Below are positions 1 through 64,000 of a stretch of 64,000 nucleotides of DNA, piece by piece. The stretch comes from Beijerinckiaceae bacterium (GTDB lineage: Bacteria > Pseudomonadota > Alphaproteobacteria > Rhizobiales > Beijerinckiaceae). The stretch spans positions 3,271 through 67,270 of the forward strand of contig SCSF01000072.1 in assembly GCA_004298435.1 (NCBI GenBank), in the 5' to 3' direction. A program made the position numbers and the translations under genes. Under the pieces are notes generated by a model, which made no database searches, was not told the origin of the DNA, and saw only the letters and a program-made list of their open reading frames with translations. Position 1 is the stretch's first letter. Each line of letters starts with the position of its first letter.

Positions 1-1
1 C

Positions 2-220
2 GCAGCCATATCGGGACTTCGCACGCACGAACCGCAGCTAACACTTTGGCCGGAAACGGCGATTCCAGGCCTTAACTTAGAGTCTAACTCAGAATCTAAC
101 TCTTGTTATTGGTCCGCGCGATCTGCGGATAAACGCGCCACCTCCGCTGCGCAGGCCTCCGAGCCACCAGCACGACAGCCGTCGCTGCCCTTCGGTCGCA
201 AGCCGGGAGGGAAGAGATGA
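2..220 (+). CDS. repA: Replication initiator RepA-like protein, C-terminal end (partial)
   Basis: Open frame from base 2 (ISGLRTHEPQLTLWPETAIPGLNLESNSESN...) ends in TGA overlapping the parA ATG (ATGA). Position and the LNLESNxESN tail match my recollection of RepA in these ICEs. Confidence 0.6.
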   Translation, partial: AAISGLRTHEPQLTLWPETAIPGLNLESNSESNSCYWSARSADKRATSAAQASEPPARQPSLPFGRKPGGKR

Positions 221-816
221 TCGTCGCTCTGCTCAACCAGAAGGGCGGCGTCGGCAAGACCACGCTTGCGCTTCATCTCGCCGGCGAGCTGGCGCTGCAC
301 GGCAAGCGCGTGACGCTGATCGATGCCGACCCGCAGGGCTCGGCGCTCGATTGGTCGCAGCAGAGGGCGCGGGAGAACGTCTCCCGGCTCTTCGGAGTCG
401 GTGGCCTCGCGCGCGACACGCTCCATCGCGAGGCGCCCGAGATCGCGCTCACCGCCGATCATGTCGTCATCGACGGACCGCCGCGCGTCGCGGGGTTGAT
501 GCGCTCGGCGCTCTTAGCCGCCGACCTCGTGCTGATCCCAGTACAGCCGTCGCCCTTCGACGGCTGGGCCTCGGCCGAGATGCTGGAGCTGCTGCGCGAA
601 GCGCGCATCTATCGCCCGCAGATCGCGGCGCGCTTCGTGCTGAACCGCTGCGCGGCCCGCACGATCATCGCTCGCGAGACGGCCGAAACGCTCGCCGATC
701 ACGATCCGCCGGTGCTCACCAGCACCATCGGCCAGCGCGTCATCTTCGCCGACGCCGCACAGTCCGGCCGGCTTGTGTTCGAGCTCGCCGCTGAAGTCTC
801 GAGGATTGCGCCATGA
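217..816 (+). CDS. parA: ParA-family partition ATPase
   Basis: Deviant Walker A QKGGVGKTT, DADPQGS and IDGPP motifs. Confidence 0.95.
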   Translation: MIVALLNQKGGVGKTTLALHLAGELALHGKRVTLIDADPQGSALDWSQQRARENVSRLFGVGGLARDTLHREAPEIALTADHVVIDGPPRVAGLMRSALLAADLVLIPVQPSPFDGWASAEMLELLREARIYRPQIAARFVLNRCAARTIIARETAETLADHDPPVLTSTIGQRVIFADAAQSGRLVFELAAEVSRIAP

Positions 817-1067
817 GCGCGCGTGGCGCCCGACGCGGCTTCGCCGCCCGGCCCGGCGACGCCGAGAGCTGGATCAAGACGCCTGACGCCCCAAGCCGTC
901 GCGGTGACGAGCCCTCCGCCTTCACCGCGCGCCTGACGATCGACGTCACGCCGGCGCTGCGCGGCCGCATCAAGGTCGTCGCGTTCCAGCGCGGGATCAC
1001 CGTTGCCGACATGCTGCGCGACCTCTTCGCGCGCGAATTCCCCGCCGATCCCGGAGAGTCCTCATGA
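813..1067 (+). CDS. Ribbon-helix-helix partition partner (ParG-like)
   Basis: 84 aa with ARLTIDV...RIKVVAF...TVADMLR RHH pattern; coupled to parA. Confidence 0.8.
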   Translation: MSARGARRGFAARPGDAESWIKTPDAPSRRGDEPSAFTARLTIDVTPALRGRIKVVAFQRGITVADMLRDLFAREFPADPGESS

Positions 1068-1582
1068 ACGACAACGAGCCGTCGCCGCCGCGTGTCGTGC
1101 CGCCATCGCATCGGCGCACCGTCGCACTCACCCATGTCGAACTGACCTGGATCGAGAAGAAGATCGAGCACTGGCTACGCTTCGGCCGGCGTGCCGAGGA
1201 GAAGATCCTCGATCGCCGCCGCAGCATCTCGAGCTTCAAGCCAGGCAGCATTTTCGCGTTTGTGCGCTGGGCGTCGAACGACTTCGGCACCGTCATCTCG
1301 CGCATGGACATCGTGCGCGCGGTCGAGCCTGGCGCACGTTTCCAGACGCTGCCTTTCGTGCGCCCCGGCGGCGAGATCCTGCTGCGAGTCGATAGCTGGC
1401 CGAAGGTCGAGCGCGTGCTCCAGGCGATCGACGCCGTCGAGGCGCTCAACGTTGATCCCGCCGACGCCGCGCCGGAATACTGGCGCCACCTCCACAACCG
1501 TCTCGCCGCCGGCCATGAACCGCGCCCGTACACGCGCGATCAGCACGCCGCCTGGCTCAAGCGCCGGAGCGTCACGCTATGA
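1064..1582 (+). CDS. DUF2840-like ICE backbone protein
   Basis: LTHVELTWIEKKIEHWLRFG / FAFVRWASNDFGT motifs and conserved position. Confidence 0.8.
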   Translation: MNDNEPSPPRVVPPSHRRTVALTHVELTWIEKKIEHWLRFGRRAEEKILDRRRSISSFKPGSIFAFVRWASNDFGTVISRMDIVRAVEPGARFQTLPFVRPGGEILLRVDSWPKVERVLQAIDAVEALNVDPADAAPEYWRHLHNRLAAGHEPRPYTRDQHAAWLKRRSVTL

Positions 1583-2124
1583 CCCGCTTCGGCTACGTCA
1601 TGACGACGTATTTCGCCATGCTCGTCTTCATTGGCATGGCCTTCGTCCATCCGGCGCCGCGCCTGATCTGGAATGCCACGGCGAGCACGCCGACCGGGCT
1701 TTATGCGCTCCGCCCGGCCGGACAGCTCCACGCGCTCGAACTGGTCGCCGTGCGTGCGCCCGAACCGATCGCCAGCTACCTGGCCGATGGCGGCTTCCTG
1801 CCCAAGGGCGTGCCGCTGCTGAAGCGCGTGATGGCGCTGCCTGGGCAGACCGTGTGCCGCGCAGGCGACTCCATCACGGTCGATCACATCGCAGTCGGCG
1901 CGGCGCGTGAGCGCGATCACCTCGGCCGCCCGCTGCCGCGTTGGAGCGGCTGCCACACGCTCGGCCCCAGCGAAGTCTTCCTCATGAACCCGACCGTCCC
2001 GGACAGCTTGGACGGACGCTATTTCGGCCCGCTCCCCGTCACTTCGATCGTCGCCCGCGCGGTCCCGCTGTGGACCGACGAGGCCGGCGACGGCCGCTTC
2101 GTGTGGCGCGCCGCCACCGATTGA
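1579..2124 (+). CDS. traF: S26 peptidase, TraF-like pilin-processing protease
   Basis: WNATASTPTGLY, PLLKRV, SLDGRYFGP motifs. Confidence 0.9.
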   Translation: MTRFGYVMTTYFAMLVFIGMAFVHPAPRLIWNATASTPTGLYALRPAGQLHALELVAVRAPEPIASYLADGGFLPKGVPLLKRVMALPGQTVCRAGDSITVDHIAVGAARERDHLGRPLPRWSGCHTLGPSEVFLMNPTVPDSLDGRYFGPLPVTSIVARAVPLWTDEAGDGRFVWRAATD

Positions 2125-2159
2125 CCCGCCTCTCAACCCGCCAACAACGGAGGTTTCCC

Positions 2160-2495
2160 ATGGCGCAGATTGGTCAGTTCACCCGAGACAAGTCCGGGTT
2201 CACCGGGCGCATCCAGACGCTCTTCTTCTACCATGACCTTTCCCTCGTTCCGGCCGAATCCTCCGATGCCGAGAACGCGCCCGACTATCGGGTCCACATG
2301 GGCGACGGCGATGGCCCGGAGATCGGCGCGGGCTGGAAGCGCACGGGCGAGAAGGCCGGCGAGTATGTCTCACTCGTCATCGACGATCCCACACTCGCGC
2401 AGCCGATCCGCGCCAACCTCTTCCAGTCGGGCGACGACAAGTCCGCTTGGGTGCTGAACTGGAACCGCCCGCCGAAGCGTGGCGATCGGGGCTGA
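2160..2495 (+). CDS. DUF736-family protein
   Basis: MAQIGQF...APDYRV...EIGAGW...YVSLVIDDP...IRANLF; GGAGG RBS before ATG 2160. Confidence 0.85.
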   Translation: MAQIGQFTRDKSGFTGRIQTLFFYHDLSLVPAESSDAENAPDYRVHMGDGDGPEIGAGWKRTGEKAGEYVSLVIDDPTLAQPIRANLFQSGDDKSAWVLNWNRPPKRGDRG

Positions 2496-2499
2496 CCGC

Positions 2500-3216
2500 A
2501 TGCGGCGCGCGCTTCTTCTGCTCGCCAGCGTAGCGGCGCTCGGCATGCCCGCCGTCGCCGTCCACGCTCAGGCGGCGCCCACCGCGGTGCAGGCTTCGGG
2601 CGACTCCTACGCCGCTCTGGTTGCCGAAGCCGCGCAACGCTTCGGCATTCCAGCGGCATGGATTCGGGCGATCATGCGGATCGAGAGCCGTGGCGATCGG
2701 CGCGCCATCTCGCCCAAGGGCGCGATGGGCCTGATGCAGCTCATGCCCGAAACCTGGGCTGCGCTTCGCGCTCGCTACGGCCTCGGGCGCGACGCGTTCG
2801 ATGCGCACGACAACATCCTGGCGGGCGCCGCTTTCCTGCGGGAAATGCACGACCGCTACGGATCGCCGGGATTCCTCGCGGCGTATAATGCCGGGCCGGG
2901 GCGATATGAGGACTATCGCGACCGGCATCGTCCGCTGCCCCCGGAGACGGTCGCTTATGTCGCGGCGCTCGTCCCTTTTGTCGGGGACGGCGCGACCGAT
3001 GGGCCTGTCCTCGTGGCGGCCTCCGGTCCGCCGTCTTGGACACAGGCCCCTCTCTTCATCACGCGATCGGCAAGCGCTGAACCTGTCGATCGCGCACCAT
3101 CCAAACAGCCGTCGAGCGATGCGCCGGCTGCCATCGCGGTGCGCGACCTGTCGGCCATCGCACCGCAATCCGATGGGCTGTTCGTCCATGTTTCCGCAGC
3201 GGGGCCGAAACCGTGA
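2500..3216 (+). CDS. Lytic transglycosylase (SLT domain), secreted
   Basis: Signal peptide; IESRG, GAMGLMQLMPET, AAYNAGPG motifs. Confidence 0.92.
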   Translation: MRRALLLLASVAALGMPAVAVHAQAAPTAVQASGDSYAALVAEAAQRFGIPAAWIRAIMRIESRGDRRAISPKGAMGLMQLMPETWAALRARYGLGRDAFDAHDNILAGAAFLREMHDRYGSPGFLAAYNAGPGRYEDYRDRHRPLPPETVAYVAALVPFVGDGATDGPVLVAASGPPSWTQAPLFITRSASAEPVDRAPSKQPSSDAPAAIAVRDLSAIAPQSDGLFVHVSAAGPKP

Positions 3217-3289
3217 TCGCGCCGCTCTCCCGCCGATGTGCCGCTACATCACCTCAGTCAGCTCGCGCTTTCCCTGTCCGCTCGGCGGC

Positions 3290-3570
3290 GTCTGACGTCC
3301 CCGGAGGCTACATCGCAGCTATAGAGCGCGATTTCGCAGGCGGGCGCGGCACAGCGTCCTTCCGGGAAGAAGGAAGGGCAGGCAGGGGAGGAACGCAGAA
3401 ACCAACCGACCGAGGGCGAGATAAAAGGCCGCAATGTGCGGCTCGGTCGGTCGGTTGTTTTTGTTGGGATTTTTCGGCGATCCGGCAATGTGCGGACCCA
3501 GGGCGCAATGTGCGCGGGCGCCTCAACGCTTTGCCGGACCTCGCTTTTCCACACATTGCCGAGGCTGGCG
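3290..3570. promoter_or_regulatory. Candidate oriT / relaxase regulatory region
   Basis: Lies directly upstream of the relaxase. Inverted repeat AACCGACCGAG/CTCGGTCGG and four GCAATGTG motifs. Nick site not identified. Confidence 0.5.
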
Positions 3571-5310
3571 ATGGCTGAAGAGAATGACTTCCAGCCCCGG
3601 CCAGGCCGCATCCGCTCTTCGCGGAGCCAACGGGCCAAGCCCTTCATCGCCCAGGCGCTCGCCGCCGCCCAACGCGCCGGCGGCGGCGTGTCGCGACAGG
3701 GCATGCTCAGAAGTGGGAAGCGCTCGACGTTCGGCCGCGGCCGGGTCGCCGGCGTGCAGGCGAAGCGTCTGCTCACCGGCCGCTCGCGTCTGGTGACGAT
3801 CAAGACCCGCGTCGTCCGTCATGCGGCGAGATCAGCGCCGCTCTCGGCCCACCTCGGCTATCTCCGGCGCGAGGGCGTCACCCGGGACGGGGAAAAGGCG
3901 AGGCTGTTCGGACCGGAGACGGCGGATGCTGATCCCAAGGCCTTCGCGGAGCGCTCTCAGGATGATCGCCACCATTTCCGATTCATCGTCTCACCCGAAG
4001 ATGCCGCCGAGCTGTCCGACCTCAAGGGCTTCGCCCGCGAGTTGGTCGGCCAGATGGAGAAGGATCTGGGGACCAAGCTGGATTGGGTCGCTGTCGATCA
4101 CTGGAACACGCAGCATCCGCACGTCCACGTCATCGTGCGCGGCGTCGCCGACGACGGCCAGGACCTCGTCATCTCGCGCGACTACATCAAGGAAGGCATG
4201 CGCGCCCGCGCCCAGGACCTGGTGACGCAGGAGCTGGGGCTGCGCAGCGATTTCGATATCCGCCGCGCGCTCGAGCGCCAGATCGACGCCGAGCGCTGGA
4301 CCCAGCTCGACCGGCAGCTCGTCCGCGACGCCGATCGGCACGGCGTCATCGACCTCGCGCCGGATGCGGGACGCCAGCCTGATCCGTTCGAAGCGCTCAA
4401 GGTCGGACGATTGCGGCGCCTGGAGGGTCTTGGTCTCGCGCACCAGCTCGGGCCGGGCCAATGGACGATGGACGCCGCCGCCGAGACGACCTTGCGCGAG
4501 CTCGGCGAGCGCGGCGACATTATCAAGCGCATCCACCGCAGCCTGACCGAGCGCGGCATCGAGCGGGCCGCGGCGACCTATGTGCTCGCTGGCGAGAGCC
4601 TGGATGTCCCGATCATCGGCCGCTTGGTCGATCGCGGTCTCGACGATGAGCTGAAGGGTACGGCCTACGCTGTCGTCGATGGCGTCGACGGGCGGACCCA
4701 CCACATCAAGCTTCCCGATCTCGACGCCTCCGGCGACAGCGCGCCGGGCTCGATCGTCGAGCTGCGCAAGTTCGACGACGCGCAGGGCCGGCGTCGCGTC
4801 GCCATTGCTGTGCGTTCCGACCTCGCCATCGAAGACCAGGTGGCGGCGAGCGGCGCAACCTGGCTCGATCGCCAAGCCGTCGCGCGCGATCCGGTGGCGC
4901 TCGGCCAAGCCGGCTTCGGCGCCGAGGTCCGCGAGGCGATGGATCGCCGGGCGGACCAGCTCATCGAGCAGGGCCTTGCCGACCGACAGGCGCGGGGGAT
5001 CGCGTTCGCCTCCGGCCTGATCGGAACGCTTCGACGGCGGGAGGTGGAGGCGTTGGGCGAGCGGCTCGCCGCCGAAACGGGCCAGCCGTTCAATGGCGCG
5101 GCGACCGGCGAGTATGTCGCCGGCACCTACCGACAGCGCTTCGCGCTCGCCTCCGGCCGCTTCGCCATGATCGACGACGGTCTTGGCTTTCAGCTCGTGC
5201 CCTGGACGCCCTCCCTCGAAAAGCAGCTCGGCCGCCACGTCTCCGGCGTCACCCGCGCGGATGGCGGGATCGACTGGGGCTTCGGCCGCAACCGGGGGCT
5301 CTGGCTGTGA
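3571..5310 (+). CDS. VirD2-like relaxase with DUF3363-type C-terminus (RlxS-like)
   Basis: HLGYLRREG tyrosine motif, HHFRFIVSPED, HWNTQHPHVHVIVRG (HUH/3H motif). Confidence 0.92.
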   Translation: MAEENDFQPRPGRIRSSRSQRAKPFIAQALAAAQRAGGGVSRQGMLRSGKRSTFGRGRVAGVQAKRLLTGRSRLVTIKTRVVRHAARSAPLSAHLGYLRREGVTRDGEKARLFGPETADADPKAFAERSQDDRHHFRFIVSPEDAAELSDLKGFARELVGQMEKDLGTKLDWVAVDHWNTQHPHVHVIVRGVADDGQDLVISRDYIKEGMRARAQDLVTQELGLRSDFDIRRALERQIDAERWTQLDRQLVRDADRHGVIDLAPDAGRQPDPFEALKVGRLRRLEGLGLAHQLGPGQWTMDAAAETTLRELGERGDIIKRIHRSLTERGIERAAATYVLAGESLDVPIIGRLVDRGLDDELKGTAYAVVDGVDGRTHHIKLPDLDASGDSAPGSIVELRKFDDAQGRRRVAIAVRSDLAIEDQVAASGATWLDRQAVARDPVALGQAGFGAEVREAMDRRADQLIEQGLADRQARGIAFASGLIGTLRRREVEALGERLAAETGQPFNGAATGEYVAGTYRQRFALASGRFAMIDDGLGFQLVPWTPSLEKQLGRHVSGVTRADGGIDWGFGRNRGLWL

Positions 5311-5351
5311 ACGAACCTTCCAATCATCGACCTCAGGAAAGGACGTCTTCT

Positions 5352-7334
5352 ATGTCCGCGACCAAGATTCTCTGGGGCCAGGTCATCACCGTCTTCACAA
5401 TCGTCCTGCTCGCGATCTGGAGCGCGACGGAGTGGACGGCCTGGCGCCTCGGCTTCCAGCCCCAGCTCGGCCACCCGTGGTTCGAGTTTCTGCATTTCCC
5501 GTTCTACCTTCCGCCGGCCTTCTTCTGGTGGTGGTTCGCCTACGACGCCTACGCGCCCGACATCTTCATTCAGGGCGCCTATATCGCCGCCTCGGGCGGC
5601 CTCATCGCCGCAGCCGTCGCCATCGGCATGTCGGTCTGGCGCGCCCGTGAGGCGAAGAACGCCGAGACCTACGGCTCGGCGCGCTGGGCGCAGCCGAAGG
5701 AGATCGAACGCGCCGGACTGCTGGGGCCCGATGGCGTGGTGCTGGGGCGCTACCAGCGCAGCTATTTGCGTCACGACGGGCCGGAGCATGTGTTGTGCTT
5801 TGCGCCGACGCGATCGGGCAAGGGCGTGGGTCTGGTGATCCCGTCGCTCTTGACTTGGCCGGGCTCGGCGATCGTCCATGACATCAAGGGCGAGAACTGG
5901 CAGCTCACCGCCGGCTTCCGCGCCCAGCACGGCCGCGTGCTCCTGTTCGATCCGACCAACGCCAAGTCGTCAGCCTACAATCCGTTGCTCGAGGTCCGCC
6001 GCGGCGAATGGGAGGTGCGCGACGTCCAGAACATCGCCGACATCCTGGTCGACCCGGAAGGTAGTCTGGAGAAGCGGAACCATTGGGAGAAGACCAGTCA
6101 CGCGCTTCTGGTCGGCGCCATCCTGCACGTCCTCTATGCGGAGGCTGACAAGACCCTCGCCGGCGTCGCGTCATTTCTCTCCGATCCCAAGCGGCCGATC
6201 GAATCCACGCTCGCGGCGATGATGCGCACGCCCCATCTCGGCGAGGCCGGCGTCCATCCCGTCGTCGCCTCCGCCGCGCGCGAGTTGTTGAACAAGTCGG
6301 GAAACGAGCGGTCCGGCGTGTTGAGCACGGCCATGTCGTTCCTCGGCCTTTATCGCGATCCGGTGGTCGCCGAGGTGACGCGGCGTTGCGACTGGCGGAT
6401 CGGCGACATCGTCGCGGGCGAGCGGCCGACGACGCTCTACCTGGTGGTCCCACCCTCGGACATCAACCGCACCAAGCCGCTCATCCGCCTGATCCTCAAC
6501 CAGATCGGAAGGCGGCTCACAGAGGACCTGCAGGCTGAGGCCGGACGGCGGCGGCTGCTCCTGATGCTCGACGAATTCCCCGCGCTCGGCCGGCTCGATT
6601 TCTTCGAGAGCGCGCTGGCGTTCATGGCCGGCTACGGCATCAAGAGCTTCCTGATCGCCCAGTCGCTGAACCAGATCGAGAAGGCCTACGGGCCGAACAA
6701 CTCGATCCTCGACAACTGCCATGTGCGGGTCAGCTTTGCCACCAACGACGAGCGCACCGCCAAGCGGGTCAGTGACGCGCTCGGCACCGCGACCGAGATG
6801 AAGGCCATGAAGAACTATGCCGGGAGCCGGCTGTCGCCCTGGCTCGGCCATCTCATGGTCTCTCGATCGGAGACGGCGCGCCCGCTGTTGACGCCGGGCG
6901 AGATCATGCAGCTTCCGCCCACTGACGAGATTGTCATGATGTCGGGTGTCCATCCGATCCGCACCAAGAAAGCGCGCTACTACGAGGACGCGCGCTTGCA
7001 GGAGCGCATCCTACCGCCGCCGAAGCCGGCCCGGCCGAAGGAAGGCCGATCTGACGACTGGAGTTCACGGCCATTGCCGCCGCCTCCACCGGCCCGCGCG
7101 GTGCGTGATGGCGAGGAGGCCGACGACGAAGATCCGAAGAACGCGGACCGCCGTCTCCAACCCGAGCTGAACCCGGAAACGGTCGAAAAGAAGGAGCCGA
7201 TCGACAACGAATTCGCGCTCGACCCGACCGATGAGCTGGAGGAGGACGCGCCCCGGATCGGCCGAATGAACGACCTCATGCAGGGCGTGGCGCGTCAGGC
7301 TTCGCTCGATCCGGGCGACGACCTGGGACTGTGA
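5352..7334 (+). CDS. traG: Type IV coupling protein TraG/VirD4
   Basis: FAPTRSGKG Walker A, LMLDEFP Walker B, N-terminal TM segments. Confidence 0.95.
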   Translation: MSATKILWGQVITVFTIVLLAIWSATEWTAWRLGFQPQLGHPWFEFLHFPFYLPPAFFWWWFAYDAYAPDIFIQGAYIAASGGLIAAAVAIGMSVWRAREAKNAETYGSARWAQPKEIERAGLLGPDGVVLGRYQRSYLRHDGPEHVLCFAPTRSGKGVGLVIPSLLTWPGSAIVHDIKGENWQLTAGFRAQHGRVLLFDPTNAKSSAYNPLLEVRRGEWEVRDVQNIADILVDPEGSLEKRNHWEKTSHALLVGAILHVLYAEADKTLAGVASFLSDPKRPIESTLAAMMRTPHLGEAGVHPVVASAARELLNKSGNERSGVLSTAMSFLGLYRDPVVAEVTRRCDWRIGDIVAGERPTTLYLVVPPSDINRTKPLIRLILNQIGRRLTEDLQAEAGRRRLLLMLDEFPALGRLDFFESALAFMAGYGIKSFLIAQSLNQIEKAYGPNNSILDNCHVRVSFATNDERTAKRVSDALGTATEMKAMKNYAGSRLSPWLGHLMVSRSETARPLLTPGEIMQLPPTDEIVMMSGVHPIRTKKARYYEDARLQERILPPPKPARPKEGRSDDWSSRPLPPPPPARAVRDGEEADDEDPKNADRRLQPELNPETVEKKEPIDNEFALDPTDELEEDAPRIGRMNDLMQGVARQASLDPGDDLGL

Positions 7335-7341
7335 GGCAAGC

Positions 7342-7788
7342 ATGCCGTCACCGAAAAAGAAGGCTCAGATCTCGGTCTACCTCGATCCGGAGGTGATGCG
7401 GTCCCTCTCGGTCTTTGCCGCGCGTCGGGGGCAACCGATGTCGCTGATCGCCGAGGCGGCTATCGCATCGTTCCTGTCGCCGGATGCCGATGAGCGGCGA
7501 GAGGCGGCGATCGCGAAGCGGCTCGACCAACAGGATCGGCGTTTGGCGCGGATCGAGCGTGATGTGGGTATCGCTGTCGAGACACTCGCGCTGTTTATCC
7601 GCTTCTGGCTCACGACCACGCCGTCATTGCCTGAACCAGCCGCCAAGGCGGCGCGGGCGCAGGCCGGAACACGCTACGACAACTTCGTCGGCGCGCTTGG
7701 CCGGCGCCTCAGCCAGGGGCCTAAGCTCCGCCAGGAGATCCCCGACGATGTGCGGGAAGATCCGACTCGATCAACTGACGCCGACTAG
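7342..7788 (+). CDS. CopG/RHH-family DNA-binding protein
   Basis: QISVYLDP...SLIAEAAIASFLSPD; conserved traG-trbB position. Confidence 0.85.
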   Translation: MPSPKKKAQISVYLDPEVMRSLSVFAARRGQPMSLIAEAAIASFLSPDADERREAAIAKRLDQQDRRLARIERDVGIAVETLALFIRFWLTTTPSLPEPAAKAARAQAGTRYDNFVGALGRRLSQGPKLRQEIPDDVREDPTRSTDAD

Positions 7789-7979
7789 ACCCAATCCCGA
7801 ATAACCGGAGCAACACCTACGCCGTCCAATCAGACGCCGCACCCAGCAAGTCTTTTTTCTCTCCTCTACGCCGGGCCACTACGCCATCTGAATACTTGTT
7901 GAAGCGCCCCATTTCTTATCTCTTCTAATCGTCCCCGTTGCTAGTCGCGTCTCGCGATTGGCCAATGACGGGGACGACC

Positions 7980-8978
7980 GTGGCGGTCACACCACTTCAT
8001 TCCGAGGCCTTCTCCCGCGGTGCGCGCATGCTGCGCACCGCGCTCGGTCCCGCCATCGCCGCCTTCCTCGAAGACCCCTCGATCGTCGAGGTGATGCTCA
8101 ACCCCGACGGCCGGCTCTGGATCGACCGGCTGTCGGGCGGCCTCGAAGATACTGGTCGCACCCTCTCCGCCGCTGACGGCGAGCGGATCGTGCGCCTGGT
8201 GGCGCACCACGTCGGCGCCGAGGTCCATGCGGAGCGGCCGCGCGTCTCGGCCGAGCTGCCCGAGACGGGAGAGCGGTTCGAGGGCCTGTTGCCGCCGGTG
8301 GTGGCCGCGCCGGCTTTTGCGATCCGCAAGCCCGCCGTCGCCGTCTTCACCCTCGACGACTATGTCGCCGCCGGCATCATGCTGGCCGGCCAGGCCGCGG
8401 TGCTCCGCGCCGCCGTGGCTGATCGCAAGAACATCCTCGTCGCCGGCGGCACCTCGACCGGCAAGACCACACTCACCAACGCCCTCCTGGCTGAGATCGC
8501 CGGCACCACCGACCGCGTGGTGTTGATCGAGGACACCCGCGAGCTGCAATGCCGCGCGCCCAACCTTGTGGCGCTCCGTACCAAGGACGGCGTCGCCTCG
8601 CTCTCCGATCTGGTCCGCTCCTCGCTGCGCCTGCGCCCCGATCGCATCCCGATCGGCGAGGTGCGCGGCGCGGAGGCGCTGGACCTTTTGAAGGCCTGGG
8701 GCACCGGCCACCCCGGCGGCATCGGCACGATCCACGCCGGCACCGCGCTCGGCGCGATGCGCCGCCTCGAGCAGCTCATCCAGGAAGCCGTCGTCACCGT
8801 CCCCACGGCGCTAATCGCCGAGACTATCGATCTCGTCGCGGTGCTGCGCGGGCGCGGCAGCGAACGCCGCCTTTCCGAACTCGCACTCATCGCCGGTCTC
8901 GATCCCGCCACCGGCGATTACCGCGTCCAGTCCGCCGGGGCGGGCGGCGACCTCTTGCCCCCCGGAGACCCATCATGA
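7980..8978 (+). CDS. trbB: Conjugal transfer ATPase TrbB (VirB11)
   Basis: [29 protein letters not shown]; GTG start chosen from the GGGGA RBS. Confidence 0.95.
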
Positions 8979-9316
8979 TCCGTGTTCTCGCTGTCGCTCA
9001 TTCTTCGCGTCGCCGCGTGGCCGAGCTCGTTACGCTCGCGACCCTGACGCTCGCCTTCGCCCCGGCGGCTTACGCCTCCGGCTCCTCCATGCCGTGGGAG
9101 ACCCCGCTCAACTCCATACTGGAGTCGGTGCAAGGGCCCGTCGCGAAGATCATCTCGGTCATCATCATCACCGTGACCGGCCTGACGCTCGCCTTCGGCG
9201 ACACGAGCGGCGGCTTCCGCCGGCTGATCCAGATTGTGTTTGGCCTGTCGATCGCCTTCGCCGCGTCGAGCTTCTTCCTCTCCTTCTTCTCGTTCTCCGG
9301 CGGAGCGCTGGTCTGA
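8975..9316 (+). CDS. trbC: Pilin TrbC/VirB2
   Basis: SMPWETPLNSILES...GPVAK; two hydrophobic helices. Confidence 0.9.
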   Translation: MIRVLAVAHSSRRRVAELVTLATLTLAFAPAAYASGSSMPWETPLNSILESVQGPVAKIISVIIITVTGLTLAFGDTSGGFRRLIQIVFGLSIAFAASSFFLSFFSFSGGALV

Positions 9317-9591
9317 TGGCCGCGATCGTCGATCCCGACGTGCCCGGCTTCTTCGCGCCGGTCCATCGCGCGCTTACCGACCCAATTCTGATGGGCGGCG
9401 CGCCGCGGACCGTCGCGATCGCCAACGGCACGCTCGCCGCGGCGATCGCCCTCGGCCTGCGGCTCTGGATCCCCGGCGCGCTGATCTGGGCGGTAGGTCA
9501 CACCGCGGCCGTCTGGGCGGCGAAGCGCGATCCGCAGTTCGTCGACGTGGTGCGCCGGCACCTTCGTTACCCAGCCTATCTCGGCGTCTGA
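9316..9591 (+). CDS. trbD: TrbD/VirB3
   Basis: PVHRALTDPILMGGAPR...RDPQF. Confidence 0.9.
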   Translation: MAAIVDPDVPGFFAPVHRALTDPILMGGAPRTVAIANGTLAAAIALGLRLWIPGALIWAVGHTAAVWAAKRDPQFVDVVRRHLRYPAYLGV

Positions 9592-9598
9592 GGCTCCG

Positions 9599-12037
9599 AT
9601 GCTGAACCTTGCAGAATATCGCAGTCGTCCCGCCGGTCTCGCCGACTTCCTGCCCTGGGCGGCCTTGGTCGAAGAGGGCGTTGTCCTCAACAAGGATGGC
9701 TCTTTCCAGCGCACGGCGCGCTTTCGCGGACCGGACCTTGATAGCGCCACGCCGGCCGAGCTGGTGGGCGTGACCGCCCGACTCAACAACGCGCTGCGCC
9801 GTCTCGGCTCCGGCTGGGCGATCTTTGTCGAGGCGCAACGGATCGCCGCGCAGACCTATCCGCACAGCAGCTTTTCCGATCCGGCGTCAGCGCTGGTTGA
9901 TCTCGAGCGCCAGGACGCCTTCGAAGAGGCTGGCGCGCATTTCGAGAGCCGTTACTTCCTGACCTTCGTCTGGCTCCCGCCCGCCGAGGACGCCTCCCGC
10001 GTCGAGGGCTGGCTCTACGAGGGCCGCGCGCAGACGGGCGTCGATCCGTGGGAGCTGCTGCGCGGCTTTGTCGATCGGACCAATCGCGTCTTGCAACTGG
10101 TCGAGGGGTTCATGCCCGAGGTGGCCTGGCTCGACGACGGCGACACGCTGACCTACTTGCACTCGACCATCTCGACCCGTGCGCAGCGCATCCGCGTGCC
10201 CGAGACACCGATGCACCTCGATGCGTTGCTCGCCGATGAGCCGCTTGCCGGCGGCCTCGAGCCCCGCCTCGGCGCCCATCATCTTCGCACGCTCACTGTG
10301 GTCGGATTCCCGACAACGACGCATCCCGGCATCCTCGACGAGCTGAACCGGCTCGCCTTCCCGTACCGCTGGTCCACCCGGGCGATCCTCCTCGACAAGG
10401 CCGAAGCGGTGAAGCTGCTCACCAAGATCCGCCGGCAGTGGTTCGCCAAGCGCAAGTCCATCGCCGCCATCGTCAAGGAGGTGATGACCAACGAGGCGTC
10501 GACCCTCGTCGACTCCGACGCGGCCAACAAGGCCGCCGACGCCGATCTCGCCCTGCAGGAATTGGGCTCCGACGATGTTGGCCAAGCCTATGTCACTGCG
10601 ACAGTCACTGTCTGGGACGAGGACCCGGGTCTCGCCGCTGAAAAGCTCCGGCTGGTGGAGAAGGTGATTCAGGGCCGCGACTTCACCTGCATGCCGGAAG
10701 GAGTGAATGCGCTCGAGGCCTGGCTCGGCTCCATCCCCGGCCATGCCTACGCCAACGTCCGTCAGCCGCCGGTCTCGACGCTGAACCTGGCGCACATGAT
10801 CCCGCTCTCGGCAGTTTGGGCTGGGCCGGCAAGGGATGAGCATTTCCAGGCGCCGCCGCTGCTCTACGGCAAGACGGAAGGTTCGACGCCCTTCCGACTC
10901 AGCCTGCATGTCGGCGACGTCGGCCACACGTTGATCGTCGGCCCGACGGGCGCGGGCAAGTCGGTGCTGCTCGCGCTGATGGCGATGCAGTTCCGCCGTT
11001 ACCGCAACAACCAGATCTTCGCTTTCGATTTCGGCGGGTCGATCCGCACCGCGGCGATCGCCATGGGCGGCGACTGGCACGATCTCGGCGGCAGCCTGTC
11101 GGCTGGATCGGAACATTCGGTGTCGCTGCAGCCGCTTGCCCGCATCGACGATCAGTCGGAGCGCGCCTGGGCGGCGGAGTGGGTGGCGGCCATCCTCGCG
11201 AAGGAGGGCGTCACCATCGATCCGACCGCCAAGGAGCATGTCTGGTCGGCGCTGAGCTCGCTGGCGTCGTCGCCCGTGGGCGAGCGCACCATCACCGGCC
11301 TGGCGGTCCTGTTGCAGTCGACGGCGCTGAAGCAGGCGTTGCAGCCCTATTGCGTCGGTGGAGCCTCGGGCCGCCTGCTCGATGCCGAGGCTGAGCAGCT
11401 CGGCTCCGCTCCGGTGCAGGCGTTCGAGACCGAGGGCCTGATCGGCGCCGGAGCGGCGCCCGCCGTGCTGACCTATCTCTTCCATCGCATCGAGGGCCGC
11501 CTCGACGGCCGGCCGACCTTGCTCATCATCGACGAGGGGTGGCTGGTCCTCGACGATCCGGCCTTCGCCCAGCAGCTCCGCGAGTGGCTGAAGACGCTGC
11601 GCAAGAAGAATGCCTCCGTCGTCTTCGCCACGCAGTCGCTGTCGGATATCGACGGCAGCAACATCGCGCCCGCGATCGTCGAGAGCTGTCCGACGCGTAT
11701 CTTCCTGCCGAACGAGCGCGCGATCGAGCCGCAGATCACCGCGATCTACCGCCGCTTCGGTCTCAACGATCGCCAGATCGAGATCCTCGCGCGCGCTACG
11801 CCGAAGCGCGACTACTACTGCCAGTCGCGCCGCGGCAATCGCCTGTTCGAGCTAGGTCTCGGCCCCGTTGCGCTCGCCTTCTGTGCCGCTTCCTCCAAGG
11901 CGGACCACGCCGCGATCGAGCGCGTCGTCGCCGAGCACGGCCGCGATGCTTTCACGCCCGCTTGGCTCGCGGACCACGAGCTCCTCTGGGCCGCCGATCT
12001 CATCTCTGACCTGATCAACCTGGAGACATCATCATGA
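9599..12037 (+). CDS. trbE: TrbE/VirB4 ATPase
   Basis: MLNLAEYR start, GPTGAGKS, IIDEGW, FATQSL. Confidence 0.95.
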   Translation: MLNLAEYRSRPAGLADFLPWAALVEEGVVLNKDGSFQRTARFRGPDLDSATPAELVGVTARLNNALRRLGSGWAIFVEAQRIAAQTYPHSSFSDPASALVDLERQDAFEEAGAHFESRYFLTFVWLPPAEDASRVEGWLYEGRAQTGVDPWELLRGFVDRTNRVLQLVEGFMPEVAWLDDGDTLTYLHSTISTRAQRIRVPETPMHLDALLADEPLAGGLEPRLGAHHLRTLTVVGFPTTTHPGILDELNRLAFPYRWSTRAILLDKAEAVKLLTKIRRQWFAKRKSIAAIVKEVMTNEASTLVDSDAANKAADADLALQELGSDDVGQAYVTATVTVWDEDPGLAAEKLRLVEKVIQGRDFTCMPEGVNALEAWLGSIPGHAYANVRQPPVSTLNLAHMIPLSAVWAGPARDEHFQAPPLLYGKTEGSTPFRLSLHVGDVGHTLIVGPTGAGKSVLLALMAMQFRRYRNNQIFAFDFGGSIRTAAIAMGGDWHDLGGSLSAGSEHSVSLQPLARIDDQSERAWAAEWVAAILAKEGVTIDPTAKEHVWSALSSLASSPVGERTITGLAVLLQSTALKQALQPYCVGGASGRLLDAEAEQLGSAPVQAFETEGLIGAGAAPAVLTYLFHRIEGRLDGRPTLLIIDEGWLVLDDPAFAQQLREWLKTLRKKNASVVFATQSLSDIDGSNIAPAIVESCPTRIFLPNERAIEPQITAIYRRFGLNDRQIEILARATPKRDYYCQSRRGNRLFELGLGPVALAFCAASSKADHAAIERVVAEHGRDAFTPAWLADHELLWAADLISDLINLETSS

Positions 12038-12771
12038 TCAAGCTGCGCCATCTGGCGGCGGCAAGCGCCGCCGTGCTCACCCTGGCCGTCGCCGTGCCAC
12101 CCGCCTCGGCGCAGTGGATCGTCTACGACCCGACCAACTTCGGCCAGAACGTGCTCACCGCCGCGCGCGAGCTGCAGCAGATCAACAATCAGATCACGAT
12201 GCTGACCAACCAGGCGACGTCGCTGGTCAACCAGGCGCGCAACCTTGCAAACCTGCCGATGTCGACGTTGACCCAGCTTCAGTCGTCGATCGCCCAGACC
12301 CAGTCACTGCTAGGTCAGGCGCAGAACATCGCCTTCAACGTCCAGCGCATCGAGCAGGCCTATTCGACGAGCTACGGTTCGGCCGCCGGCACAGGTTCGA
12401 CCACCGCCATGGTCGCCAACGCGCAGACCCGCTGGCAGAACTCCGTCGCCGCCTTCGAGGACAGCCTGAAGGTACAGGCGGGCGTGGTCGGCAACATCCC
12501 GACGAACTCCAGTGCGATGACCTCGCTAGTCACGGCCAGCCAGAGCGCCACCGGCGCGCTGCAGGCGGCACAGGCCGGCAACCAACTCTTGGCGCTGCAA
12601 TCTCAGCAGCTTTCCGATCTCGTCGCCGTGCTGTCGGCCAAGAGTCGGGCCGACGCCCTGGAGCAGGCACGTACCGCCTCGGCCGAGGCGCAAGGCCAGC
12701 AGAACTACAAGACCTTCTCGACGCGCACCGGCTATCAGCCCGGAAACGTCACCATGTTCAGCGGCAACTGA
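12034..12771 (+). CDS. trbJ: TrbJ (VirB5-like)
   Basis: Signal peptide, VYDPTN, Q-rich helical body. Confidence 0.9.
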   Translation: MIKLRHLAAASAAVLTLAVAVPPASAQWIVYDPTNFGQNVLTAARELQQINNQITMLTNQATSLVNQARNLANLPMSTLTQLQSSIAQTQSLLGQAQNIAFNVQRIEQAYSTSYGSAAGTGSTTAMVANAQTRWQNSVAAFEDSLKVQAGVVGNIPTNSSAMTSLVTASQSATGALQAAQAGNQLLALQSQQLSDLVAVLSAKSRADALEQARTASAEAQGQQNYKTFSTRTGYQPGNVTMFSGN

Positions 12772-12780
12772 GGCGCGGCG

Positions 12781-13110
12781 ATGCTGGGACGGTCGGAAAT
12801 CTTCCGCGCCGCCGCGATCGTCGCCCTGATCGCGGTCGCTATCACGGCTCTTGTGGTGACCAACCGGCGCCACTCGGCCCCCATTGCCGAGACCCCTCCG
12901 ACCATCGTCACACCAGCATCCGACGACCTCTCGGCCGAGCTGCGCCGTTGCAGCGCGCTCGGTCCCCAGGATGCCGAAGATCCGCATTGCGTCGCGGTCT
13001 GGGAGGAGAACCGCCAGCGATTCTTCGGCAGGCCGGCGCGGCCTCTGCCGCCACAAACGCCCCCAGGCGCTGCCGCGCCGGCCACCCCTTCTAAGGGAGA
13101 TGCGCGATGA
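12781..13110 (+). CDS. trbK: TrbK-alt putative entry-exclusion protein
   Basis: Between trbJ and trbL; TM helix then LRRC...C...WEENRQRFFG. Confidence 0.75.
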   Translation: MLGRSEIFRAAAIVALIAVAITALVVTNRRHSAPIAETPPTIVTPASDDLSAELRRCSALGPQDAEDPHCVAVWEENRQRFFGRPARPLPPQTPPGAAAPATPSKGDAR

Positions 13111-14468
13111 ACAACGTCGGCGTCATCGACACCTTCCTCAACACCTTCACCACCTACATCGATTCCGGCTTCGGCCTGATCAAGGGCGAAGTCGGCTATC
13201 TCTCGTCCACGCTGATCGTCATCGACATCACCCTGGCAGGCCTGTTCTGGGCCTGGGGCGCCGACGAGGACATCCTCCAGCGCCTGGTGAAGAAGACCCT
13301 CTACATCGGCTTCTTCGCCTTCATCATCAACAACTTCAACAATCTATCGGCCATCGTCTTCAACAGCTTCGCCGGCCTCGGCCTGAAGGCGGGCGGCTCG
13401 TCTATCAGCACCGCCGACTTCCTGCGGCCGGGCAAGCTCGCCCAGGTCGGGCTCGACGCCGGACAGCCGCTGCTCGATGCGGCCAACCAGATGATGGGCT
13501 TCACCAGCTTCTTCGCGAACTTCGTGCAGATCGCGGTGCTGATGGTCTCGTGGGTCCTGGTGCTGATCGCCTTCTTCATTCTGGCGGTTCAGCTGTTCGT
13601 CACGCTGATCGAATTCAAGCTGACCACACTGGCCGGCTTCATCCTCATTCCCTTCGCGCTCTTCAACAAGACCGCCTTCCTCGCTGAGAAGGTGCTCGGC
13701 AACATCGTCGCGTCCGGCATCAAGGTGATGGTGCTCGCCGTCATCGTCGGCATCGGCACTGGGCTCTTCTCGCAGTTCACGCAGACCTACGCCGGCGGCC
13801 AGCCGACGGTCGAGCAAGCGCTGTCCGTCGTGCTGGCCGCCCTCGCCATGCTGGGCCTCGGCATCTTCGGCCCCGGCATCGCCACAGGCCTGGTCTCCGG
13901 CGCGCCCCAGCTCGGCGCGGGCGCCGCCGTCGGGACTGGCCTGGCCGTCGCGGGTACGGCGATGGCCGGCGCCGGCGCGCTCGGCCTGGCCGGCAGGGGG
14001 GCGATGGCTGCGGCTTCCGGCACTGCCGCCGCCGCGCGCGGTGGGGCGGCAATGGCCGGCGGCGCGTCCTCCGCCTACAGCCTTGCTTCAGCCGGCCGGT
14101 CCGGCGCGTCGGGCGTCGCGGCCGGACTCGGCGGGGTCGGGCGAGCGGCCGCTTCAGCCGCCGCGGCTCCTGTGCGGCGCGGCGCCGCTCAAGCCGGCAG
14201 TTCGATGCGGGAAAGCTTCGCCGCCGGCGGCCGGTCCAGTTTCGCTGCAACCGGCGGATCATCGACCGGAGGGACGGTCGGCGGCAATTCACCAAGCACG
14301 CCCGCGGCGCCCACCGGCGGATCGGAGGGTTCCGGCCCACCGGCCTGGGCCCAGCGCATGAAGCGCAACCAGTCGATCGTCCACGGGACGCAGACCGCTG
14401 CGCAGGTCCTCAGGTCCGGCGACAGCCATGGCGGCGGCCATTCCGTCGATCTCTCTGGAGGAGAATAA
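13107..14468 (+). CDS. trbL: TrbL (VirB6)
   Basis: IDTFLNTFTTYIDSGFGL, EFKLTTLAGF, G/A-rich tail. Confidence 0.93.
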   Translation: MNNVGVIDTFLNTFTTYIDSGFGLIKGEVGYLSSTLIVIDITLAGLFWAWGADEDILQRLVKKTLYIGFFAFIINNFNNLSAIVFNSFAGLGLKAGGSSISTADFLRPGKLAQVGLDAGQPLLDAANQMMGFTSFFANFVQIAVLMVSWVLVLIAFFILAVQLFVTLIEFKLTTLAGFILIPFALFNKTAFLAEKVLGNIVASGIKVMVLAVIVGIGTGLFSQFTQTYAGGQPTVEQALSVVLAALAMLGLGIFGPGIATGLVSGAPQLGAGAAVGTGLAVAGTAMAGAGALGLAGRGAMAAASGTAAAARGGAAMAGGASSAYSLASAGRSGASGVAAGLGGVGRAAASAAAAPVRRGAAQAGSSMRESFAAGGRSSFAATGGSSTGGTVGGNSPSTPAAPTGGSEGSGPPAWAQRMKRNQSIVHGTQTAAQVLRSGDSHGGGHSVDLSGGE

Positions 14469-14471
14469 GAG

Positions 14472-15161
14472 ATGGCGCTGTTTCGCCGCCCCACCGTTCG
14501 CTACGGTCGAACGCCCGAGCCTGAAACCCCCTATCAGCGCGCCGCCCAGGTGTGGGACGACCGCATCGGCTCGGCTCGGGTGCAGGCCAAGAACTGGCGG
14601 CTGATGGCCTTCGGCTCGCTCGCGCTGTCCATGGGTCTCGCCGGCGGTCTCGTCTGGCAATCGACCCACGGCACCATCGTCCCCTGGGTCGTGCAGGTCG
14701 ACAAGCTCGGCCAGGCGCAGGCCGTCGCGCCCGCCGCCGCCGACTACACGCCCAGCGATCCGCAAGTTGCCTGGTATCTTGCGCACTTCATCCAGATCGT
14801 CCGGTCGCTGCCGGCCGATCCGATCATCGTGCGGCAGAACTGGCTGCAGGCCTACGACTTCACCACCACCTCGGGCTCCCAAGCGCTCAACGACTATGCG
14901 CGCGCCAACGACCCCTTCGCCAAGCTCGGCAAGCAGCAGATCGCCATCGACGTATCTAGCGTGATCCGCGCGTCGCCCTCGAGCTTCCGCGTCGAATGGG
15001 TCGAGCATCGCTATCAAGACGGCGCGCTCGCCGACAACACCCGTTGGACCGCGATCCTCACCATCGCGATCCAGACGCCGACTTCCGCCGACGTGCTCCG
15101 CAAGAACCCGCTCGGAGTCTACGTCACCGCCATCAACTGGTCGAAGGAGCTAGGACAATGA
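14472..15161 (+). CDS. trbF: TrbF (VirB8-like)
   Basis: ETPYQRAAQVWDDRIG, NPLGVYV. Confidence 0.93.
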   Translation: MALFRRPTVRYGRTPEPETPYQRAAQVWDDRIGSARVQAKNWRLMAFGSLALSMGLAGGLVWQSTHGTIVPWVVQVDKLGQAQAVAPAAADYTPSDPQVAWYLAHFIQIVRSLPADPIIVRQNWLQAYDFTTTSGSQALNDYARANDPFAKLGKQQIAIDVSSVIRASPSSFRVEWVEHRYQDGALADNTRWTAILTIAIQTPTSADVLRKNPLGVYVTAINWSKELGQ

Positions 15162-16231
15162 CCTCGCCGATTTCCATGGAAGCCGGCGGTCCGGCTTCGC
15201 GTCTCTTCACCATTCAGCAGAGCCGGAAAGGAGGGATTGCGCCTTTCCGTAAAGCCGCCCTGGCGGCTTTGCTGATGTCCGCCACTACGCTGGGCGGCTG
15301 CGCGCACAATTTCATTCCGCCCGACATCAATTACGACAGCGCGGCGCCGGCAAAGCTCACCGTCGATCCGCCAGCGCCTATCAAGATCGTGGAGTTGCCC
15401 AAGCTGCTGCCGCTGCCCGGGCAACTGAAGCCGATCGACGGTGGCAAGCCGACACCCGAAGCTGCCGACCCGACCGTGCGCGTCAACCAGGCCAACGCTG
15501 CCGCGCGGATTCAGCCGGTGCGCAACGGCTTCATCAACGCGGTCCAGGTCTATCCGTTCTCCGGCGGGGCGCTCTACCAAGTCTATACGGCGCCCGGCGA
15601 GATTACCGACATCGCGCTGCAGGACGGCGAGCAGCTCGTCGGCTCCGGCCCCGTCGCCGCCGGCGACACCGTGCGCTGGATTATCGGCGATACCGAGAGC
15701 GGCACGGGCGCCACCAAGAAAGTTCACATCCTGGTCAAGCCGACGAGACCCGAGCTGCTCACCAATCTGGTCATCAACACGGATCGGCGGACCTACCTCC
15801 TCGAGCTGCGCTCGACCGAGAAGACCTACATGGCCTCGGTCTCCTGGCAGTATCCCGAAGATCAGCTCATCGCGCTTCGGCGGCAGAACCAGGAGGCCGA
15901 CGCAGCCGCGCCGATTGCCAGCGGCGTCGATCTCGCCTCGATCAACTTCCGTTATGCAATCCAGGGCGACAACCCGGCCTGGCGTCCGCTGCGCGCCTTC
16001 GACGACGGGCACAAGGTCTACATCGAGTTCCCGAGCGGCATTGCCCAGGGCGAGATGCCGCCACTGTTCGTCATCGGACCGGCCGGCGGCTCCGAGCTGG
16101 TGAATTACCGAGTCAACCGCAACTATTACATCGTCGACCGCCTGTTCGCAGCCGCCGAATTGCGTCTCGGCGACAAGGATAGCGAGCGGCGCGTGCGCAT
16201 CGTTCGCACCGATGGAAGGCCGCGGTCATGA
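15158..16231 (+). CDS. trbG: TrbG (VirB9-like)
   Basis: Lipobox-like LGGC, GPVAAGDTVRW, TNLVINTDRRTY, FDDGHKVYIEF. Confidence 0.93.
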   Translation: MTSPISMEAGGPASRLFTIQQSRKGGIAPFRKAALAALLMSATTLGGCAHNFIPPDINYDSAAPAKLTVDPPAPIKIVELPKLLPLPGQLKPIDGGKPTPEAADPTVRVNQANAAARIQPVRNGFINAVQVYPFSGGALYQVYTAPGEITDIALQDGEQLVGSGPVAAGDTVRWIIGDTESGTGATKKVHILVKPTRPELLTNLVINTDRRTYLLELRSTEKTYMASVSWQYPEDQLIALRRQNQEADAAAPIASGVDLASINFRYAIQGDNPAWRPLRAFDDGHKVYIEFPSGIAQGEMPPLFVIGPAGGSELVNYRVNRNYYIVDRLFAAAELRLGDKDSERRVRIVRTDGRPRS

Positions 16232-17433
16232 CGGCGGAAGGTCCTGAAGAACAACCGCCGACGCCGACGCCCGTCGTACCGCCCGATCTGCGGCTTCGGG
16301 GCGAACGGCCGCGCGTCACACGCTTGTCGCGCAGGGTGCTGATTGGCCTGGGCGCCGTTTCGGCGCTCGCCGTCGCGGGCGCGCTCGGCTACGCGCTCCA
16401 GACTCGCAACGCGGCGCAGAGCGGCCAGGAGCTGCTTTCCACGCAGAACCGTCCCTCCGCCGAGGGCCTCGCTGGCCTGCCGAAAGACTATACCGGCCTG
16501 CCACGCCAGGCGCCCCCGCTTGGCCCGCCGCTGCCCGGCGATCTCGGCAAGCCAATCCTGAACGCAGGGGCAGCGCCGAACACGGTAGCGCCCGCGACCA
16601 CGCCTGATCCGGAGGCGCAGCGCCGGGCCCAAGAGATCGAGGCGGCGCGGCTCAGCCGCCTCTTTGCCCAGACCAATCAGCAGCCCCAGCCCGTCGGGCT
16701 CGCCGCGCCGGCTGGGATCGGGACGACGACGGGTCCGACTCCCGCACCGCCAGTCGACGCCGGCGCCGCGCAGAACATGCAGGACCGCAAGACGACCTTC
16801 CTCAATGCGTCGACGGACAAGCGCACGGTCAGTCCAGACCGGCTCGACGCGAAGGCCTCGCCTTATGTCGTGCAGGCCGGCACTGTGATTCCCGCCGCGC
16901 TCATCACGGGCATTCGTTCCGATCTGCCTGGTCAAATCACTGCCCAGGTGACGGAGGCGGTCTATGACAGCCCGACCGGCAAATATCTTCTGATCCCGCA
17001 GGGCGCGAAGCTGATCGGCCAATACGACAGCTCCGTCGCTTTCGGGCAGTCGCGCGTCCTGCTGGTTTGGACCCGGATCATCATGCCGGATGGCGGCTCG
17101 ATCGTGCTGGAGCGTCAGGCCGGCGCCGACACGCAGGGCTACGCCGGACTAGAGGACGAGGTCGACAACCATTGGGGCATGCTGTTTAAGGCCGCCGTGC
17201 TCTCGACGCTGCTCAGCGTTGGCGCCGAGGCAGGCACCAGCCAGAATGAGAACAACCTCGTGCAGGCGATTCGCAGCGGCGCGTCCAACAGCATCAGCCA
17301 GACAGGCCAGCAGATCGTCCAGCGCCAGCTCAACATCCAGCCGACCTTGACCATCCGGCCGGGCTTCCCGGTCCGTGTTATCGTCACGCGCGATCTCGTG
17401 CTGGCGCCCTACGGACGGGGAGCAACGCCATGA
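16228..17433 (+). CDS. trbI: TrbI (VirB10)
   Basis: AGTVIPAALITGIRSDLPG, GYAGLED, PTLTIRPG. Confidence 0.95.
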   Translation: MTAEGPEEQPPTPTPVVPPDLRLRGERPRVTRLSRRVLIGLGAVSALAVAGALGYALQTRNAAQSGQELLSTQNRPSAEGLAGLPKDYTGLPRQAPPLGPPLPGDLGKPILNAGAAPNTVAPATTPDPEAQRRAQEIEAARLSRLFAQTNQQPQPVGLAAPAGIGTTTGPTPAPPVDAGAAQNMQDRKTTFLNASTDKRTVSPDRLDAKASPYVVQAGTVIPAALITGIRSDLPGQITAQVTEAVYDSPTGKYLLIPQGAKLIGQYDSSVAFGQSRVLLVWTRIIMPDGGSIVLERQAGADTQGYAGLEDEVDNHWGMLFKAAVLSTLLSVGAEAGTSQNENNLVQAIRSGASNSISQTGQQIVQRQLNIQPTLTIRPGFPVRVIVTRDLVLAPYGRGATP

Positions 17434-17663
17434 CGAAACTCAAGCTCGGGGCGCTCGCCGACGATAAACCCGTTAAGATCACGGTCGAGTTACCTGCCGC
17501 CGTTCATCGCGACCTTGTTGCCTACGCTGAGGTGCTCGGACGAACGACAGGGCAGGTGATCTCCGACCCGGCCAAGCTGATCGTGCCGATGATCGAGCGG
17601 TTCATGGCGACGGACCGAGCGTTCACGAAAGCGCGGCGAGGGGCCTCGATCCAATCCCATTAG
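17430..17663 (+). CDS. DUF2274-family protein
   Basis: MTKLKLG...KLIVPMIERFMATDRAF; terminal gene of the trb operon. Confidence 0.85.
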   Translation: MTKLKLGALADDKPVKITVELPAAVHRDLVAYAEVLGRTTGQVISDPAKLIVPMIERFMATDRAFTKARRGASIQSH

Positions 17664-18580
17664 GTTCCGGCCGAGAGATCCGGATGGCGCTCGCGGAGCA
17701 TAGCGAGAAACGGTTCGAGCGTCGGATTGTTATTCGCCTGTCGCCAGTAAGCGGTAAAGTCGAGACGTGTCGGCCCTTCCTCTTCGTGGACCTCGCGATA
17801 GACTACACCCTCGTAATGGACGCCTGTCGCTCCTTCAAGCATCAGCAACATACCATATTCGGCGCCAACCAGACTCAGCAGGCGATCGAGACTAACGTCG
17901 TGATGTAGTATCCGCTGTGGGCCAGAGCCATGGAGTTTTGCGGTCAACAGTCGTTCGAGTTCGGGTCCCGGACCGCGTTGAGGGAATAGCACTCGCTCAT
18001 TTACAAGATCAGACCAGTTGATCATGCTACGAGCGCAGAATGGATGCTGCGCCGGCATAGCAACGATAACGCGCTCGCTCCAGAGCGGCAGGCGCCGATC
18101 GTCCCAGCTTGGGCCACACGTGGTCATGATGGCGATGTCGATCGCGCTGGTTATCAGGTCACACATTAACCTGTCATGCCCACCGTCGATCGTGTAAACG
18201 TCCACGTCCGGAAAGCGTCGATGATGGTCAGTTAATGTGGCACGCAGGTTGCCAGTCGAGAGTGAGGCATAAACGCCGATTGTGAGTTGCCCGTTTTCGC
18301 CGCGTCCACGAGTTCGCAGTCTTGAGAATACGGTGTCGACTTCTTCAACGATTCGCCGCGCCGCCTCAAGGAACTCATAACCCGCAGCGGTTGGCCGTGT
18401 GCCTCCGTTACTCCGTTCGAAAAGCGTGGCACCCAAACGATATTCAAGGTCGCGCAGCCGCCGGCTGAGGGTTGATTGCCGAATGTGAAGCGCCTCTGCA
18501 GCTTGCCTTAGACTTCTATGCTTAGCTGCAACAATTACCCATCTCAGGTCCCGAAGCTCGATCGCCGCCGCCGTCATCAT
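17660..18580 (-). CDS. LysR-family transcriptional regulator
   Basis: N-terminal HTH LRDLRW...SLRQAAEAL..RQSTLSRRLRDLE; 306 aa. Confidence 0.92.
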   Translation of the reverse strand: MMTAAAIELRDLRWVIVAAKHRSLRQAAEALHIRQSTLSRRLRDLEYRLGATLFERSNGGTRPTAAGYEFLEAARRIVEEVDTVFSRLRTRGRGENGQLTIGVYASLSTGNLRATLTDHHRRFPDVDVYTIDGGHDRLMCDLITSAIDIAIMTTCGPSWDDRRLPLWSERVIVAMPAQHPFCARSMINWSDLVNERVLFPQRGPGPELERLLTAKLHGSGPQRILHHDVSLDRLLSLVGAEYGMLLMLEGATGVHYEGVVYREVHEEEGPTRLDFTAYWRQANNNPTLEPFLAMLRERHPDLSAGT

Positions 18581-18749
18581 TTCTCATCAGCTACACGGAA
18601 GCGTGAGAAATTTGGTGAATTGTCGCTGTCGGAGCGACACCAGCATCAAGACGATGGCTGCGAATTCGCAGACAAGGCCTCCCCCAGTCGAGATCGGCGA
18701 TGAAGCCCTCCGCCAGAGTGAAGGGACCTTGAGCAGCACCGAGGGGGAT

Positions 18750-18911
18750 GCAAAAGACACAGCAATCTCCCGGCTTCGGCCACAAGGTTTCGGCGCAGCA
18801 CGTGCAGGTATAGAAGAACTGGCAAGCGTCGGTCGGCATTGTTTCCGCCTTCATGCTTCCGCAGTTCGGGCAAGTGATTGCGGATTGCGAGATTACCGAT
18901 ATTCCGGCCAT
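18750..18911 (-). pseudogene. GDCCVxC-motif Cys-rich small protein, apparently truncated after GDCCVFC (ORF runs on to 18591)
   Basis: ITCPNCG..ETMPTDACQFFY.C..C...KPGDCCVFC. The tail I recall for the family (SYGSVPCPP) is replaced by unrelated sequence. Confidence 0.65.
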
Positions 18912-18921
18912 CAGCCGCCCC

Positions 18922-19617
18922 TCACATGGCCAACGCCGGAACCCAGAAAAAATAGGCGTTCAGCATATAGAGCCCCGACGCAATCAGCGTCACGCCGCCC
19001 AATGTCTCGAAGGCACGCCGATACGCGGCCAAGCCGTGTAAATTCTCGAGCCAGCCGATGCTGATAGCGCCAAGAGCGACTGGAAGGGCGCGGCCTACGG
19101 CAAACGCGAGCAGAAGAACCGCCCCAGTCCAGGGTGAGCCGAGTCCTGCCGCCGCCCCGAGCAGCACGACGAGCGCCGGCGTGCAGAACGGACAGACCGC
19201 GATCGAGAACACCGCGCCAAGGACGAACGCGCCCCATGAGGCAGTGGGACGTCTCGCTCTCAATGCGAATGCTGGTAGCGGCAGGCGAACCCATCCCGCC
19301 CAGGTGAGCCCGAGAATGATCAAGAGCGGGCCGAGGACGAGCCCCCAACCTCGACCCACGAGAGACGCTACCCAGTGGCCGCCTAGTCCGGCAACGAAGC
19401 CCAATGCCGCGTGGGTGACAAGCATGCCAAGGATGAACAGCGCTGCGAAGAGGATTGCCTGCTTCCTCTCGCGGGCTCTGGTCACGTAGGCGAGCGATAC
19501 CGGAATTGAGGCTAGCGCCACCGGATTGAAGCTGAAGACCAGGCCGGTCAAGAAGCCGATGCCGACGGCCGCTATGCCGGCCTGCTCAACCGCCTGTCGG
19601 AGTGCATCGGGTTCCAT
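18922..19617 (-). CDS. CcdA/DsbD-like membrane protein
   Basis: Six hydrophobic segments; GLVFSFNP, FSIAVCPFCTP, LAFAVGRALP motifs. Confidence 0.8.
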   Translation of the reverse strand: MEPDALRQAVEQAGIAAVGIGFLTGLVFSFNPVALASIPVSLAYVTRARERKQAILFAALFILGMLVTHAALGFVAGLGGHWVASLVGRGWGLVLGPLLIILGLTWAGWVRLPLPAFALRARRPTASWGAFVLGAVFSIAVCPFCTPALVVLLGAAAGLGSPWTGAVLLLAFAVGRALPVALGAISIGWLENLHGLAAYRRAFETLGGVTLIASGLYMLNAYFFWVPALAM

Positions 19618-19618
19618 A

Positions 19619-19879
19619 TTATTTCCCCGGCGCGCTTCGACGGATCAACGCGTCGCGCAGCTGATGCGGCGTGGGTAGGGAGGAGAACAGGAGCTCGCCA
19701 TCAACGACCACTGCTGGGAGGGTCAGCACGCCGAGTTCGACCGCGTGATCCAGATCCTTGAGCACATTCAGTTCGTGCCATTCGATGCCCGTGACCGTTC
19801 GTTCTGCGACGGCCTTGAGACCCTCTCGCGCGGCAGCGCATTGAGTGCAACCTGGAGAATAAAACAATTCGATTTTCAT
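19619..19879 (-). CDS. Small thioredoxin/glutaredoxin-fold protein
   Basis: FYSPGCTQC CxxC; LPAVVVDG cis-Pro region. Confidence 0.85.
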   Translation of the reverse strand: MKIELFYSPGCTQCAAAREGLKAVAERTVTGIEWHELNVLKDLDHAVELGVLTLPAVVVDGELLFSSLPTPHQLRDALIRRSAPGK

Positions 19880-19882
19880 GAT

Positions 19883-20302
19883 TCAGTGAGCCTGCCTCGT
19901 CACGTCGGCTTGGTCCAAGGCCGCCAAAATCGTGCATTCCTCGACCGGATGCGTTTCATTGGCGCAATCGGCAATGAGGTAATCGAGCGCCTTGGACATG
20001 GACTTCATCGCGCGGATTTTGTGTTCGAGTTGAAGTTTCTTTTCGATCGCGTGCTTGCGAACATCACCGCAACAGGCGGCATCGCGGCTCCGCAGGATGA
20101 GAAGCTCGCGGATTTCCGCAAGCGTGAAACCGCAATGCTGGGCCTGCTTGATGAAGTGGATACGCCGCGCGGAATCCTTGTCATAGAGCCGGTAGCCGCT
20201 TTCACTCCTATCGGCCGGATCGATCAATTTTTCCCGCTCGTAGTAGCGCAGTGTGTCGACGCTGACTTCCGCCAGTGCCGCGAGTTTGCCGATCGTCAAC
20301 AT
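19883..20302 (-). CDS. MerR-family metal sensor, ZntR/CadR type
   Basis: MerR HTH (TIGKLA..DTLRYYE); C77/C78, C113, H118, C123 reproduce the ZntR ligand spacing. Confidence 0.9.
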   Translation of the reverse strand: MLTIGKLAALAEVSVDTLRYYEREKLIDPADRSESGYRLYDKDSARRIHFIKQAQHCGFTLAEIRELLILRSRDAACCGDVRKHAIEKKLQLEHKIRAMKSMSKALDYLIADCANETHPVEECTILAALDQADVTRQAH

Positions 20303-20318
20303 ACCTACCTCCTAGTCG

Positions 20319-20350
20319 ACCCTAGACCCTGAAGTATACTCCAGGGTCAA
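20319..20350 (-). promoter_or_regulatory. MerR-type promoter with 20-bp spacer and ZntR-like operator
   Basis: Minus strand TTGACC-N20-TAGGGT; 22-bp near-perfect palindrome ACCCTGGAGTATACTTCAGGGT at 20326-20347. Confidence 0.85.
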
Positions 20351-20384
20351 GCGCGTCGTACGGGATATCGGGCCGCCTGCCGCG

Positions 20385-21653
20385 CTAGGATTTCGATCGG
20401 ACGTCCGCGCCAGCCTGAGTCACCCCGGCGGCGGATGGAACCGCTTGGGACGGAACCTCGGAACGGAACAAGGCGAAGGACAACACCGCGAGGATCAGCT
20501 CAATGACTGCAAACAGTCCAAACGCGACCCCAAAACCGAACCGAAGCAGCGCGCCGAAGATGAGGCTTCCGAGACCGAAGCCGACAAAGAGCGTGAAGAC
20601 GTTCAAGCCCATTGCCTGCCCGGCGCGTTTGCCGCCGAGGGAGGTGACGATTCCCCCGAAGAGCGGCTGGGTCATGTCGTAGCCCAGGGACAGGACCATC
20701 GCGACGACGGGGGCGAGGATCATCGGAAAGCCGAGCAGCAGAGCGGCCGCCGCGACGGCGCTCAGAACGAGGCCAATCGGTATCAATCGGGCGCGGCCCC
20801 AGCGATCGGCCGCTCGGCCGATCACCGGCCCGAACAGGAAGCCCGGCACGCCATAGCCGAGGAGGGCCAAGCCGATACCGACGGGTCCAATGCCGTATTG
20901 CCGCTCGAAATACACGCCGAGCCAGGTGAACACGCCGGAATGGAACATGGAGTTGACCAGGACATAGCCGTAGGTGCGCTGCCCGCGCGGTGTGCCAAGC
21001 AGATCCTTGTAGCTACGAAAGAGGTCCCGCAGCGTGCCTGTCACCGGCTGAACCGCGGCGGCAATGACAGCTCGATAAGGCAGGAGAACCAGGAGGAGCA
21101 CCGCACCGGCCGCGCCGACAGCGACGAACAGACCTTGCCAGCCGACGAACGGCACGATCATCGCGCCCAGCGGTGAACCGAACGCCATGCCGCCGGCCAT
21201 CGCGCCGAACAGCCAGCCAAGCGGTCGGCCCCGCTGTTCGTAGGGATAGAGTCGGCCCACCAGCGCCAACGCGAGCGGAACCACGCCGCCTGCGCCGATC
21301 CCGGTCGCCATCCGCCACAGCGCCAGCTGTTCAATGGAGTGCGCTGTTGCGGTCAGGATCGTGAGCGCCGCGAACGCCGCGAGGGACGTAAACATCACGC
21401 GGTGGATGCCGAGCCGATCCGCCAGAAGGCCATACGCGAGGGTCGCGATTCCATAGGGGATCAAGTATGCCGGCACGATGAGCCCGACCGTCTCTACCGA
21501 CGTTCCGAACGTATTCGACAGCGCCGGTATGATCGGCGCCACCATGTAGGCTTGGAAAAAGATGATGAAGGTTGCCGCCGCGAGCATCCTGAGGAGCCGC
21601 TCGCGCTGGCGCTCGCCGATCGCCGCCGGCATCGTTTGCTGAACTTCAGTCAT
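20385..21653 (-). CDS. MFS transporter
   Basis: 12 hydrophobic segments; GLLADRLG and GRAADRWGR motif A. Confidence 0.92.
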   Translation of the reverse strand: MTEVQQTMPAAIGERQRERLLRMLAAATFIIFFQAYMVAPIIPALSNTFGTSVETVGLIVPAYLIPYGIATLAYGLLADRLGIHRVMFTSLAAFAALTILTATAHSIEQLALWRMATGIGAGGVVPLALALVGRLYPYEQRGRPLGWLFGAMAGGMAFGSPLGAMIVPFVGWQGLFVAVGAAGAVLLLVLLPYRAVIAAAVQPVTGTLRDLFRSYKDLLGTPRGQRTYGYVLVNSMFHSGVFTWLGVYFERQYGIGPVGIGLALLGYGVPGFLFGPVIGRAADRWGRARLIPIGLVLSAVAAAALLLGFPMILAPVVAMVLSLGYDMTQPLFGGIVTSLGGKRAGQAMGLNVFTLFVGFGLGSLIFGALLRFGFGVAFGLFAVIELILAVLSFALFRSEVPSQAVPSAAGVTQAGADVRSKS

Positions 21654-21666
21654 TTCATTCCCTTAC

Positions 21667-24132
21667 TCAGACCGCCTGCACTGACGCGGACGCGATCGGG
21701 CGCCCCACGCTGCGGATCGCGTCGAAAAAGAGCCGCGGGCTGCCCCACAGCGAGTTGAAGAAGATCGCCGTGACGCTCACCGCCATTGCAACCATCGCCC
21801 ATATCGGGTGGATCAGGCCGGTGGCGGCGAGCGGAATGCCGGCGCCGTTGAAGAGGAAGGCCAGCACGACGTTTTGAACCATCTTCCCATAGCTCCGGCG
21901 GCTGATGTCACGGGCGATGGGGAGCGCAGCCAAGCGGTTCGACAGGATGATGATGTCCGCCGCCTCGATCGCGATATCGGTGCCGCCGCCCATGGCGATG
22001 CCGATATCGGCTTGCATGAGCGCCGGCGCGTCGTTGATGCCGTCGCCGACCATCGCCACGCGGGCCTTGGCTTGCATCTCCCGCACGATCCCGGCCTTGT
22101 CCTGCGGCAGCACGCCCGAATGCACCTGGTCAACACCGACCTCGCGCCCGACCCGTTGCGCCGCACGGTCGTTGTCGCCCGTGACCAGGATCGTCTTGAG
22201 ACCGGCATTGCGCAGTGCCGCGACAGTCGAGATGGCGTCGGGTCGGAGCGTATCGCCCAAAGCGACGACACCCAGCGCGACCCCATCCCGCGCGACGGCG
22301 ATCACGGTGCGTCCTTTGGCTTCGAGAGCTTCGATGGTGTTGTGAAGATGTGTGAGGTCGATGTTTCGGCTGGTAAGAAACCGCGGGCTTCCGACAAGAA
22401 CCTCGCCGGCGTCGATGCGCGCGACGACACCCTTTCCAGGGAACGCCTCGAATGATGTGACATCCGGCGGCGTCGCACCGCGCTCGAACGCCGCCTTGAC
22501 CACGGCCTGGGCGAGCGGGTGCTCCGAAGACGCTTCGGCGGCGGCAGCAATTGCGAGAAGCTCCGTCTCCCTTACCTCGACGGCTTCGATCTCACGCACG
22601 ACGGGGCGGCCCTCGGTGAGCGTGCCCGTCTTGTCGAACACGATTTGTTTCACCGTGCGGAAGCCCTGGAAGGCTTCGCCCGTCCGCATCAGGATGCCGT
22701 GCTCGGCGGCCTGGCCGGCGCCGCGCACGATGGAGAGCGGCGCCGAGATGCCGACGGCACAGGGATAGCCCATCACGAGCACGCTGAGGCCGGCGAAGAC
22801 CGCGCGTTCAACGTCAATCTGTCCGGTGCCGAGCCAGGAGCCGACGAGCCAGCCAATGACCGCAAGGGCGGCGATCCCAAGGACGGTCGGGGTATAGACC
22901 CGCAGCACGCGGTCGACGAGATGGAGGAGGCCTGGCTTCAGTGCCCGCGCGTCCTCGACATGGCGGATCACCTGGTGCAGGAAGCTGCCTTCGCCGACCG
23001 CCGTGATCGTCACCAGGAGCGTGCCGGTGCCGTTGATCGAGCCGCCGATGACCGCATCGCCCTCGGTCTTTTCGACCGGAATCGACTCGCCGGTCACCAA
23101 CGATTGATCGACCCCCGAGCGACCGCTCACGACCGTGCCATCGACAGGCACCCGCTCGCCTGGGCGAATGCGCACGAGGTCGCCAACTTTGACGTCCTCG
23201 ATCGGCACTTCGACCTCCGCGGTCCCACGCACGACGCAGGCGGTCTCCGGCTGCAGATCGAGGAGACGCTTCACCGCCTGCGAACTCCGTGTCTTGACGA
23301 TGAGCGACAGCCACTCCGAGAAGATGTGGTACGTGCCGACCATCACCGAGACCGCGAAGAACGGCGCGGTCGGATAGCCAGGCCGGTTGAGCACGAGCCC
23401 TATGATGCCGCCGGCCATGCCCGCGAACGCGCCGATCTCGAGCAGCACATGCTGGTTGATAATGCCGCGCCGAAGTGCCTGGAAGGCCATGTGGAGGATG
23501 TGCCGCCCGATGCCGAATATGAGGACAACGGCCAGGGCACCAGCGAGCCATGGCGCGACCCCGGTCAAATATCCCTCCAGATTGAGATAGAGCAAGGAGA
23601 GCGCCATGACGACGAGGCCCGAGAAGGCCCCAATAGCCACCCACAACCCGGTCGAGCGCAGGACCAGGAAGACGAACCCGCCCAGGCTCAGGCACACCAG
23701 CGCCGGCAGAAAGCCGATCCAGCCCACCTGGGGATCCGCGATGATCGGGATGGAGGCAACGCTGAGCACGACGGCGAGGACGAAGCGCCGGGCCTCACGC
23801 ACGAGATCGCGCTCTTCTTCTTCGAACCCCCTGAGCTTGCGGGGGTCGGAGATGGTGTAGCCGATGTCACGGAGGGTCTGCAGCAACTCCTCAGGGCGGG
23901 CGATGGCCGGGTCGTATTCGACGAGCGCCTGCTCGTGCGTCAGACTCACTGCCACCTTGTCGACGCCGGGCATTCGCCCGAGTGCCTTCTCGATGGTGCC
24001 GGTGCAGAGGGAGCAATGGAGCCCACCGATCCGCGCCCGGATCTTCCGACGGTCAGCCCTGGTCGAGGGCTCTTCGCTCCACGGCCGGAACGAGGATGGA
24101 ACTGTTGTCGCGACACGCATCGTCATCTCCAT
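21667..24132 (-). CDS. Heavy-metal P1B-type ATPase with non-canonical YPC motif
   Basis: HMA GLHCSLC, TGES, DKTGT, SEHP, GDGINDAPAL; TM6 GYPCAVGIS. Confidence 0.93.
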   Translation of the reverse strand: MEMTMRVATTVPSSFRPWSEEPSTRADRRKIRARIGGLHCSLCTGTIEKALGRMPGVDKVAVSLTHEQALVEYDPAIARPEELLQTLRDIGYTISDPRKLRGFEEEERDLVREARRFVLAVVLSVASIPIIADPQVGWIGFLPALVCLSLGGFVFLVLRSTGLWVAIGAFSGLVVMALSLLYLNLEGYLTGVAPWLAGALAVVLIFGIGRHILHMAFQALRRGIINQHVLLEIGAFAGMAGGIIGLVLNRPGYPTAPFFAVSVMVGTYHIFSEWLSLIVKTRSSQAVKRLLDLQPETACVVRGTAEVEVPIEDVKVGDLVRIRPGERVPVDGTVVSGRSGVDQSLVTGESIPVEKTEGDAVIGGSINGTGTLLVTITAVGEGSFLHQVIRHVEDARALKPGLLHLVDRVLRVYTPTVLGIAALAVIGWLVGSWLGTGQIDVERAVFAGLSVLVMGYPCAVGISAPLSIVRGAGQAAEHGILMRTGEAFQGFRTVKQIVFDKTGTLTEGRPVVREIEAVEVRETELLAIAAAAEASSEHPLAQAVVKAAFERGATPPDVTSFEAFPGKGVVARIDAGEVLVGSPRFLTSRNIDLTHLHNTIEALEAKGRTVIAVARDGVALGVVALGDTLRPDAISTVAALRNAGLKTILVTGDNDRAAQRVGREVGVDQVHSGVLPQDKAGIVREMQAKARVAMVGDGINDAPALMQADIGIAMGGGTDIAIEAADIIILSNRLAALPIARDISRRSYGKMVQNVVLAFLFNGAGIPLAATGLIHPIWAMVAMAVSVTAIFFNSLWGSPRLFFDAIRSVGRPIASASVQAV

Positions 24133-24210
24133 TCATCGCAGTTATCGACCCAGTGTCTGGACCCCGCGACGCGCTTTCTGGTTGAACCCACGCTCATGCG
24201 CTGAATTCGA

Positions 24211-24426
24211 TCAGTGCCGACCCGCGACGCGAAAGCCGGGCTTTTGGATCGCCGCCACGAGGCGATCCTCGCCGGTACTTTGCGGGTCATAGAGGATGCG
24301 GGCTTGACCTTCTTCGAACGAGACCGTTGCCATCTGCACGCCTGGCTCACTTTCGACCAGGGTCTTGATGGTATTGGCGCAGCCATCACAGTTCATGCCT
24401 TCGATCTTGAAAGTTGCCGTTTTCAT
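24211..24426 (-). CDS. HMA-domain metallochaperone (CopZ-like)
   Basis: IEGMNCDGC motif; 71 aa; GGAG RBS. Confidence 0.9.
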   Translation of the reverse strand: MKTATFKIEGMNCDGCANTIKTLVESEPGVQMATVSFEEGQARILYDPQSTGEDRLVAAIQKPGFRVAGRH

Positions 24427-24624
24427 ATTTTGCTCCATTACAGGTACTATCGGCATAGCCAGATAGCTTTCTCCACTGTTTGCGTCCGAGTGTATCTGCT
24501 CAATCTTCACGTGAGGGGCACACTCGGTAACTTGCGGCGCATGGCGCTGCGGCAAGTGAGCCTCCGGTGGCGTTAGGACCTGAGAACACTTGACCTCACA
24601 GCATGGCCATACCGCGACAGTTCA

Positions 24625-24656
24625 ACGCTAGGCCTTGGAGTTAACTCCAGAGTCAA
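24625..24656 (-). promoter_or_regulatory. Second MerR-type 20-bp-spacer promoter/operator
   Basis: Minus strand TTGACT-N20-TAGCGT with dyad GGAGTTAACTCC in the spacer. Confidence 0.8.
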
Positions 24657-24824
24657 GCGGATTCCGCCACGTCTCGGCGAGCCTGATGATGGCGGTTGTT
24701 GCCGCGCTGCGAGCAGAGCTGAAACTGAGATCCTGCGCGTTCACGAAGGCTTGGTGAGTATTTTCGGCAGAAGACGGTCTCGATCGGCAATAATCGGTTG
24801 AGTATCAAGAGCGGCCATTCGACT

Positions 24825-25058
24825 AGGGAGCGGCAGGCCACTGGGGTTGAAGATGCGGGTCTCGGTGCCGAAGGCTTCAAGAAGGCGCGCGGCCTCCTGG
24901 GCCTGCAGCCGGCTGAAAGACCGCTCGCGCAGAAAGCCGTACAGCAACAGGATGCGCGGTGGGTGCGTCGGCGCGTGCGGCAGTAGCGCAGCCGTCGTCG
25001 GACGTTCGAAAGCATCAGGCTCGATGTTCGGCACATCCACCAAGTCAGGCGCCTGCAT
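24825..25058 (-). pseudogene. arsH: 5' fragment of ArsH (NADPH-dependent FMN reductase)
   Basis: PNIEPDAF...THPPRILLLYGFLRERSFSR...EAARLLEAFGTETRIFNPSGLPLP, then similarity stops. Confidence 0.8.
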
Positions 25059-25940
25059 CAACGCGCCTCTTTGACGATACGCGGTGCTACTTGGCCGCCA
25101 AGTCGGGTTCGTCCCTGAACGCTGGGTCTGCGAGCGCAGCTTCGTAGGCGAGTTTGGCCGATTGCTCGTCGCCGAGCGCGGAGAAGGCGTTTCCGATCGT
25201 GTAGTGCAAGCTGCCGGCATGGTGGCGGCCGCCGTCGAGCTTGGATCGAAAGTAGCCGATCGCCTCCTCAATCCGTTGCGGGTGTTGGCTCATACTCGGC
25301 ATCCCGAGGTTGATCTCGGCCATGTAGCAGGGACCCATCGAGTCGCTACTGGCGCCGAGCGCTGCCCCAAATTTGTCGAACCCGGCGCTGATCACTTCGT
25401 CAGCACCTTGTTCGTAGAGCCGCCTCAAGATCTGGCCAGCCCGCTCCGGATCCTCCGGGACATGGACATCTGGAGCAGCCCTCAGAACCTGCCGGGGCAG
25501 ATCCGCCGGGCTCGCGCCGGATTGTTCGATCCGTCGCTCGCGCGAAGACCTCGCCCCCGATTGCGCGAGTGCCGCGAGCCGGACGAGGCGCCCGATGGTC
25601 AACTCCTCGACGAAGGAGACCGTCAGCGATTGCTGCTCGGTCCACGTCTTCCCGCTGTGTTCGTACTGGCGAAGGACGCTGTCGACGGGGCAGATGCGCA
25701 GCGAGCCTGTCGGCACATGATAGCAGGCGTAGAAGCTGTACCCCTGCATCAGCAGATAGTTCAGGTTGGTGCGACGCATCTCAACGCTGAGCGACCCGTC
25801 CGCATTTAGCGCCCGCTCCGTTCCCTTCCCTTAAGTTGGACCTGGACCCTGACATTCGTGGCCCGACCGTCGTCGATCTGGACTTACCCGGAAAAAATGG
25901 AGGGACTTTCTGCTAGCGTTTAACGCGACAGGAGGACCCG

Positions 25941-26231
25941 ATGGGCAAGCAGGAACGACGGATTTTCACGGAGGATTTCAAGAAGGAAGCGGTGCGCCTA
26001 TGCGAAACGAGCGGCCGCACAATCTCACAAGTCGCCGATGATCTGGGGATCGGGCTATCGACGCTGACACGGTGGAAGAGACGTTATCGGGAAGCCGACC
26101 TACTGGCCGGTCCGCATGAGGATACAACCAAGGAACTGACACGACTGCGCAAAGAGAACGAACTGCTTCGCCAGGAGCGTGAGATTTTGAAGCGGGCCGC
26201 AACTTTTTTCGCCAAGGAGGGAAGTCGATGA
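25941..26231 (+). CDS. IS3 OrfA (HTH)
   Basis: FTEDFKKEAVRL...QVADDLGIGLSTLTRW; coiled-coil tail. Confidence 0.93.
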   Translation: MGKQERRIFTEDFKKEAVRLCETSGRTISQVADDLGIGLSTLTRWKRRYREADLLAGPHEDTTKELTRLRKENELLRQEREILKRAATFFAKEGSR

Positions 26232-27094
26232 GATTCAAGCTCATTGATGAGGCGAAGAAGGAATTCCCCGTGCATCGTCTATGCAGTGTCCTTGACGTCA
26301 GCGAGAGCGGGTATTTTGCTTGGAAGAGGCGGCCTGCCAGCCGCCGGCAAAATGAAGATCTGGTGCTGCTGGCGCACATCCGCTCGCAGTTCTCAATGTC
26401 CAACGAGACTTACGGCGCGCCACGCATGCACGTCGAGCTCAAAGAAGACGGCCTCGCTATTGGCCGTCACCGCGTTGCCCGCTTGATGCGCGACAATGGC
26501 CTGAAGGCACTACAAAAGCGGCGCTACAAGAAAACAACGGACAGCGGCCATGCCAGCCCAGTCGCCGCCAACCTGCTGGATCAGGACTTTATATGCGATA
26601 GAACCGATCAAAAATGGGGCGTCGATATCAGCTATATCTGGACGGCCGAAGGCTGGCTCTACTTGGCAATCGTGCTTGATCTCCATTCCCGGCGCATCAT
26701 CGGATGGGCGACGAGCAACAGGTTGAAGAAAGACCTGGCGCTGAATGCCCTGCGGCGAGCGATTGCGTTACGCCAGCCGCGGCCAGGCCTGATTCATCAT
26801 TCCGACCGCGGAAGTCAGTACTGTTCTCATGATTACCAGAAACTATTGAAGGCGCACGGTATGACGGTCTCGATGAGCGGCAAGGGTAATTGCTTTGACA
26901 ATGCCATGGTCGAAACCGTGTTCAAGACGATCAAAAACGAGTTGGTCTGGAGAACGATCTTCCAGACTCGCACAGCCGCCGAACGGGCCCTTGGCCGATA
27001 CATCGACGGCTTCTACAATCCTCGCCGGCGACACTCCGCATTGGGGTATAAATCGCCGACGGCATTCGAGGCCGAAATGGCCATCACAGAGTGA
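26228..27094 (+). CDS. IS3 OrfB DDE transposase
   Basis: WGVDISYI, HHSDRGSQY, CFDNAMVETVF; lies in the -1 frame relative to orfA. Confidence 0.95.
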   Translation: MRFKLIDEAKKEFPVHRLCSVLDVSESGYFAWKRRPASRRQNEDLVLLAHIRSQFSMSNETYGAPRMHVELKEDGLAIGRHRVARLMRDNGLKALQKRRYKKTTDSGHASPVAANLLDQDFICDRTDQKWGVDISYIWTAEGWLYLAIVLDLHSRRIIGWATSNRLKKDLALNALRRAIALRQPRPGLIHHSDRGSQYCSHDYQKLLKAHGMTVSMSGKGNCFDNAMVETVFKTIKNELVWRTIFQTRTAAERALGRYIDGFYNPRRRHSALGYKSPTAFEAEMAITE

Positions 27095-27439
27095 AAGCCT
27101 CTCCACTAAAGCCGGGTAAGTCCAATCACCTCGAGCTGACAGTCTGTTCCGTAGTCCTTGCGGTCTGCACCTTGAAGGATGAAGACGTGGTGTGAGGCTG
27201 GTTACCAAACTTAGGAATCGCGGAAAATCCCGCCTGACCGATGAACACCATGGGCAGCGCGGCTTTGCGTGCGAGCGCTAGCGCGTCACGCCAGTCCTCG
27301 TTGGGAATCTCCTCCAGGCCTTTGATGATACCGGCCGCACGCTCAAAGGATGGATGGGACAAGCAACGCCCTCAGGCGCAACCGTAAAGACGCGCCGCGA
27401 TGTACGGCGCCAGCAAGCGCCAATCTCTTATGAGAGAGA

Positions 27440-27516
27440 TGGCGCGCCCGACACGATTCGAACGTGTGGCCTCCACCTTCGGAGGGTGGCGCTCTATCCA
27501 GCTGAGCTACGGGCGC
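27440..27516 (-). tRNA. tRNA-Arg(CCG), complete, with encoded CCA
   Basis: GCGCCCGTAGCTCAGCTGGATAGAGCGCCACCCTCCGAAGGTGGAGGCCACACGTTCGAATCGTGTCGGGCGCGCCA folds into a full cloverleaf. Confidence 0.97.
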
Positions 27517-27525
27517 ATCTCTCAT

Positions 27526-27555
27526 TGCCTAGTCCGACCAACCTCTGGAGGTCAA
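27526..27555 (-). promoter_or_regulatory. Putative promoter of the complete tRNA-Arg
   Basis: TTGACC-N18-TAGGCA ending 9 nt before the mature 5' end. Confidence 0.5.
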
Positions 27556-27777
27556 CGGATTTGGACACCTTCAATCGAGCCTTTCGATCCAAACGCATGT
27601 CGTGATGTGCTGGTGCATCCTACGCTACGCGCTTTTCCGCTGCCGTTCTCCGAAAGCTGCTTACGCCGTGCTTACGCGAAACATCTTCAAGAAACGGCAG
27701 CTCGTCTACAGGCTCTCAACTCATTGAAACTCGTTGCCTTCTTCCACCTCTATCCAACACAGACACACTTGACATCA

Positions 27778-27819
<42 letters not shown>

Positions 27820-27855
27820 AAAGGCGGGCGGAAGCCTCACCTGGATGATGCGGCC

Positions 27856-27884
27856 GTTCTAGCCGATCCATTGCGCCTCGGCAA
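27856..27884 (-). promoter_or_regulatory. Putative host sigma70 tRNA promoter
   Basis: TTGCCG-N17-TAGAAC followed by GC-rich discriminator GGCCGC. Confidence 0.65.
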
Positions 27885-28025
27885 TGCACACGAGGACCAC
27901 CGCCGCAGCGGGCGCTGCCCTCAAGGGGCCGCCCGGCGCGATCCGATCATTTCCGAGGCTGGCACCCCGATTGCGCCCGGGCCGTGTGGGCCGCCGGCGT
28001 CAACCGGGCGTGGAGAGATGTTAAA

Positions 28026-28217
28026 TCAGTGCAGAGTTTCCGTCTCGCGCTCCGTCTTCGACAGCTTCGCGATTTCGTCCTTGATTTGCAATTTTCGCCG
28101 CTTCAGCTCGGCCAGTTTGACTTCGTCGATACTCGGATGCGTCGATTCCCTTGCAATTTCATGGTCGAGAGCATCATGACGACGCTGAAGCTCGATAAGG
28201 TGACTCTGCATTGGCAT
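28026..28217 (-). CDS. DUF465/YdcH-like small protein
   Basis: MQSHLIELQRRHDALD...LKRRKLQIKDEI. Confidence 0.85.
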   Translation of the reverse strand: MPMQSHLIELQRRHDALDHEIARESTHPSIDEVKLAELKRRKLQIKDEIAKLSKTERETETLH

Positions 28218-28471
28218 TCCGCACTCCTTTCGAAGGCTCGTTGACGACAGAAGTGTGACACAAGAATGCGATACCGCGAAGGGGTCATGCGGTGTTTCTG
28301 AAATCAAATCGACGCATTCCCGGATGCACGCCCGGTGCAGAAAACCGCCCTTCCGCTTCGGCAAAATCGCCGAAAGTTGAAAGGCAGCGCGGACATATTC
28401 TTTGCTGTTTTTGCCGCTTGGTTTAAAAAAGATCTGGAGTGCGAATAGCGTCAACGGGATGAGGCGAGGAC

Positions 28472-29230
28472 ATGGCACTGCGAATCATGGCGCCCCGAAT
28501 CACGACTGTTGCCCTCGCCCTGGTGGCAGGCGTTGCCCTGACGGTTCCCGCCAGCGCGCAATGGCGGTATTATGACGGCTATCGCCCCTATCCCGCCGCT
28601 CCTGACTATGAGCCGCAGCCGCAGGCGCCTGAGGGCTATGGCTACGCTCCGGGGCAGAGCGACCCCTATGCGACGCCTTATTCCGGCGGTACGCAGCAGA
28701 GCTATGCTCCGACTGAGCCTGTCGTTCCAGGCGAGCCGCTCTCGGGCGGCGCAAAGAGCGACAGATTGGCCGCCGCATCGCCGAGAACGGCCCAGCTTGT
28801 CCCAAATCCCACGAGCGAACCGCCTGGCACGATTGTAATCGACACGGAGTCGCGGCATCTCTTCCTTGTGTTGAAGAACGGCAACGCGATCGAATATGGC
28901 ATCGGCGTCGGCCGCGAGGGTTTCGGCTGGAAGGGCGTCGCCCATGTCGGCCGCAAGGCCGAATGGCCGCGCTGGATACCGCCGAAGGAAATGCTCGCGC
29001 GGCGTCCCGATCTGCCAAGCGAAATGTCGGGCGGCCTCGCCAATCCGCTTGGCGCGCGCGCGCTTTATCTCTTCCGGGGCCATAAGGATACGCTGTTCCG
29101 CATCCACGGCACGAATGAGCCGAACACGATCGGCCACGCCGTTTCGTCGGGCTGCATCCGCATGATGAATGCAGACGTGATGGATCTCTACCGCCGCGTG
29201 CCGGTCGGCACCAAGGTCGTGGTGCTGTAA
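28472..29230 (+). CDS. L,D-transpeptidase (YkuD family)
   Basis: Signal peptide; NPLGARALYL, RIHGT, SSGCIRM. Confidence 0.95.
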   Translation: MALRIMAPRITTVALALVAGVALTVPASAQWRYYDGYRPYPAAPDYEPQPQAPEGYGYAPGQSDPYATPYSGGTQQSYAPTEPVVPGEPLSGGAKSDRLAAASPRTAQLVPNPTSEPPGTIVIDTESRHLFLVLKNGNAIEYGIGVGREGFGWKGVAHVGRKAEWPRWIPPKEMLARRPDLPSEMSGGLANPLGARALYLFRGHKDTLFRIHGTNEPNTIGHAVSSGCIRMMNADVMDLYRRVPVGTKVVVL

Positions 29231-29416
29231 ATCGCTTTTAGACTCATCTGAATGGCGCGTGGGCGCGACCTTTGCGCCTGATTCCATGCTTGGCGCTTGA
29301 CCTCTGCGCCCCCGTCGTCTTTAGAGCGGGTTCCATCGAAAATATGTCGGGGCGCTCCCGAGCTTTCACGGCGATGCCCCGATCCGCGTCGCCGTCGCCA
29401 TATCCCGGAGAAAAAA

Positions 29417-30847
29417 ATGTCGAATTGGCCCGTGCATGGCACGATCACTGGTCCCGTTGTTATGATCGGCTTTGGCTCGATCGGACGCGGAACCCTGCCC
29501 CTGATCGAGCGGCACTTCAAATTCGACAAATCCCGCCTCACCGTGATCGATCCTGTGGACAAGGATCGCAAGCTTGTCGAGGAGCGCGGCTATCGCTTCG
29601 TCAAGGAGGCCGTGCGGCGCGATAATTTCATCGATCTGCTCAAACCGCTTCTGACTGGGGGAAGCGGGCAACCCTTCATCGTCAACCTCTCGGTCGATGT
29701 CTCCTCCGCCGCGATCATGCGGCTCGCGCACGAGATCGGCGCGCTTTATGTCGATACGGTCTGCGAGCCGTGGCCCGGCTTCTATACGGATACGCGCCTC
29801 AACCTGTCGCAGCGCTCGAATTATGCGTTGCGCGCCGAAGTGCTTGATCAGCGCACCGCGCTTGGCAGCGGCCCCACGGCGGTCTCCTGCTGCGGCGCCA
29901 ATCCGGGCATGGTCTCATGGTTCGTCAAGCAGGCGCTGCTCAACATTGCCGCCGATTTGAAAGTACCGGCGAAAGCGCCGCAAAGCCGCGAAGATTGGGC
30001 GAGGCTCGCGATGCAACTCGGCGTCAAGGGCATTCATATCGCCGAGCGCGACACGCAGCGCGCCAGGAAGCCCAAGCCCCTCGGCACTTTCGTCAACACA
30101 TGGTCGGTTGAAGGCTTCGTGTCGGAAGGCTTGCAGCCCGCGGAACTGGGCTGGGGCACGCATGAGAAGCAGTTGCCGCCGGAAGGCAAGACGCATGGCT
30201 ACGGCACGGATTGCGCCATTTACCTGTTGCGTCCCGGCGCGGGCACGCGTGTACGGTCATGGACACCGACAGCGAAAGCCCAGCACGGCTTTCTCGTCAC
30301 CCACAATGAATCGATCTCGATTGCCGATTATCTGACCGTGCGCGACAACGGCAATGTCGTCTATCGGCCGACCTGCCACTACGCCTACCGGCCCGCCGAT
30401 GACGCCGTGCTCTCACTGGATGAAATGGCCGGCGCGCAATGGCAGGTGCAGAAGACGTTTCACATCCTCGATGAGAATGAGATCGTCGACGGCATCGATG
30501 AACTCGGCGTTCTCGTCTATGGCCATGCGAAGAATGCCTATTGGTATGGGTCGCAGCTTTCGATCGAGGAAACGCGGAAGATCGCGCCTTTTCAGAACGC
30601 AACTGGTTTGCAGGTGAGTTCGGCTGTGCTCGCCGGCATGGTCTGGGCGCTTGAGAATCCGAAGGCCGGCATTGTCGAGGCTGACGAAATCGATTTCCGC
30701 CGCTGCCTCGAAGTGCAAATGCCCTATCTCGGCCCGGTCATCGGCGAATATACGGAGTGGACGCCGCTCGTCGATCGCAACATTCTTTTCCCCGAGGATC
30801 TCGATCTCGAAGATCCCTGGCAGTTCAAGAATGTGATTGTGAGATAG
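29417..30847 (+). CDS. hss: Homospermidine synthase
   Basis: IGFGSIG, CCGANPGMVSWFVK, NTWSVEGF, QNATGLQV. Confidence 0.95.
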   Translation: MSNWPVHGTITGPVVMIGFGSIGRGTLPLIERHFKFDKSRLTVIDPVDKDRKLVEERGYRFVKEAVRRDNFIDLLKPLLTGGSGQPFIVNLSVDVSSAAIMRLAHEIGALYVDTVCEPWPGFYTDTRLNLSQRSNYALRAEVLDQRTALGSGPTAVSCCGANPGMVSWFVKQALLNIAADLKVPAKAPQSREDWARLAMQLGVKGIHIAERDTQRARKPKPLGTFVNTWSVEGFVSEGLQPAELGWGTHEKQLPPEGKTHGYGTDCAIYLLRPGAGTRVRSWTPTAKAQHGFLVTHNESISIADYLTVRDNGNVVYRPTCHYAYRPADDAVLSLDEMAGAQWQVQKTFHILDENEIVDGIDELGVLVYGHAKNAYWYGSQLSIEETRKIAPFQNATGLQVSSAVLAGMVWALENPKAGIVEADEIDFRRCLEVQMPYLGPVIGEYTEWTPLVDRNILFPEDLDLEDPWQFKNVIVR

Positions 30848-30904
30848 GGCGCGAACGGTCCTCTGGAAGATTTGTCGCCGCGTGCGAGAGACGGTGCATG
30901 CGCG

Positions 30905-31816
30905 CTACATGCTGCGCCGCGCAGGCTTGATGAGCAGGGTCGTGATCCGCGGTTGTGCTGCGCGAATACGATGTTCGAGTTTTTCGACGAGACTTTCGAC
31001 GTCGCCGGCGCCCAGCGAATCGTCGAAATCGACGCCAAGGGCCGCCACGATCTGATCCGGCGCAAGGTGAATCGTGAAAAGCGTGTGTGCGCTCGTGACG
31101 CCCGCGGTGCTGCGCGCCATGTCGAGGATCGCGGTTACAGTGCCGGCATCGGCGCTCTCGCCGATCAGCAGATTCTTGCTCTCGCGGGCGAGGATGATGG
31201 CGACGCCACCAAGCAGCAGACCGATTCCGATCGAGGCGATCCCGTCGAAGATCGGCATATGAAGCATTTCGCTCGCCAGAATGCCCGCGAAGGCGAAAAC
31301 CAGGCCGATGAGATCGGCGCTGTCTTCCAGCAGCACGATGAATCCCGGCGGATCCTTGCTTTTTTCGATCGCTTCCATCCAGCCAAGCGCGCCTTTGGCT
31401 TCCCGGAAAGCGCGGAAGGCGACGATCCATGACGAGCCTTCGAAAAGGAAAGCCGCGCCGAGGACAATATAATTGACGTAGCTGCTGGAGATGGGTTCGG
31501 GCGCGAGAATGTGGGCAATGCCCTCGTAAATGGAGAGCCCCGAACCGACCGCGAAAATCAGCAGAGCGACGATGAAGCTCCAGAAATAGAGCTCTCTGCC
31601 GTGCCCCAGCGGATGCAATTCGTCTGGCGGCAATGCCGCGCGATGCTGGCCGTAAAGGAGCAGAGCCTCATTGCCACTGTCGACCAGCGAATGCACGGCC
31701 TCGCTCAGCATGGCCGAACTGCCGGTAAACAGCGCCGCTGCAAATTTGGTCAGCGTAACCAGAAGATTGGCTGCAAGAGCCACGATAACGACGACTTTGG
31801 AAGAGGCGCCGCTCAT
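30905..31816 (-). CDS. Cation diffusion facilitator transporter
   Basis: SEAVHSLVD (HxxxD), HPLGHGRE, LEDSAD. Confidence 0.9.
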   Translation of the reverse strand: MSGASSKVVVIVALAANLLVTLTKFAAALFTGSSAMLSEAVHSLVDSGNEALLLYGQHRAALPPDELHPLGHGRELYFWSFIVALLIFAVGSGLSIYEGIAHILAPEPISSSYVNYIVLGAAFLFEGSSWIVAFRAFREAKGALGWMEAIEKSKDPPGFIVLLEDSADLIGLVFAFAGILASEMLHMPIFDGIASIGIGLLLGGVAIILARESKNLLIGESADAGTVTAILDMARSTAGVTSAHTLFTIHLAPDQIVAALGVDFDDSLGAGDVESLVEKLEHRIRAAQPRITTLLIKPARRSM

Positions 31817-31829
31817 GGCTCAGCCGACC

Positions 31830-32678
31830 TCATTCCGGCAAGTCTGCCTCGTCTTTCAATCCGCCGGGTTGCGGCATGAAGATGATGTTGTAGCCGGAAT
31901 CGACATAATGGATTTCGCCGGTTACGCCGCGCGCGAGATCGGAAACGAGATAAAGCCCCGCGCCGCCGACATCCTCGATGCAGAGCGTGTGCTGCAAGGG
32001 TGCGTGCATCTTCTGGAAATTGAACATGAAGCGCGCATCGGCGATTCCCGCGCCAGCCAGCGTGCGGATAGGTCCGGCTGAAATCGCGTTGACGCGAATG
32101 CCTTGCGGGCCGAAATCCGCTGCGAGATAGCGCACGCTCGCTTCAAGGGCAGCTTTGGCGACGCCCATCACATTGTAATTCGGCATCACGCGCGACGCGC
32201 CACCGAATGTCAGCGTCAAAAGCGACCCGCCGTTCGGCATCAGCGCCGCCGCGCGCTTGGCCGCCTCTGTGAAGGAGAAGGCCGAAATCAACATCGTATG
32301 CAGAAAATTCTTCCGCGTCGTATCGGCATAGCGGCCCTTGAGTTCGGAACGGTCCGAATAGGCGACGCAATGGACGAGAAAATCCAGGCTGCCCCATTCG
32401 CTGCCGATGGCTGCGAAGGTTGCGTCGAGGGATTCGAGGTCCTCCACATCGCAAGGCAGAACAAGCGAAGACCCGAGACTTTGGGCAAGCGGCTTCACCC
32501 GCTTGCCCAGAGACGCGTTCTGAAACGTGAAGGCAAGCTCTGCGCCTTGCGCAGCAAGCGCCCTGGCGATGCCCCAGGCGATCGAATGATCGTTGGCGAC
32601 GCCCATGATGAGGCCGCGCTTGCCCTGCATCAGCGTGCCTGCGGGAACGCCAGCGGCGTTCGGCTCAGGCGTCGACAT
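31830..32678 (-). CDS. fabI: Enoyl-ACP reductase FabI
   Basis: [33 protein letters not shown]. Confidence 0.95.
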
Positions 32679-33888
32679 GTTTCAGGACGAGTGAGGCGTT
32701 GGTGCCGCCGAAACCGAAGGAGTTCGAGAGAACAGCGCGAAGATTCACATTATCCAGCCGCTGGCGGACGATGTTCATATCCTCGAAAGCAGGGTCGAGT
32801 TCTTCGATATTGGCGCTGGCGCAGATGAAGCCGCTCTGCATCATCAACAGGCTGTAGATGAATTCATGCACGCCCGTCGCGCCCTGGGCATGACCGGTCA
32901 GGGATTTCGTTGCAGAAATCGGCGGACATTTGTCTTCGGCTCCGAAAACGGCGCGGATCGCTTCGATTTCCTTGGCGTCGCCGATCGGTGTCGAGGTGGC
33001 ATGCGGATTGATGTAGTCGATCGGAACCTTCAGGTCCTTTGTCGCCATGCGCATGCAGCGCATTGCGCCTTCGCCGGATGGCGCCACCATGTCGACGCCA
33101 TCAGACGAGAGGCCATAACCGACGACTTCCGCGTAGATCTTCGCGCCGCGCGCCTTGGCGTGCTCAAGTTCTTCAAGGACGACCGTTCCCGCGCCGGCGG
33201 CGATGACAAAGCCATCGCGGTTTTTGTCATAGGCGCGGGAAGCGGCCGTCGGCCTGTCGTTGTAGGAGGACGACAGCGCGCCCATCGCATCGAAGAGAAC
33301 CGAAAGGCCCCAGTCGAGTTCTTCGCAGCCGCCGGCAAACATCACGTCCTGCTTGCCGTATTGAATCATCTCATAGGCATTGCCGATGCAATGATTGGAA
33401 GTCGCGCAGGCGGACGAGATCGAATAATTTACGCCCTTGATCTTGAACCAGGTCGCAAGCGTCGCCGAAGCGGTGGAGCACATCGCCTTTGGTACGGCAA
33501 AGGGACCGATTTTCTTTGGCCCCTTGCTGCGCGCGGTATCGGCTGCATCAATCAGCGCGCGCACGGAGGGTCCGCCGGATCCCATGATGAGGCCGGTGCG
33601 CTCATTTGAAATTTCGGTTTCGGTAAGGCCGGCGTCCTGGATCGCCTGATCCATGGCCACATGATTCCAGGCGGTGCCGCCGCCATGAAAACGCATGGCG
33701 CGCCGGTCAACCATCGCTTCAGGATCGAGCTTGGGCGCTCCGTGAACCTGGCTGCGGAAGCCCATTTCGGCATATTGCCCGGCGCGGATCACGCCAGAGC
33801 GTCCCTCGCGAAGAGAAGCCAGCACTTCCTGCGAATTATTGCCGATCGGGGAAACGATGCCGATCCCCGTAACGACCACGCGCCTCAT
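32665..33888 (-). CDS. fabB: Beta-ketoacyl-ACP synthase I
   Basis: [24 protein letters not shown]. Confidence 0.95.
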
Positions 33889-33952
33889 TCCTGTCTCCTC
33901 TTTGCGCCCGCCTTTCGCGGCGGACCGCAGCATAGGCAGGGACTCGGCATTA

Positions 33953-34477
33953 TTATGCTGCCGTTGGCGCCGTGGCCTTGAACAGGCCTACTCTGAGATC
34001 GGTCGCCATATAGATACGCGTGCCGTCGGCTTCGAGCCAGCCATCGGCTATTCCAAGCACAAGCTTGGTTTTGAACACGCGCTTCAGATCGACCCCATAA
34101 ATGATCCGCTTGACCGTGGGTAGCACCTGATCGGTGAATTTGACTTCGCCGACTCCGAGCGCACGCCCGGCTCCGGGCAAGCCAAGCCAGCCGAGATAGA
34201 AGCCGAGCAATTGCCAAAGGGCATCGAGCCCGAGGCAGCCGGGCATCACGGGATCGCCTTTGAAATGGCAGCCAAAAAACCAGTGATCGGGCCTGATCGC
34301 AAATTCGGCGCGGATCTGGCCCTTTCCGCTCGGGCCGCCTTCTTCTGAAATTTCGGCGATCTTGTCGAACATCAAAAGTGGCGGCAGCGGCAGTTGCGGG
34401 TTGCCCGGGCCGAAAAGATCACCGCGGCCGCAAGCAATAAGGTCCTCATATTCGAAACTGGAGCGCCGTTCGCCCAT
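33953..34477 (-). CDS. fabA: 3-hydroxyacyl-ACP dehydratase/isomerase FabA
   Basis: [25 protein letters not shown]. Confidence 0.95.
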
Positions 34478-34942
34478 TTTGGCTTCACTCTTCGACAAGT
34501 TCGCAGCCTCATTGGACGTGCGCATGAATTTGCGGCTTTCTAACATAGGCTCCGGCGGATCGAAAAGCGGGTTGAGTGACGCAATTTTGCATTGACGCGG
34601 CTCCTCTTCCATCGCAAGCGCGGCCGGATCCCGATCCACCTAGCTGATCTTGTAGATAAGTCTTAGCTGAATCAATGGCTTATAACGGGTCGGCGGGTTT
34701 TTTCGTGCTTATGCGGCGTTGCTGGCGCTTGCGGAGCAGGCGAAACCCTGAATTTATTTTCTGCGCGCCTGTGGAAATGTTTCGATGCAGTCACGTTCTG
34801 CTTATGCGGCTCGATGCTTGACGGCGCCGCATCGGCGTTAAATGCCCTGTCAAATCGTACACTTGTCATATTTGGCAGAGTCTCGTAAAAAGATTGGGTC
34901 AGATCCCTGCGTCAGGATGACCGGGGTCGAAGGGTCGAACAA

Positions 34943-35461
34943 ATGGTTCAGGCGAAACGCAAACCAAAATCCCGCAAGAGTGAGCTTGCGCGCCGCAATG
35001 CGATCGGCGCTCTTCTGGCTGGTTGCCCGGTCCATGAGTTGCGCACGAAATTGCGCGCTGCGGGTTTGCGGCCAACGCGCCAGCGCGTCGCGCTGGGTTG
35101 GCTGCTGTTTGCCAAGGGCGACCGGCATCTGACGGCGGAGAAGTTGCAGGAGGAGGCGGAAGCCTCGCGCGTGCCTATTTCGCTCGCCACGATCTACAAC
35201 AGCCTGCATCAATTCACCGAGGCTGGCTTGCTGCGCGAAATAGCGGTCGATGGTTCGAAGACCTATTTCGATACGAATGTCTCGCACCACGATCATTTTC
35301 TGGTCGAGGGCGTAAACACGCTGATCGACATTCCGCAGGTTCTTGTCGATACGCTCAACCTGCCGCCGCGCCCGACGGGGACGGAGATTGCGCGGGTTGA
35401 AGTCGTCGTCCGGCTACGGCCAGGGGCAGCCGAACCGCCTGCCGCCACGACAGAAAAATAA
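34943..35461 (+). CDS. irr: Fur-family iron response regulator Irr
   Basis: GLRPTRQR, SLATIYNSL, SHHDHF; divergent from fabA. Confidence 0.9.
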   Translation: MVQAKRKPKSRKSELARRNAIGALLAGCPVHELRTKLRAAGLRPTRQRVALGWLLFAKGDRHLTAEKLQEEAEASRVPISLATIYNSLHQFTEAGLLREIAVDGSKTYFDTNVSHHDHFLVEGVNTLIDIPQVLVDTLNLPPRPTGTEIARVEVVVRLRPGAAEPPAATTEK

Positions 35462-35469
35462 AAGACGCG

Positions 35470-35494
35470 GAGCCGCCCTTTGGCGGCTCTTTTT
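35470..35494 (+). terminator. Intrinsic terminator between irr and the SH3 gene
   Basis: GAGCCGCC-CTTT-GGCGGCTC followed by TTTTT. Confidence 0.8.
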
Positions 35495-36143
35495 AGTTGA
35501 TCTTTTCGTTCGGATAGACGCCCCAGAGCGACGTCTGGCGGATATAGCCTTCGAACTCCTCACCGGAAACATGACACCAGTGGCCGTCGCAGCTTTTTAT
35601 GGCGGCGATCACCCCGGATTGCAGCTTTGCGACCGGCGTGGCGTGTTTTGAAGGCGCGGCGTAAAGCGTGAAAACATCGCCCTTTTTCCATGGGGCGACG
35701 AGTGCGGTGCGGCGACCTGACAAGAGGCTGTGGAGCACCCAGCCTTCCGTCCCCTCCGAATCGCGAATCTTGCGCCACACGTCGAACTCGGCGGTTATCT
35801 CCACTGGAAGACCGGCGCGCTGGAATACCCAGGTGGTGCGGTGTTCCCGCGAAGGACCTTCGCGGAGATTGACGCGATCGGCCTTGAGGCTGACGAAACG
35901 CGGCAAGGGCAGACCGCTGACGCTGCCGATCTTTTCCCCGAGCTTCAACTCGGGATTGCGGGGGTGCGCCTGCGCGGGCGCGATAGCAAGGGCTGCGAAA
36001 AGCGCCGCAACCCAGGCGACGTAGACAAGGCGCGCCGGCAACTTCGGCCAGAACCTGCTTGATCTTGCTGAAATTCCACTGAGCCACGCCATGAGGAAGG
36101 TGGCTATATAAAAATCTCCGCGCTGCCGAATCGCTGCTTCCAT
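35493..36143 (-). CDS. Tandem bacterial SH3-domain protein (start uncertain)
   Basis: SGLPLPRFVSLK..VNLREGP...WRKIRDSEGTEGWV. Confidence 0.85.
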   Translation of the reverse strand: MEAAIRQRGDFYIATFLMAWLSGISARSSRFWPKLPARLVYVAWVAALFAALAIAPAQAHPRNPELKLGEKIGSVSGLPLPRFVSLKADRVNLREGPSREHRTTWVFQRAGLPVEITAEFDVWRKIRDSEGTEGWVLHSLLSGRRTALVAPWKKGDVFTLYAAPSKHATPVAKLQSGVIAAIKSCDGHWCHVSGEEFEGYIRQTSLWGVYPNEKIN

Positions 36144-36700
36144 AATTCTTTCTTCGTTGCCCGTGTGCGCACACGGTCTCTCAGCCTCTCGCCGGACATC
36201 CGAAATCGATGCGAATGCCTGCGGGCCGGGACTCAGGAGCGACCTGCCGGAAAGGAGCGGCGAATTTGCGTCCAAAGGAGAATTATTTTGCTCGTTCGGC
36301 AGGGCCATCGCCGGTGCTGTGGCCCGAGTGCCGACGTCATGTCCACTCACTGGGACGAGATACGGGGTTCGAGTCGCGGTCATGGATCCTGCCACTCTTT
36401 GTGTTTGAACGGCCGTCTGCTAGATCACGATGGCAAAGGCGGCTTGATCGCATCGCGATGGGATGAAGGGAACGCCTTAAGGTGCTGACGCAGTGCGGGA
36501 GAAACGGCTGTATCTCTTTACTGTGGCGCACAAAGTTAAGGGCGGGTGAAGATCCGCTTGGCCAAAACGCAGCGAGGCATTTGCGAGCGTAATCCTCGCG
36601 GTGCCTATTGCATCATGGCTCCGGATCAATAGGGTGGCGCTGACCGCCGTTTCGGCTTGCCGGTCAGGCGAACCCTGAAGGCCGGTTCGGGACGAAAGAA

Positions 36701-36747
36701 CGGGATGCGAAGAGCGAATGCCGGCTTCTCGCGGAAATCCCGCTCTA
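36701..36747. repeat. Degenerate palindromic intergenic element (same family as 42949 and 46555)
   Basis: CGGGATGCGAAG...TTCTCGCGGAAATCCCGCTCT aligns with the reverse complement of 46555-46607. Confidence 0.6.
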
Positions 36748-36862
36748 CATTATTGGAACCGGTCGCGTCGCATGTGATGCGATCCAGCCGTAATGTCGGA
36801 AATTCCGACGGCCTGCGCTAGCGGACGCCCGCCGACCGCCGCAGGCAATGACAGGATGCAGA

Positions 36863-37858
36863 ATGAGCAGGAAAAAGCCGCTCGTCGTCATCACACGAAA
36901 ATTGCCCGACGTCATAGAGACGCGCATGTACGAATTGTTCGACACGCGGCTCAATCTCGACGACAAGGCAATGTCGCAGGCCGAGCTCGCCGAAGTGATG
37001 CGCGTCGCCGACGTCATCGTGCCGACGGTTACGGATCGCATCGATTCGACGTTGATCGAACAGGCTGGGCCGCAACTCAAGCTCATCGCCAATTTTGGGA
37101 CCGGCGTCGATCATATCGACATCGGCGTCGCAACGCAGCGCGGTATAACCGTCACCAATACGCCTGGCGTTCTCACCGAGGATACGGCGGACATGACCAT
37201 GGCGCTGATCCTTGCCGTCGCGCGGCGCCTCGTCGAGGGCGCGCATATCATCCCCGACGCACAATGGAGCGGCTGGTCGCCAACCTGGATGCTCGGTAGG
37301 CGCATTACCGGCAAGCGCCTCGGCATTGTCGGCATGGGGCGCATCGGCCAGGCTCTGGCGCGCCGCGCGCGCGCTTTCGGGTTGCAGATTCACTATCATA
37401 ACCGCCGGCGTGTCGCGGTGGCGATCGAAGAGGAACTCGAGGCGACCTATTGGGAGTCGCTCGATCAGATGCTGGCGCGGATGGATATCGTCTCGGTCAA
37501 TTGTCCACACACGCCGGCGACATATCATCTTCTCTCAGCCAGGCGGCTCACCTATCTGCGGCCGCATGCCATCATCGTGAATACGGCGCGCGGCGAAGTG
37601 ATCGATGAGATCGCCCTGACCCGCATGCTGGAGACTGACGAACTCGCTGGAGCCGGCCTCGATGTTTTCGAGCACGAGCCGGCGATCTCGCCGAAGCTCA
37701 TCAAGCTCGCCAATGCCGGCAAGGTAACGCTGCTGCCGCATATGGGCTCCGCGACGGTGGAGGGCCGGCTCGATATGGGCGAGAAGGTCATCATCAATGT
37801 GAAGACCTTCATGGACGGGCATCGTCCGCCAGACCGCGTGCTGCCGAATATGGTGTGA
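36863..37858 (+). CDS. D-2-hydroxyacid (glycerate/glyoxylate) dehydrogenase
   Basis: GIVGMGRIG, NTARG, GLDVFEHEP, LPHMGSAT. Confidence 0.93.
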   Translation: MSRKKPLVVITRKLPDVIETRMYELFDTRLNLDDKAMSQAELAEVMRVADVIVPTVTDRIDSTLIEQAGPQLKLIANFGTGVDHIDIGVATQRGITVTNTPGVLTEDTADMTMALILAVARRLVEGAHIIPDAQWSGWSPTWMLGRRITGKRLGIVGMGRIGQALARRARAFGLQIHYHNRRRVAVAIEEELEATYWESLDQMLARMDIVSVNCPHTPATYHLLSARRLTYLRPHAIIVNTARGEVIDEIALTRMLETDELAGAGLDVFEHEPAISPKLIKLANAGKVTLLPHMGSATVEGRLDMGEKVIINVKTFMDGHRPPDRVLPNMV

Positions 37859-37875
37859 GGACCGCTGTGAAAGCC

Positions 37876-38994
37876 TCAGTCCTCGCGCGGCAAGATCCGC
37901 GTCACATGCCCCATTTTGCGGCCGGGGCGCGCCTGCGCCTTGCCGTAAAGATGCAGGCAGGCGCCGGGCTCGGCAAGAATTTCTCTCCACGCATCGGCTT
38001 CATCACCAATGAGATTGCGCATCTCGACCGTCGCGCCATGCCGCGTCGTCGCGCCAAGCGGCCAGCCTGCGATCGCCCGGACATGCTGCTCGAATTGTGA
38101 GGTGACGGCGCCGCCCAGTGTCCAGTGCCCGGAATTATGAACCCGCGGCGCAATCTCGTTGACCTTGATCGTCTGCACGGGCGCACCATTTTTGCCGGTC
38201 CCTTCGCATACGAACATTTCGACGCCGATGATGCCGACATAATCGAGCGCATCGGCGATTTTCTTTGCGCAGGCGATGGCCTCAGCGGCGCACTCGCTGC
38301 TGATGCGCGCGGGCGCGTGGCTTGTGCTCAGAATGTGATTGACGTGATGGTTCTCGCAGACGTCATAGGCCTTGAACTCGCCATCGATACCGCGCGCCGC
38401 GACGACGGAAACCTCTTTGGTGAAGTTCACCAGGCCTTCAAGGATAGTCGGCACCCCGCCGAGACTGTCGAACGCCCGCGCGAGATCGGTGCCCTCGCGG
38501 ATCGCGATCTGCCCCTTGCCGTCATAGCCGAAGCGGCGCGTCTTCAGGATCGCCGGACGGCCGATGCGGCCGACGGCTGCGGCAAGCGCGCCCGCATCAT
38601 CGACGGCTGCAAAGGGAGCCGTTTCGATTCCGAGGGACGTCACAAAGTTCTTTTCGACAAGCCGATCCTGGCTGGCCGCAAGCGCCTCGGGGCCGGGCCG
38701 TACCGGGCCATGCTCCGCCAGCACGGCGGCGGTGCGGGCGGGCACATTCTCGAATTCATAGGTGACGACATCGACCTCCTGCGCGAAATGCGCGAGGGCC
38801 GCCTCGTCATCGAAAGCTGCGATGGTATGTTTCGCGGCCACATCGAAGGCGGGGCTGTGCTGGTCAGGCGAGAAAATATGCGCTTTGAGCCCCAGCCGCG
38901 CCGCCGCCATAGCCAGCATGCGGCCGAGCTGGCCGCCGCCCAGAATGCCGATCGTATCGCCTGGCTTGAGCCGGCGTGCTTGCGCGGGGGACAT
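37876..38994 (-). CDS. purK: N5-CAIR synthetase
   Basis: GGGQLGRM, YEFENVP, GYDGKGQ, RVHNSGHWT. Confidence 0.95.
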   Translation of the reverse strand: MSPAQARRLKPGDTIGILGGGQLGRMLAMAAARLGLKAHIFSPDQHSPAFDVAAKHTIAAFDDEAALAHFAQEVDVVTYEFENVPARTAAVLAEHGPVRPGPEALAASQDRLVEKNFVTSLGIETAPFAAVDDAGALAAAVGRIGRPAILKTRRFGYDGKGQIAIREGTDLARAFDSLGGVPTILEGLVNFTKEVSVVAARGIDGEFKAYDVCENHHVNHILSTSHAPARISSECAAEAIACAKKIADALDYVGIIGVEMFVCEGTGKNGAPVQTIKVNEIAPRVHNSGHWTLGGAVTSQFEQHVRAIAGWPLGATTRHGATVEMRNLIGDEADAWREILAEPGACLHLYGKAQARPGRKMGHVTRILPRED

Positions 38995-38998
38995 CAGG

Positions 38999-39496
38999 TC
39001 AGCTCTCTTTCGCGGGGGTCTCGGCCACTCTCTGCGTCTGCGCCGAGCGCCAGTCGTCAAGGCGTTTGGCAAGAGCCGAATCGTTCAAGGCGAGCACCGC
39101 GGCGGCAAGCAGGGCGGCATTGATGGCGCCGGCCTCCCCGATGGCCAGGGTGCCGACTGGTACGCCGGCCGGCATCTGGACGATCGACAGAAGCGAATCC
39201 TGACCGTGGAGCGCCTTGCTCGCGATTGGAACGCCGAAGACAGGCAGTGATGTCATCGCCGCCGTCATGCCGGGCAAATGGGCGGCTCCGCCGGCCCCGG
39301 CGATGATCAGCTTGAAGCCCGCATCCCTCGCGCCTTTGGCGAATTTGACGAGCCGGTCCGGCGTGCGATGCGCCGAGACGATCAAAGTCTCATGGCCGAT
39401 GCCGAGAGCTTCGAGCGTCTCGGCGGCATGGTGCATCGTCTTCCAATCCGACTGGCTGCCCATGATGATGGCGATGGGCTTGTCTTGCTTGGGCAC
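38999..39496 (-). CDS. purE: N5-CAIR mutase
   Basis: [31 protein letters not shown]. Confidence 0.96.
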
Positions 39497-39587
39497 AGCG
39501 TGCGCTTCCGGCAGGTTTCAGGGAAAGAAGCGGCATAAAGGAAGGGGATGGGCGGCGCAACCCCGGAGAGGATCCACGTCGCGGGCC

Positions 39588-42500
39588 TCATGCCAGCTTG
39601 CGGGCAATCACTTCCATCCCGACGCGATGCGTGGTGCTGATCTGATATTCGGCCGGCTCGAACCCGTGGTCGCGCAACAGACGGTAAAGCCGGCTGCGGC
39701 TGAAAAGATGGTAGTGATCGAATTCAGCCCAATGCGGATTTTCTGCCTGCAATTGCGTGAAAAGCTGCGGCTCGCGATTGGGCATGCTGAGAAACAGGGC
39801 GCCGCCGGGACGCAACAGGCGATGCGCGGCTTTGAGCATGTCGCCCGGAAATGCCTGCCGCGGCAGCAGATCGGCGAGGCTTATCACTGCGAAACGTCCA
39901 TCGTCCGAAAGCTCAGCCAAGGTGCCGCAATGAGCTTCAAAACCAAGCCGGCGCAGCGCCGAAACGGCTTTCATGTCCACATCGAGCCCGACGGCTTCAT
40001 AGCCCCATTCGGCTGTGGTCAGGAGAAGCGCGCCGCTGCCGAATGCGACATCGAGCCAGACGCCGTGGGGGACATGGCGCACCATCCGCGCGACTATGGG
40101 CGCCGCAAAGCGGCGACCTTCCTCCAGATCGCTGCAAAGCGCCACTCGTGGCAGGACGTTTGCCAAATCCTCCGGGGCGAAATGGCCGTCGGCAAAGGTG
40201 TGGCCGCAGGATTTGCAGCTACGCCACGCGATGTCGCGTGGCAGGTCCGGCCGGTAGTGCGGATGTGCGCCAGCATCAGCGGTGAGGACAGGCGTCGAAT
40301 CGGCCCCACCACACAGCGGACAGGCGGCATAGGGAGTCCGCGCGATCCCCTCCGGGCGATCGGGCGCAAGAGCTTCGACTGAGAAAGCTTGCGGCGGCTT
40401 GCCGTCCGCCCAGATGTCCCACATCCGAAGATAGGCGGCTTCGAGGTGGCGGGCGTAACGGCGTGCGTCGAAGAGCGGTGCGTTCAGACGGTTCGCCGCG
40501 AGCTTGCGCCGCAAGCCTGCAAGAAGCTCCGGCTCCCGCGCGAGCCGCAAAGCGAGCGCCTCATAGTCCTCGGCTGAGTACGTCACGAGTTCCGGCAGGC
40601 CGATCGCATGCAGAAGGCTTGCCGCGACACGGCCTGCGAAAGTCTCGCCGATCAGCGTGAGAACCGGCAGCCCGGCCCAAAGCGCATCGCTTGTCGTTGT
40701 ATGCGCGTTGTAGGGAAGGCAATCGAGAAACAGATCGGCCAGCCTCTGACGGGCGAGATGATCCGTCGGTCCGGTCCGCGGCGCGAAGACGAGGCGGCCC
40801 GGATCGATGCCGCGCTGCATGGCCTCTCTCTGGAGATTGGCTTTCACCTGCGCGTTGGCGTCGAACAGCCACAGAACGCTGCCCGGAACAGCGGCGAGGA
40901 GCCGCATCCAGATGGTGAAAAAACGCGGCGTGAGTTTGTAGCTGTTGTTGAAACAGCAGAAGACAAAGCCGCGTTCCGGCAGGCCGCAATCGGCGCGCGA
41001 GGGCGTGAGATCGGCAATCCGCCGCTGCGAATCGTTCGGCTGGTAGCAATCGGGCAGATGGACAATCTTTTCATCGTAGAAGGGCTGCTGATCCATCGGC
41101 ACAGCGATGGGATCGGCAATGACATAATCGATGAAGTCGCAGCCCATGCTGCCCGGATAACCGAGGTAATTCACCTGAATGGGCGCTGGCCGATGCGCCG
41201 CGATTTCGCTCCGCGCAAGCTGCGTATAGCCCTTGAGTTCGACCAGAATATCGATCCCGTCCGCGTGGATGCGCTGCGCCGCCTGACGATCATCGAGGTT
41301 GCGAAGATCGATGAAGGCATCGAACGCCTGGCCGAGCCGATAGCGCATTTCGCTGCAATCATCCATGCCATGCGAATAGGCGATGATTTCGAAGCGCGTC
41401 CGGTCGTGCCGCTCAAACAGTTCCGCCATCAGATGCGCGGTGGCGTGACGGTGGAAATCGCCTGACAGATAGCCGATCCTGAGTTTTCGCGTCAGGGCCT
41501 TCTCGGCCGGCGGCTTGTGGGCGAAGCAGCGCTGCGCATGCAGCGCGCCTGACCAGAGCCGCGCGACCTCCAATTGCGTTTGGGCGGATGACTCCATGCT
41601 GAGAAAAGCAAAGGGCGGCAGCCTGTCCTTGCAACCCGCCACGCGCGCGAGAAGGCTTGCTTCCTCCTCTTTGATCCCATCCCAATCACAGGCTGCGCGG
41701 CGCTGGTGAAAGAGCTGGACCTCGACGCCTATGAGAGTTGGATCCAGCGATACGGCTTTGGCGTAGGCCTCCCGCGCCTCTGCCGGCCTTTGTGCAAGCT
41801 CGTAGGCAGCGCCGATATTGCAATAGGTTTGCGCGATCGATGGATTGATCGCGATCGCTTCGCGGTAGGCGTCGATCGCGTCCTCAAATGCGCCTTGCCG
41901 GAGAAGAAGATTGCCGAGATTGCACCAGGCTTCAGCAAAACGGGGCTGCAAGGCAATCGCCTGCCGAAAGGCGTCGATTGCCTCGCCGGTGCGCAAGAGT
42001 TCGCGCAATATATTACCGGCGCAGAAGTATGGACGCGCTGCCTCGGGCCGCTTGTCGACAATGGCGTCGCAGACAGCAAGCCCTTCCTCATAGCGTTTCA
42101 GCTTGCGCAGAAGATCGGCGGCGTTGGTATGCGCCTCGATGAAATGTGGATCGAGACGACAGGCTTCGCTGTAGGCGGCGAGCGCGGCCTCAGCGTCGCC
42201 CTGATCTTCACGCACATTGCCGAGATTCGAGTAGGCTGCCGCAAAGCGGGGATCGATTGCGATGGCTGTCTCGGCGCTGGCCGCCGCTGCGGCGAAATCG
42301 CCAGTCGCACGAAAGATTGCGGCGAGATTGGAGTGGGCCTGGGCATAGTCCGGCTTCAGCGCAATCGCCTTCTGGACGTGTTCGGCTGCTGTCGCGTGGT
42401 CCGCATGGACATGCGCGATGAGCCCGAGATGATGCCAGGCCCCTGCGTTTTCAGGCTCCGCGTCGATGACGCGGAGATAAAGCTCGCGCGCTCTGGCGAA

Positions 42501-42599
42501 ATTCCCTGCGGCATGAAATTCGAGCGCGCTGCGCAAGAGATCATCGCCGGACAAAGCGGCGGGCGCGTTCTCTACCACGGAACTTGCCGTGCGGGTCAT
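39588..42599 (-). CDS. TPR + O-GlcNAc-transferase (SPINDLY/GT41) + Zn-ribbon/class I methyltransferase fusion
   Basis: About 8 TPRs; RIGYLSGDFHRHAT, FCCFNNSYK, DLFLDCLPYNAHTT; CPLC...CKSC; WLDVAFGSG. Confidence 0.88.
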   Translation of the reverse strand: MTRTASSVVENAPAALSGDDLLRSALEFHAAGNFARARELYLRVIDAEPENAGAWHHLGLIAHVHADHATAAEHVQKAIALKPDYAQAHSNLAAIFRATGDFAAAAASAETAIAIDPRFAAAYSNLGNVREDQGDAEAALAAYSEACRLDPHFIEAHTNAADLLRKLKRYEEGLAVCDAIVDKRPEAARPYFCAGNILRELLRTGEAIDAFRQAIALQPRFAEAWCNLGNLLLRQGAFEDAIDAYREAIAINPSIAQTYCNIGAAYELAQRPAEAREAYAKAVSLDPTLIGVEVQLFHQRRAACDWDGIKEEEASLLARVAGCKDRLPPFAFLSMESSAQTQLEVARLWSGALHAQRCFAHKPPAEKALTRKLRIGYLSGDFHRHATAHLMAELFERHDRTRFEIIAYSHGMDDCSEMRYRLGQAFDAFIDLRNLDDRQAAQRIHADGIDILVELKGYTQLARSEIAAHRPAPIQVNYLGYPGSMGCDFIDYVIADPIAVPMDQQPFYDEKIVHLPDCYQPNDSQRRIADLTPSRADCGLPERGFVFCCFNNSYKLTPRFFTIWMRLLAAVPGSVLWLFDANAQVKANLQREAMQRGIDPGRLVFAPRTGPTDHLARQRLADLFLDCLPYNAHTTTSDALWAGLPVLTLIGETFAGRVAASLLHAIGLPELVTYSAEDYEALALRLAREPELLAGLRRKLAANRLNAPLFDARRYARHLEAAYLRMWDIWADGKPPQAFSVEALAPDRPEGIARTPYAACPLCGGADSTPVLTADAGAHPHYRPDLPRDIAWRSCKSCGHTFADGHFAPEDLANVLPRVALCSDLEEGRRFAAPIVARMVRHVPHGVWLDVAFGSGALLLTTAEWGYEAVGLDVDMKAVSALRRLGFEAHCGTLAELSDDGRFAVISLADLLPRQAFPGDMLKAAHRLLRPGGALFLSMPNREPQLFTQLQAENPHWAEFDHYHLFSRSRLYRLLRDHGFEPAEYQISTTHRVGMEVIARKLA

Positions 42600-42683
42600 T
42601 GGATGGGCCTGCGAAGATACAGATCCCAGCATTTAATACGACGCTGCTTGCGCGAAACCTGCCGGCAGCTTCAGTTCCGCGAT

Positions 42684-42902
42684 TCAGGCGATGATGTCCG
42701 GCGTCAACTGGTCTTCGATCTGGGAGACCCTGTCACGCAGAACCAGCTTGCGTTTTTTCAACCGTTGGATCTGGAGGCGGTCGGCCGTCGGAAGGTCGAT
42801 CAAGGCCGCGATCGCGGAGTCGAGATCGCGATGCTCCTCACGCAAATGCTCGAGTTCCGCGCACAAGGCGGCGTGTTCTTCCCCGCTCAGTTTTTCAGTC
42901 AT
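42684..42902 (-). CDS. DUF465/YdcH-like small protein
   Basis: EHRDLDSAI...QRLKKRKLVLRD...DIIA. Confidence 0.88.
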   Translation of the reverse strand: MTEKLSGEEHAALCAELEHLREEHRDLDSAIAALIDLPTADRLQIQRLKKRKLVLRDRVSQIEDQLTPDIIA

Positions 42903-42948
42903 GAATCGCGAATCCTCGACTGCCGTTGGGCAGGCCTTGCCGGTCTAT

Positions 42949-42993
42949 GAGCATTTCAGCAAAAACGGAAACCGTTTGCATCTGAAAACACTC
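42949..42993. repeat. Palindromic intergenic element (Bru-RS/rhizobial-type, from recall)
   Basis: GAGCATTTCAGCAAAAACGGAAACCGTTTGCATCTGAAAACACTC hairpin. Confidence 0.5.
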
Positions 42994-43135
42994 CGGCGTT
43001 TCGCAATTCGAGCCTTGGCAGGGTCGAAGCAAGCCAAACCGAACCCAACCGCGCGGCTCCCGGCACCGATATATAGGCGAAAGAAGGTTAATGCGATTTC
43101 GCTTTCTGGAGCAATTGGATAACAGATTTGCCGCC

Positions 43136-44320
43136 TCAATGCGGCGGCCAGGCGAAGTCATCGGCGCGGCCGGGCTTCGGCGCAAGCGCATCGCCCTTGA
43201 CGAAGGTTTGCTCTGCGAGGCTATGCGCCTCGTTCGTAGATGCAGGAGACGTGGCGAGCGTGCCCTCTGGCGCGAGCACCGGCCCAGTCAATGGCAGGAC
43301 AGGCCCGATTGGCGGTTTGACGGGGGCGGCTTTGATGGCGTTCGGCACGCTCGTTCCGGCAGGCGCAGTCGTCTCTATCTTTGCCAGAGTGGCGTCGTCC
43401 TTCGGTTTGCTGGCCTCGTAGAGCTGCCGTATTTCGGTCTCAACGAACTGGGCGAGTTTGCGCGCGCCCGCCTTGGTGAAATGGATGCCGTCACTGGTGC
43501 GCAGCCGGACCACTTGTCCCGTAACATTCGGACCATAGACGCTGAAACGGCCGTTCTCGTCGCCGAAGGCATCCCAGATATCGACGAAGGTCGCGCCGGC
43601 TTTCGCGACATGGTCGCGATAAATGTCATTGAACGACGCCATTTCCGAGGACAGACGGTCGCTTTTCATAATCGGAAGGCCAACCCACAAAAGCGGAATT
43701 TTGGCATCGTGGAAGAGTTTGCAGATCGTCTCGACCCGCTGTGCATAAATCTCGGCCCACTTCGGCGAGCCAGGCTCATAGGTCACGCCATCGACGCGCA
43801 ACGGTTGATGGTCGTTGCTGCCGATCAGGATCACGGCGACATTGATCTTCTGGCCGCTGGCGAGGAGATCTTTCACTGCCTTTGGCCAATCGTAGAAATC
43901 GTCGCGGACAAGACCTGAACTGTCATGCGTCTTGCGGAGAACGGCGATCTCCGGCCGATCCGCCAGCTCCTCCGTCAGTCCCTGGTCGAGCATCTGACCA
44001 AGCGAGTCACCAAGAACGGCGACGAAGAAGCTCGGCGGCACTGTCGGCTTCGGCGCGGCCTTTGCCACGGGATGCTGGACTCTGGGCTTGACCCGGTGGC
44101 GCGGCTGCTGGCGCATGCGGTAGTCATAGCCCTGCGGCTGCCGCGGCCGGGGCGCCATCTGCTGGAACCAGTTGAAAAGATTGAAACCCTGTGCGGCGGC
44201 CGGCGTCGCAAACGAAAGCGACAGCAAGGCCAGAAGCACGAGTTGCAGAATCGAGAAGCGGCCAAGGTGGCATGGCCTTCCGCGGACATCCGTGACCATT
44301 GGCAAAAATGGTTTGGTCAT
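43136..44320 (-). CDS. DUF459/SGNH-GDSL family exported protein (start uncertain)
   Basis: VLGDSL, SSGLVRDDFYDW, IGSND, DGIHFT. Confidence 0.88.
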   Translation of the reverse strand: MTKPFLPMVTDVRGRPCHLGRFSILQLVLLALLSLSFATPAAAQGFNLFNWFQQMAPRPRQPQGYDYRMRQQPRHRVKPRVQHPVAKAAPKPTVPPSFFVAVLGDSLGQMLDQGLTEELADRPEIAVLRKTHDSSGLVRDDFYDWPKAVKDLLASGQKINVAVILIGSNDHQPLRVDGVTYEPGSPKWAEIYAQRVETICKLFHDAKIPLLWVGLPIMKSDRLSSEMASFNDIYRDHVAKAGATFVDIWDAFGDENGRFSVYGPNVTGQVVRLRTSDGIHFTKAGARKLAQFVETEIRQLYEASKPKDDATLAKIETTAPAGTSVPNAIKAAPVKPPIGPVLPLTGPVLAPEGTLATSPASTNEAHSLAEQTFVKGDALAPKPGRADDFAWPPH

Positions 44321-44381
44321 CCGGGCATTATCGCCTTTTTGGCGGTCCCTGTCATGCCCAGTATCGGTTCGGGGTGGCAAG

Positions 44382-45533
44382 TCAGCGGGGCGTCAGCACA
44401 CCCATCCAGCTCGCATAAAACAGGACCAATCCGAAAACGAGCACGCAGAGAGCCGCGCCGACCTCAATCGCCTGTGCCACAAGCCGAGCCCAGAGCGATT
44501 GCCGCCGCCCGGCGAGCCTTACCGCGAGCTTTTTGCCGAACACCGCAATTATCGCGAGCCCGGATGTCGTTACCGCCGTGCCGAGCGCGATCGCGATCAC
44601 GGTGGCGACGCCGATGGGGAATATGCCTTGCGCCAGGGAAAACACGAGGACGAGGATCGCTCCCGCGCAAGGCCGCGCGCCGGCGGTGACAATAGTCAGC
44701 GCCGCGGATTTTAATGAAAAACTGTCGCCGAGTTGACGGGGATCGAGAGCAAGGACGTGCCCGCATTGCGGTCCGCAATCCTCTCCATGATCTGTTGCAT
44801 CGACCGCCGATGTTGCGCGAAACAGCGAGCTTTGCCGCTGGACGTCGCCGCGCTGCGGCACGTTTGCAAAAGCGCTCAAAACCGCCGGAGCCATTGCTGT
44901 GTCGACGCTGCCGGTCGCTGCCAGTTCCGCTGGCTGACGCCGCCATCGCGGTGCGGATTGCGCCAGTGCCGCGCGGATGCTGCGCAGGAGCGACGAACCT
45001 TTGCGCACGACAAGCATGACGCCAAGAAGGATGATGCCGCAATAAGCTGCGAGTTCGAGCGCATGCGCAGTCGCCGTCATGCGTTGCGCCGTCGCATTGA
45101 AGATCAGCGCGGCGCAGCCGATGGCGACGATGGCGACGAGGCCTTGCAGCAGCGCCGCGAGAAACGAAATGACAATTCCACGCCGCAACGCACGTTCGTT
45201 CGAGACCATATAGGAGGTGATGACGGCTTTGCCGTGCCCCGGCCCCGCGGCATGGAACACGCCATATGCAAAGCCAAGCGCTATGAGGCCCGCAAGGGCA
45301 AGGGCGCTATGTCTCGCGCTTGCCAACCCATGTTCGAGCAGAAGATAGAAGCGGCTTTCCTGACCGATGATCCATGCGGAGAGACCCGACACGCTGCCCA
45401 CCGCGCCTTCCTGGGCGCCGACGGAAAAGGGATGGCGAAAGGCTTGCGCGGCCGCAGGAGTGGCAAGGAAGAAAGTGTCAAGACAGAAGCAGAGCGCCAG
45501 CCCAATCGTCTGGAATCTTGCGTCCTGTTTCAT
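44382..45533 (-). CDS. Nickel/cobalt transporter family (RcnA/ZevB-like)
   Basis: YGVFHAAGPGHGKAVI, GARPCAGAILVL. Confidence 0.9.
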   Translation of the reverse strand: MKQDARFQTIGLALCFCLDTFFLATPAAAQAFRHPFSVGAQEGAVGSVSGLSAWIIGQESRFYLLLEHGLASARHSALALAGLIALGFAYGVFHAAGPGHGKAVITSYMVSNERALRRGIVISFLAALLQGLVAIVAIGCAALIFNATAQRMTATAHALELAAYCGIILLGVMLVVRKGSSLLRSIRAALAQSAPRWRRQPAELAATGSVDTAMAPAVLSAFANVPQRGDVQRQSSLFRATSAVDATDHGEDCGPQCGHVLALDPRQLGDSFSLKSAALTIVTAGARPCAGAILVLVFSLAQGIFPIGVATVIAIALGTAVTTSGLAIIAVFGKKLAVRLAGRRQSLWARLVAQAIEVGAALCVLVFGLVLFYASWMGVLTPR

Positions 45534-45582
45534 AAAGCCGCTCCGGGTTGACGAAGAGGGGTATCTTGCTGCGGATGCAGCA

Positions 45583-46308
45583 TCAGGGGCAGGCGACGAC
45601 GACGCGGCTCGCCATTTTCATTCCGAAATTGGCGCCCGGAGAGAGGTTGGCGAAAAACGCTTCCGATAATTTTTTGGCCTGCTCGGCATTCAGCGGGTCG
45701 GCGCCATAGACATTCACCGAACAGCCTTTTGGCGCATTGACGAGCCCGACAGGGTTCTTGTTTCGCAGCGAGTAGGCGACGAAATAGGTCGGGTCGTAAA
45801 CCTGGAAGGTGAAGAAGTTCTTGGCGCTGGCTGGCGTCTTCAGCGGCATGGTGAAATGCATGGCAACGAGCTTGTCGGGCCGTTCTTCGAGCCAATAATC
45901 GGTCGGCTTGTCGAACCGCACCTTGACGCCGCCTGATTTGGCGAAAGTGAAATAGTTGAACTCAGCGAGAGACTCGACATTGGTTTTGGCGAGAGGCGCC
46001 AATTGTGCGCGCGTTGCCAGCGCGCCATTCTTCGTGAGGCCGGTCGTCACGAAGGCCGAATACATCTGGTCGAAGATCCAGCTATGGATGATCGCCGTCA
46101 CCTCGCCTTTCGGGTTGAACACAACCTGCTCGTAACCGCTGATCCAGACATGCGGATGCGCGAGAGAGGGTGTCGGGTCGCAGATGGCCGCCAACGCAGC
46201 CGAAATCATTGCTGCTGAGATCAGGAAGGATTGCCTCAGCCTTTCCTGCTTCGATTTTTTCCAGCCTGGTGCAGCGAAGCCGACCGGCTGACACAAAATG
46301 GCGCGCAA
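45583..46308 (-). CDS. DUF1007-family periplasmic protein (ZevA-like)
   Basis: AHPHVWI, W.FDQMYS, YDPTYFVA; upstream of the NiCo transporter. Confidence 0.88.
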   Translation of the reverse strand: MRAILCQPVGFAAPGWKKSKQERLRQSFLISAAMISAALAAICDPTPSLAHPHVWISGYEQVVFNPKGEVTAIIHSWIFDQMYSAFVTTGLTKNGALATRAQLAPLAKTNVESLAEFNYFTFAKSGGVKVRFDKPTDYWLEERPDKLVAMHFTMPLKTPASAKNFFTFQVYDPTYFVAYSLRNKNPVGLVNAPKGCSVNVYGADPLNAEQAKKLSEAFFANLSPGANFGMKMASRVVVACP

Positions 46309-46491
46309 GAGAAACCTCAGTCAGCTTTTGGCGAGGCGACTCGCGACGACTTGGCAAAGCGGGGGAAGTTGGACTAAAAACTCAGGCCAAAGCGAGGCAG
46401 GGCCATCGTTCTTTCGCACAAAGCTGCCTCAGTTTCGCGTGAAGAGAGCGTGCCAAAACAGGAAAACGGTGCGGCTGGGCATCGCCTCTAT

Positions 46492-46607
46492 AGATCACGA
46501 TGTGTTCAGCCAGGACAGGCCTGAACACATATAACGTGATCGATTCCAATAAATTAGAGCGGGATTTTTTGCGAAAAACCGGTATCCACTTTTTCGCATC
46601 CCGCTCT
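46492..46607. repeat. Composite palindromic intergenic element
   Basis: GATCACGATGTGTTCAG...CTGAACACAT...CGTGATC hairpin, then AGAGCGGGAT...ACCGGT...ATCCCGCTCT hairpin. Confidence 0.7.
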
Positions 46608-46881
46608 GGGCTCTGGTTGCGGAATTTGCGGGCGTTTTGGAACGCTGGCGCCAATTCCAGCTTTTCCCCAGGTAGTTGTGTTTCGCGCTCGCGCGTGCGC
46701 GATCCCATTGTTGTGATTAGGGTTCGTTGTTGATCACAAATTGCTTCCTTAAACAGACAGTTGTCAAATATCGCGGAGTTTCTGTCCCAAGCGGCGCTTG
46801 TGCTGGACTATTGGTCCTTCTCAACTATACCGGAGTTGCGCCGGCAGGCAGGGGATTTCCCTTGCGGTGGAGGGCGAGGCG

Positions 46882-49800
46882 ATGGCAGCTTTGATCAAGG
46901 CGCGAGACGGCACGTTCGACGCACCTCGGTCGGTTTCGTCCAATTCGTCCGTATCCGTTTCGCTCGACGACAAATACGATCTCGACCAGTCGCGGGTCTT
47001 TATCTCCGGCCCGCAAGCGATCGTGCGGCTGTTGCTTACCCAGAAAGAGTTGGACCAGCGAGCAGGGCTGCACACTGCCGGCTTTGTTTCTGGCTATCGC
47101 GGCTCGCCGCTCGGCGGTATCGATCTGACGATTGCCCGCGCCGGCGAACGACTTTCCGGGGCCGACATCAACTTTCAGCCTGGCCTCAATGAAGACCTTG
47201 CCGCGACCGCGATATGGGGCGCGCAGCAGGCCGAAATGCGCGGCGAAGGCCGCTATGATGGCGTTTTCGGTCTCTGGTACGGCAAAGGGCCTGGCGTCGA
47301 TCGTTCCGGCGATGTTCTGCGACACGTTAATCTCGCCGGCACGTCGCGCTTCGGCGGCGTGCTTGCTCTTGTCGGCGATGATCATACTGCGGAATCCTCG
47401 ACGACCGCGCACCAGTCGGAATTTGCGCTCGTCGATGTGATGATGCCGATCCTGTCGCCGTCTGGTGTGCGGGAGCTGATCGATTATGGCCTTTATGGCT
47501 ATGCGATGAGCCGCTTCACCGGTACATGGGTCGGTATCAAGGTTGTGAAAGAGACGATCGAATCGATGGGCTCCATCGAAGCGGGTCTCGACCGGGTGCG
47601 GCCGCTGCTGCCAACCGATTTTGCGATGCCTTTGGGCGGCCTCAATATCCGGCCGAACGATCCTGTGCTTGAGCAGGAAATGCGATTGCAGACGCAGAAG
47701 CGCGACGCAATGCTCGCCTTCCTGCGGGTCAATCAACTCAATCGCATCATTACCTCGGGCGGACGCAAGCCCCGGCTCGGCATCATCACGACGGGCAAAT
47801 CCTATCTCGATGTGCGTCAGGCGCTTGACGAACTCGGCATAGACGAGATTCGCGCCAATGATTATGGGTTGCGGCTATACAAGATTGCCTGCCCGTGGCC
47901 GCTTGAGCCGCAAGGCTTGCGCGCCTTCGCGCAAGGTCTCGAAAAAATCATTGTTGTCGAGGAGAAGCGCTCGCTGATCGAGACGCAGCTTCGCGAGGAG
48001 CTTTATGGCGGCAGTGAGCAGCCGGTCTGCATCGGCAAGAAGGACGAAAAGGGCCAGTGGCTCTTCCCGGTGACAGGGGCACTCGATCCAAACGATATAG
48101 CCATTGCGATCGGCCGCAGGCTTCTCGACTATGTGCAGAACGACGCGCTTCAACAGCGCATCGAGAGACTGGAGCGCGCGCAGAAATCTCTCTCGGAAAC
48201 GAGAGACGTTGCGACTCGCACGTCCTATTTTTGCTCGGGCTGCCCGCACAACAGCTCGACGAAAGTGCCGGACGGCATGCGCGCCTATGCGGGCATCGGC
48301 TGCCATTACATGGTTCAGAAAATGGACCGCGCCACCGAAGGCTATACGCAGATGGGGGGCGAAGGCGCTAACTGGATCGGCGAAGCGCCCTTCTCGACGC
48401 GCGAGCACATCATCCAGAATCTCGGCGACGGCACTTATAATCACTCCGGCATACTGGCGTTGCGCTGGGCCGCCGACACGGGCGTCAACATCACCTTCAA
48501 GATCTTGTTCAACGATGCCGTGGCGATGACCGGTGGGCAGAGCCATGAAGGTGCTTTGACGGTCGATATGATCGCCCGGCAGGTCGCAGCCGAACGCGTC
48601 CATAAAATCGTGCTCGTGACCGACGAGCCGGATAAATATCCGGCTGGTACGGACTGGCCGAACGGTTTGACGATCAAGCACCGTGACGAACTTGACGTGG
48701 TGCAGAGGGAACTCGCGGAAATCCGTGGCACAACGGTCCTCATCTATGACCAAACTTGTGCCGCCGAAAAGCGTCGCCGCCGTAAGCGCGGGCTTTATCC
48801 AGATCCGGACAAACGGGTTTTCATCAATACGCGTGTTTGCGAAGGCTGCGGCGATTGCGGAAAAGCATCGAATTGCGTTTCCGTTCAACCGGTCGAGACT
48901 GAATACGGCCGCAAGCGCATGATCGATCAATCGAGCTGCAACAAGGATTTTGCCTGCCTTGATGGATTTTGCCCGGCTTTCGTCACGCTGCATGGCGCTG
49001 CTCCGAAGCGGGTAGAGGCTGAGACGGAAGTCAACGATTATTTCCCGCCGCTGCCAGATCCCGTTCTGCCGTCGCTCGGCGAGCGGCCTTTCTCGATCCT
49101 CGTCGCGGGCGTCGGCGGCACCGGCGTCGTGACGATCGGCGCGCTTCTCGGAATGGCGGCTCATATCGAGGGCAAGGGCTGCGGCTCGGTCGATATGGCG
49201 GGGCTCGCGCAAAAAGGCGGCACCGTCTACAGCCATGTAAAGATCGCGTCGAAACCTGAGGATATTCAGGCAATCAGCATCAGCGCCGGCGGCGCCGATC
49301 TCGTGCTTGGCTGCGACCTTGTCGTCTCGGGGACAGCGAAAGTTCTTGCTTCGATTCGCTCAGGAGAAACCGGCGTCATCGTCAACACGGCGGAGGTCTA
49401 TTCCGGCGAATTCACGCGCGACGCCGATTTCGCGCTTCCGAGCGACCGCATCGTGGAAACCATCCGCAAGGCGGCGGGCGATGCCGCGGCCTTTTGCGAT
49501 GCGATGGAAATCGCAACGGTTTTGCTAGGGTCGTCGCTCTGCACGAACATGCTTCTTCTGGGCTATGCCTGGCAGCGTGGATTCGTGCCGCTTTCCGAAG
49601 CGGCGCTGTTTGCCGCCATCGCGCTGAACGGCGAAGCGGTCGAGATGAACAGGCAGGCCTTCACATGGGGGCGGCGCGCGGCGTTCGCCCCGGAGCGCGT
49701 TGCTGCGATTCTCTCTCGCGCGAAGAAGCCGCCGGAAGAGCAGCGCTTATCGCAAACGCTCGCAGAAATCGTCGAGCGCCGCTGCGCCGATCTAACGGCC

Positions 49801-50415
49801 TATCAGAATGCTGCCTATGCTCAGAAATATCGCGCGCGTATCGACAGGATCGAAGCGCTGGAGCGCGCAAAGATGCCTGGCCAGACGGCGCTTGCGGAAG
49901 CCGCCGCGCGCAATCTCTTCAAGCTGATGGCTGCGAAGGACGAATTCGAAGTGGCGCGGCTCTACAGCGATGGCAGCTTCGCTGCCGAAATCGCTGCGAA
50001 TTTCGACGGTACGAAGCGGATGCAATTTCATCTTGCGCCGCCGATACTCGGCCGCACCAATGCGCGCGGCGAGCCGAAGAAGATGACCTTTGGCCCGTGG
50101 ATGATGCTGGTCTTCAAGGGGCTGGCGGCTGCCAAGGTGCTGCGTGGCACCGTTTTCGACGTGTTCGGGCGCATGCCTGAGCGGCGGCTCGAACGTCAGC
50201 TTCGTGCCGACTATGAGGCGTTGCTCGATGAAATTGCGTCAGGGCTTACGCCAGACAATCATAAGCTTGCGGTGGCGCTCGCCTCGATACCCGACAAGAT
50301 CCGCGGCTTCGGCCATGTGAAGGAGCGGCATATCGCAACCGCCAAGGCTGAGGAAAAGACGTTGCTGGAGCAGTTTCGCGCAACGCCGGAGAATGTTCGC
50401 CTCGCGGCGGAGTAA
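46882..50415 (+). CDS. Fused indolepyruvate:ferredoxin oxidoreductase-family protein
   Basis: GYRGSPLG, FCSGCPHN, GDGTYNHSG (TPP), CEGCGDC ferredoxin motif, GVGGTGV gamma domain. Confidence 0.93.
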   Translation: MAALIKARDGTFDAPRSVSSNSSVSVSLDDKYDLDQSRVFISGPQAIVRLLLTQKELDQRAGLHTAGFVSGYRGSPLGGIDLTIARAGERLSGADINFQPGLNEDLAATAIWGAQQAEMRGEGRYDGVFGLWYGKGPGVDRSGDVLRHVNLAGTSRFGGVLALVGDDHTAESSTTAHQSEFALVDVMMPILSPSGVRELIDYGLYGYAMSRFTGTWVGIKVVKETIESMGSIEAGLDRVRPLLPTDFAMPLGGLNIRPNDPVLEQEMRLQTQKRDAMLAFLRVNQLNRIITSGGRKPRLGIITTGKSYLDVRQALDELGIDEIRANDYGLRLYKIACPWPLEPQGLRAFAQGLEKIIVVEEKRSLIETQLREELYGGSEQPVCIGKKDEKGQWLFPVTGALDPNDIAIAIGRRLLDYVQNDALQQRIERLERAQKSLSETRDVATRTSYFCSGCPHNSSTKVPDGMRAYAGIGCHYMVQKMDRATEGYTQMGGEGANWIGEAPFSTREHIIQNLGDGTYNHSGILALRWAADTGVNITFKILFNDAVAMTGGQSHEGALTVDMIARQVAAERVHKIVLVTDEPDKYPAGTDWPNGLTIKHRDELDVVQRELAEIRGTTVLIYDQTCAAEKRRRRKRGLYPDPDKRVFINTRVCEGCGDCGKASNCVSVQPVETEYGRKRMIDQSSCNKDFACLDGFCPAFVTLHGAAPKRVEAETEVNDYFPPLPDPVLPSLGERPFSILVAGVGGTGVVTIGALLGMAAHIEGKGCGSVDMAGLAQKGGTVYSHVKIASKPEDIQAISISAGGADLVLGCDLVVSGTAKVLASIRSGETGVIVNTAEVYSGEFTRDADFALPSDRIVETIRKAAGDAAAFCDAMEIATVLLGSSLCTNMLLLGYAWQRGFVPLSEAALFAAIALNGEAVEMNRQAFTWGRRAAFAPERVAAILSRAKKPPEEQRLSQTLAEIVERRCADLTAYQNAAYAQKYRARIDRIEALERAKMPGQTALAEAAARNLFKLMAAKDEFEVARLYSDGSFAAEIAANFDGTKRMQFHLAPPILGRTNARGEPKKMTFGPWMMLVFKGLAAAKVLRGTVFDVFGRMPERRLERQLRADYEALLDEIASGLTPDNHKLAVALASIPDKIRGFGHVKERHIATAKAEEKTLLEQFRATPENVRLAAE

Positions 50416-50850
50416 TTGCTCCGAGTGAGAGACAGCCTGTCATGCGCGGACTTGATCCACTGCTGCCGGTTGAGGTGAGTAAAGCCAAGGCGGAGTCACA
50501 TCAGAGCCTCAGGAGATTTTGTCCCGAAGACGAATAGTTGCCGGGCTTTGAAAATCATCTCTCCAGAGCGCATTTTGACTATCCAGCGAGCCGCCGGGAT
50601 GGCGCATCGAACTCCCGGCAGGCTGCACGGACAAAGAATTTATCGAATCAAATCAGGACAGCCTTGCCACCACCGCGAGTCTTGTGGGCTGCACACAACT
50701 ATTTTTGCTCAGCCGGACAGCAGTGGATCAAGCCCGCGCATGACGGCGCGTTCCCTTATCCGGCGGCAGTTTGGAACGCGCCCTTGCATTGCAATCTCTA
50801 ATCTGTAATTAATAATGCAATCTCCAAATTGTTAACTCGAATGGCCCCGC

Positions 50851-51606
50851 TTGCCCTTGCCCTCGCCGCATACTCTCATCCGCCGGAGCCTGCACGAAAC
50901 GCTCGTCGCGCCGCTCCGCGACATGATCGTGAATGGTGAGTTGCGTCCCGGTGAAAAGGTGCCGGAAGAGGAGCTTTGCGTCCGTTTCGGCGTCTCGCGC
51001 ACGCCGATCCGCGAGGCCTTGAAAGTGCTCGCCGCGGAAGGCGCTTTGCAAATTCTGCCGCATCGCGGCGCGGTCGTCGCAGGGATTACGGAAGCGCAGA
51101 TCACGGAATTGTTTCCGATCATGGCCGGGCTTGAGCGGCTGGCTGGCACTCTCGCCTGCAAACGCGCGTCGGACCGCGACATTGCGCGCGTTCGCAAGCT
51201 TCACGATGCCATGGCGGAACGTTACCGCGCGGGCGACGAAGCCGGCTATCTCCGCCACAACAGGCTCGTTCACGAAGCGATTTTCGATCTCGCGAGTAAT
51301 GAAACTCTGTCAGCCTTCTACCAGCAGATCCTCACACGCATCAGCGCCTGCCGCTTCACGCTTCGCAAGGATGCAGGACACTGGCGGAAGGCGATGGACG
51401 AGCATGAGGCGATCATTTCAGCTCTTGAGAATCGCGATGCGGCGCGGCTCGCGGATCTGCTCGATGCGCATGTCAATGTGACGACATCCGGAATTGCCCG
51501 CGCAGCGATCGAACGCCGCGCGAAGAGCGGCGATGCTGACAAGGCCACAAAGAAACCGGCGCGCCGCGCGTCAAAGAGAAAGGTAGTCGATGAACGCTCC
51601 GTTTGA
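50851..51606 (+). CDS. GntR-family (FCD) regulator
   Basis: GVSRTPIREAL wHTH; NRLVHEAI FCD domain; TTG start uncertain. Confidence 0.9.
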   Translation: MPLPSPHTLIRRSLHETLVAPLRDMIVNGELRPGEKVPEEELCVRFGVSRTPIREALKVLAAEGALQILPHRGAVVAGITEAQITELFPIMAGLERLAGTLACKRASDRDIARVRKLHDAMAERYRAGDEAGYLRHNRLVHEAIFDLASNETLSAFYQQILTRISACRFTLRKDAGHWRKAMDEHEAIISALENRDAARLADLLDAHVNVTTSGIARAAIERRAKSGDADKATKKPARRASKRKVVDERSV

Positions 51607-52834
51607 ACCCGACGCCGATAAGGCCGCCGCCGGGAAAGCCTCTGCCCTGCCGCTCGCAGGCGTGCGCGTGCTCGATCTCACCCAGGTGATGGCCGGCCCT
51701 TTCGCCACCATGTTGCTCGGGGATCTCGGCGCCGACATCATCAAGATTGAACCACCGGGCGCGGGCGACCAGACGCGCGGCGCGATGGGCTTCAAGATGA
51801 AGGGAAGCGACAGCATGGGCTTCCTCAATCTGAACCGCAACAAGCGCAGCCTCGCGCTCAATCTGAAAAGCGCAGCGGGCCGCGAAATTCTCTACAAGCT
51901 CGTCGAAACTGCCGACATACTCATCGAGAATTACCGTCCCGGCGTGATGAAACGGCTCGGCTGCGATTACGAAACGCTGCGCAAGATCAATCCGCAACTC
52001 GTCTACGCAAGCATTTCTGGCTTCGGCCAGACAGGACCCTGGGCCGCGCGGCCCGGCTATGATCTGATGGCGCAGGCGATGGCCGGCCTGATAAGCGCGA
52101 CGGGGCACCCCGGCAGCCCTCCTGCCAAGGGCGTGCCTGTCGCAGATATCGGCTGCGGCCTTTTCACGGTCTATGCGGTGCTTGCGGCTTACATCGGCAA
52201 GCGCAACACCGGCGAGGGGCAATACATCGATGCTTCCTTGTTCGAGGCGGCGATGGCATTTTCTGTCTGGGATATCTCCGATTACTGGGGCACGGGCGTT
52301 ACACCGACGGCGCTCGGCACCGCCAACCGCATGAGCGCGCCCTATCAGGCGGTACATGCGAGCGACCGCTATTTCGTGCTCGGCGCAACCAACCCGAAGC
52401 TCTGGCGGCTCTTGTGCGAAACGCTGGAACGCAAGGACTTGCTCGCTGATCCGCGGTTTGCCGATGTTGCGTCGCGGCTCGCCAACCGCGGCGTATTGAT
52501 CGAAGAACTTGAGCGCACTTTGGTCACGTGCACAGCACAGGAATGGATCGACATTCTGCTGGCCGCGGGAATTCCAGCCGCGCCCATCAACACCTATCCG
52601 GAAGCTTTCGAAAGCGAACAGGCTAGCCACCGAAAGATGCGGCTCGAAGTCGAACATCCGGTCGAAGGCAAAGTGCCGAACATCGGCTTTCCGGTGAAAC
52701 TCGGCGGCACGCCGCAGCAAGTGCGCCTGCCGCCTCCGTTGCTCGGCGAGCATAGGGATGCGATTCTTGCGGAACTCGGCCTCGATTCAGCAGCCATGCA
52801 GGATCTTGAAGCGCAGGGAGCCTTCACGGCATGA
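51590..52834 (+). CDS. Family III CoA-transferase (CaiB/BaiF)
   Basis: VLDLTQVMAGP, IKIEPPG.GD, NRNKRS, ENYRPG, GYD. Confidence 0.93.
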   Translation: MNAPFEPDADKAAAGKASALPLAGVRVLDLTQVMAGPFATMLLGDLGADIIKIEPPGAGDQTRGAMGFKMKGSDSMGFLNLNRNKRSLALNLKSAAGREILYKLVETADILIENYRPGVMKRLGCDYETLRKINPQLVYASISGFGQTGPWAARPGYDLMAQAMAGLISATGHPGSPPAKGVPVADIGCGLFTVYAVLAAYIGKRNTGEGQYIDASLFEAAMAFSVWDISDYWGTGVTPTALGTANRMSAPYQAVHASDRYFVLGATNPKLWRLLCETLERKDLLADPRFADVASRLANRGVLIEELERTLVTCTAQEWIDILLAAGIPAAPINTYPEAFESEQASHRKMRLEVEHPVEGKVPNIGFPVKLGGTPQQVRLPPPLLGEHRDAILAELGLDSAAMQDLEAQGAFTA

Positions 52835-53616
52835 GCAGCGAGCTTACTGAAGGCAAGGTTCACTACACTGTGCAAGATGGCATTGGCGCGATCGTCTTCG
52901 ACCGCCCGCAGGCGCGCAATGCCATGACCTGGGGCATGTATGACGCGCTCGGCGCGATTTGCGACAGGATCGCCGCAGACACCACTCTCCGCGCCGTAAC
53001 CTTGCGTGGCGCGGGCGGCGCGGCCTTTATCGCCGGTACGGACATCGAGCAGTTCCGCGGCTTCTCGGGTGACGATGGCCTCGCCTACGAAGCGCGGATC
53101 GAGGCGCGGATCAGCCAGGTCGAGAAGCTTCCGGTTCCCACAATCGCAATCATCGACGGATGGGCGGTCGGTGGCGGCCTCGCGCTTGCCGCGGCCTGCG
53201 ATTTCCGGATCGCAACGCCCGGCGCAAAGTTCAGTATTCCGATCGCCAGAACGCTCGGCAATTGCCTGTCCAGCACCAATATGGCGCGCCTTATCGCAGG
53301 TTTCGGTGTCGGCCGCGCGAAGCGCATGCTGATGCTGGCCGAGGCGATCAATGCAGCCGAAGCGCTCGCCTGCGGCTTTCTTCTGGAAGTCGCCGAAGCC
53401 GATGCAATCGACGCCCGCGTGGCCGCCCGCTGCGCCAGCCTCGCAAGCCATGCGCCGAAGACAATGTATGCGGCGAAGGAATGCGCCAGACGCCTCGTCG
53501 CGAACAACTTGCCCGGAGACGAAGACCTCATCCGCGATTGCTACGGCAGCCGCGACTTTCAAATCGGCATCGAGGCTTTTCTCGCCAAGCAAAAGCCGGC
53601 CTGGACCGGTACATGA
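52831..53616 (+). CDS. Enoyl-CoA hydratase/isomerase
   Basis: FIAGTDI, AVGGG.ALAAACDFRIA. Confidence 0.92.
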   Translation: MSSELTEGKVHYTVQDGIGAIVFDRPQARNAMTWGMYDALGAICDRIAADTTLRAVTLRGAGGAAFIAGTDIEQFRGFSGDDGLAYEARIEARISQVEKLPVPTIAIIDGWAVGGGLALAAACDFRIATPGAKFSIPIARTLGNCLSSTNMARLIAGFGVGRAKRMLMLAEAINAAEALACGFLLEVAEADAIDARVAARCASLASHAPKTMYAAKECARRLVANNLPGDEDLIRDCYGSRDFQIGIEAFLAKQKPAWTGT

Positions 53617-54917
53617 CGGAAGCCGATGCGCGCCTCCCGCCGGAAAATGCGGACCGTCTGTCCCTGACGGTGCTTGGCGCGGGCGCGGTTGGTAATATTC
53701 TCGAATGGTATGACTTCGGGCTCTACGGGCTTTTCGCGCCCCTGCTCGCGGAGCTGTTTTTCCCCGCCGAGAATCATATCGCGGCGCTGATGAGCGTCTA
53801 TGCCGGCTTCGCCGTCGGCTTTGTCATGCGCCCGATCGGCGGTGCGGTGCTCGGCCATCTTGGCGACCGGATCGGCCGGCGCTTCGTCCTGATCTGCTCC
53901 ATCGTTATGATGGGCGTCACGACAACAGCGATGGGCCTGCTGCCGTCTTATCGCATGCTCGGAATTGGCGCGCCGATCGCGCTTTTGTTCTTGCGCGTTG
54001 TGCAGGGCTTCTCAGTCGGCGGCGAATTCACAAGCTCCGTCGCTTATCTCGTCGAAAGCGCACCACAGAACAAGCGCGGGTTTGCCGGAAGTTTCGCCAA
54101 CATCGGCTCTACGATCGGCCTGTTGCTTGCCTCTGGCCTCGCAGCCGCGGCGACGAGCTTCGCCGATCCCGCGTTCCTTCGGAATTGGGGATGGCGGATT
54201 CCGTTTCTGCTGGGCGGCGTGATCGCCGCTTTCGGTTTCGTGCTGCGTGCTCGTCTTGGCGAGGACACGCTCCGCAAACTGCCGTCGGAAGCGCGTTCCC
54301 GTGACTCGCTGCCGCTGAAACGCGCGATCACGGAAGCGCCGCGCGCGATGTTCTGGACGGTTCTGTTCACCTCCGGCTATGGCATCGTCAACTATCTCAC
54401 CATGGTTTTCTTGCCGACCTACGCAAGCACATTCGGCGGCATCGCAGAAAGCAAGGCGCTGCAAATCAATACCGCTGCGCAAGGGCTCGCCCTCCTCATC
54501 GTGCCTCTTGCCGGCTGGCTGTCAGACCGGGCGCTGTCCCGCCGAACCTTATTGATCCTGGTGTTTCTTGCCGAATTGGCCGTCGCGTGGATCTTCTTCT
54601 CTCTTGCGCGCACTGGCGGCGCGGCAGGGTTCTGGCTCGCGCAACTCAGCTTCGGCGCGCTTCTGGCCGTCATCATGGGAACTGCCCCCGCTATGCTGAG
54701 CGAGCAGTTCAAAAGCGCCTATCGCCTCAGCGGCTATTCGCTCTGCTTCAATATCGGCATCGGCATTGCAGGCGGCACAGCGCCGGTCGTGGCGACGGCT
54801 CTCATTGGCCGCACCGGGAATCTCTCGGCGCCCGCCATCTATCTGATGGTTGCGAGCGCCGTTGCTGCCTTTGCCGCATTCATGCTCGTGGATCGCACAC
54901 GCCTGCCCTTGCCGTGA
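53613..54917 (+). CDS. MFS metabolite:H+ symporter (ProP/MHS-like)
   Basis: GNILEWYDFGLY, MRPIGG, QGFSVGGE. Confidence 0.92.
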   Translation: MTEADARLPPENADRLSLTVLGAGAVGNILEWYDFGLYGLFAPLLAELFFPAENHIAALMSVYAGFAVGFVMRPIGGAVLGHLGDRIGRRFVLICSIVMMGVTTTAMGLLPSYRMLGIGAPIALLFLRVVQGFSVGGEFTSSVAYLVESAPQNKRGFAGSFANIGSTIGLLLASGLAAAATSFADPAFLRNWGWRIPFLLGGVIAAFGFVLRARLGEDTLRKLPSEARSRDSLPLKRAITEAPRAMFWTVLFTSGYGIVNYLTMVFLPTYASTFGGIAESKALQINTAAQGLALLIVPLAGWLSDRALSRRTLLILVFLAELAVAWIFFSLARTGGAAGFWLAQLSFGALLAVIMGTAPAMLSEQFKSAYRLSGYSLCFNIGIGIAGGTAPVVATALIGRTGNLSAPAIYLMVASAVAAFAAFMLVDRTRLPLP

Positions 54918-54971
54918 GCTTTTGGCGCGCGAGCCCGGCACAAGGCATTTCTGCCAGCATGTCTCTCCGAC

Positions 54972-56534
54972 ATGACATTAGCTTCGACGCATGCCGCCTT
55001 GCGCGCGCCACGGCGCGGATCCTTCGCCCCCGTCGCGCGAAGCCGCAGGACATTGCCGCACGACGCGTCAGCAAGCCTCGCGCTGGCCCTTTACTCCAAC
55101 GGCGATGAACGCGTTTTCCCCGATGCTGTGACAGGCCGGACGAAATACGGCACGCCGCGCGGCTGCGCCGAAGATGAAATCTGGTTTTCATCGTCCACCG
55201 CATCGGCCATCTCCCCGCGCGGCCATGCCGCCGCCGCGGAAGCCTGGCAAGCACTCGCCCACGGCCGCATGACCGCGGAAGATTGCTGCGAGTCCGTCAG
55301 GCTGCGCCTGACGCAGCTTTTCGGCATCGCCGGCACGCAAACAATTCTGACCGGCTCGGGAACCGAGGCCGTCCTCGTCTCTCTCATTCTGGCGCGCATG
55401 CTATTCAGACGTCGCATCGCAACGATCATCGTCGGCTGTGAGGAAACGGGCCGCGGCGTGAGTGCGGCGGCTGCTGGCCGGCATTTTCTGCACCATGCGG
55501 CCTTCGATGAGGTCGCGCCGGGTGGGCGTCTCGAAGGGTTGGACGACATCGACGCCCTTGTGGATACGGTCGCGATACGCGATAGCGATGGCGCGCTTCG
55601 TCCCGAAACAGAGATCGATGCCGAAGTCGCGCAAAAGGCCGAAGCCGCGCTCCGCGATGGCCGCGATCTTCTCATTCACAGTCTCGATGTTTCGAAGACG
55701 GGACAATCCGCGCCGAGCCTCGGCATCCTTGCGCAAATCCGCGATGCCGCCCCGGAGCGCATCGCGATCCTCGCCGATTGCTGCCAGTTGCGGTGTTCGC
55801 CGCCCCATATTCAGGCTTATTTGAAAAGCGGTTTTCTCGTTTCATTGACCGGCTCGAAATTCGCCGGTGGCCCACCATTCGCCGGCGCCCTCCTCGTGCC
55901 CCCCTTCATTCTCGATCGTCTGCGACCGCGTCTGCTGCCGAAAGGCCTCGCCGCCTATAGCGCACAACGCGACTGGCCATCCGCTCTGCGCGCCCTCTTG
56001 CCGCTCACAGAACTACCTGCGGCCAATATCGGCCTTGCGCTGCGTTGGCATGCTGCGCTCGCCGAGATCGAAAGCTTTTTCACCTGGCCGGCGCATTTGC
56101 GTGAGACCATCCTCATACGATTCCACGAAGAAGTCGCCCGCCGTGTCTGCGATACGCCCGATTTCGATCTGCTGCCCCCGCCACCTGCGAGCGCAACGAC
56201 CTGGGGCCATACGATTCTCGCCGTAGCGATGCGCGGCCATAACGGACATTGTCTCGGCATGGATGAGGCGGCGGCCGTTCAACGCCGCCTGCGCGAAGGG
56301 TTGGGGACCCACCGCTTTCATCTCGGTCAGCCCGTCGCCATAGGAACGATGGGCGTTTTGCGCGTCTGCGCCAGTGCTGTTCTCGCGAATGACGTCGCCG
56401 AAGCGATGAGCGACGGCGCTACTCTGACCGATGCCTTCGCCCCAACCGCCGCCGCGCTCGATGATCTGTTTCGGGCTTGGCAATCCATCCTACAGGCGGA
56501 TGGCAATAGGGTTCACGCAAGCATGAGCGTCTAA
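54972..56534 (+). CDS. Uncharacterised fold-type I PLP-dependent enzyme (class V-like)
   Basis: TGSGTEA, ADCCQ, SLTGSKFAGGPPFAGAL parallel the class V aminotransferase motifs. Confidence 0.65.
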   Translation: MTLASTHAALRAPRRGSFAPVARSRRTLPHDASASLALALYSNGDERVFPDAVTGRTKYGTPRGCAEDEIWFSSSTASAISPRGHAAAAEAWQALAHGRMTAEDCCESVRLRLTQLFGIAGTQTILTGSGTEAVLVSLILARMLFRRRIATIIVGCEETGRGVSAAAAGRHFLHHAAFDEVAPGGRLEGLDDIDALVDTVAIRDSDGALRPETEIDAEVAQKAEAALRDGRDLLIHSLDVSKTGQSAPSLGILAQIRDAAPERIAILADCCQLRCSPPHIQAYLKSGFLVSLTGSKFAGGPPFAGALLVPPFILDRLRPRLLPKGLAAYSAQRDWPSALRALLPLTELPAANIGLALRWHAALAEIESFFTWPAHLRETILIRFHEEVARRVCDTPDFDLLPPPPASATTWGHTILAVAMRGHNGHCLGMDEAAAVQRRLREGLGTHRFHLGQPVAIGTMGVLRVCASAVLANDVAEAMSDGATLTDAFAPTAAALDDLFRAWQSILQADGNRVHASMSV

Positions 56535-56603
56535 GCCTCAATGCTTGGCGTTTACGATCTTCCGCCGGCATCGGCAAACCCGCAGTTCGGAAAGGGGGAC
56601 TGA

Positions 56604-57896
56604 ATGAACCCGCGGCTCACCGGCATATTGCCGGAAACCACTCCCCATCCCGCCCCTGTCATCGGGCTTGCCGCGATTGCGCGGCTTGGTTTCTCCGGCG
56701 TGGACTTGCAGCCTCTGTGGCAAAGCCTCGCCGAACGCGCAAAGACTGATGTCGGCGCTCTGCTCGATCTGTCCATCGTTGAACTGATCTTTGGAAGGCG
56801 CGCCAATCGTCTCGCCTTTCAGGCGCATGCCCTTTCGAGCCAGAGGCTTTATCGTCTTGCGCCTGCGGTCGAATCGCAAGAGCCTCTGCGGCTTCTCGCC
56901 TTCATGGCGCCGGGCGATTTCATGGCGAATACGCCGATCGAATTTCTTCTCGAGGGAAGCGCCGTCCGGCTCGACATTCTTTATGTCTCGCCCGGCGAGC
57001 CGCTGCCGGCCTTCATTCCCGAGCATGATGTCGCTTTCGTCGCTATCGCTGAATCCGAAGAGCACCGGACGCTCTTTGAGAAAATGCGAACCATCGCCGC
57101 CAATTGGCCTGCGCCCATCGTCAATCCGCCGGGGCTCATCGAACGTCTGACGCGCGATGGCGCTTATGCGCTGCTCCATGATGTGCCGGGCCTCTTGATG
57201 CCGGCGAACAGCCGCGTCAACCGGATGCAACTGCATGCCATCGCGATGGGTGGAAAAGAGATTTCAGCGGTCCTGCCGCAGTACGAATTTCCCATCATCG
57301 CACGGCCGCTCGGTTCACATGGCGGCGAAGGGCTTCAGAAGCTCGAAGGACCGGCGGATATTGCCGCCTATCTGACGGCGCGGCAGGAGGCTGAATTCTA
57401 CGTCGCGCCCTTTATCGACTATCAGCGCAGCGATGGGCTTTACCGCAAATATCGCATCGCCCTCGTCGATGGCCGCGCCTATGGCTGCCATCTTGCGATC
57501 TCGCAGAACTGGATCGTGCATTATCTGAATGCCGATATGACGAACAATCCCGCGAACCGCGCGGAGGAGGCGCATTTCCTCACGCAGTTCGATACGGATT
57601 TCGGACAACGCCACCGCGCCGCGCTTGCCGGCATCTGCGAGCGCACGAAGCTCGATTATGCGATCATCGATTGCGCCGAAACGGCGAACGGAGAACTTCT
57701 CCTGTTCGAGATCGGCACCGCTATGATCGTCCACGCGATGGATCCGGCTGATGTCTTTCCCTACAAGAAGGACGCGATGGCGAAGGTCTTCACCGCATTC
57801 ATTGATATGCTGCAAGCAAGAGCTTCCGTCCGAAGTGGTGCGCTCCCCTCTCCCCGTTCACGGGGAGAGGGTCAGGGTGAGGGGCTGGGCGAGTAG
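56604..57896 (+). CDS. Uncharacterised ATP-grasp (RimK/GshB-like) protein
   Basis: FPIIARPLGSHGG.GL, FIDY..SDG.YRKYR, IDCAE...LLFE. Confidence 0.72.
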   Translation: MNPRLTGILPETTPHPAPVIGLAAIARLGFSGVDLQPLWQSLAERAKTDVGALLDLSIVELIFGRRANRLAFQAHALSSQRLYRLAPAVESQEPLRLLAFMAPGDFMANTPIEFLLEGSAVRLDILYVSPGEPLPAFIPEHDVAFVAIAESEEHRTLFEKMRTIAANWPAPIVNPPGLIERLTRDGAYALLHDVPGLLMPANSRVNRMQLHAIAMGGKEISAVLPQYEFPIIARPLGSHGGEGLQKLEGPADIAAYLTARQEAEFYVAPFIDYQRSDGLYRKYRIALVDGRAYGCHLAISQNWIVHYLNADMTNNPANRAEEAHFLTQFDTDFGQRHRAALAGICERTKLDYAIIDCAETANGELLLFEIGTAMIVHAMDPADVFPYKKDAMAKVFTAFIDMLQARASVRSGALPSPRSRGEGQGEGLGE

Positions 57897-58009
57897 CCGC
57901 ACCGTGAATCGGGTTTCGAGTCGCGCGCCAATAATGATGATTCGGGCAAATCCCCCGGCCCCTCACCTTACCTCTCCCCGCACACGAGGAGAGGAGCGGC
58001 GGACATCCG
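57842..58009 (+). repeat. REP-doublet-like element, copy A
   Basis: CCCTCTCCCCG-TTCA-CGGGGAGAGGG hairpin, GGGTGAGGGG...ATGATGATTCGGGCAAAT...CCCCTCACC, second hairpin, ends CATCCG. Confidence 0.9.
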
Positions 58010-58019
58010 TGCAAAATGG

Positions 58020-58862
58020 CTACCGTCCGCCCTGCTTGTCCTGAAGCTTCTGCGCGAACAGCGCGATGGTGCGCGCGTAAACATTCGCCTTGTTCCATTG
58101 CAGGATCACGGGGAAATTCGGCTCGCCCGGCTGCCATCCCTCGCCGCGCTTCCAGCCATAGCTCTTCAGGAAATTGGCGGTGGAGGCGAGAACGTCCGGC
58201 ACATCGTGGATGAGATCGGCCTTGCCGTCGCCATTGAAATCGATCGCGAATTTCAAATAAGTGGACGGCATGAACTGCGTCTGGCCGATTTCGCCGGCCC
58301 AGGCGCCGTGCATTCTGGCAGGCGAAAGATCGCCCTTGGCGACGATCTTCAGAGCGTCGAACAGTTCCGCCTTGAACATATCCGAGCGGCGGCAATCGTA
58401 AGCGAGCGTCGCGATGGCACGGATCGTCGGAAACTTCCCGGTGACGGCGCCGAAATCCGTCTCGAGCCCCCATATGGCGACAATGACCGAGCCGGGCACG
58501 CCAAAGCGCTGCTCGATGCGGCCCAGAACATCGGCATAGCGCCGCATCAGTTGCGCGCCCTTGCGCAGCCTGTAAGCATTGATCATCCGCCCGGAAAACT
58601 GCGCGAAGGATTGTTTGAAGACGCGCTGGCCGCGATCATGCGAGACGACGGAGGCATCGTAAGTGACGCCATCAAGTCCCGCCGCGATGGCGGATTGCGG
58701 AATGCCCTGCGCCGCAGCCTCCTGCTTGATCTGGCCGAGCCAGGCGTCGAAGCCGGCAGGGTCACGGCATTTCGCCTCTGCCCAGGCGCTGGCCGGGAGC
58801 ATGACGCCGACGCAAAGGACCGCCGCGACAGTGGCGAACGAACGTTGGAATTTCTTAAGCAT
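58020..58862 (-). CDS. MltB-like lytic murein transglycosylase
   Basis: IWGLETDFG, GAWAGEIGQTQFMPS, DFNGDG, SYGWKRG. Confidence 0.93.
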   Translation of the reverse strand: MLKKFQRSFATVAAVLCVGVMLPASAWAEAKCRDPAGFDAWLGQIKQEAAAQGIPQSAIAAGLDGVTYDASVVSHDRGQRVFKQSFAQFSGRMINAYRLRKGAQLMRRYADVLGRIEQRFGVPGSVIVAIWGLETDFGAVTGKFPTIRAIATLAYDCRRSDMFKAELFDALKIVAKGDLSPARMHGAWAGEIGQTQFMPSTYLKFAIDFNGDGKADLIHDVPDVLASTANFLKSYGWKRGEGWQPGEPNFPVILQWNKANVYARTIALFAQKLQDKQGGR

Positions 58863-59012
58863 GCGAAGCTTCCCCGCCTCTTGGAATCGTGTTTCACATC
58901 GCCTTTGACGAAACATCATGTCCTTACCGAGACGCCAGAGGCCCGGCGCCCGGAAAATAGATATTCCCGTATCCGATGGTGAAAATGCCTAAAAGTCCAT
59001 TATTGTTTCACA

Positions 59013-59165
59013 CGGATGCTGGCCACTCCTCTCCCCGTTCACGGGGAGAGGTAAGGTGAGGGGCCGGGGGATTTGCCCGAGTCGTCATCGTTGCCCCGCT
59101 TAAAACCCGATCCGAAAATGCAGCTACTCACCCTAACCCTCTCCCCGCAAGCGGGGAGAGGGGAG
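59013..59165 (-). repeat. REP-doublet-like element, copy B (inverted, short internal deletion)
   Basis: Reverse complement aligns to copies A/C/D but lacks GGGCCTGGCGAG. Confidence 0.88.
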
Positions 59166-59243
59166 TTTCCTTCTTCTCCCACGCGTCTAAATTGGGAGTG
59201 CGGCAGGGCCACCCTGATTCGTTCGATCCTACGGAGTACGCCG

Positions 59244-59669
59244 GTGAAGCTTATTGCATTCTTCGCGCTGACCTGTGCGCTCGGTCTGGCAGCGCCCGCC
59301 TATGCGAGAACGGAACGGGTCCCGAAGCTCAATGTCGAAAGTTCCTGCCACGCCGCAGAGACTTATGGAATGACCGATCCCAAGAAGACCTACAAGAACT
59401 GCATGGTCGACGAAGATCAGGCCAGGAAGACATTGCAGTCGAAATGGTCGCATTACAAAGTCAAGACGCGGCGCGCCTGTCTCGCCGCGGGGCAGAACCC
59501 CAGCCCGAGCTATGTCGAGCTCCTCACCTGCATCGAGATGACTGAGGAAGTATTGCATCCGCCAACCGGGGAGCTGGGCGGTGGAGGCGCGGGCACGTCA
59601 GGCGCTGTGGGCGGCTCGCCGCCGCCGCGGCCGGCCCTCGCACCGGGGCCGCGCGCCATGCCGAAGTAA
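59244..59669 (+). CDS. Small exported protein with four Cys and a Gly/Pro tail
   Basis: Signal peptide (APAYA); LNVESSC...C..DE...W...C...SYVELLTC. Confidence 0.7.
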   Translation: MKLIAFFALTCALGLAAPAYARTERVPKLNVESSCHAAETYGMTDPKKTYKNCMVDEDQARKTLQSKWSHYKVKTRRACLAAGQNPSPSYVELLTCIEMTEEVLHPPTGELGGGGAGTSGAVGGSPPPRPALAPGPRAMPK

Positions 59670-60037
59670 CCCGATTCCACCGGCCGAATCAGTTCTTTTG
59701 GCAGGACTCAGGCGATTTTTCTGGAATTTGGCATCCCAGAGCTAGATGTACCGCAAGTTAGTCACAGGCGCTCTTGTATAGTTTGCGGTAAGGGTCGCGA
59801 CTCCCAAGAAACAGGCTTATCCCGCGAAAGCACAGGCATTTGCGTGATCTTCGCAAGCCTTTCCGCAGTCCGAATCTCAACATTTTCTCCAGAAATGACT
59901 GCCCGCTTTTTGTAGCGAATTTGTCACAGCGCGGCCAGAAAATTGCCCGGATCGGCTCGGGCTATCGACCGGAAAGGGAAAATCTCGGATTATTCAACGT
60001 GGCCTTCCAAGATAAAACCACCACAAGGGGGACGTTG

Positions 60038-61558
60038 ATGCCAAAATTGAAATCCAGATTACGCAGCGGCGGCCGCCAGGCCCGGCGCGCCATGCTTGTG
60101 GCAGCGGCCGCAAGCATGGCTGCGGCGAGCTTTGTAGCGGTCAGTTCCGCGCGTGCCGATACGACCGACATATTGCTTGAGCAATTGAGGGCCAAGGGTA
60201 TTCTGTCGCCGCATGAGTTCCACAAGCTCAAGCTCCGCCACGAGCATGAGAAGGCGGCCATGTACCGCCGCGCCGGGCCTCCCGGCGGCGTGATCGTCAA
60301 GGGTCCGGCCCCGGAATACGTCACCGTCTGCCCGAAGCACATCTGCATGCGCGTCGGCCAGGTCGATGTGTCGCTCTCGGGCGACCTCGTCTTCGGCGGC
60401 GTCGAAACCTTCGGTGCGCATGGCACGAACAACACCATTCTCGGTGGTCTCGCCGGCGCTGGCGCGAACGGTTCGAACCAGAGCTATAACTCCATCCAGG
60501 CCGGCCTGCTGCCGAGCGCGATCGTGCTCAGCCTGTCGACCCACCAGATGGGTTATGACCTCGGCTTCACCATCGGCGCCTACACCGGCGGCAGCAACAT
60601 TGCCCCGAACGGAGCTAACGCCAATGGCGGCGGTTCGCCGATCGCTCTCGGCACGCCCGGCATCGATCTTCGTCAGATCTTCGGCACGGTCGGCACGCCG
60701 ACCTTCGGTACCGTCAAGATCGGCCGCGATCTCGGCCTCTTCGGTTCCGACGCGATCCTGAACGACGCCACCCTGCTCGGCATGGGTTCGCCGCTGACGA
60801 CCGGCACGCCTGGCAACACAACGCTCGGCCGCATCGGCGTCGGCTATGTCTATGCTGACTGGATTCCGCAGGTCACCTATACGACCCCGGACATGAACGG
60901 CTTCACCGCGTCGATCGGCGCCTTCACGCCTCTGCATGCGGCCGCCTTTGGCGCCGGTGCGCTGGACGGTGTCTACACCGGCCAGGACGTGCCGATGGTG
61001 CAGGGCCAGTTGAAGTGGAAGGGCGCTGTTGGCCCGGGCGCGAAGCTGACCTTGTCGGCTGACGGCGTGTGGCAGCATCACGCCTTTGACCTTGCGACCG
61101 GCAGCGCTGGTGCAATTGGCGGCGCCAATGATGTGGATAGCTGGGGCATCGACGGCTTCGGCAAGGTCGACATCGCCGGCTTCAGCCTGGTTGGCTACGG
61201 CTACTACGGCAAGGGCCTCGGCACGACGGGTCTCTTCTATGACTCCTTCGACACGTTCGGCAATGCTCGCCAGAGCTATGGCGGCTATGTGCAGGGCAGC
61301 TACACCTTCAACAAGTTCACTCTCGGCGCGAGCTGGGGCGTGAGCGGCCTGAAGGCGACGTCCGGCGACTATGCCCTCAGCCCTGTCCTCGCATCCGAAC
61401 TGGTCAAGTGGAACGAGAGCGTTGTCGGCTTCGCGCGCTACCAGCTCACGACCTGGATGGCTCTGCAAGGCGAATACGTCCACACCTGGTCGACGAACCA
61501 GATGGGGCAGGTTACCTACAACGACGCCCTCTGGCTCGGCACGGCCTGGTTCTTCTGA
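60038..61558 (+). CDS. Outer-membrane porin
   Basis: Signal peptide, G/aromatic-rich amphipathic strands, C-terminal AWFF, strong codon bias. Confidence 0.82.
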   Translation: MPKLKSRLRSGGRQARRAMLVAAAASMAAASFVAVSSARADTTDILLEQLRAKGILSPHEFHKLKLRHEHEKAAMYRRAGPPGGVIVKGPAPEYVTVCPKHICMRVGQVDVSLSGDLVFGGVETFGAHGTNNTILGGLAGAGANGSNQSYNSIQAGLLPSAIVLSLSTHQMGYDLGFTIGAYTGGSNIAPNGANANGGGSPIALGTPGIDLRQIFGTVGTPTFGTVKIGRDLGLFGSDAILNDATLLGMGSPLTTGTPGNTTLGRIGVGYVYADWIPQVTYTTPDMNGFTASIGAFTPLHAAAFGAGALDGVYTGQDVPMVQGQLKWKGAVGPGAKLTLSADGVWQHHAFDLATGSAGAIGGANDVDSWGIDGFGKVDIAGFSLVGYGYYGKGLGTTGLFYDSFDTFGNARQSYGGYVQGSYTFNKFTLGASWGVSGLKATSGDYALSPVLASELVKWNESVVGFARYQLTTWMALQGEYVHTWSTNQMGQVTYNDALWLGTAWFF

Positions 61559-61586
61559 TCCAGCCGCCTTCGAGGCAAACAAATCG

Positions 61587-61618
61587 AGCGCCGGACGGTC
61601 CCCGTCCGGCGCTTTTTT
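61587..61618 (+). terminator. Intrinsic terminator of the porin gene
   Basis: AGCGCCGGACGG-TCC-CCGTCCGGCGCT followed by TTTTT. Confidence 0.88.
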
Positions 61619-61653
61619 ATTGGCGCTACCCTTCTTCCCCTCGCCCGCGCAGA

Positions 61654-61821
61654 TCCCCTCTCCCCGCCAGCGGGGAGAGGGTTAGGGTGAGGGGCCTGGT
61701 GAGTAGTTGCTCTTTCGGATCGGGAATTCAAACCGCCGGACAACAATGATGATTCGGGCAAATCTCCTCGCCCCTCACCTTACCTCTCCCCGTTCACGGG
61801 GAGAGGAGCGGCTGGCATCCG
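61654..61821 (+). repeat. REP-doublet-like element, copy C
   Basis: Same architecture; its 3' ~90 nt are nearly identical to copy D. Confidence 0.9.
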
Positions 61822-61837
61822 AACTAAACGGCGCAGA

Positions 61838-62004
61838 TCCCCTCGCCCGCTTGCGGGAGAGGGTGGCAGGCGGAGCCTGACGGGTGAGGGTTTTTGCAAG
61901 TGGCACCAGCCCTCATCCGACCGGCCAAAGCCCGTTGCTTGCGACGGGCGGCGCTTCGCAACGCCCTATGGCCGAGCCACCTTCTCCCGTGAACGGGAGA
62001 AGGG
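61838..62004. repeat. Related second REP-doublet subtype
   Basis: CCCTCGCCCGCTTGCGGGAGAGGGTGGC...GGGTGAGGG / CCCTCATCC...GCCACCTTCTCCCGTGAACGGGAGAAGGG. Confidence 0.75.
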
Positions 62005-62012
62005 AACGCCTC

Positions 62013-63323
62013 CTACTCCTCCGCCCGCCTTTGCAGGCGCGTCAGAAGGTCCGCGCCGCCGATGCCGTCGGCCGGCTGGTCGCCATCGGCCAGTTGGAAG
62101 GCATGGATCGCATCGCGCGAGGTCGGCCCGAATCGCCCGTCGATGACGCCCTTGTAATAGCCGAGGCGGTGCAGCAACCGCTGAATCTCCGCCTTTTCGC
62201 TCCGCCGCCACAGCTTCACGCTCTTCGGCCATGCGGCGCGCAGGCCATGTCCTCCGGCGATTCGATCGGCGAGGCAGGCGAAGGACAGCGCATAGGCGTC
62301 CGAATTATTATAAGTCTTGATGACCCAGTAATTCGCGCCGAGGAGAAACGCCGGGCCGCCCGCCCCTTCCGGCAGAAACAAGGTGGCCTCTCCGTGTCTC
62401 GGCAAGGAGCCGCCGTCCGCGCGTCTGATGCCCAGCGCCGCCCATCGGCTGAAATCGGCATGCAGCGTCGGATAGAAGAACCGCGCCGGCAGACGCACCT
62501 CCATGCCCCAGGCCGCACCGCGCTGCCAGCCGGAGGCCTTCATGTATGCAGCGATCGAAGCCAGTATGTCCGGCGGGCTACTCCAGATGTCGGGCGCACG
62601 CCCGCCCGCAAAACTCACCGCATGCGCCAGATAGGTCGAGGGCAGAAACTGCGGGCCGCCCATGGCCCCTGCCCAGGAGCCTTTCAGCTTGCCGCGCGCC
62701 ACCTCGCCTTTCTGCAACATCAGCAGGGCATCGATGAATTCCTTGCGAAACAGCGGCCGATCCGGCTGGAAGAACGCCAGCGAAGCGAGCGAGCGCACGA
62801 TGTCCTTGTTGCCCATCGCCTGCCCATAATCGCTTTCCATGCCCCAGGCCGCCAGAAGCATGGAAGGAGGCACGCCGTAGCGCCGAGCGATGATCGCAAG
62901 CTGGCTATGCCAGCGGCTTGCCAGAGCGCGTCCTTCCCGGACGCGGCGTTCCGACACAGCTTCGGAGAAATAGGTGGAAAACCGCCGCTCGAATTCGCTC
63001 TGGCGAGCCGTCGAGCGCGCGACGGCGGGATCAGGCGTCAGAGCATGCGTTACGGCCTCGAAATGCGCCCGGTCGATCCCGCGCGCCGCGGCGGCCGGAT
63101 AGAGGCTCTGAAGAAAAGACTGGAAACGCTGGAGTTCGGCTGGCGACTGAGTTGGCGCGGTCGCCGCGTGGACAGGCGCAGCGCCAAGCGCCTGAGCCAG
63201 TACCACGAGAGATACAAGGCAGGCGCGGAGGGCCAGTTGCCAGCGCCAACGGGGACGCTCGCGCCGCCTGCCGTGGCGGATCGCTGCATATGACGAATCG
63301 GGAGGGTCGATTAGGATCAGCAT
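62013..63323 (-). CDS. MltB-like lytic murein transglycosylase with PG-binding domain (start uncertain)
   Basis: AWGMESDYG, GSWAGAMGGPQFLPS, YNNSDAYA; C-terminal IQRLLHRLGY...DG.FG..SR.AI..FQ. Confidence 0.92.
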   Translation of the reverse strand: MLILIDPPDSSYAAIRHGRRRERPRWRWQLALRACLVSLVVLAQALGAAPVHAATAPTQSPAELQRFQSFLQSLYPAAAARGIDRAHFEAVTHALTPDPAVARSTARQSEFERRFSTYFSEAVSERRVREGRALASRWHSQLAIIARRYGVPPSMLLAAWGMESDYGQAMGNKDIVRSLASLAFFQPDRPLFRKEFIDALLMLQKGEVARGKLKGSWAGAMGGPQFLPSTYLAHAVSFAGGRAPDIWSSPPDILASIAAYMKASGWQRGAAWGMEVRLPARFFYPTLHADFSRWAALGIRRADGGSLPRHGEATLFLPEGAGGPAFLLGANYWVIKTYNNSDAYALSFACLADRIAGGHGLRAAWPKSVKLWRRSEKAEIQRLLHRLGYYKGVIDGRFGPTSRDAIHAFQLADGDQPADGIGGADLLTRLQRRAEE

Positions 63324-63370
63324 CTTCGCGCAGGCTGAATGGCGTTTGCGGCGACTAAGCGGCGGCGGGT

Positions 63371-63538
63371 GCTCCCCTCTCCCCGTTTACGGGGAGAGGG
63401 TCAGGGTGAGGGGCCTGGCGAGTAGCCGCACTGCAAATCGAGTTTCAAACCGCCGGACAACAATGATGATTCGGGCAAATCTCCTCGCCCCTCACCTTAC
63501 CTCTCCCCGTTCACGGGGAGAGGAGCGGCAGGCATCCG
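63371..63538 (+). repeat. REP-doublet-like element, copy D
   Basis: Same architecture as copies A and C. Confidence 0.9.
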
Positions 63539-63777
63539 TCCCGAACGACTCGCTCCGCTCCTTCTCCCGCAAGGGCGAGGGAGAATCCGCGGCTTGTTCA
63601 TGCTATCATGTTGTCGATACGAAACCGGATTCCCATTTCTGCCCTCAATCGACCATGAAAGGGACCTCACAATAAGCTTTCGCTTGCCTGGCGCTCGCGC
63701 CCAACGAGAGCAATCGCGTGTCATCAAAGTGCCACGCGGTTCAGCGATGACCAATCCGGTCACATGGGGGTCATAAA

Positions 63778-64000
63778 ATGGCGATGAAAGATCACGACAC
63801 TATCGCTGTCCGGGCGCTTTTCCTGTCGGATGTCCATCTCGGAACGCGCGGATCCCAGGCATCGCTGCTGCTCGATTTTCTCAAGCTTTGCGATGTGGAT
63901 ACGATCTATCTCGTCGGCGACATTGTTGACGGATGGCGGCTGAAATCCGGCTGGTACTGGCCGCAATCGCATAATGATGTCGTGCAAGCGCTGCTGCAAC
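63778..64000 (+). CDS. UDP-2,3-diacylglucosamine diphosphatase-family metallophosphoesterase (partial)
   Basis: ALFLSDVHLG, YLVGDIVDGW, YWPQSHNDV; runs off the window end. Confidence 0.88.
   Translation, partial: MAMKDHDTIAVRALFLSDVHLGTRGSQASLLLDFLKLCDVDTIYLVGDIVDGWRLKSGWYWPQSHNDVVQALLQ

Follow-up and report, generated by a model that had tools for sequence, protein, structure and literature searches.

A mobile, MerR-controlled gene module joining a YPC-type P1B ATPase to a thioredoxin-fold/CcdA-like pair, a candidate system for a thiophilic metal

The closest described systems to the locus analysed here are the mer operon of Tn501/Tn21 (merR-merT-merP-(merC)-merA-merD-merE), the CopZ-CopA-CueR systems (A. 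fulgidus, L. pneumophila CopA, ATP7A/B), ZntR-ZntA of E. coli, the CcdA/DsbD carriers of cytochrome c maturation and Scs copper tolerance, and ArsG. The Salmonella Scs system is one precedent for combining metal handling with thioredoxin-fold (Trx) and CcdA-type proteins. Another is the described cluster ZntA-CzcD-PCuAC-Sco-CcdA (PMC13707694), in view of which an earlier, sequence-only reading of our locus, that known metal operons never pair pumps with a Trx/CcdA module, was too strong. ArsG is a DsbD_2-type efflux permease for aromatic organoarsenicals, listed in NCBIfam as one for thiophilic organoarsenicals, and is found with small thioredoxin-like proteins of the ArsE family (PMC9144182).

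The window, by which we mean the whole 64,000-nucleotide stretch that was analysed, carries seven co-directional genes on the minus strand at 18591-24426, in two units (Table 1). ORF and domain searches recovered all seven on the same strand with the domains first proposed for them; one end of the set had been misplaced, as position 24656 belongs to a promoter and the HMA gene itself starts at 24426. The gaps between successive genes, 5' to 3', are 78, 13, 82, 3, 1 and 10 nt. A LysR-family gene begins 10 nt past the last ORF on the same strand. It occupies that position only in close relatives of the integrative conjugative element (ICE) and is truncated in several of them; it is part of the conjugative-element backbone (beside DUF2274/trbI) and lies outside the conserved metal module. 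No merA, merT or merP was found within the window. The merRTPA genes of the source genome sit on another contig, and a separate CPC-type pump is also encoded.

Table 1. Positions of the genes and promoters of the locus and of the adjoining backbone genes.
Feature	Position	Strand	Evidence
Promoter/operator P1	24625..24656	-	upstream of HMA-ATPase-MFS; sequence read
HMA metallochaperone, 71 aa	24211..24426	-	Pfam HMA 56 bits
P1B-type ATPase, 'YPC' subfamily, 821 aa	21667..24132	-	TIGR01525 562.8 bits
MFS transporter, 12-helix	20385..21653	-	Pfam MFS_1 172 bits
Promoter/operator P2	20319..20350	-	upstream of regulator-Trx-CcdA-like-GDCCVxC; sequence read
MerR-family regulator	19883..20302	-	Pfam MerR_1 + MerR-DNA-bind
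Trx-fold protein, 86 aa, CTQC	19619..19879	-	Pfam Thioredoxin_3 39.6 bits
CcdA-fold membrane protein (DsbD/CcdA family), CPFC	18922..19617	-	Pfam DsbD_TM 51 bits, DsbD_2 42.6 bits
GDCCVxC-domain ORF, 106 aa, probable remnant	18591..18911	-	NF041374 71.3 bits
LysR-family regulator	17660..18580	-	Pfam HTH_1 + LysR_substrate
DUF2274	17430-17663		

A survey of gene neighbourhoods showed that these genes do co-occur elsewhere, across Alpha-, Beta- and Gammaproteobacteria. It recovered 77 loci from other genomes with a near-invariant trio of regulator, Trx and CcdA-like genes. Afipia and Nitrobacter plasmids carry the same gene set at ~78% nucleotide identity, and Paraburkholderia and Cupriavidus carry the same genes in rearranged order. 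Metal-resistance genes gather on mobile islands in any case. At the 44 loci with full flanks the Trx gene always adjoins the CcdA-like gene (44/44), and the ATPase is present at 27 and the MFS gene at 13; since many of the loci are related elements, they cannot be treated as independent events. What is conserved as a core is regulator-Trx-CcdA-like, and the ATPase and MFS, being found in only those fractions of the loci, are frequent but optional partners. Collectively, the module is real, mobile and widely recurring, and we read it as cargo of a conjugative element of the Trb-type ICE kind.

Both units stand behind matching promoters of MerR type, as had been proposed. P1 reads TTGACT-ctggagttaactccaaggcc-TAGCGT, with the inverted repeat CTGGAG-TTAA-CTCCAAGG in its 20-nt spacer, and P2 reads TTGACC-ctggagtatacttcagggtc-TAGGGT, with CTGGAG-TATA-CTTCAGGG in a spacer of the same length. 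The strict promoter motif has exactly two matches in the 3.09-Mb genome, P1 and P2, and the region showed no ordinary sigma-70 promoter. Among related loci, 33 of 36 keep the operator motif 5' of the HMA/ATPase unit and 35 of 58 keep it 5' of the regulator, the latter including most alphaproteobacterial loci. Because the two halves have a common operator, seen nowhere else in the genome and conserved in relatives, they form one regulon, in agreement with the sequence-only reading. We take the CTGGAG-N4-CTCCAG operator and 20-nt spacer to resemble PzntA, and the outer operator bases resemble CueR-type sites. Cys57, Cys77-Cys78, Cys112 and Cys122 of the regulator (CC...C-x9-C) are invariant in 42 sequences, among which His117 is not conserved. 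The regulator reached no NCBIfam cut-off, that of ZntR included: two ZntR models gave 127.9 bits (the best match; cut-off 143) and 116.3 bits (also sub-cut-off), and the MerR model 107.4 bits (cut-off 150.85). The label "ZntR-like" stands for no more than a best match below threshold, and the His ligand of ZntR is not kept at its position.

The first unit encodes a small cytoplasmic HMA metallochaperone with a GMNCDGC motif and without a signal peptide. The gene probably begins with the ATG at 24426, preceded at 6 nt by GGAG, and the resulting length matches the annotation in relatives; the protein falls under every cut-off of the CopZ and MerP equivalogs. The ATPase has an N-terminal HMA domain with GGLHCSLC, the helix motifs GYPCAVG, FLFNG and MAVSVT, and normal DKTGT, SEHPL and GDGIND motifs. 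It passes the TIGR01525 cut-off (346 bits) and is far below cut-off for the CopA (449 bits, cut-off 1316), ZntA and CadA equivalogs. YPC, FN and MA(V/A)SV are invariant in 36 co-located orthologues. By sequence, the nearest solved structures are the Cu(I) pumps ATP7B, AfCopA and LpCopA. The MFS protein is DHA1-like and distantly NorA-like (best PDB sequence match NorA, E 4e-16); it reached no NCBIfam cut-off, and conservation analysis found no conserved cysteine.

The Trx-fold protein of the second unit is cytoplasmic, with PGC-x-x-C (CTQC here) and a cis-Pro, and matches the MTH895/ArsE family. Its CxxC is kept among relatives. The gene lies directly upstream of the CcdA-like gene, with a 1-nt or overlapping junction. 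The latter's product has six helices; an invariant, Cys-free F-N-P interrupts helix 1, and an invariant C142-P-x-C145-T-P interrupts helix 4. All 67 CcdA-like sequences compared have Asn in place of the helix-1 Cys and keep the helix-4 CPxC. An AlphaFold2 model of moderate confidence (pLDDT 66.7) has breaks at both motifs, and its closest fold is CcdA 5VKV (probability 1.00, TM 0.55). The match to the ArsG family NF040495 is 59 bits (cut-off 200; E 4e-16). The fold justifies the name "CcdA-like", yet every member lacks the helix-1 Cys needed for the CcdA electron relay, so it is doubtful that the protein acts as a plain thiol-reducing conduit.

The last ORF had been described as a GDCCVxC Cys-rich gene. 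Compared with intact 65-80-aa orthologues and decayed copies, its N-terminal Cys-rich domain is intact through GDCCVFC, but an unrelated tail of 52 aa stands where the family has its C-terminal SYGSxPCPP part, and the NF041374 match covers only model positions 1-45 of 58. Judged from this exchange, the ORF is probably a 3'-replaced remnant. GDCCVxC domains are common (121 of 401 genomes), mostly away from merA; in Reyranella one is fused to a MerB-like domain.

Genomic context connects the module to mercury. Of the 44 full-flank loci, 30 have a mer gene within 9 kb and 14 have none nearby; just 4 lack both the ATPase and mer genes. Unbiased clustering of the flanking ORFs placed MerR, ATPase, Trx, MerP, MerA, MFS and MerT at the top, whereas RND/czc-like genes turned up at just 9 loci and ars genes at no more than 6. 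The trio lies inside a Tn3-family mercury transposon in Aquabacterium, in the gene string merA-merD-merE-trio-tnpR-tnpA(Tn3); trio and merT-merP form one gene string in Afipia, Nitrobacter and others, and MerB adjoins the set in Paraburkholderia. MerA scoring above the curated cut-off was found in 37 of 50 trio-bearing genomes (13 are without it) compared to 30 of 401 phylum-wide background genomes, a ~10-fold enrichment (odds ratio ~35, p ~5e-25). On haloarchaeal plasmids, YPC-type ATPases of ~48% identity are located 0.7-2.5 kb from merA. Since the Cys-bearing pair sits in or beside mercury-resistance operons elsewhere, Hg or a similar sulphur-loving metal is most likely. The substrate had at first been called unknown; no experiment on any member of the gene set was found in the literature, but the neighbourhoods point strongly to mercury.

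We favour, with a probability of about 0.55, the reading that the module is mobile ICE cargo, induced by metal and acting on a thiophilic metal, of which Hg(II) is the likeliest. It narrows the substrate from unknown to a soft metal with Hg(II) preferred; substrate, inducer and transport direction we infer from gene association. The sensor would bind the metal through thiolates and switch on both promoters by distorting the DNA, as MerR proteins usually do. Metal in the cytoplasm would go from the HMA protein to the HCSLC domain at the N-terminus and the single-Cys YPC site of the ATPase, which would pump it outward. The CcdA-fold protein may be a former electron carrier that now carries or hands over a metal-dithiolate, with the Trx-fold protein as its cytoplasmic partner, either metal acceptor/donor or reductant of the CPxC. 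The MFS protein might export a metal-thiol conjugate or other small molecule, and the module would act beside a classical merRTPA operon rather than replace it. We count for Hg(II) the mer linkage, YPC/FN/MAxSV, the CPxC without helix-1 Cys, the thiolate-only sensor ligands, the ArsG precedent and the Cu sensitivity conferred by a metagenomic YPC-motif ATPase (PMC11082258). Against it we count the lack of merA, merT and merP in the window, the trio-bearing genomes without MerA and the loci without mer neighbours, the gathering of resistance genes on mobile islands, the wide spread of GDCCVxC away from merA, the Cd response of a Mesorhizobium pair described below, the resemblance of sensor and operator to ZntR/PzntA, the kinship of the pump with Cu(I) pumps, and the apparent futile cycle that Hg(II) export beside MerT/MerP import looks like.

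Other readings divide the evidence differently. The second operon could be a transmembrane reducing pathway from Trx through CPxC to periplasmic thiols (e.g. those of MerP) or for repair of metal-oxidised envelope proteins, with the pump half an independent efflux system. The CcdA fold and the thioredoxin gene always immediately 5' of it fit this proposal, as do the many relatives that continue into merT-merP, given that MerP requires reduced cysteines. In gammaproteobacterial relatives the CcdA-like domain is fused to a classical two-Cys CcdA half, and upstream in one of them (L083) an exported TlpA-like CPGC protein is encoded as well. Yet the CPxC half is retained even in these fusions, which suggests a different job for it, and the invariant Asn in all 67 members is at odds with a relay. 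Furthermore, the window encodes no exported thiol protein (HMA, Trx and GDCCVxC proteins lack signal peptides), and the middle dipeptide of the Trx CxxC is highly variable, unlike that of tuned redox enzymes. We regard this pathway as unlikely, if still the foremost of the alternatives.

Somewhat less probable is a Zn/Cd/Pb efflux regulon, in which a ZntR/CadR-like sensor drives ATPase and MFS, and Trx/CcdA repairs or buffers Cd/Pb-damaged thiols. The two ZntR models are the regulator's top NCBIfam matches and the operator is PzntA-like, but both scores are sub-cut-off, the His ligand of ZntR is not kept and the CC pair is placed differently. The ATPase, far under the ZntA/CadA cut-offs, is nearer to Cu(I) pumps, and czc/cad-type neighbours are rare where mer genes dominate. 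In Mesorhizobium metallidurans an adjoining Trx and CcdA-like pair (putative orthologues) was induced ~3-fold by Cd, but not by Zn, Hg not being among the metals with a response given (PMC3668242). Least probable of the three, and improbable in itself, is a Cu(I)/Ag(I)/Au(I) system with CopZ-CopA-CueR-like efflux and accessory thiol proteins, as in copper islands. CueR has two Cys, compared with four invariant Cys in our regulator, although the outer operator bases resemble its sites. The chaperone is CopZ-like, Cu(I) pumps are the nearest solved structures and some relatives lie in copper islands, e.g. in Thalassobaculum and, beside copK/copN, in Cupriavidus; however, the Cu(I) ligands are systematically changed (first Cys of CPC to Tyr, Tyr of YN to Phe, second Ser lost), the CopA equivalog cut-off is missed by a wide margin and the genome has its separate CPC-type pump. 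The sole tested YPC-motif pump, from a metagenome, did not rescue an E. coli copA mutant; with it, Cu resistance fell instead of recovering, and Cu content rose (PMC11082258).

Compared to the known systems, the module shares with the Tn501/Tn21 mer operon MerR-family activation at a long-spacer promoter and Cys-pair proteins on both membrane sides, and the two are physically linked where merE and tnpR flank the trio or merT-merP come after it. In contrast to that operon, the window has no reductase or MerT/MerP, its regulator is not the MerR equivalog and has a CC...C-x9-C pattern with a different operator, and an ATP-driven pump and MFS are added. With CopZ-CopA-CueR it has in common the N-terminal HMA domain, the small HMA chaperone gene upstream and MerR-family control, but YPC/FN/MA(V/A)SV replaces CPC/YN/MxxSS in every member, and the neighbours are mer instead of cus/cue genes. 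ZntR-ZntA provides the best regulator model and similar operator half-sites and 20-nt spacer, whereas the score is under cut-off, the ligand set is another and the pump is not of P1B-2 type. The CcdA/DsbD carriers likewise have six helices in an inverted repeat, of which helices 1 and 4 are broken, and a Trx-fold partner encoded alongside; here, Asn stands for the helix-1 Cys, helix 4 has a vicinal CPxC, no periplasmic acceptor is encoded and a metal sensor is in control. ArsG belongs to a homologous membrane family, and its ArsE-type partner is matched by the Trx-fold protein. The window's CcdA-like protein falls short of the ArsG cut-off and its context is mer/metal rather than nitroaromatic arsenicals, but ArsG is a precedent for a CcdA-type fold acting as permease of a thiol-seeking toxic element (PMC9144182).

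All seven genes that the sequence-only reading had described as a metal-efflux and thiol-redox set were found on the minus strand, with gaps of 78, 13, 82, 3, 1 and 10 nt from the HMA gene through to the GDCCVxC ORF. Two promoters of the MerR type serve them, P1 for HMA-ATPase-MFS and P2 for regulator-Trx-CcdA-like-GDCCVxC (Trx, thioredoxin fold). Both have −35 and −10 hexamers 20 nt apart and an inverted repeat inside the spacer. The strict form of this motif has exactly two matches in the whole 3.09-Mb assembly, and these are P1 and P2, so the proposal of a single regulon is backed directly by the sequence. The promoter scan found no ordinary promoters with a 16-18-nt spacer in the cluster region, and terminator-like matches in this region were not above their frequency in shuffled sequence. 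The HMA protein is annotated in relatives at the same length of 71 aa. In this element lineage the leader from P1 to the HMA start codon is ~200 nt long (window 24427-24624), and 524 nt separate P1 from the ATPase start downstream, where most relatives have ~300-350 nt. The extra leader sequence is kept in one other locus (L012) and in Mesorhizobium and includes a longer alternative ORF start. Outside the window, a MerR-type-looking site with different spacing (TTGACC-TGGAG-ACCA-CTCCA) is present at position 2348 of contig C19 of the same genome and may be part of a different metal regulon.

Features of the gene cluster and of the element around it, in window positions
Feature	Position	Strand	Details
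Promoter P1	24656-24625	minus	TTGACT ctggagttaactccaaggcc TAGCGT
HMA protein	24211-24426	minus	71 aa; likely start ATG at 24426, GGAG 6 nt upstream
P1B ATPase	21667-24132	minus	821 aa
MFS transporter	20385-21653	minus	422 aa
Promoter P2	20350-20319	minus	TTGACC ctggagtatacttcagggtc TAGGGT
MerR-family regulator	19883-20302	minus	139 aa
Thioredoxin_3 protein with CTQC	19619-19879	minus	86 aa
DsbD/CcdA-family membrane protein with CPFC	18922-19617	minus	231 aa
GDCCVxC-domain ORF	18591-18911	minus	106 aa
DUF2274	17430-17663		conjugative-element backbone
VirB8-, CagX- and TrbI-like genes	14.4-17.4 kb		conjugative-element backbone
ArsH-like (FMN_red) N-terminal remnant and two-ORF IS3 element	24741-25271 and 25941-27094		upstream of the cluster

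A Trb-type integrative conjugative element (ICE) carries the cluster as cargo. Essentially this element is also present in Mesorhizobium genomes and on several metagenome contigs, with the shared order integrase, ars operon, HMA, ATPase, MFS, MerR, Trx, CcdA, LysR, DUF2274 and trbI onward. Homology to these elements sets in ~170 nt upstream of P1, near window position 24825. The Mesorhizobium element has a full ars operon at the place of the ArsH-like remnant and IS3 element of the window, and the window's copy appears to have lost its ars cargo or had it replaced. The LysR gene, which lies 10 nt downstream of the GDCCVxC ORF on the same strand, was considered as an eighth member and rejected. 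Because it adjoins DUF2274/trbI, is conserved solely among close relatives of the ICE and has been shortened in several of them, it was taken as element backbone.

The gene set recurs well beyond this element. A nucleotide search of plasmids recovered the string HMA-ATPase-MFS-MerR-Trx-CcdA at ~78% identity on pOC167 of Afipia carboxidovorans and on plasmid 2 of Nitrobacter hamburgensis, and Paraburkholderia fungorum plasmids carry it in rearranged form (HMA-ATPase-HMA / MerR-Trx-CcdA-MFS). At the protein level, 15 records among 72,556 plasmids contain the ATPase (at least 60% identity) and 13 the CcdA-like protein; both are present, a few kb apart, in 11 records. Three of the four ATPase-only plasmids were examined, and in each a more divergent CcdA/DsbD-like gene adjoins the pump. 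A pattern scan with an alignment of the CcdA-like protein, at one genome per species, yielded 77 loci spanning Alpha-, Beta- and Gammaproteobacteria and one Sulfuricurvum. Among the 44 loci with full flanks (at least 5 kb upstream and at least 3 kb downstream), the Trx-fold gene is adjacent in all 44 and a regulator at least 48% identical to that of the window in 36, while an ATPase at least 60% identical is found in 27 and the MFS gene in 13. The sequence-only reading had proposed gene co-occurrence as a check, and the genes do recur together: the conserved core is the trio of regulator, Trx and CcdA-like genes, and the pump is its commonest partner. A conserved ORF of 148-180 aa without a Pfam match stands 3' of the CcdA-like gene in two merR-merC-merA-trio loci (L051:6325-6771 and L053:10608-11150).

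Many of these loci lie next to mercury resistance genes. In Afipia and Nitrobacter, merT and merP directly follow the CcdA-like gene, an arrangement shared by at least eight other loci. In Paraburkholderia, merB adjoins the set and merRTPA is located beside the chromosomal copy, and in Cupriavidus sp. USMAA2-4 merRTPA lies within ~3 kb downstream. Within 9 kb of the trio, merT/merP were found in 25, merA in 21 and any mer gene in 30 of the 44 full-flank loci, and only 4/44 have neither a pump nor a mer gene. We clustered the flanking ORFs without prior labels and ordered the clusters by locus count. The MerR family was present in 60 loci, followed by P1B ATPase (43), Trx (42), MerP (30), MerA (27), MFS (23) and MerT (20), with RND/czc-like pumps in 9 and arsenic genes in at most 6. 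The high rank of the mer clusters beside these two low counts speaks against an effect of generic "metal islands". Aquabacterium commune has the gene order merR-merT-merP-merA-merD-merE-[regulator-Trx-CcdA-like]-tnpR-tnpA (Tn3 family), and the trio is therefore cargo of a Tn501/Tn21-type mercury transposon. The same merA-merD-merE-trio string was found on a Pseudomonas contig.

The association also holds for whole genomes. In a random 401 genomes of the same order the CcdA-like gene was found solely in the window's own genome, and for this reason locus-derived genomes were compared with a phylum background. MerA scored above its curated cut-off in 37/50 trio-bearing genomes (and was absent from 13) compared to 30/401 phylum-wide (odds ratio ~35, Fisher p ~5e-25), counts that overstate the number of independent events because mobile elements related to one another make up many of the loci, and contaminated sites are the source of many genomes. 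The window itself contains neither MerA nor a MerT/MerP uptake pair; the sole MerA of this genome above the cut-off (596 bits) is encoded on contig C163 together with merR, merT and merP. We also considered the CcdA-like protein as the sole Hg importer in trio-bearing mer operons and rejected it, as both candidate loci (L051 and L053) have a MerC-like gene as read from sequence.

The pump belongs to the P1B heavy-metal ATPases, scoring 562.8 bits against the TIGR01525 cut-off of 346.25, with the DKTGT, HP and GDGxND motifs and an HMA domain present. It passes this general model only: scores were 449.5 against 1316 for the CopA equivalog NF007952, and 385.9 against 1240 (NF033775) and 426.9 against 1005 (NF008262) for ZntA/CadA, and CPC is absent. 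The closest solved structures are the Cu(I)-type P1B-1 pumps ATP7B, AfCopA and LpCopA, with ZntA and CadA behind them. P1B-1 Cu(I) pumps are defined by CPC in helix 4(6), YN in helix 5(7) and MxxSS in helix 6(8). The corresponding motifs in the window pump are GYPCAVG, FLFNG and MAVSVT, and the pattern G-Y-P-C-A, F-x-F-N-G and M-A-(V/A)-S-V was found at these places in 36/36 co-located orthologues and in haloarchaeal and Deinococcus relatives. The membrane site of these YPC-type ATPases thus retains one cysteine, a methionine and an asparagine. Their N-terminal motif is G-L-H-C-S-L-C in bacteria and G-M-S-C-S-F-C in archaea and Deinococcus. Haloarchaeal ATPases ~48% identical to the window pump, with the same helix motifs, are plasmid-borne in Haloarcula, Natrinema and Halorubrum at a distance of 0.7-2.5 kb from merA, and these merA-ATPase loci are one shared module. 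The haloarchaeal module (L093, L104 and L105) also includes a small HMA gene and shows no annotated merT/merP, and in Halorussus limi (L103) oxidoreductase fragments occupy its merA position. The MerR-family regulators beside the YPC ATPases of Methylobacterium aquaticum and Thalassobaculum (L089:5248-5931 and L090:4630-5304) have a fused C-terminal HMA domain and a MerR-like C...C-x8-C spacing. The MFS protein is distantly NorA-like and has no conserved cysteine. A metagenomic pump with a YPC trimer, "CopAL6", made an E. coli copA mutant less copper-resistant and raised its copper content (PMC11082258). Likened to the window pump by this trimer, it is the sole experimental hint that we found.

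The CcdA-like protein matches Pfam DsbD_TM (PF02683; 51 bits against a cut-off of 27.1) and also DsbD_2, and a sequence search against PDB chains gave no match. Its AlphaFold2 model is of moderate confidence (pLDDT 66.7, pTM 0.64) and shows helices 1 and 4 each broken midway; CcdA (5VKV) was the sole convincing structural match in Foldseek (probability 1.00, TM 0.55). Across 67 sequences the break in helix 1 is an invariant F-N-P with no cysteine and that in helix 4 an invariant C-P-x-C-T-P, so that one catalytic cysteine in each of the two helices, as in CcdA, was not found. Loops 1, 3 and 5 read as cytoplasmic by the positive-inside rule, which would place both motifs mid-membrane. The CcdA/DsbD relay is defined by a disulfide between two helices, which this protein cannot form. 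Carriers of thiophilic metals would be expected to combine a vicinal dithiol with an alternating-access scaffold. The nearest named NCBIfam relative is ArsG (NF040495), at 59 bits far below the cut-off of 200 and named there as an efflux permease for aromatic organoarsenicals. ArsG has been counted among efflux transporters (PMC9144182). In seven gammaproteobacterial loci (L064, L068, L070-L072, L075 and L083) the CcdA-like ORF is 434-560 aa long, its CPxC-type half being preceded by a fused, classical CcdA half with two cysteines; in L083 an exported TlpA-like CPGC protein is encoded just upstream. That the two halves are kept side by side suggests that the electron relay and the CPxC domain have different jobs.

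The Trx-fold partner matches Thioredoxin_3 (PF13192; 39.6 bits against 24.8), with C11/C14 and the cis-proline P55 conserved, and scores 50.5 against the 92.75 of the MJ0307 equivalog TIGR00411. It has no signal peptide. The middle dipeptide of its CxxC motif varies freely (GK, SH, SR, TQ, SE, PK and others), which would be more like metal-binding sites than like tuned redox enzymes. A ZntA-CzcD-PCuAC-Sco-CcdA cluster on an alphaproteobacterial island is related by annotation only, without functional work (PMC13707694).

The sequence-only reading had called the regulator ZntR-like. ZntR is indeed its best-scoring family, but every score is sub-threshold: 127.9 against 143 for ZntR (116.3 against 167.95 with a second model), 107.4 against 150.85 for MerR (TIGR02051), 92 against 151 for CadR/PbrR and 90 against 147 for CueR. 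Five cysteines are invariant (C57, C77, C78, C112 and C122), in the pattern CC...C-x9-C rather than the C...C-x8-C of the MerR equivalog. The ligands of ZntR are C79, C114, C115, H119 and C124. The regulator has a single cysteine at the C114/115 position, and the histidine position is conserved in 4/42 only.

The seventh gene, first described as encoding a GDCCVxC Cys-rich protein, is probably not intact, the C-terminal part of the family apparently having been replaced. The ORF scores 71.3 bits against NF041374 (cut-off 40) but covers only model positions 1-45 of 58. Typical members have 65-80 aa and end in GDCCVFC-SYGS(V/I)PCPP(I/V)Q; in the window and its closest element relatives an unrelated 52-aa tail follows GDCCVFC and SYGSxPCPP is missing, and two further relatives have a frameshift in the ORF together with a loss of cysteines. 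The family occurs in 121/401 Pseudomonadota genomes, many of them small and marine-type, and is far commoner than MerA; in only 5 of the 121 does it lie within 2 kb of merA. As most of these genomes lack MerA, GDCCVxC was rejected as a mer-specific accessory or mercury marker. Some matches have an in-frame TGA or TAG, consistent with the '(seleno)protein' label of the family. In a Reyranella MAG (L016:4894-3600, minus strand) a single long ORF joins the domain to a C-terminal region that is MerB-like and has a CAIDALG motif, which as read from the sequence is a direct domain link between GDCCVxC and organomercurial lyase.

In the cluster a single sensor gene accompanies two promoters that share an operator, and the gene set is conserved and strongly associated with mer genes. 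Substrate and direction were read from association and residue patterns. These make it very probable that some thiophilic metal is the substrate or inducer; for mercury in this physiological role we put the probability at about 0.55. The sensor would bind a soft metal via thiolates and then switch on both units. The HMA protein would supply the pump, which would clear the metal from the cytoplasm, the CcdA-fold/thioredoxin pair would move or pass on the same metal at the membrane, and the MFS protein would export a conjugate. This division of labour is plausible as proposed, at somewhat short of even odds. Export is the rule for P1B pumps. Import by the pump, feeding MerA, would fit MerT/MerP/MerC as companions, the haloarchaeal loci without annotated merT/merP and the CopAL6 phenotype. 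A bolder proposal is that YPC-type ATPases are dedicated Hg(II)/organomercury pumps and that the CPxC CcdA-fold/mini-thioredoxin pair is a new class of mercury carrier, jointly forming a second, reductase-independent resistance arm. In that case the carrier would have evolved from an electron transporter, the arm would be both bacterial and archaeal and would have spread with mer transposons and conjugative elements, and a monothiol-binding organomercury would be a possible pump substrate owing to the single-cysteine site. As a whole we regard this proposal as doubtful.

Other substrates and functions have less in their favour. That the second operon is a genuine outward reducing pathway, as its fold families might suggest, is unlikely, given that the gammaproteobacterial fusions keep a CcdA relay in addition to the CPxC half. 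A Cd-induced, Zn-insensitive Trx and CcdA-like pair, related by annotation, has been described next to ArdC in Mesorhizobium metallidurans (PMC3668242). A Zn/Cd/Pb regulon in the window, with a regulator closest to ZntR and a pump without CPC, is quite unlikely. A Cu/Ag/Au unit is very improbable; among solved structures the pump matches Cu(I) transporters best, and it is far from the CopA threshold.

Textbook mercury resistance is import plus reduction (MerT/P and MerA), not efflux, and we know of no P-type ATPase dedicated to mercury. Searches of the literature gave no study that connects YPC pumps with mercury or deals with mercury efflux by a P-type ATPase, none of the trio (including mer operons with thioredoxin and CcdA, or merD/merE with cytochrome c biogenesis) and none of GDCCVxC. 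In soil, groundwater and bioreactor bacteria the gene set is often found on plasmids, transposons and conjugative elements, and related pumps adjoin merA in haloarchaea. If it handles mercury, it would provide a new pump specificity set by a simple exchange of CPC for YPC, a new role for the CcdA fold and better metagenome markers of mercury-resistance potential. Current annotations read "cation-translocating ATPase", "thioredoxin family protein" and "cytochrome c biogenesis protein CcdA", wording that probably hides the mercury link, and the CcdA name is probably wrong.

What is undescribed is not the protein families, which are familiar, but the subfamily of the pump, the CcdA-fold protein with CPxC and the link to mercury that the two share. 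The set differs from a classical mer operon in having no MerA and a regulator below the cut-off, and from CopA in the ligand motifs of its pump. Both pump and regulator fall below the cut-offs for ZntA and ZntR. The CcdA-like protein is distinguished from CcdA by the missing helix-1 cysteine and from ArsG by a score below the cut-off. The set would work like a mer/cop hybrid, yet fails the defining tests of each family.

Follow-up and report, generated by a model that had tools for sequence, protein, structure and literature searches.

The P1B-1 ATPases that pump Cu(I), represented by CopA of A. fulgidus, L. pneumophila and E. coli and by ATP7A/B, combine an N-terminal HMA domain bearing a CxxC motif with helices MA and MB, six core helices and the catalytic motifs TGES, DKTGT, HP and GDGINDAP, and their regulatory partners are CsoR or CueR. 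The sites of the P1B-2 pumps, such as ZntA and CadA under ZntR and CadR, are defined by a Lys in M5 and an Asp in M6. Mercury is the textbook exception among the toxic metals: resistance to it is ascribed to import and reduction (mer) and not to a dedicated efflux pump. The classical mer operon (merR-merT-merP-merA) pairs a three-Cys MerR-type regulator with HMA-fold metal binders and imports and reduces Hg(II), to our knowledge without any ATP-driven pump, and we know of no description of a dedicated mercury pump.

Here, we report the analysis of a P1B ATPase with YPC in place of the CPC motif, encoded in a 64,000-nucleotide window of a Beijerinckiaceae genome (contig SCSF01000072.1). The gene, recognized by Pfam, NCBIfam, AlphaFold and alignments, occupies positions 21667-24132 on the minus strand as an open frame of 821 amino acids; its likely true start is 24120, four codons inside this frame, which yields the 817-amino acid form used by the database copy and most homologues. 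The translation contains GLHCSLC in the N-terminal HMA domain (C40/C43), TGES, GYPCAVGIS, DKTGT with the phosphorylation site D500, SEHPLA, GDGINDAP, LAFLFNG and AMVAMAVSV, which place Y456-P457-C458 in M4, F761-N762 in M5 and M780, M783, S786 and V787 in M6. The P-type ATPase core (DKTGT, TGES, HP, GDGxNDxP) is complete, and the gene is intact, with all catalytic motifs kept; the preliminary description, made from the DNA alone, had reported YPC, FN and MAVSV next to intact catalytic motifs, and the translation bears this out. Pfam identifies HMA (1e-14), E1-E2_ATPase (2e-51) and Hydrolase (2e-36) domains. Among the NCBIfam models, the pump passes the P1B family model TIGR01525 (562.8 bits, cutoff 346.25), the Cu-subfamily model TIGR01511 (449.1, cutoff 397) and the Cd-family model TIGR01512 (393.7, cutoff 313.5); because the last of these is passed too, TIGR01511 discriminates copper pumps poorly. 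The AlphaFold model (pLDDT 77) shows the P1B topology: its M4 helix breaks at G455-Y456-P457, and predicted MA/MB helices lie ahead of M1 at the N-terminus. The folds closest to it are LpCopA and ZntA.

By sequence and by fold, the top matches of the pump are P1B-1 ATPases, with which it shares the N-terminal CxxC-bearing HMA domain, MA/MB and the six core helices, the catalytic motifs and the unwinding of M4 at xPC. The P1B-1 signatures retain their exact spacing, N(x)6[F]N(x)4P and P(x)6MxxS[V], and Asn762, Met783 and Ser786 are kept. The differences lie in the ligands. In a HMMER alignment to A. fulgidus CopA (3j09), Y456 pairs with the first Cys of CPC and F761 with the Tyr of YN; the last helix was aligned by eye, with MAVSV on MAMSS, and the second Ser is therefore Val in the pump. 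The A. fulgidus counterparts of the three changed ligands are Cys380, Tyr682 and Ser715, and the preliminary description, which had counted three of six ligands as changed (C>Y, Y>F, S>V), was correct in its alignment. The first position of the M4 motif is Tyr in 100% of 62 YPC sequences and Cys in 100% of 70 CPC sequences. In M5, where the pump reads N754(x)6 F761 N762 (x)4 P767, Phe is present in 92% of the YPC pumps versus Tyr in 99% of the CPC pumps, and in M6, P776(x)6 M783 xx S786 V787, the respective figures are Val in 94% and Ser in 99%. The entry site of the copper pumps is replaced as well: Q227 stands in place of Met (100% of 70 CPC pumps) and S276, in M2, in place of Glu (94%), at columns that we take to be LpCopA M148 and E205, and H228 is found where the entry Met of copper pumps has a neighboring Asp. 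Met780 is gained across the YPC family relative to the 70 CPC pumps. These four family-specific changes, Q227, H228, S276 and M780, come in addition to the three noted previously. The pump does not fit P1B-2 either: M5 (LAFLFNGAGIP) and M6 (AMVAMAVSVTA) contain neither the Lys nor the Asp, in contrast to the host genome's own P1B-2 pumps (LGLK...DTGATV), CPC is lacking, and the pump is more distant in sequence from P1B-2 than from the P1B-1 pumps (310 bits versus 441-451).

All 121 close homologues retain GYPCA and all 117 distant ones YPC (238/238 overall), with the Tyr encoded by both TAT and TAC among the copies. An HMA domain is present at both ends in 86 of the 117 distant members, and the proteobacterial subgroup has two additional transmembrane helices that set it further apart from P1B-1. 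The hosts include Alpha-, Beta- and Gammaproteobacteria, Deinococcus, Bacillota, Planctomycetota, Nitrospirota, haloarchaea, Thermoprotei and Thermoplasmata. In a tree with KdpB as the only outgroup and without P1B-2 to P1B-7 references, the 62 YPC pumps, bacterial and archaeal together, group in a single clade (support 100, stem 0.245) apart from the CPC pumps and not inside the CPC clade. Collecting such homologues and building a tree had been proposed in the preliminary description, and the substitutions prove to be fixed in a deep monophyletic family. That the YPC-type pumps are a deep, uncharacterized P1B subfamily, either sister to the Cu(I)-pumping P1B-1 group or branching off early next to it, is a proposition to which, jointly with the whole of the explanation developed below, we give slightly less than an even chance.

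Genome scans with a DNA pattern (YPC...DKTGT with 102 N between, validated on the window) found YPC pumps only sporadically, in 7 of 301 genomes of the class and 9 of 121 Halobacteria. A canonical CPC pump (CPCALGLATP-type) accompanies the YPC pump in all 17 of 17 YPC-bearing genomes. The host of the window is a case in point: elsewhere, its genome encodes CsoR-CopA (CPC/YN/MxxSS), two CadA/ZntA-type pumps and, on the separate contig C163, merRTPA, and the YPC pump is distinct from the housekeeping copper pump.

The pump gene is part of a six-gene cargo cassette on a conjugative element. From the promoter onward, all on the minus strand, come the genes for an HMA chaperone and the pump itself, followed by those for an MFS transporter, a MerR-type sensor and two further proteins, the first thioredoxin-like and the second CcdA-like. 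The small cytoplasmic HMA metallochaperone (24211-24426; 71 amino acids, MNCDGC, no signal peptide; Pfam HMA 4e-15) has UxxU metal-binding protein, MerTP and CopZ models as its best NCBIfam matches, all below cutoff. The MFS transporter (20385-21653; 422 amino acids; Pfam MFS_1 2e-50) starts 13 nt downstream of the pump. The thioredoxin-fold protein (19619-19879; 86 amino acids, C-T-Q-C, no signal peptide; Pfam Thioredoxin_3) matches the NCBIfam MJ0307 and ArsE-type thioredoxin models below cutoff. The CcdA/DsbD_TM-like membrane protein (18922-19617; 231 amino acids; Pfam DsbD_TM 1.5e-13) has C-P-F-C in one helix and, in an alignment, is without the first-helix Cys of canonical CcdA; its top NCBIfam match, an ArsG family transporter, is far below cutoff. 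Upstream of the chaperone gene lies a putative MerR-type promoter/operator (24621-24660, minus strand), in which TTGACT (24656-24651) and TAGCGT (24630-24625) are separated by a 20-nt spacer that holds the imperfect dyad ctggagtt/aactccaagg; an inverted repeat with 17-nt arms, 76% complementary, spans 24626-24659. Its predicted function is read from these sequence features. A standard sigma-70 scan (16-18 nt spacing) of the promoter region gave no match, as would be expected with an over-long spacer of the MerR type. We assume that this operator resembles that of zntA.

The sensor (19883-20302, minus strand; 139 amino acids; Pfam MerR_1 and MerR-DNA-bind) carries Cys77/78, Cys113, His118 and Cys123, of which Cys78, Cys113 and Cys123 align with MerR Cys82, Cys117 and Cys126. 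It thus has the general features of MerR metal sensors: an N-terminal MerR HTH, a dimerization helix, Cys at the ZntR-79/MerR-82 position and a C-terminal loop that holds two further Cys, along with a His. The former Cys sits where the +2 sensors part from CueR, which has Ser at this position. Together with the long-spacer promoter, this +2-type Cys in a MerR-family sensor is what the cassette has in common with the P1B-2 systems, in which ZntA-type pumps are reported to show Hg-stimulated activity (PMC10246665). The best NCBIfam matches are two ZntR models, neither of which was passed (127.9, cutoff 143; 116.3, cutoff 168), and the scores for MerR(Hg) (107.4/150.85), CadR/PbrR (92.4/151.45) and CueR (90.3/147.4) are also below the equivalog cutoffs. 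The preliminary description had called the regulator a ZntR-like sensor of the divalent type; the MerR-type assignment and the +2-position Cys stand, but the protein passes neither the ZntR nor the MerR(Hg) cutoff. Because these cutoffs are failed and the three-Cys pattern is common to Hg, Cd and Pb sensors, the step from ZntR-like to divalent is no more than a hint. The three Cys of the Hg/Cd/Pb-type sensors are present in every MerR-type neighbor that we judged to be the partner of a YPC pump.

We compared the neighborhoods of 26 non-redundant YPC loci, counting all-frame ORFs within 5 kb, with two control sets, 33 CPC loci from the same genomes and 78 random ones. The latter came from a related-locus search seeded on DKTGT and GDGIND, which returned these 78 CPC pumps and only 2 YPC pumps. 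MerA, MerT or MerB is encoded near 11 of 26 YPC loci, 0 of 33 same-genome CPC loci and 0 of 78 random ones, in a YPC set that comes partly from plasmids, rich in resistance islands, and with a same-genome control that covers the chromosomal/MAG subset only; when the comparison is confined to this subset, MerA is near 5 of 14 YPC loci versus 0 of 33 CPC loci. A CcdA-like gene is found near 12/26 YPC loci versus 1/33 and 1/78 CPC loci, an MFS homologue near 5/26 versus 0/33 and 1/78, and a thioredoxin-like homologue near 5/26 versus 0/33 and 0/78. An HMA protein is encoded within 5 kb of 25 of the 26 YPC loci. CsoR, conversely, adjoins one of 26 YPC loci versus 28 of 78 random CPC loci. Around the relatives of the pump, mer, CcdA-like and MerR-type genes are overrepresented, and the partners there (three-Cys MerR-type sensors, CcdA-like proteins and mer genes) differ from the CsoR or CueR of P1B-1.

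The association extends to the operon level, with pump relatives embedded in mer genes or directly following them. The clustering with mer genes is seen in L109-L111, L002, L093 and haloarchaea. In relatives that are 68-72% identical to the pump, the genes for MerA, MerR', the CcdA-like protein and the YPC pump follow one another in this order on a single strand, and L109 additionally has MerT upstream of MerA. On Afipia and Nitrobacter plasmids, the same six-gene cassette runs on into MerT; next comes MerP in Afipia and, in Nitrobacter, an overlapping ORF labeled "cation transporter". In L002 and in haloarchaea, merA lies next to the YPC pump without merT or merP. Three haloarchaeal genomes contain both a YPC pump and merA, and in these, 5 of 5 YPC copies are within 5 kb of merA. 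Overall, merA occurs in 3 of 9 YPC-bearing haloarchaeal genomes versus 11 of 112 others, an approximately 3-fold trend, and is absent from the remaining 6 of 9. No mer gene was detected near 15 of the 26 YPC loci, some YPC copies sit in copper islands next to cop genes, and in the window, unlike in the classical operon, neither the cassette nor the 5 kb around it contains merA, merT or merP. This statistical and operon-level link of the relatives to mer, which was absent from the preliminary description, is the strongest lead.

Our literature search found no functional study of the YPC family, no description of it as a class and no mercury P1B pump with CcdA. The tested gene that comes closest is CopAL6, a synthetic, metagenomic "copA-like" gene with YPC in the sixth helix and HMA at both ends, which failed to rescue copper resistance in E. 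coli delta-copA, lowered Cu resistance and gave the highest Cu accumulation (PMC11082258). Its link to the YPC family is by motif and HMA layout, and the assay was with copper only. The preliminary description had allowed that YPC homologues might turn out to be proven, ordinary Cu(I) pumps; as far as we have seen, this is not the case. A copper-resistance ATPase "CopA" of S. solfataricus is said to have YPC (PMC4541151), a statement that we could trace only to an unlabeled alignment row, finding no tie to the YPC clade. CopA1 and CopA2 of S. metallicus carry CPCALGLA, and CopA2 is ~90% identical to S. solfataricus CopA (PMC3595675). The CopB domain of S. solfataricus, for which a structure is solved, is not close to the clade: compared with YPC members, it scores lower than CopA and CopB of A. 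fulgidus.

We propose, at somewhat under even probability, that the pump is a functional P1B ATPase that exports a thiophilic metal, probably Hg(II). Substrate, direction of transport, regulation and the roles of the partner genes, which we infer from the comparisons above, would fit together as follows. A thiophilic metal, with Hg(II) as the best candidate, would enter the cytoplasm, where the three-Cys sensor, sitting on the dyad in the 20-nt spacer (promoter 24656-24625), would switch to activation, and the six genes from the HMA chaperone to the CcdA-like protein would be transcribed as one operon. The cytoplasmic HMA protein would then hand the metal to the pump, past an entry region in which Gln227, His228 and Ser276 replace Met, Asp and Glu, for binding in a rebuilt membrane site that might comprise Cys458, Met780, Met783, Asn762 and Tyr456, and the metal would be expelled at the cost of ATP through phosphorylation of Asp500. 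The thioredoxin-like and CcdA-like CxxC proteins may act on thiols or metal, either at the membrane or across it.

Several observations pull against Hg(II). This ion prefers two thiolates, and the one-Cys/two-Met site would seem to suit Cu(I) or Ag(I) at least equally well. Where MerT/MerP and the pump are both present, exporting Hg(II) would work against the import. Furthermore, the Cu-subfamily cutoff is passed, the window cassette is without mer genes, and some copies reside in copper islands.

A Cu(I)/Ag(I) exporter, a divergent and perhaps low-affinity or oxidation-resistant P1B-1 branch with a three-sulfur site (Cys458/Met780/Met783) and a mer link that reflects co-selection in resistance islands, is a possibility with a modest share of the probability. 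The backbone signatures in register, the TIGR01511 score, the copper pumps as nearest solved relatives, the family-wide gain of Met780, the cop genes beside some copies and the statement on S. solfataricus (PMC4541151) all speak for it. Yet each YPC-bearing genome already has a CPC pump, the entry-site Met and Glu are replaced, and CsoR is depleted near YPC loci, where the partner-judged MerR-type regulators all have Cys at the Ser position of CueR. The only YPC-motif gene put to the test, CopAL6, placed by its motif, cut Cu resistance (PMC11082258), and the S. solfataricus argument is weakened by the CPCALGLA of Sulfolobus CopA orthologues (PMC3595675) and by the low CopB scores. The preliminary description had leaned toward another solution, a divalent (Zn/Cd/Pb) exporter on a P1B-1-like scaffold, which we consider unlikely: the ZntR models as top matches of the regulator, the 20-nt spacer of an operator presumably like that of zntA, the passing TIGR01512 score and the presence of ligands harder than Cys (His228, His269, Tyr456) agree with it, but the M5 Lys and M6 Asp of P1B-2 are absent, the genome has its two CadA/ZntA-type pumps, the regulator falls under the ZntR and CadR/PbrR cutoffs, and the neighbor enrichment concerns mer genes, with czc and cad genes outside that count.

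The direction of transport could also be the reverse, with an ATP-driven pump bringing a thiophilic metal, Hg(II) for MerA or else Cu or Zn, into the cytoplasm. The raised Cu accumulation and sensitivity caused by CopAL6 (PMC11082258) match the phenotype of HmtA of P. aeruginosa, reported as an inward pump that raises metal accumulation and sensitivity (PMC8456098, citing Lewinson 2009), and the merA genes next to YPC pumps in L002 and haloarchaea, without merT or merP, would suit such a route. However, the CopAL6 phenotype could stem from misfolding or metal binding. The cytoplasmic HMA chaperone and the N-terminal cytoplasmic HMA domain are hallmarks of exporters, an activator-type sensor that is on at high metal suits detoxification, and inward P1B transport is poorly established mechanistically; we regard uptake as quite improbable, hardly different from divalent export in this respect. 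A single G-to-A change turns Cys into Tyr, so a decaying or neofunctionalized, non-transporting CopA relic was also considered, and YPC in this allele only had been named at the outset as the sign of such decay. The conservation data refute it, leaving a negligible probability: the 821-amino acid frame is open with all catalytic motifs in place, YPC is kept in 238 of 238 relatives from two domains with both Tyr codons, and the monophyletic clade carries a conserved signature of its own.

Within the preferred reading of thiophilic metal export, the most specific version is that the YPC-type ATPases are dedicated Hg(II) pumps, an eighth P1B specificity class and the first dedicated ATP-driven mercury transporter, which would work with HMA chaperones and CxxC-bearing CcdA-like proteins, beside MerA or as a reductase-independent mobile module on plasmids and conjugative elements, in Bacteria and Archaea. 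We advance this version tentatively, with roughly a one-in-three expectation. If the mer-tied subfamily pumps Hg, the picture of mercury resistance would be revised; otherwise, the YPC site would represent a new design of soft-metal site, with one Cys, two Met and one Tyr. The putative new metal specificity of the YPC pumps would add a class to the P1B scheme by which specificity for metals is predicted from sequence. Annotation is also affected, because in hundreds of genomes and metagenomes, YPC genes currently bear the label "Cu+-exporting" or the generic "cation-translocating" ATPase.

The family is large, ancient and mobile, and may be a dedicated mercury pump. Its mobility is evident in the window itself, where a conjugative-transfer backbone identified by Pfam (1-17433, plus strand) encodes ParA, a relaxase with DUF3363, the TraG coupling protein and TrbB/E/L/F/G/I-type genes. 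Just beyond the cassette promoter lies a putative IS3-family transposase (25941-27094, plus strand), with overlapping orfA (25941-26231) and orfB (26228-27094) and DDE-type sequence in the translations.

The YPC pump is encoded by an intact open frame of 821 amino acids (21667-24132, minus strand); because an identical protein in the database, like most homologues, has 817 amino acids, the true start is probably the methionine four codons in. The translation contains an N-terminal HMA domain (GLHCSLC), TGES, GYPCAVGIS located 44 residues upstream of DKTGT, SEHPLA, GDGINDAP, LAFLFNGAGIP and the last-helix stretch HPIWAMVAMAVSV. Assignment to the heavy-metal P-type ATPases is firm in Pfam and NCBIfam (TIGR01525 score 562.8 against a cutoff of 346), and the protein counts as a P1B ATPase. 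Its AlphaFold model (pLDDT 77) has the usual P1B topology, including a break in M4 at 455-457, and LpCopA and ZntA are the top fold matches. The model includes two extra helices at residues 134-185 that are limited to the proteobacterial subgroup; these predicted transmembrane helices (window ~23578-23733, minus strand) lie between MA and MB, and archaeal and other YPC pumps lack them.

The ion ligands of CopA are Cys380, Cys382, Tyr682, Asn683, Met711 and Ser715. The preliminary description held that three of the P1B-1 ligands are changed (C>Y, Y>F, S>V). These substitutions are real and the alignment is right, given that, in the HMMER alignment with Archaeoglobus fulgidus CopA, Y456 stands at the first CPC cysteine and F761 at the YN tyrosine, and that alignment of the last helix by eye places MAVSV on MAMSS. 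The signature of the family is broader, as shown by comparison of 62 YPC with 70 CPC sequences (numbered as in the pump): Gln227 (Met in 100% of CPC pumps), His228 (Asp), Phe258 (Tyr), Ser276 (Glu, 94%), Tyr456 (Cys, 100%), Phe761 (Tyr, 99%), Met780 (Ala or Gly) and Val787 (Ser, 99%), along with His66, Ser41 and Ser63 in the HMA domain. The replaced Met and Glu presumably correspond to the entry-site residues M148 and E205 of Legionella pneumophila CopA. From these family-wide replacements, the membrane site is predicted to offer Cys458, Met780, Met783, Asn762 and Tyr456. Four defining sequence features of P1B-1 and both of those of P1B-2 are absent from the pump, which thus represents a subfamily of P1B ATPases rather than CopA or ZntA.

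YPC is not confined to a single allele. Among proteins 82-100% identical to the pump, GYPCA is present in all 121 and FLFNG in 118. When 50%-identity cluster representatives were searched exhaustively, the best-ranked matches, at 36-59% identity, were YPC proteins, with canonical CPC pumps ranking after them at 40% and below. A profile built from three archaeal-looking YPC proteins recovered 117 further clusters, from sources including Desulfurococcales, Aeropyrum, Thermoplasmata, Bathyarchaeia, Brocadia, Nitrospirota, Bacteroidota and Actinomycetota; every one retains YPC, 113 contain an N-terminal CSFC, 116 carry NQH in place of the NMD of copper pumps, and 86 possess a second, C-terminal CxxC domain. 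In a FastTree phylogeny of 135 sequences rooted with KdpB of the window's genome, the 62 YPC sequences form one clade (support 100, stem 0.245) beside, not within, the bulk of the CPC pumps, and both TAT and TAC encode the YPC tyrosine. Carriers identified by tblastn include plasmids of Nitrobacter, Afipia, Methylobacterium, Thalassobaculum, Paraburkholderia, Cupriavidus, Burkholderia, Marinobacter, Deinococcus, Leisingera and Cytobacillus, and about 20 haloarchaeal plasmids. The pump accordingly belongs to a deep, conserved and mobile subfamily whose entry and binding site has been rebuilt.

In the window, the pump is part of a closely spaced, entirely minus-strand cassette. A MerR-type promoter (24656-24625; TTGACT, 20 nt holding a dyad, TAGCGT) precedes genes for a 71-amino acid cytoplasmic HMA protein (24211-24426), the pump, an MFS transporter (20385-21653), a MerR-family sensor (19883-20302), a thioredoxin-like protein with CTQC (19619-19879) and a CcdA/DsbD_TM-like protein (18922-19617). 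The sensor contains Cys77/78, Cys113, His118 and Cys123, aligning to Cys82, Cys117 and Cys126 of MerR, and scores below every NCBIfam equivalog cutoff, the closest being ZntR (127.9 versus 143). In the CcdA-like protein, the Cys found in the first helix of canonical CcdA is missing (the sequence reads FSFNPVALASIP), and CPFC lies inside a single membrane helix. Genes of this kind, elsewhere labeled 'cytochrome c biogenesis protein CcdA', also occur at four other YPC loci (L001, L083, L086 and L087), and a second type, with EPCSIGS and NIPACAAP, is found near other YPC pumps. The CcdA-like proteins may be thiophilic-metal permeases, not reductant conduits.

A conjugative-transfer backbone (1-17.4 kb) and a LysR gene lie on one side of the cassette, and an IS3 element directly past its promoter, with housekeeping genes from about 29 kb onward, on the other, which makes the cassette the cargo of a mobile element, lying at its edge. 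An alphaproteobacterial genomic island has the same layout of backbone followed by metal cargo (PMC13707694). The conjugative module (1-17433) looks complete, with ParA, a DUF3363 relaxase, TraG and TrbB/E/L/F/G/I-type genes. Between promoter and IS3, an ORF (24741-25271, minus strand) with a weak FMN_red match (8e-5, first third of the domain only) may be the remnant of an arsH-like gene; on the Afipia and Nitrobacter plasmids, the cassette has arsH nearby. The chromosomal part encodes a CDF cation-efflux protein (30905-31816, minus strand) and a NicO-family nickel/cobalt transporter (44382-45533, minus strand). The five genes from pump to CcdA-like recur in this order in Afipia carboxidovorans and Nitrobacter hamburgensis, on plasmids, with a DNA identity of about 78%. 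There an HMA gene precedes the block and MerT follows it; next comes MerP in Afipia or, in Nitrobacter, an overlapping 'cation transporter' ORF. The Paraburkholderia and Cupriavidus plasmids carry the cassette genes in a different order.

The neighborhoods of YPC pumps were compared with those of CPC pumps by matching all-frame ORFs within 5 kb to a panel of reference proteins at 26 non-redundant, partly plasmid-derived YPC loci, 33 CPC loci from the same genomes and 78 random CPC loci. CcdA-like proteins were found at 12, 1 and 1 of these loci, respectively (Fisher p 8e-5 against same-genome and 6e-8 against random controls), and MerA at 7, 0 and 0 (p 0.002 and 3e-5). The corresponding counts were 5, 0 and 0 for MerT; 11, 0 and 0 for any of MerA, MerT or MerB; 15, 5 and 10 for the MerR family; 5, 0 and 0 for thioredoxin-like proteins; 5, 0 and 1 for MFS; 8, 0 and 0 for a haloarchaeal winged-helix regulator; and 1, 3 and 28 for CsoR. 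Every MerR-type neighbor judged to be a partner of the pump has the three-Cys pattern. The co-occurrence of YPC pumps with mer genes, three-Cys MerR-type sensors and CcdA-like membrane proteins bearing CxxC is thus not random. Alphaproteobacterial relatives that share 68-72% identity with the pump have MerA, MerR', CcdA-like and YPC pump genes in that order on a single strand, and at locus L109 MerT is found upstream of MerA; in a Burkholderiaceae MAG, merR and merA, without merT, adjoin the pump; and the haloarchaeal unit consists of merA, the winged-helix regulator, the YPC pump and HMA. MerA scored above cutoff in 14 of 121 sampled Halobacteria genomes; the split, 3/9 with a YPC pump versus 11/112 without, is a modest trend. 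In the three genomes with both genes, each of the five YPC copies has a merA within 5 kb.

We infer that the YPC pump exports a thiophilic metal under the control of its sensor, with Hg(II) as the best, if still tentative, candidate. The main rival, pumping of Cu(I)/Ag(I) by way of a Cys-Met-Met site, seems rather unlikely. Some YPC copies reside in copper islands, and 15 of the 26 loci, the window's included, have no mer gene within 5 kb. The window's 3.09-Mb genome encodes a CsoR-linked canonical CopA (ACPCAMGLATP, GYN, AMAFSS), two CadA/ZntA-type pumps and KdpB, and, on another contig, a complete merR-merT-merP-merA operon (C163:16594-19926) whose merA includes NmerA. A validated DNA pattern, with zero matches for reversed-pattern controls, detected YPC pumps in 7 of the 301 genomes from the class to which the window belongs and in 9 of 121 Halobacteria; at least one CPCALGLATP-type pump is present in all 17 YPC-bearing genomes. 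The YPC pump is never the sole copper-type pump of its genome, and is not the cell's copper or zinc pump. A divalent Zn/Cd/Pb pump is improbable, and an inward pump slightly more so. Decay of the motif can be practically dismissed: the frame is intact, and YPC persists in all the close proteins and distant clusters.

Our literature search found no paper pairing YPC with P1B-type ATPases, and no description of a mer-linked P-type ATPase together with CcdA. Among ten synthesized metagenomic copA-like genes, CopAL6, a putative member of the YPC family with a YPC motif and an HMA at both ends, lowered copper resistance of E. coli ΔcopA and gave the highest copper accumulation (PMC11082258). A passing statement has a Sulfolobus solfataricus copper-resistance ATPase using YPC (PMC4541151); CopA1 and CopA2 of S. 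metallicus contain CPCALGLA, and CopA2 is about 90% identical to S. solfataricus CopA (PMC3595675). Against YPC members, the catalytic domain of S. solfataricus CopB, whose structure is solved, scores lower than A. fulgidus CopA and CopB.

A second MerA-like oxidoreductase gene lies immediately 3' of the window genome's mer operon (C163:20725-22047). In two genomes, at loci L111 (G561:C41) and L115 (G733:C15), the YPC pump shares an island with a canonical CPC pump, the two being only 4-7 kb apart. Several MerR-type neighbors are fused to an HMA domain: at L084, L085, L109, L110 and L111, regulators of about 228 amino acids beside the pump end in a complete HMA domain (MKTxxxxIxGMHCDGCA), combining sensor and metallochaperone domain in one protein.
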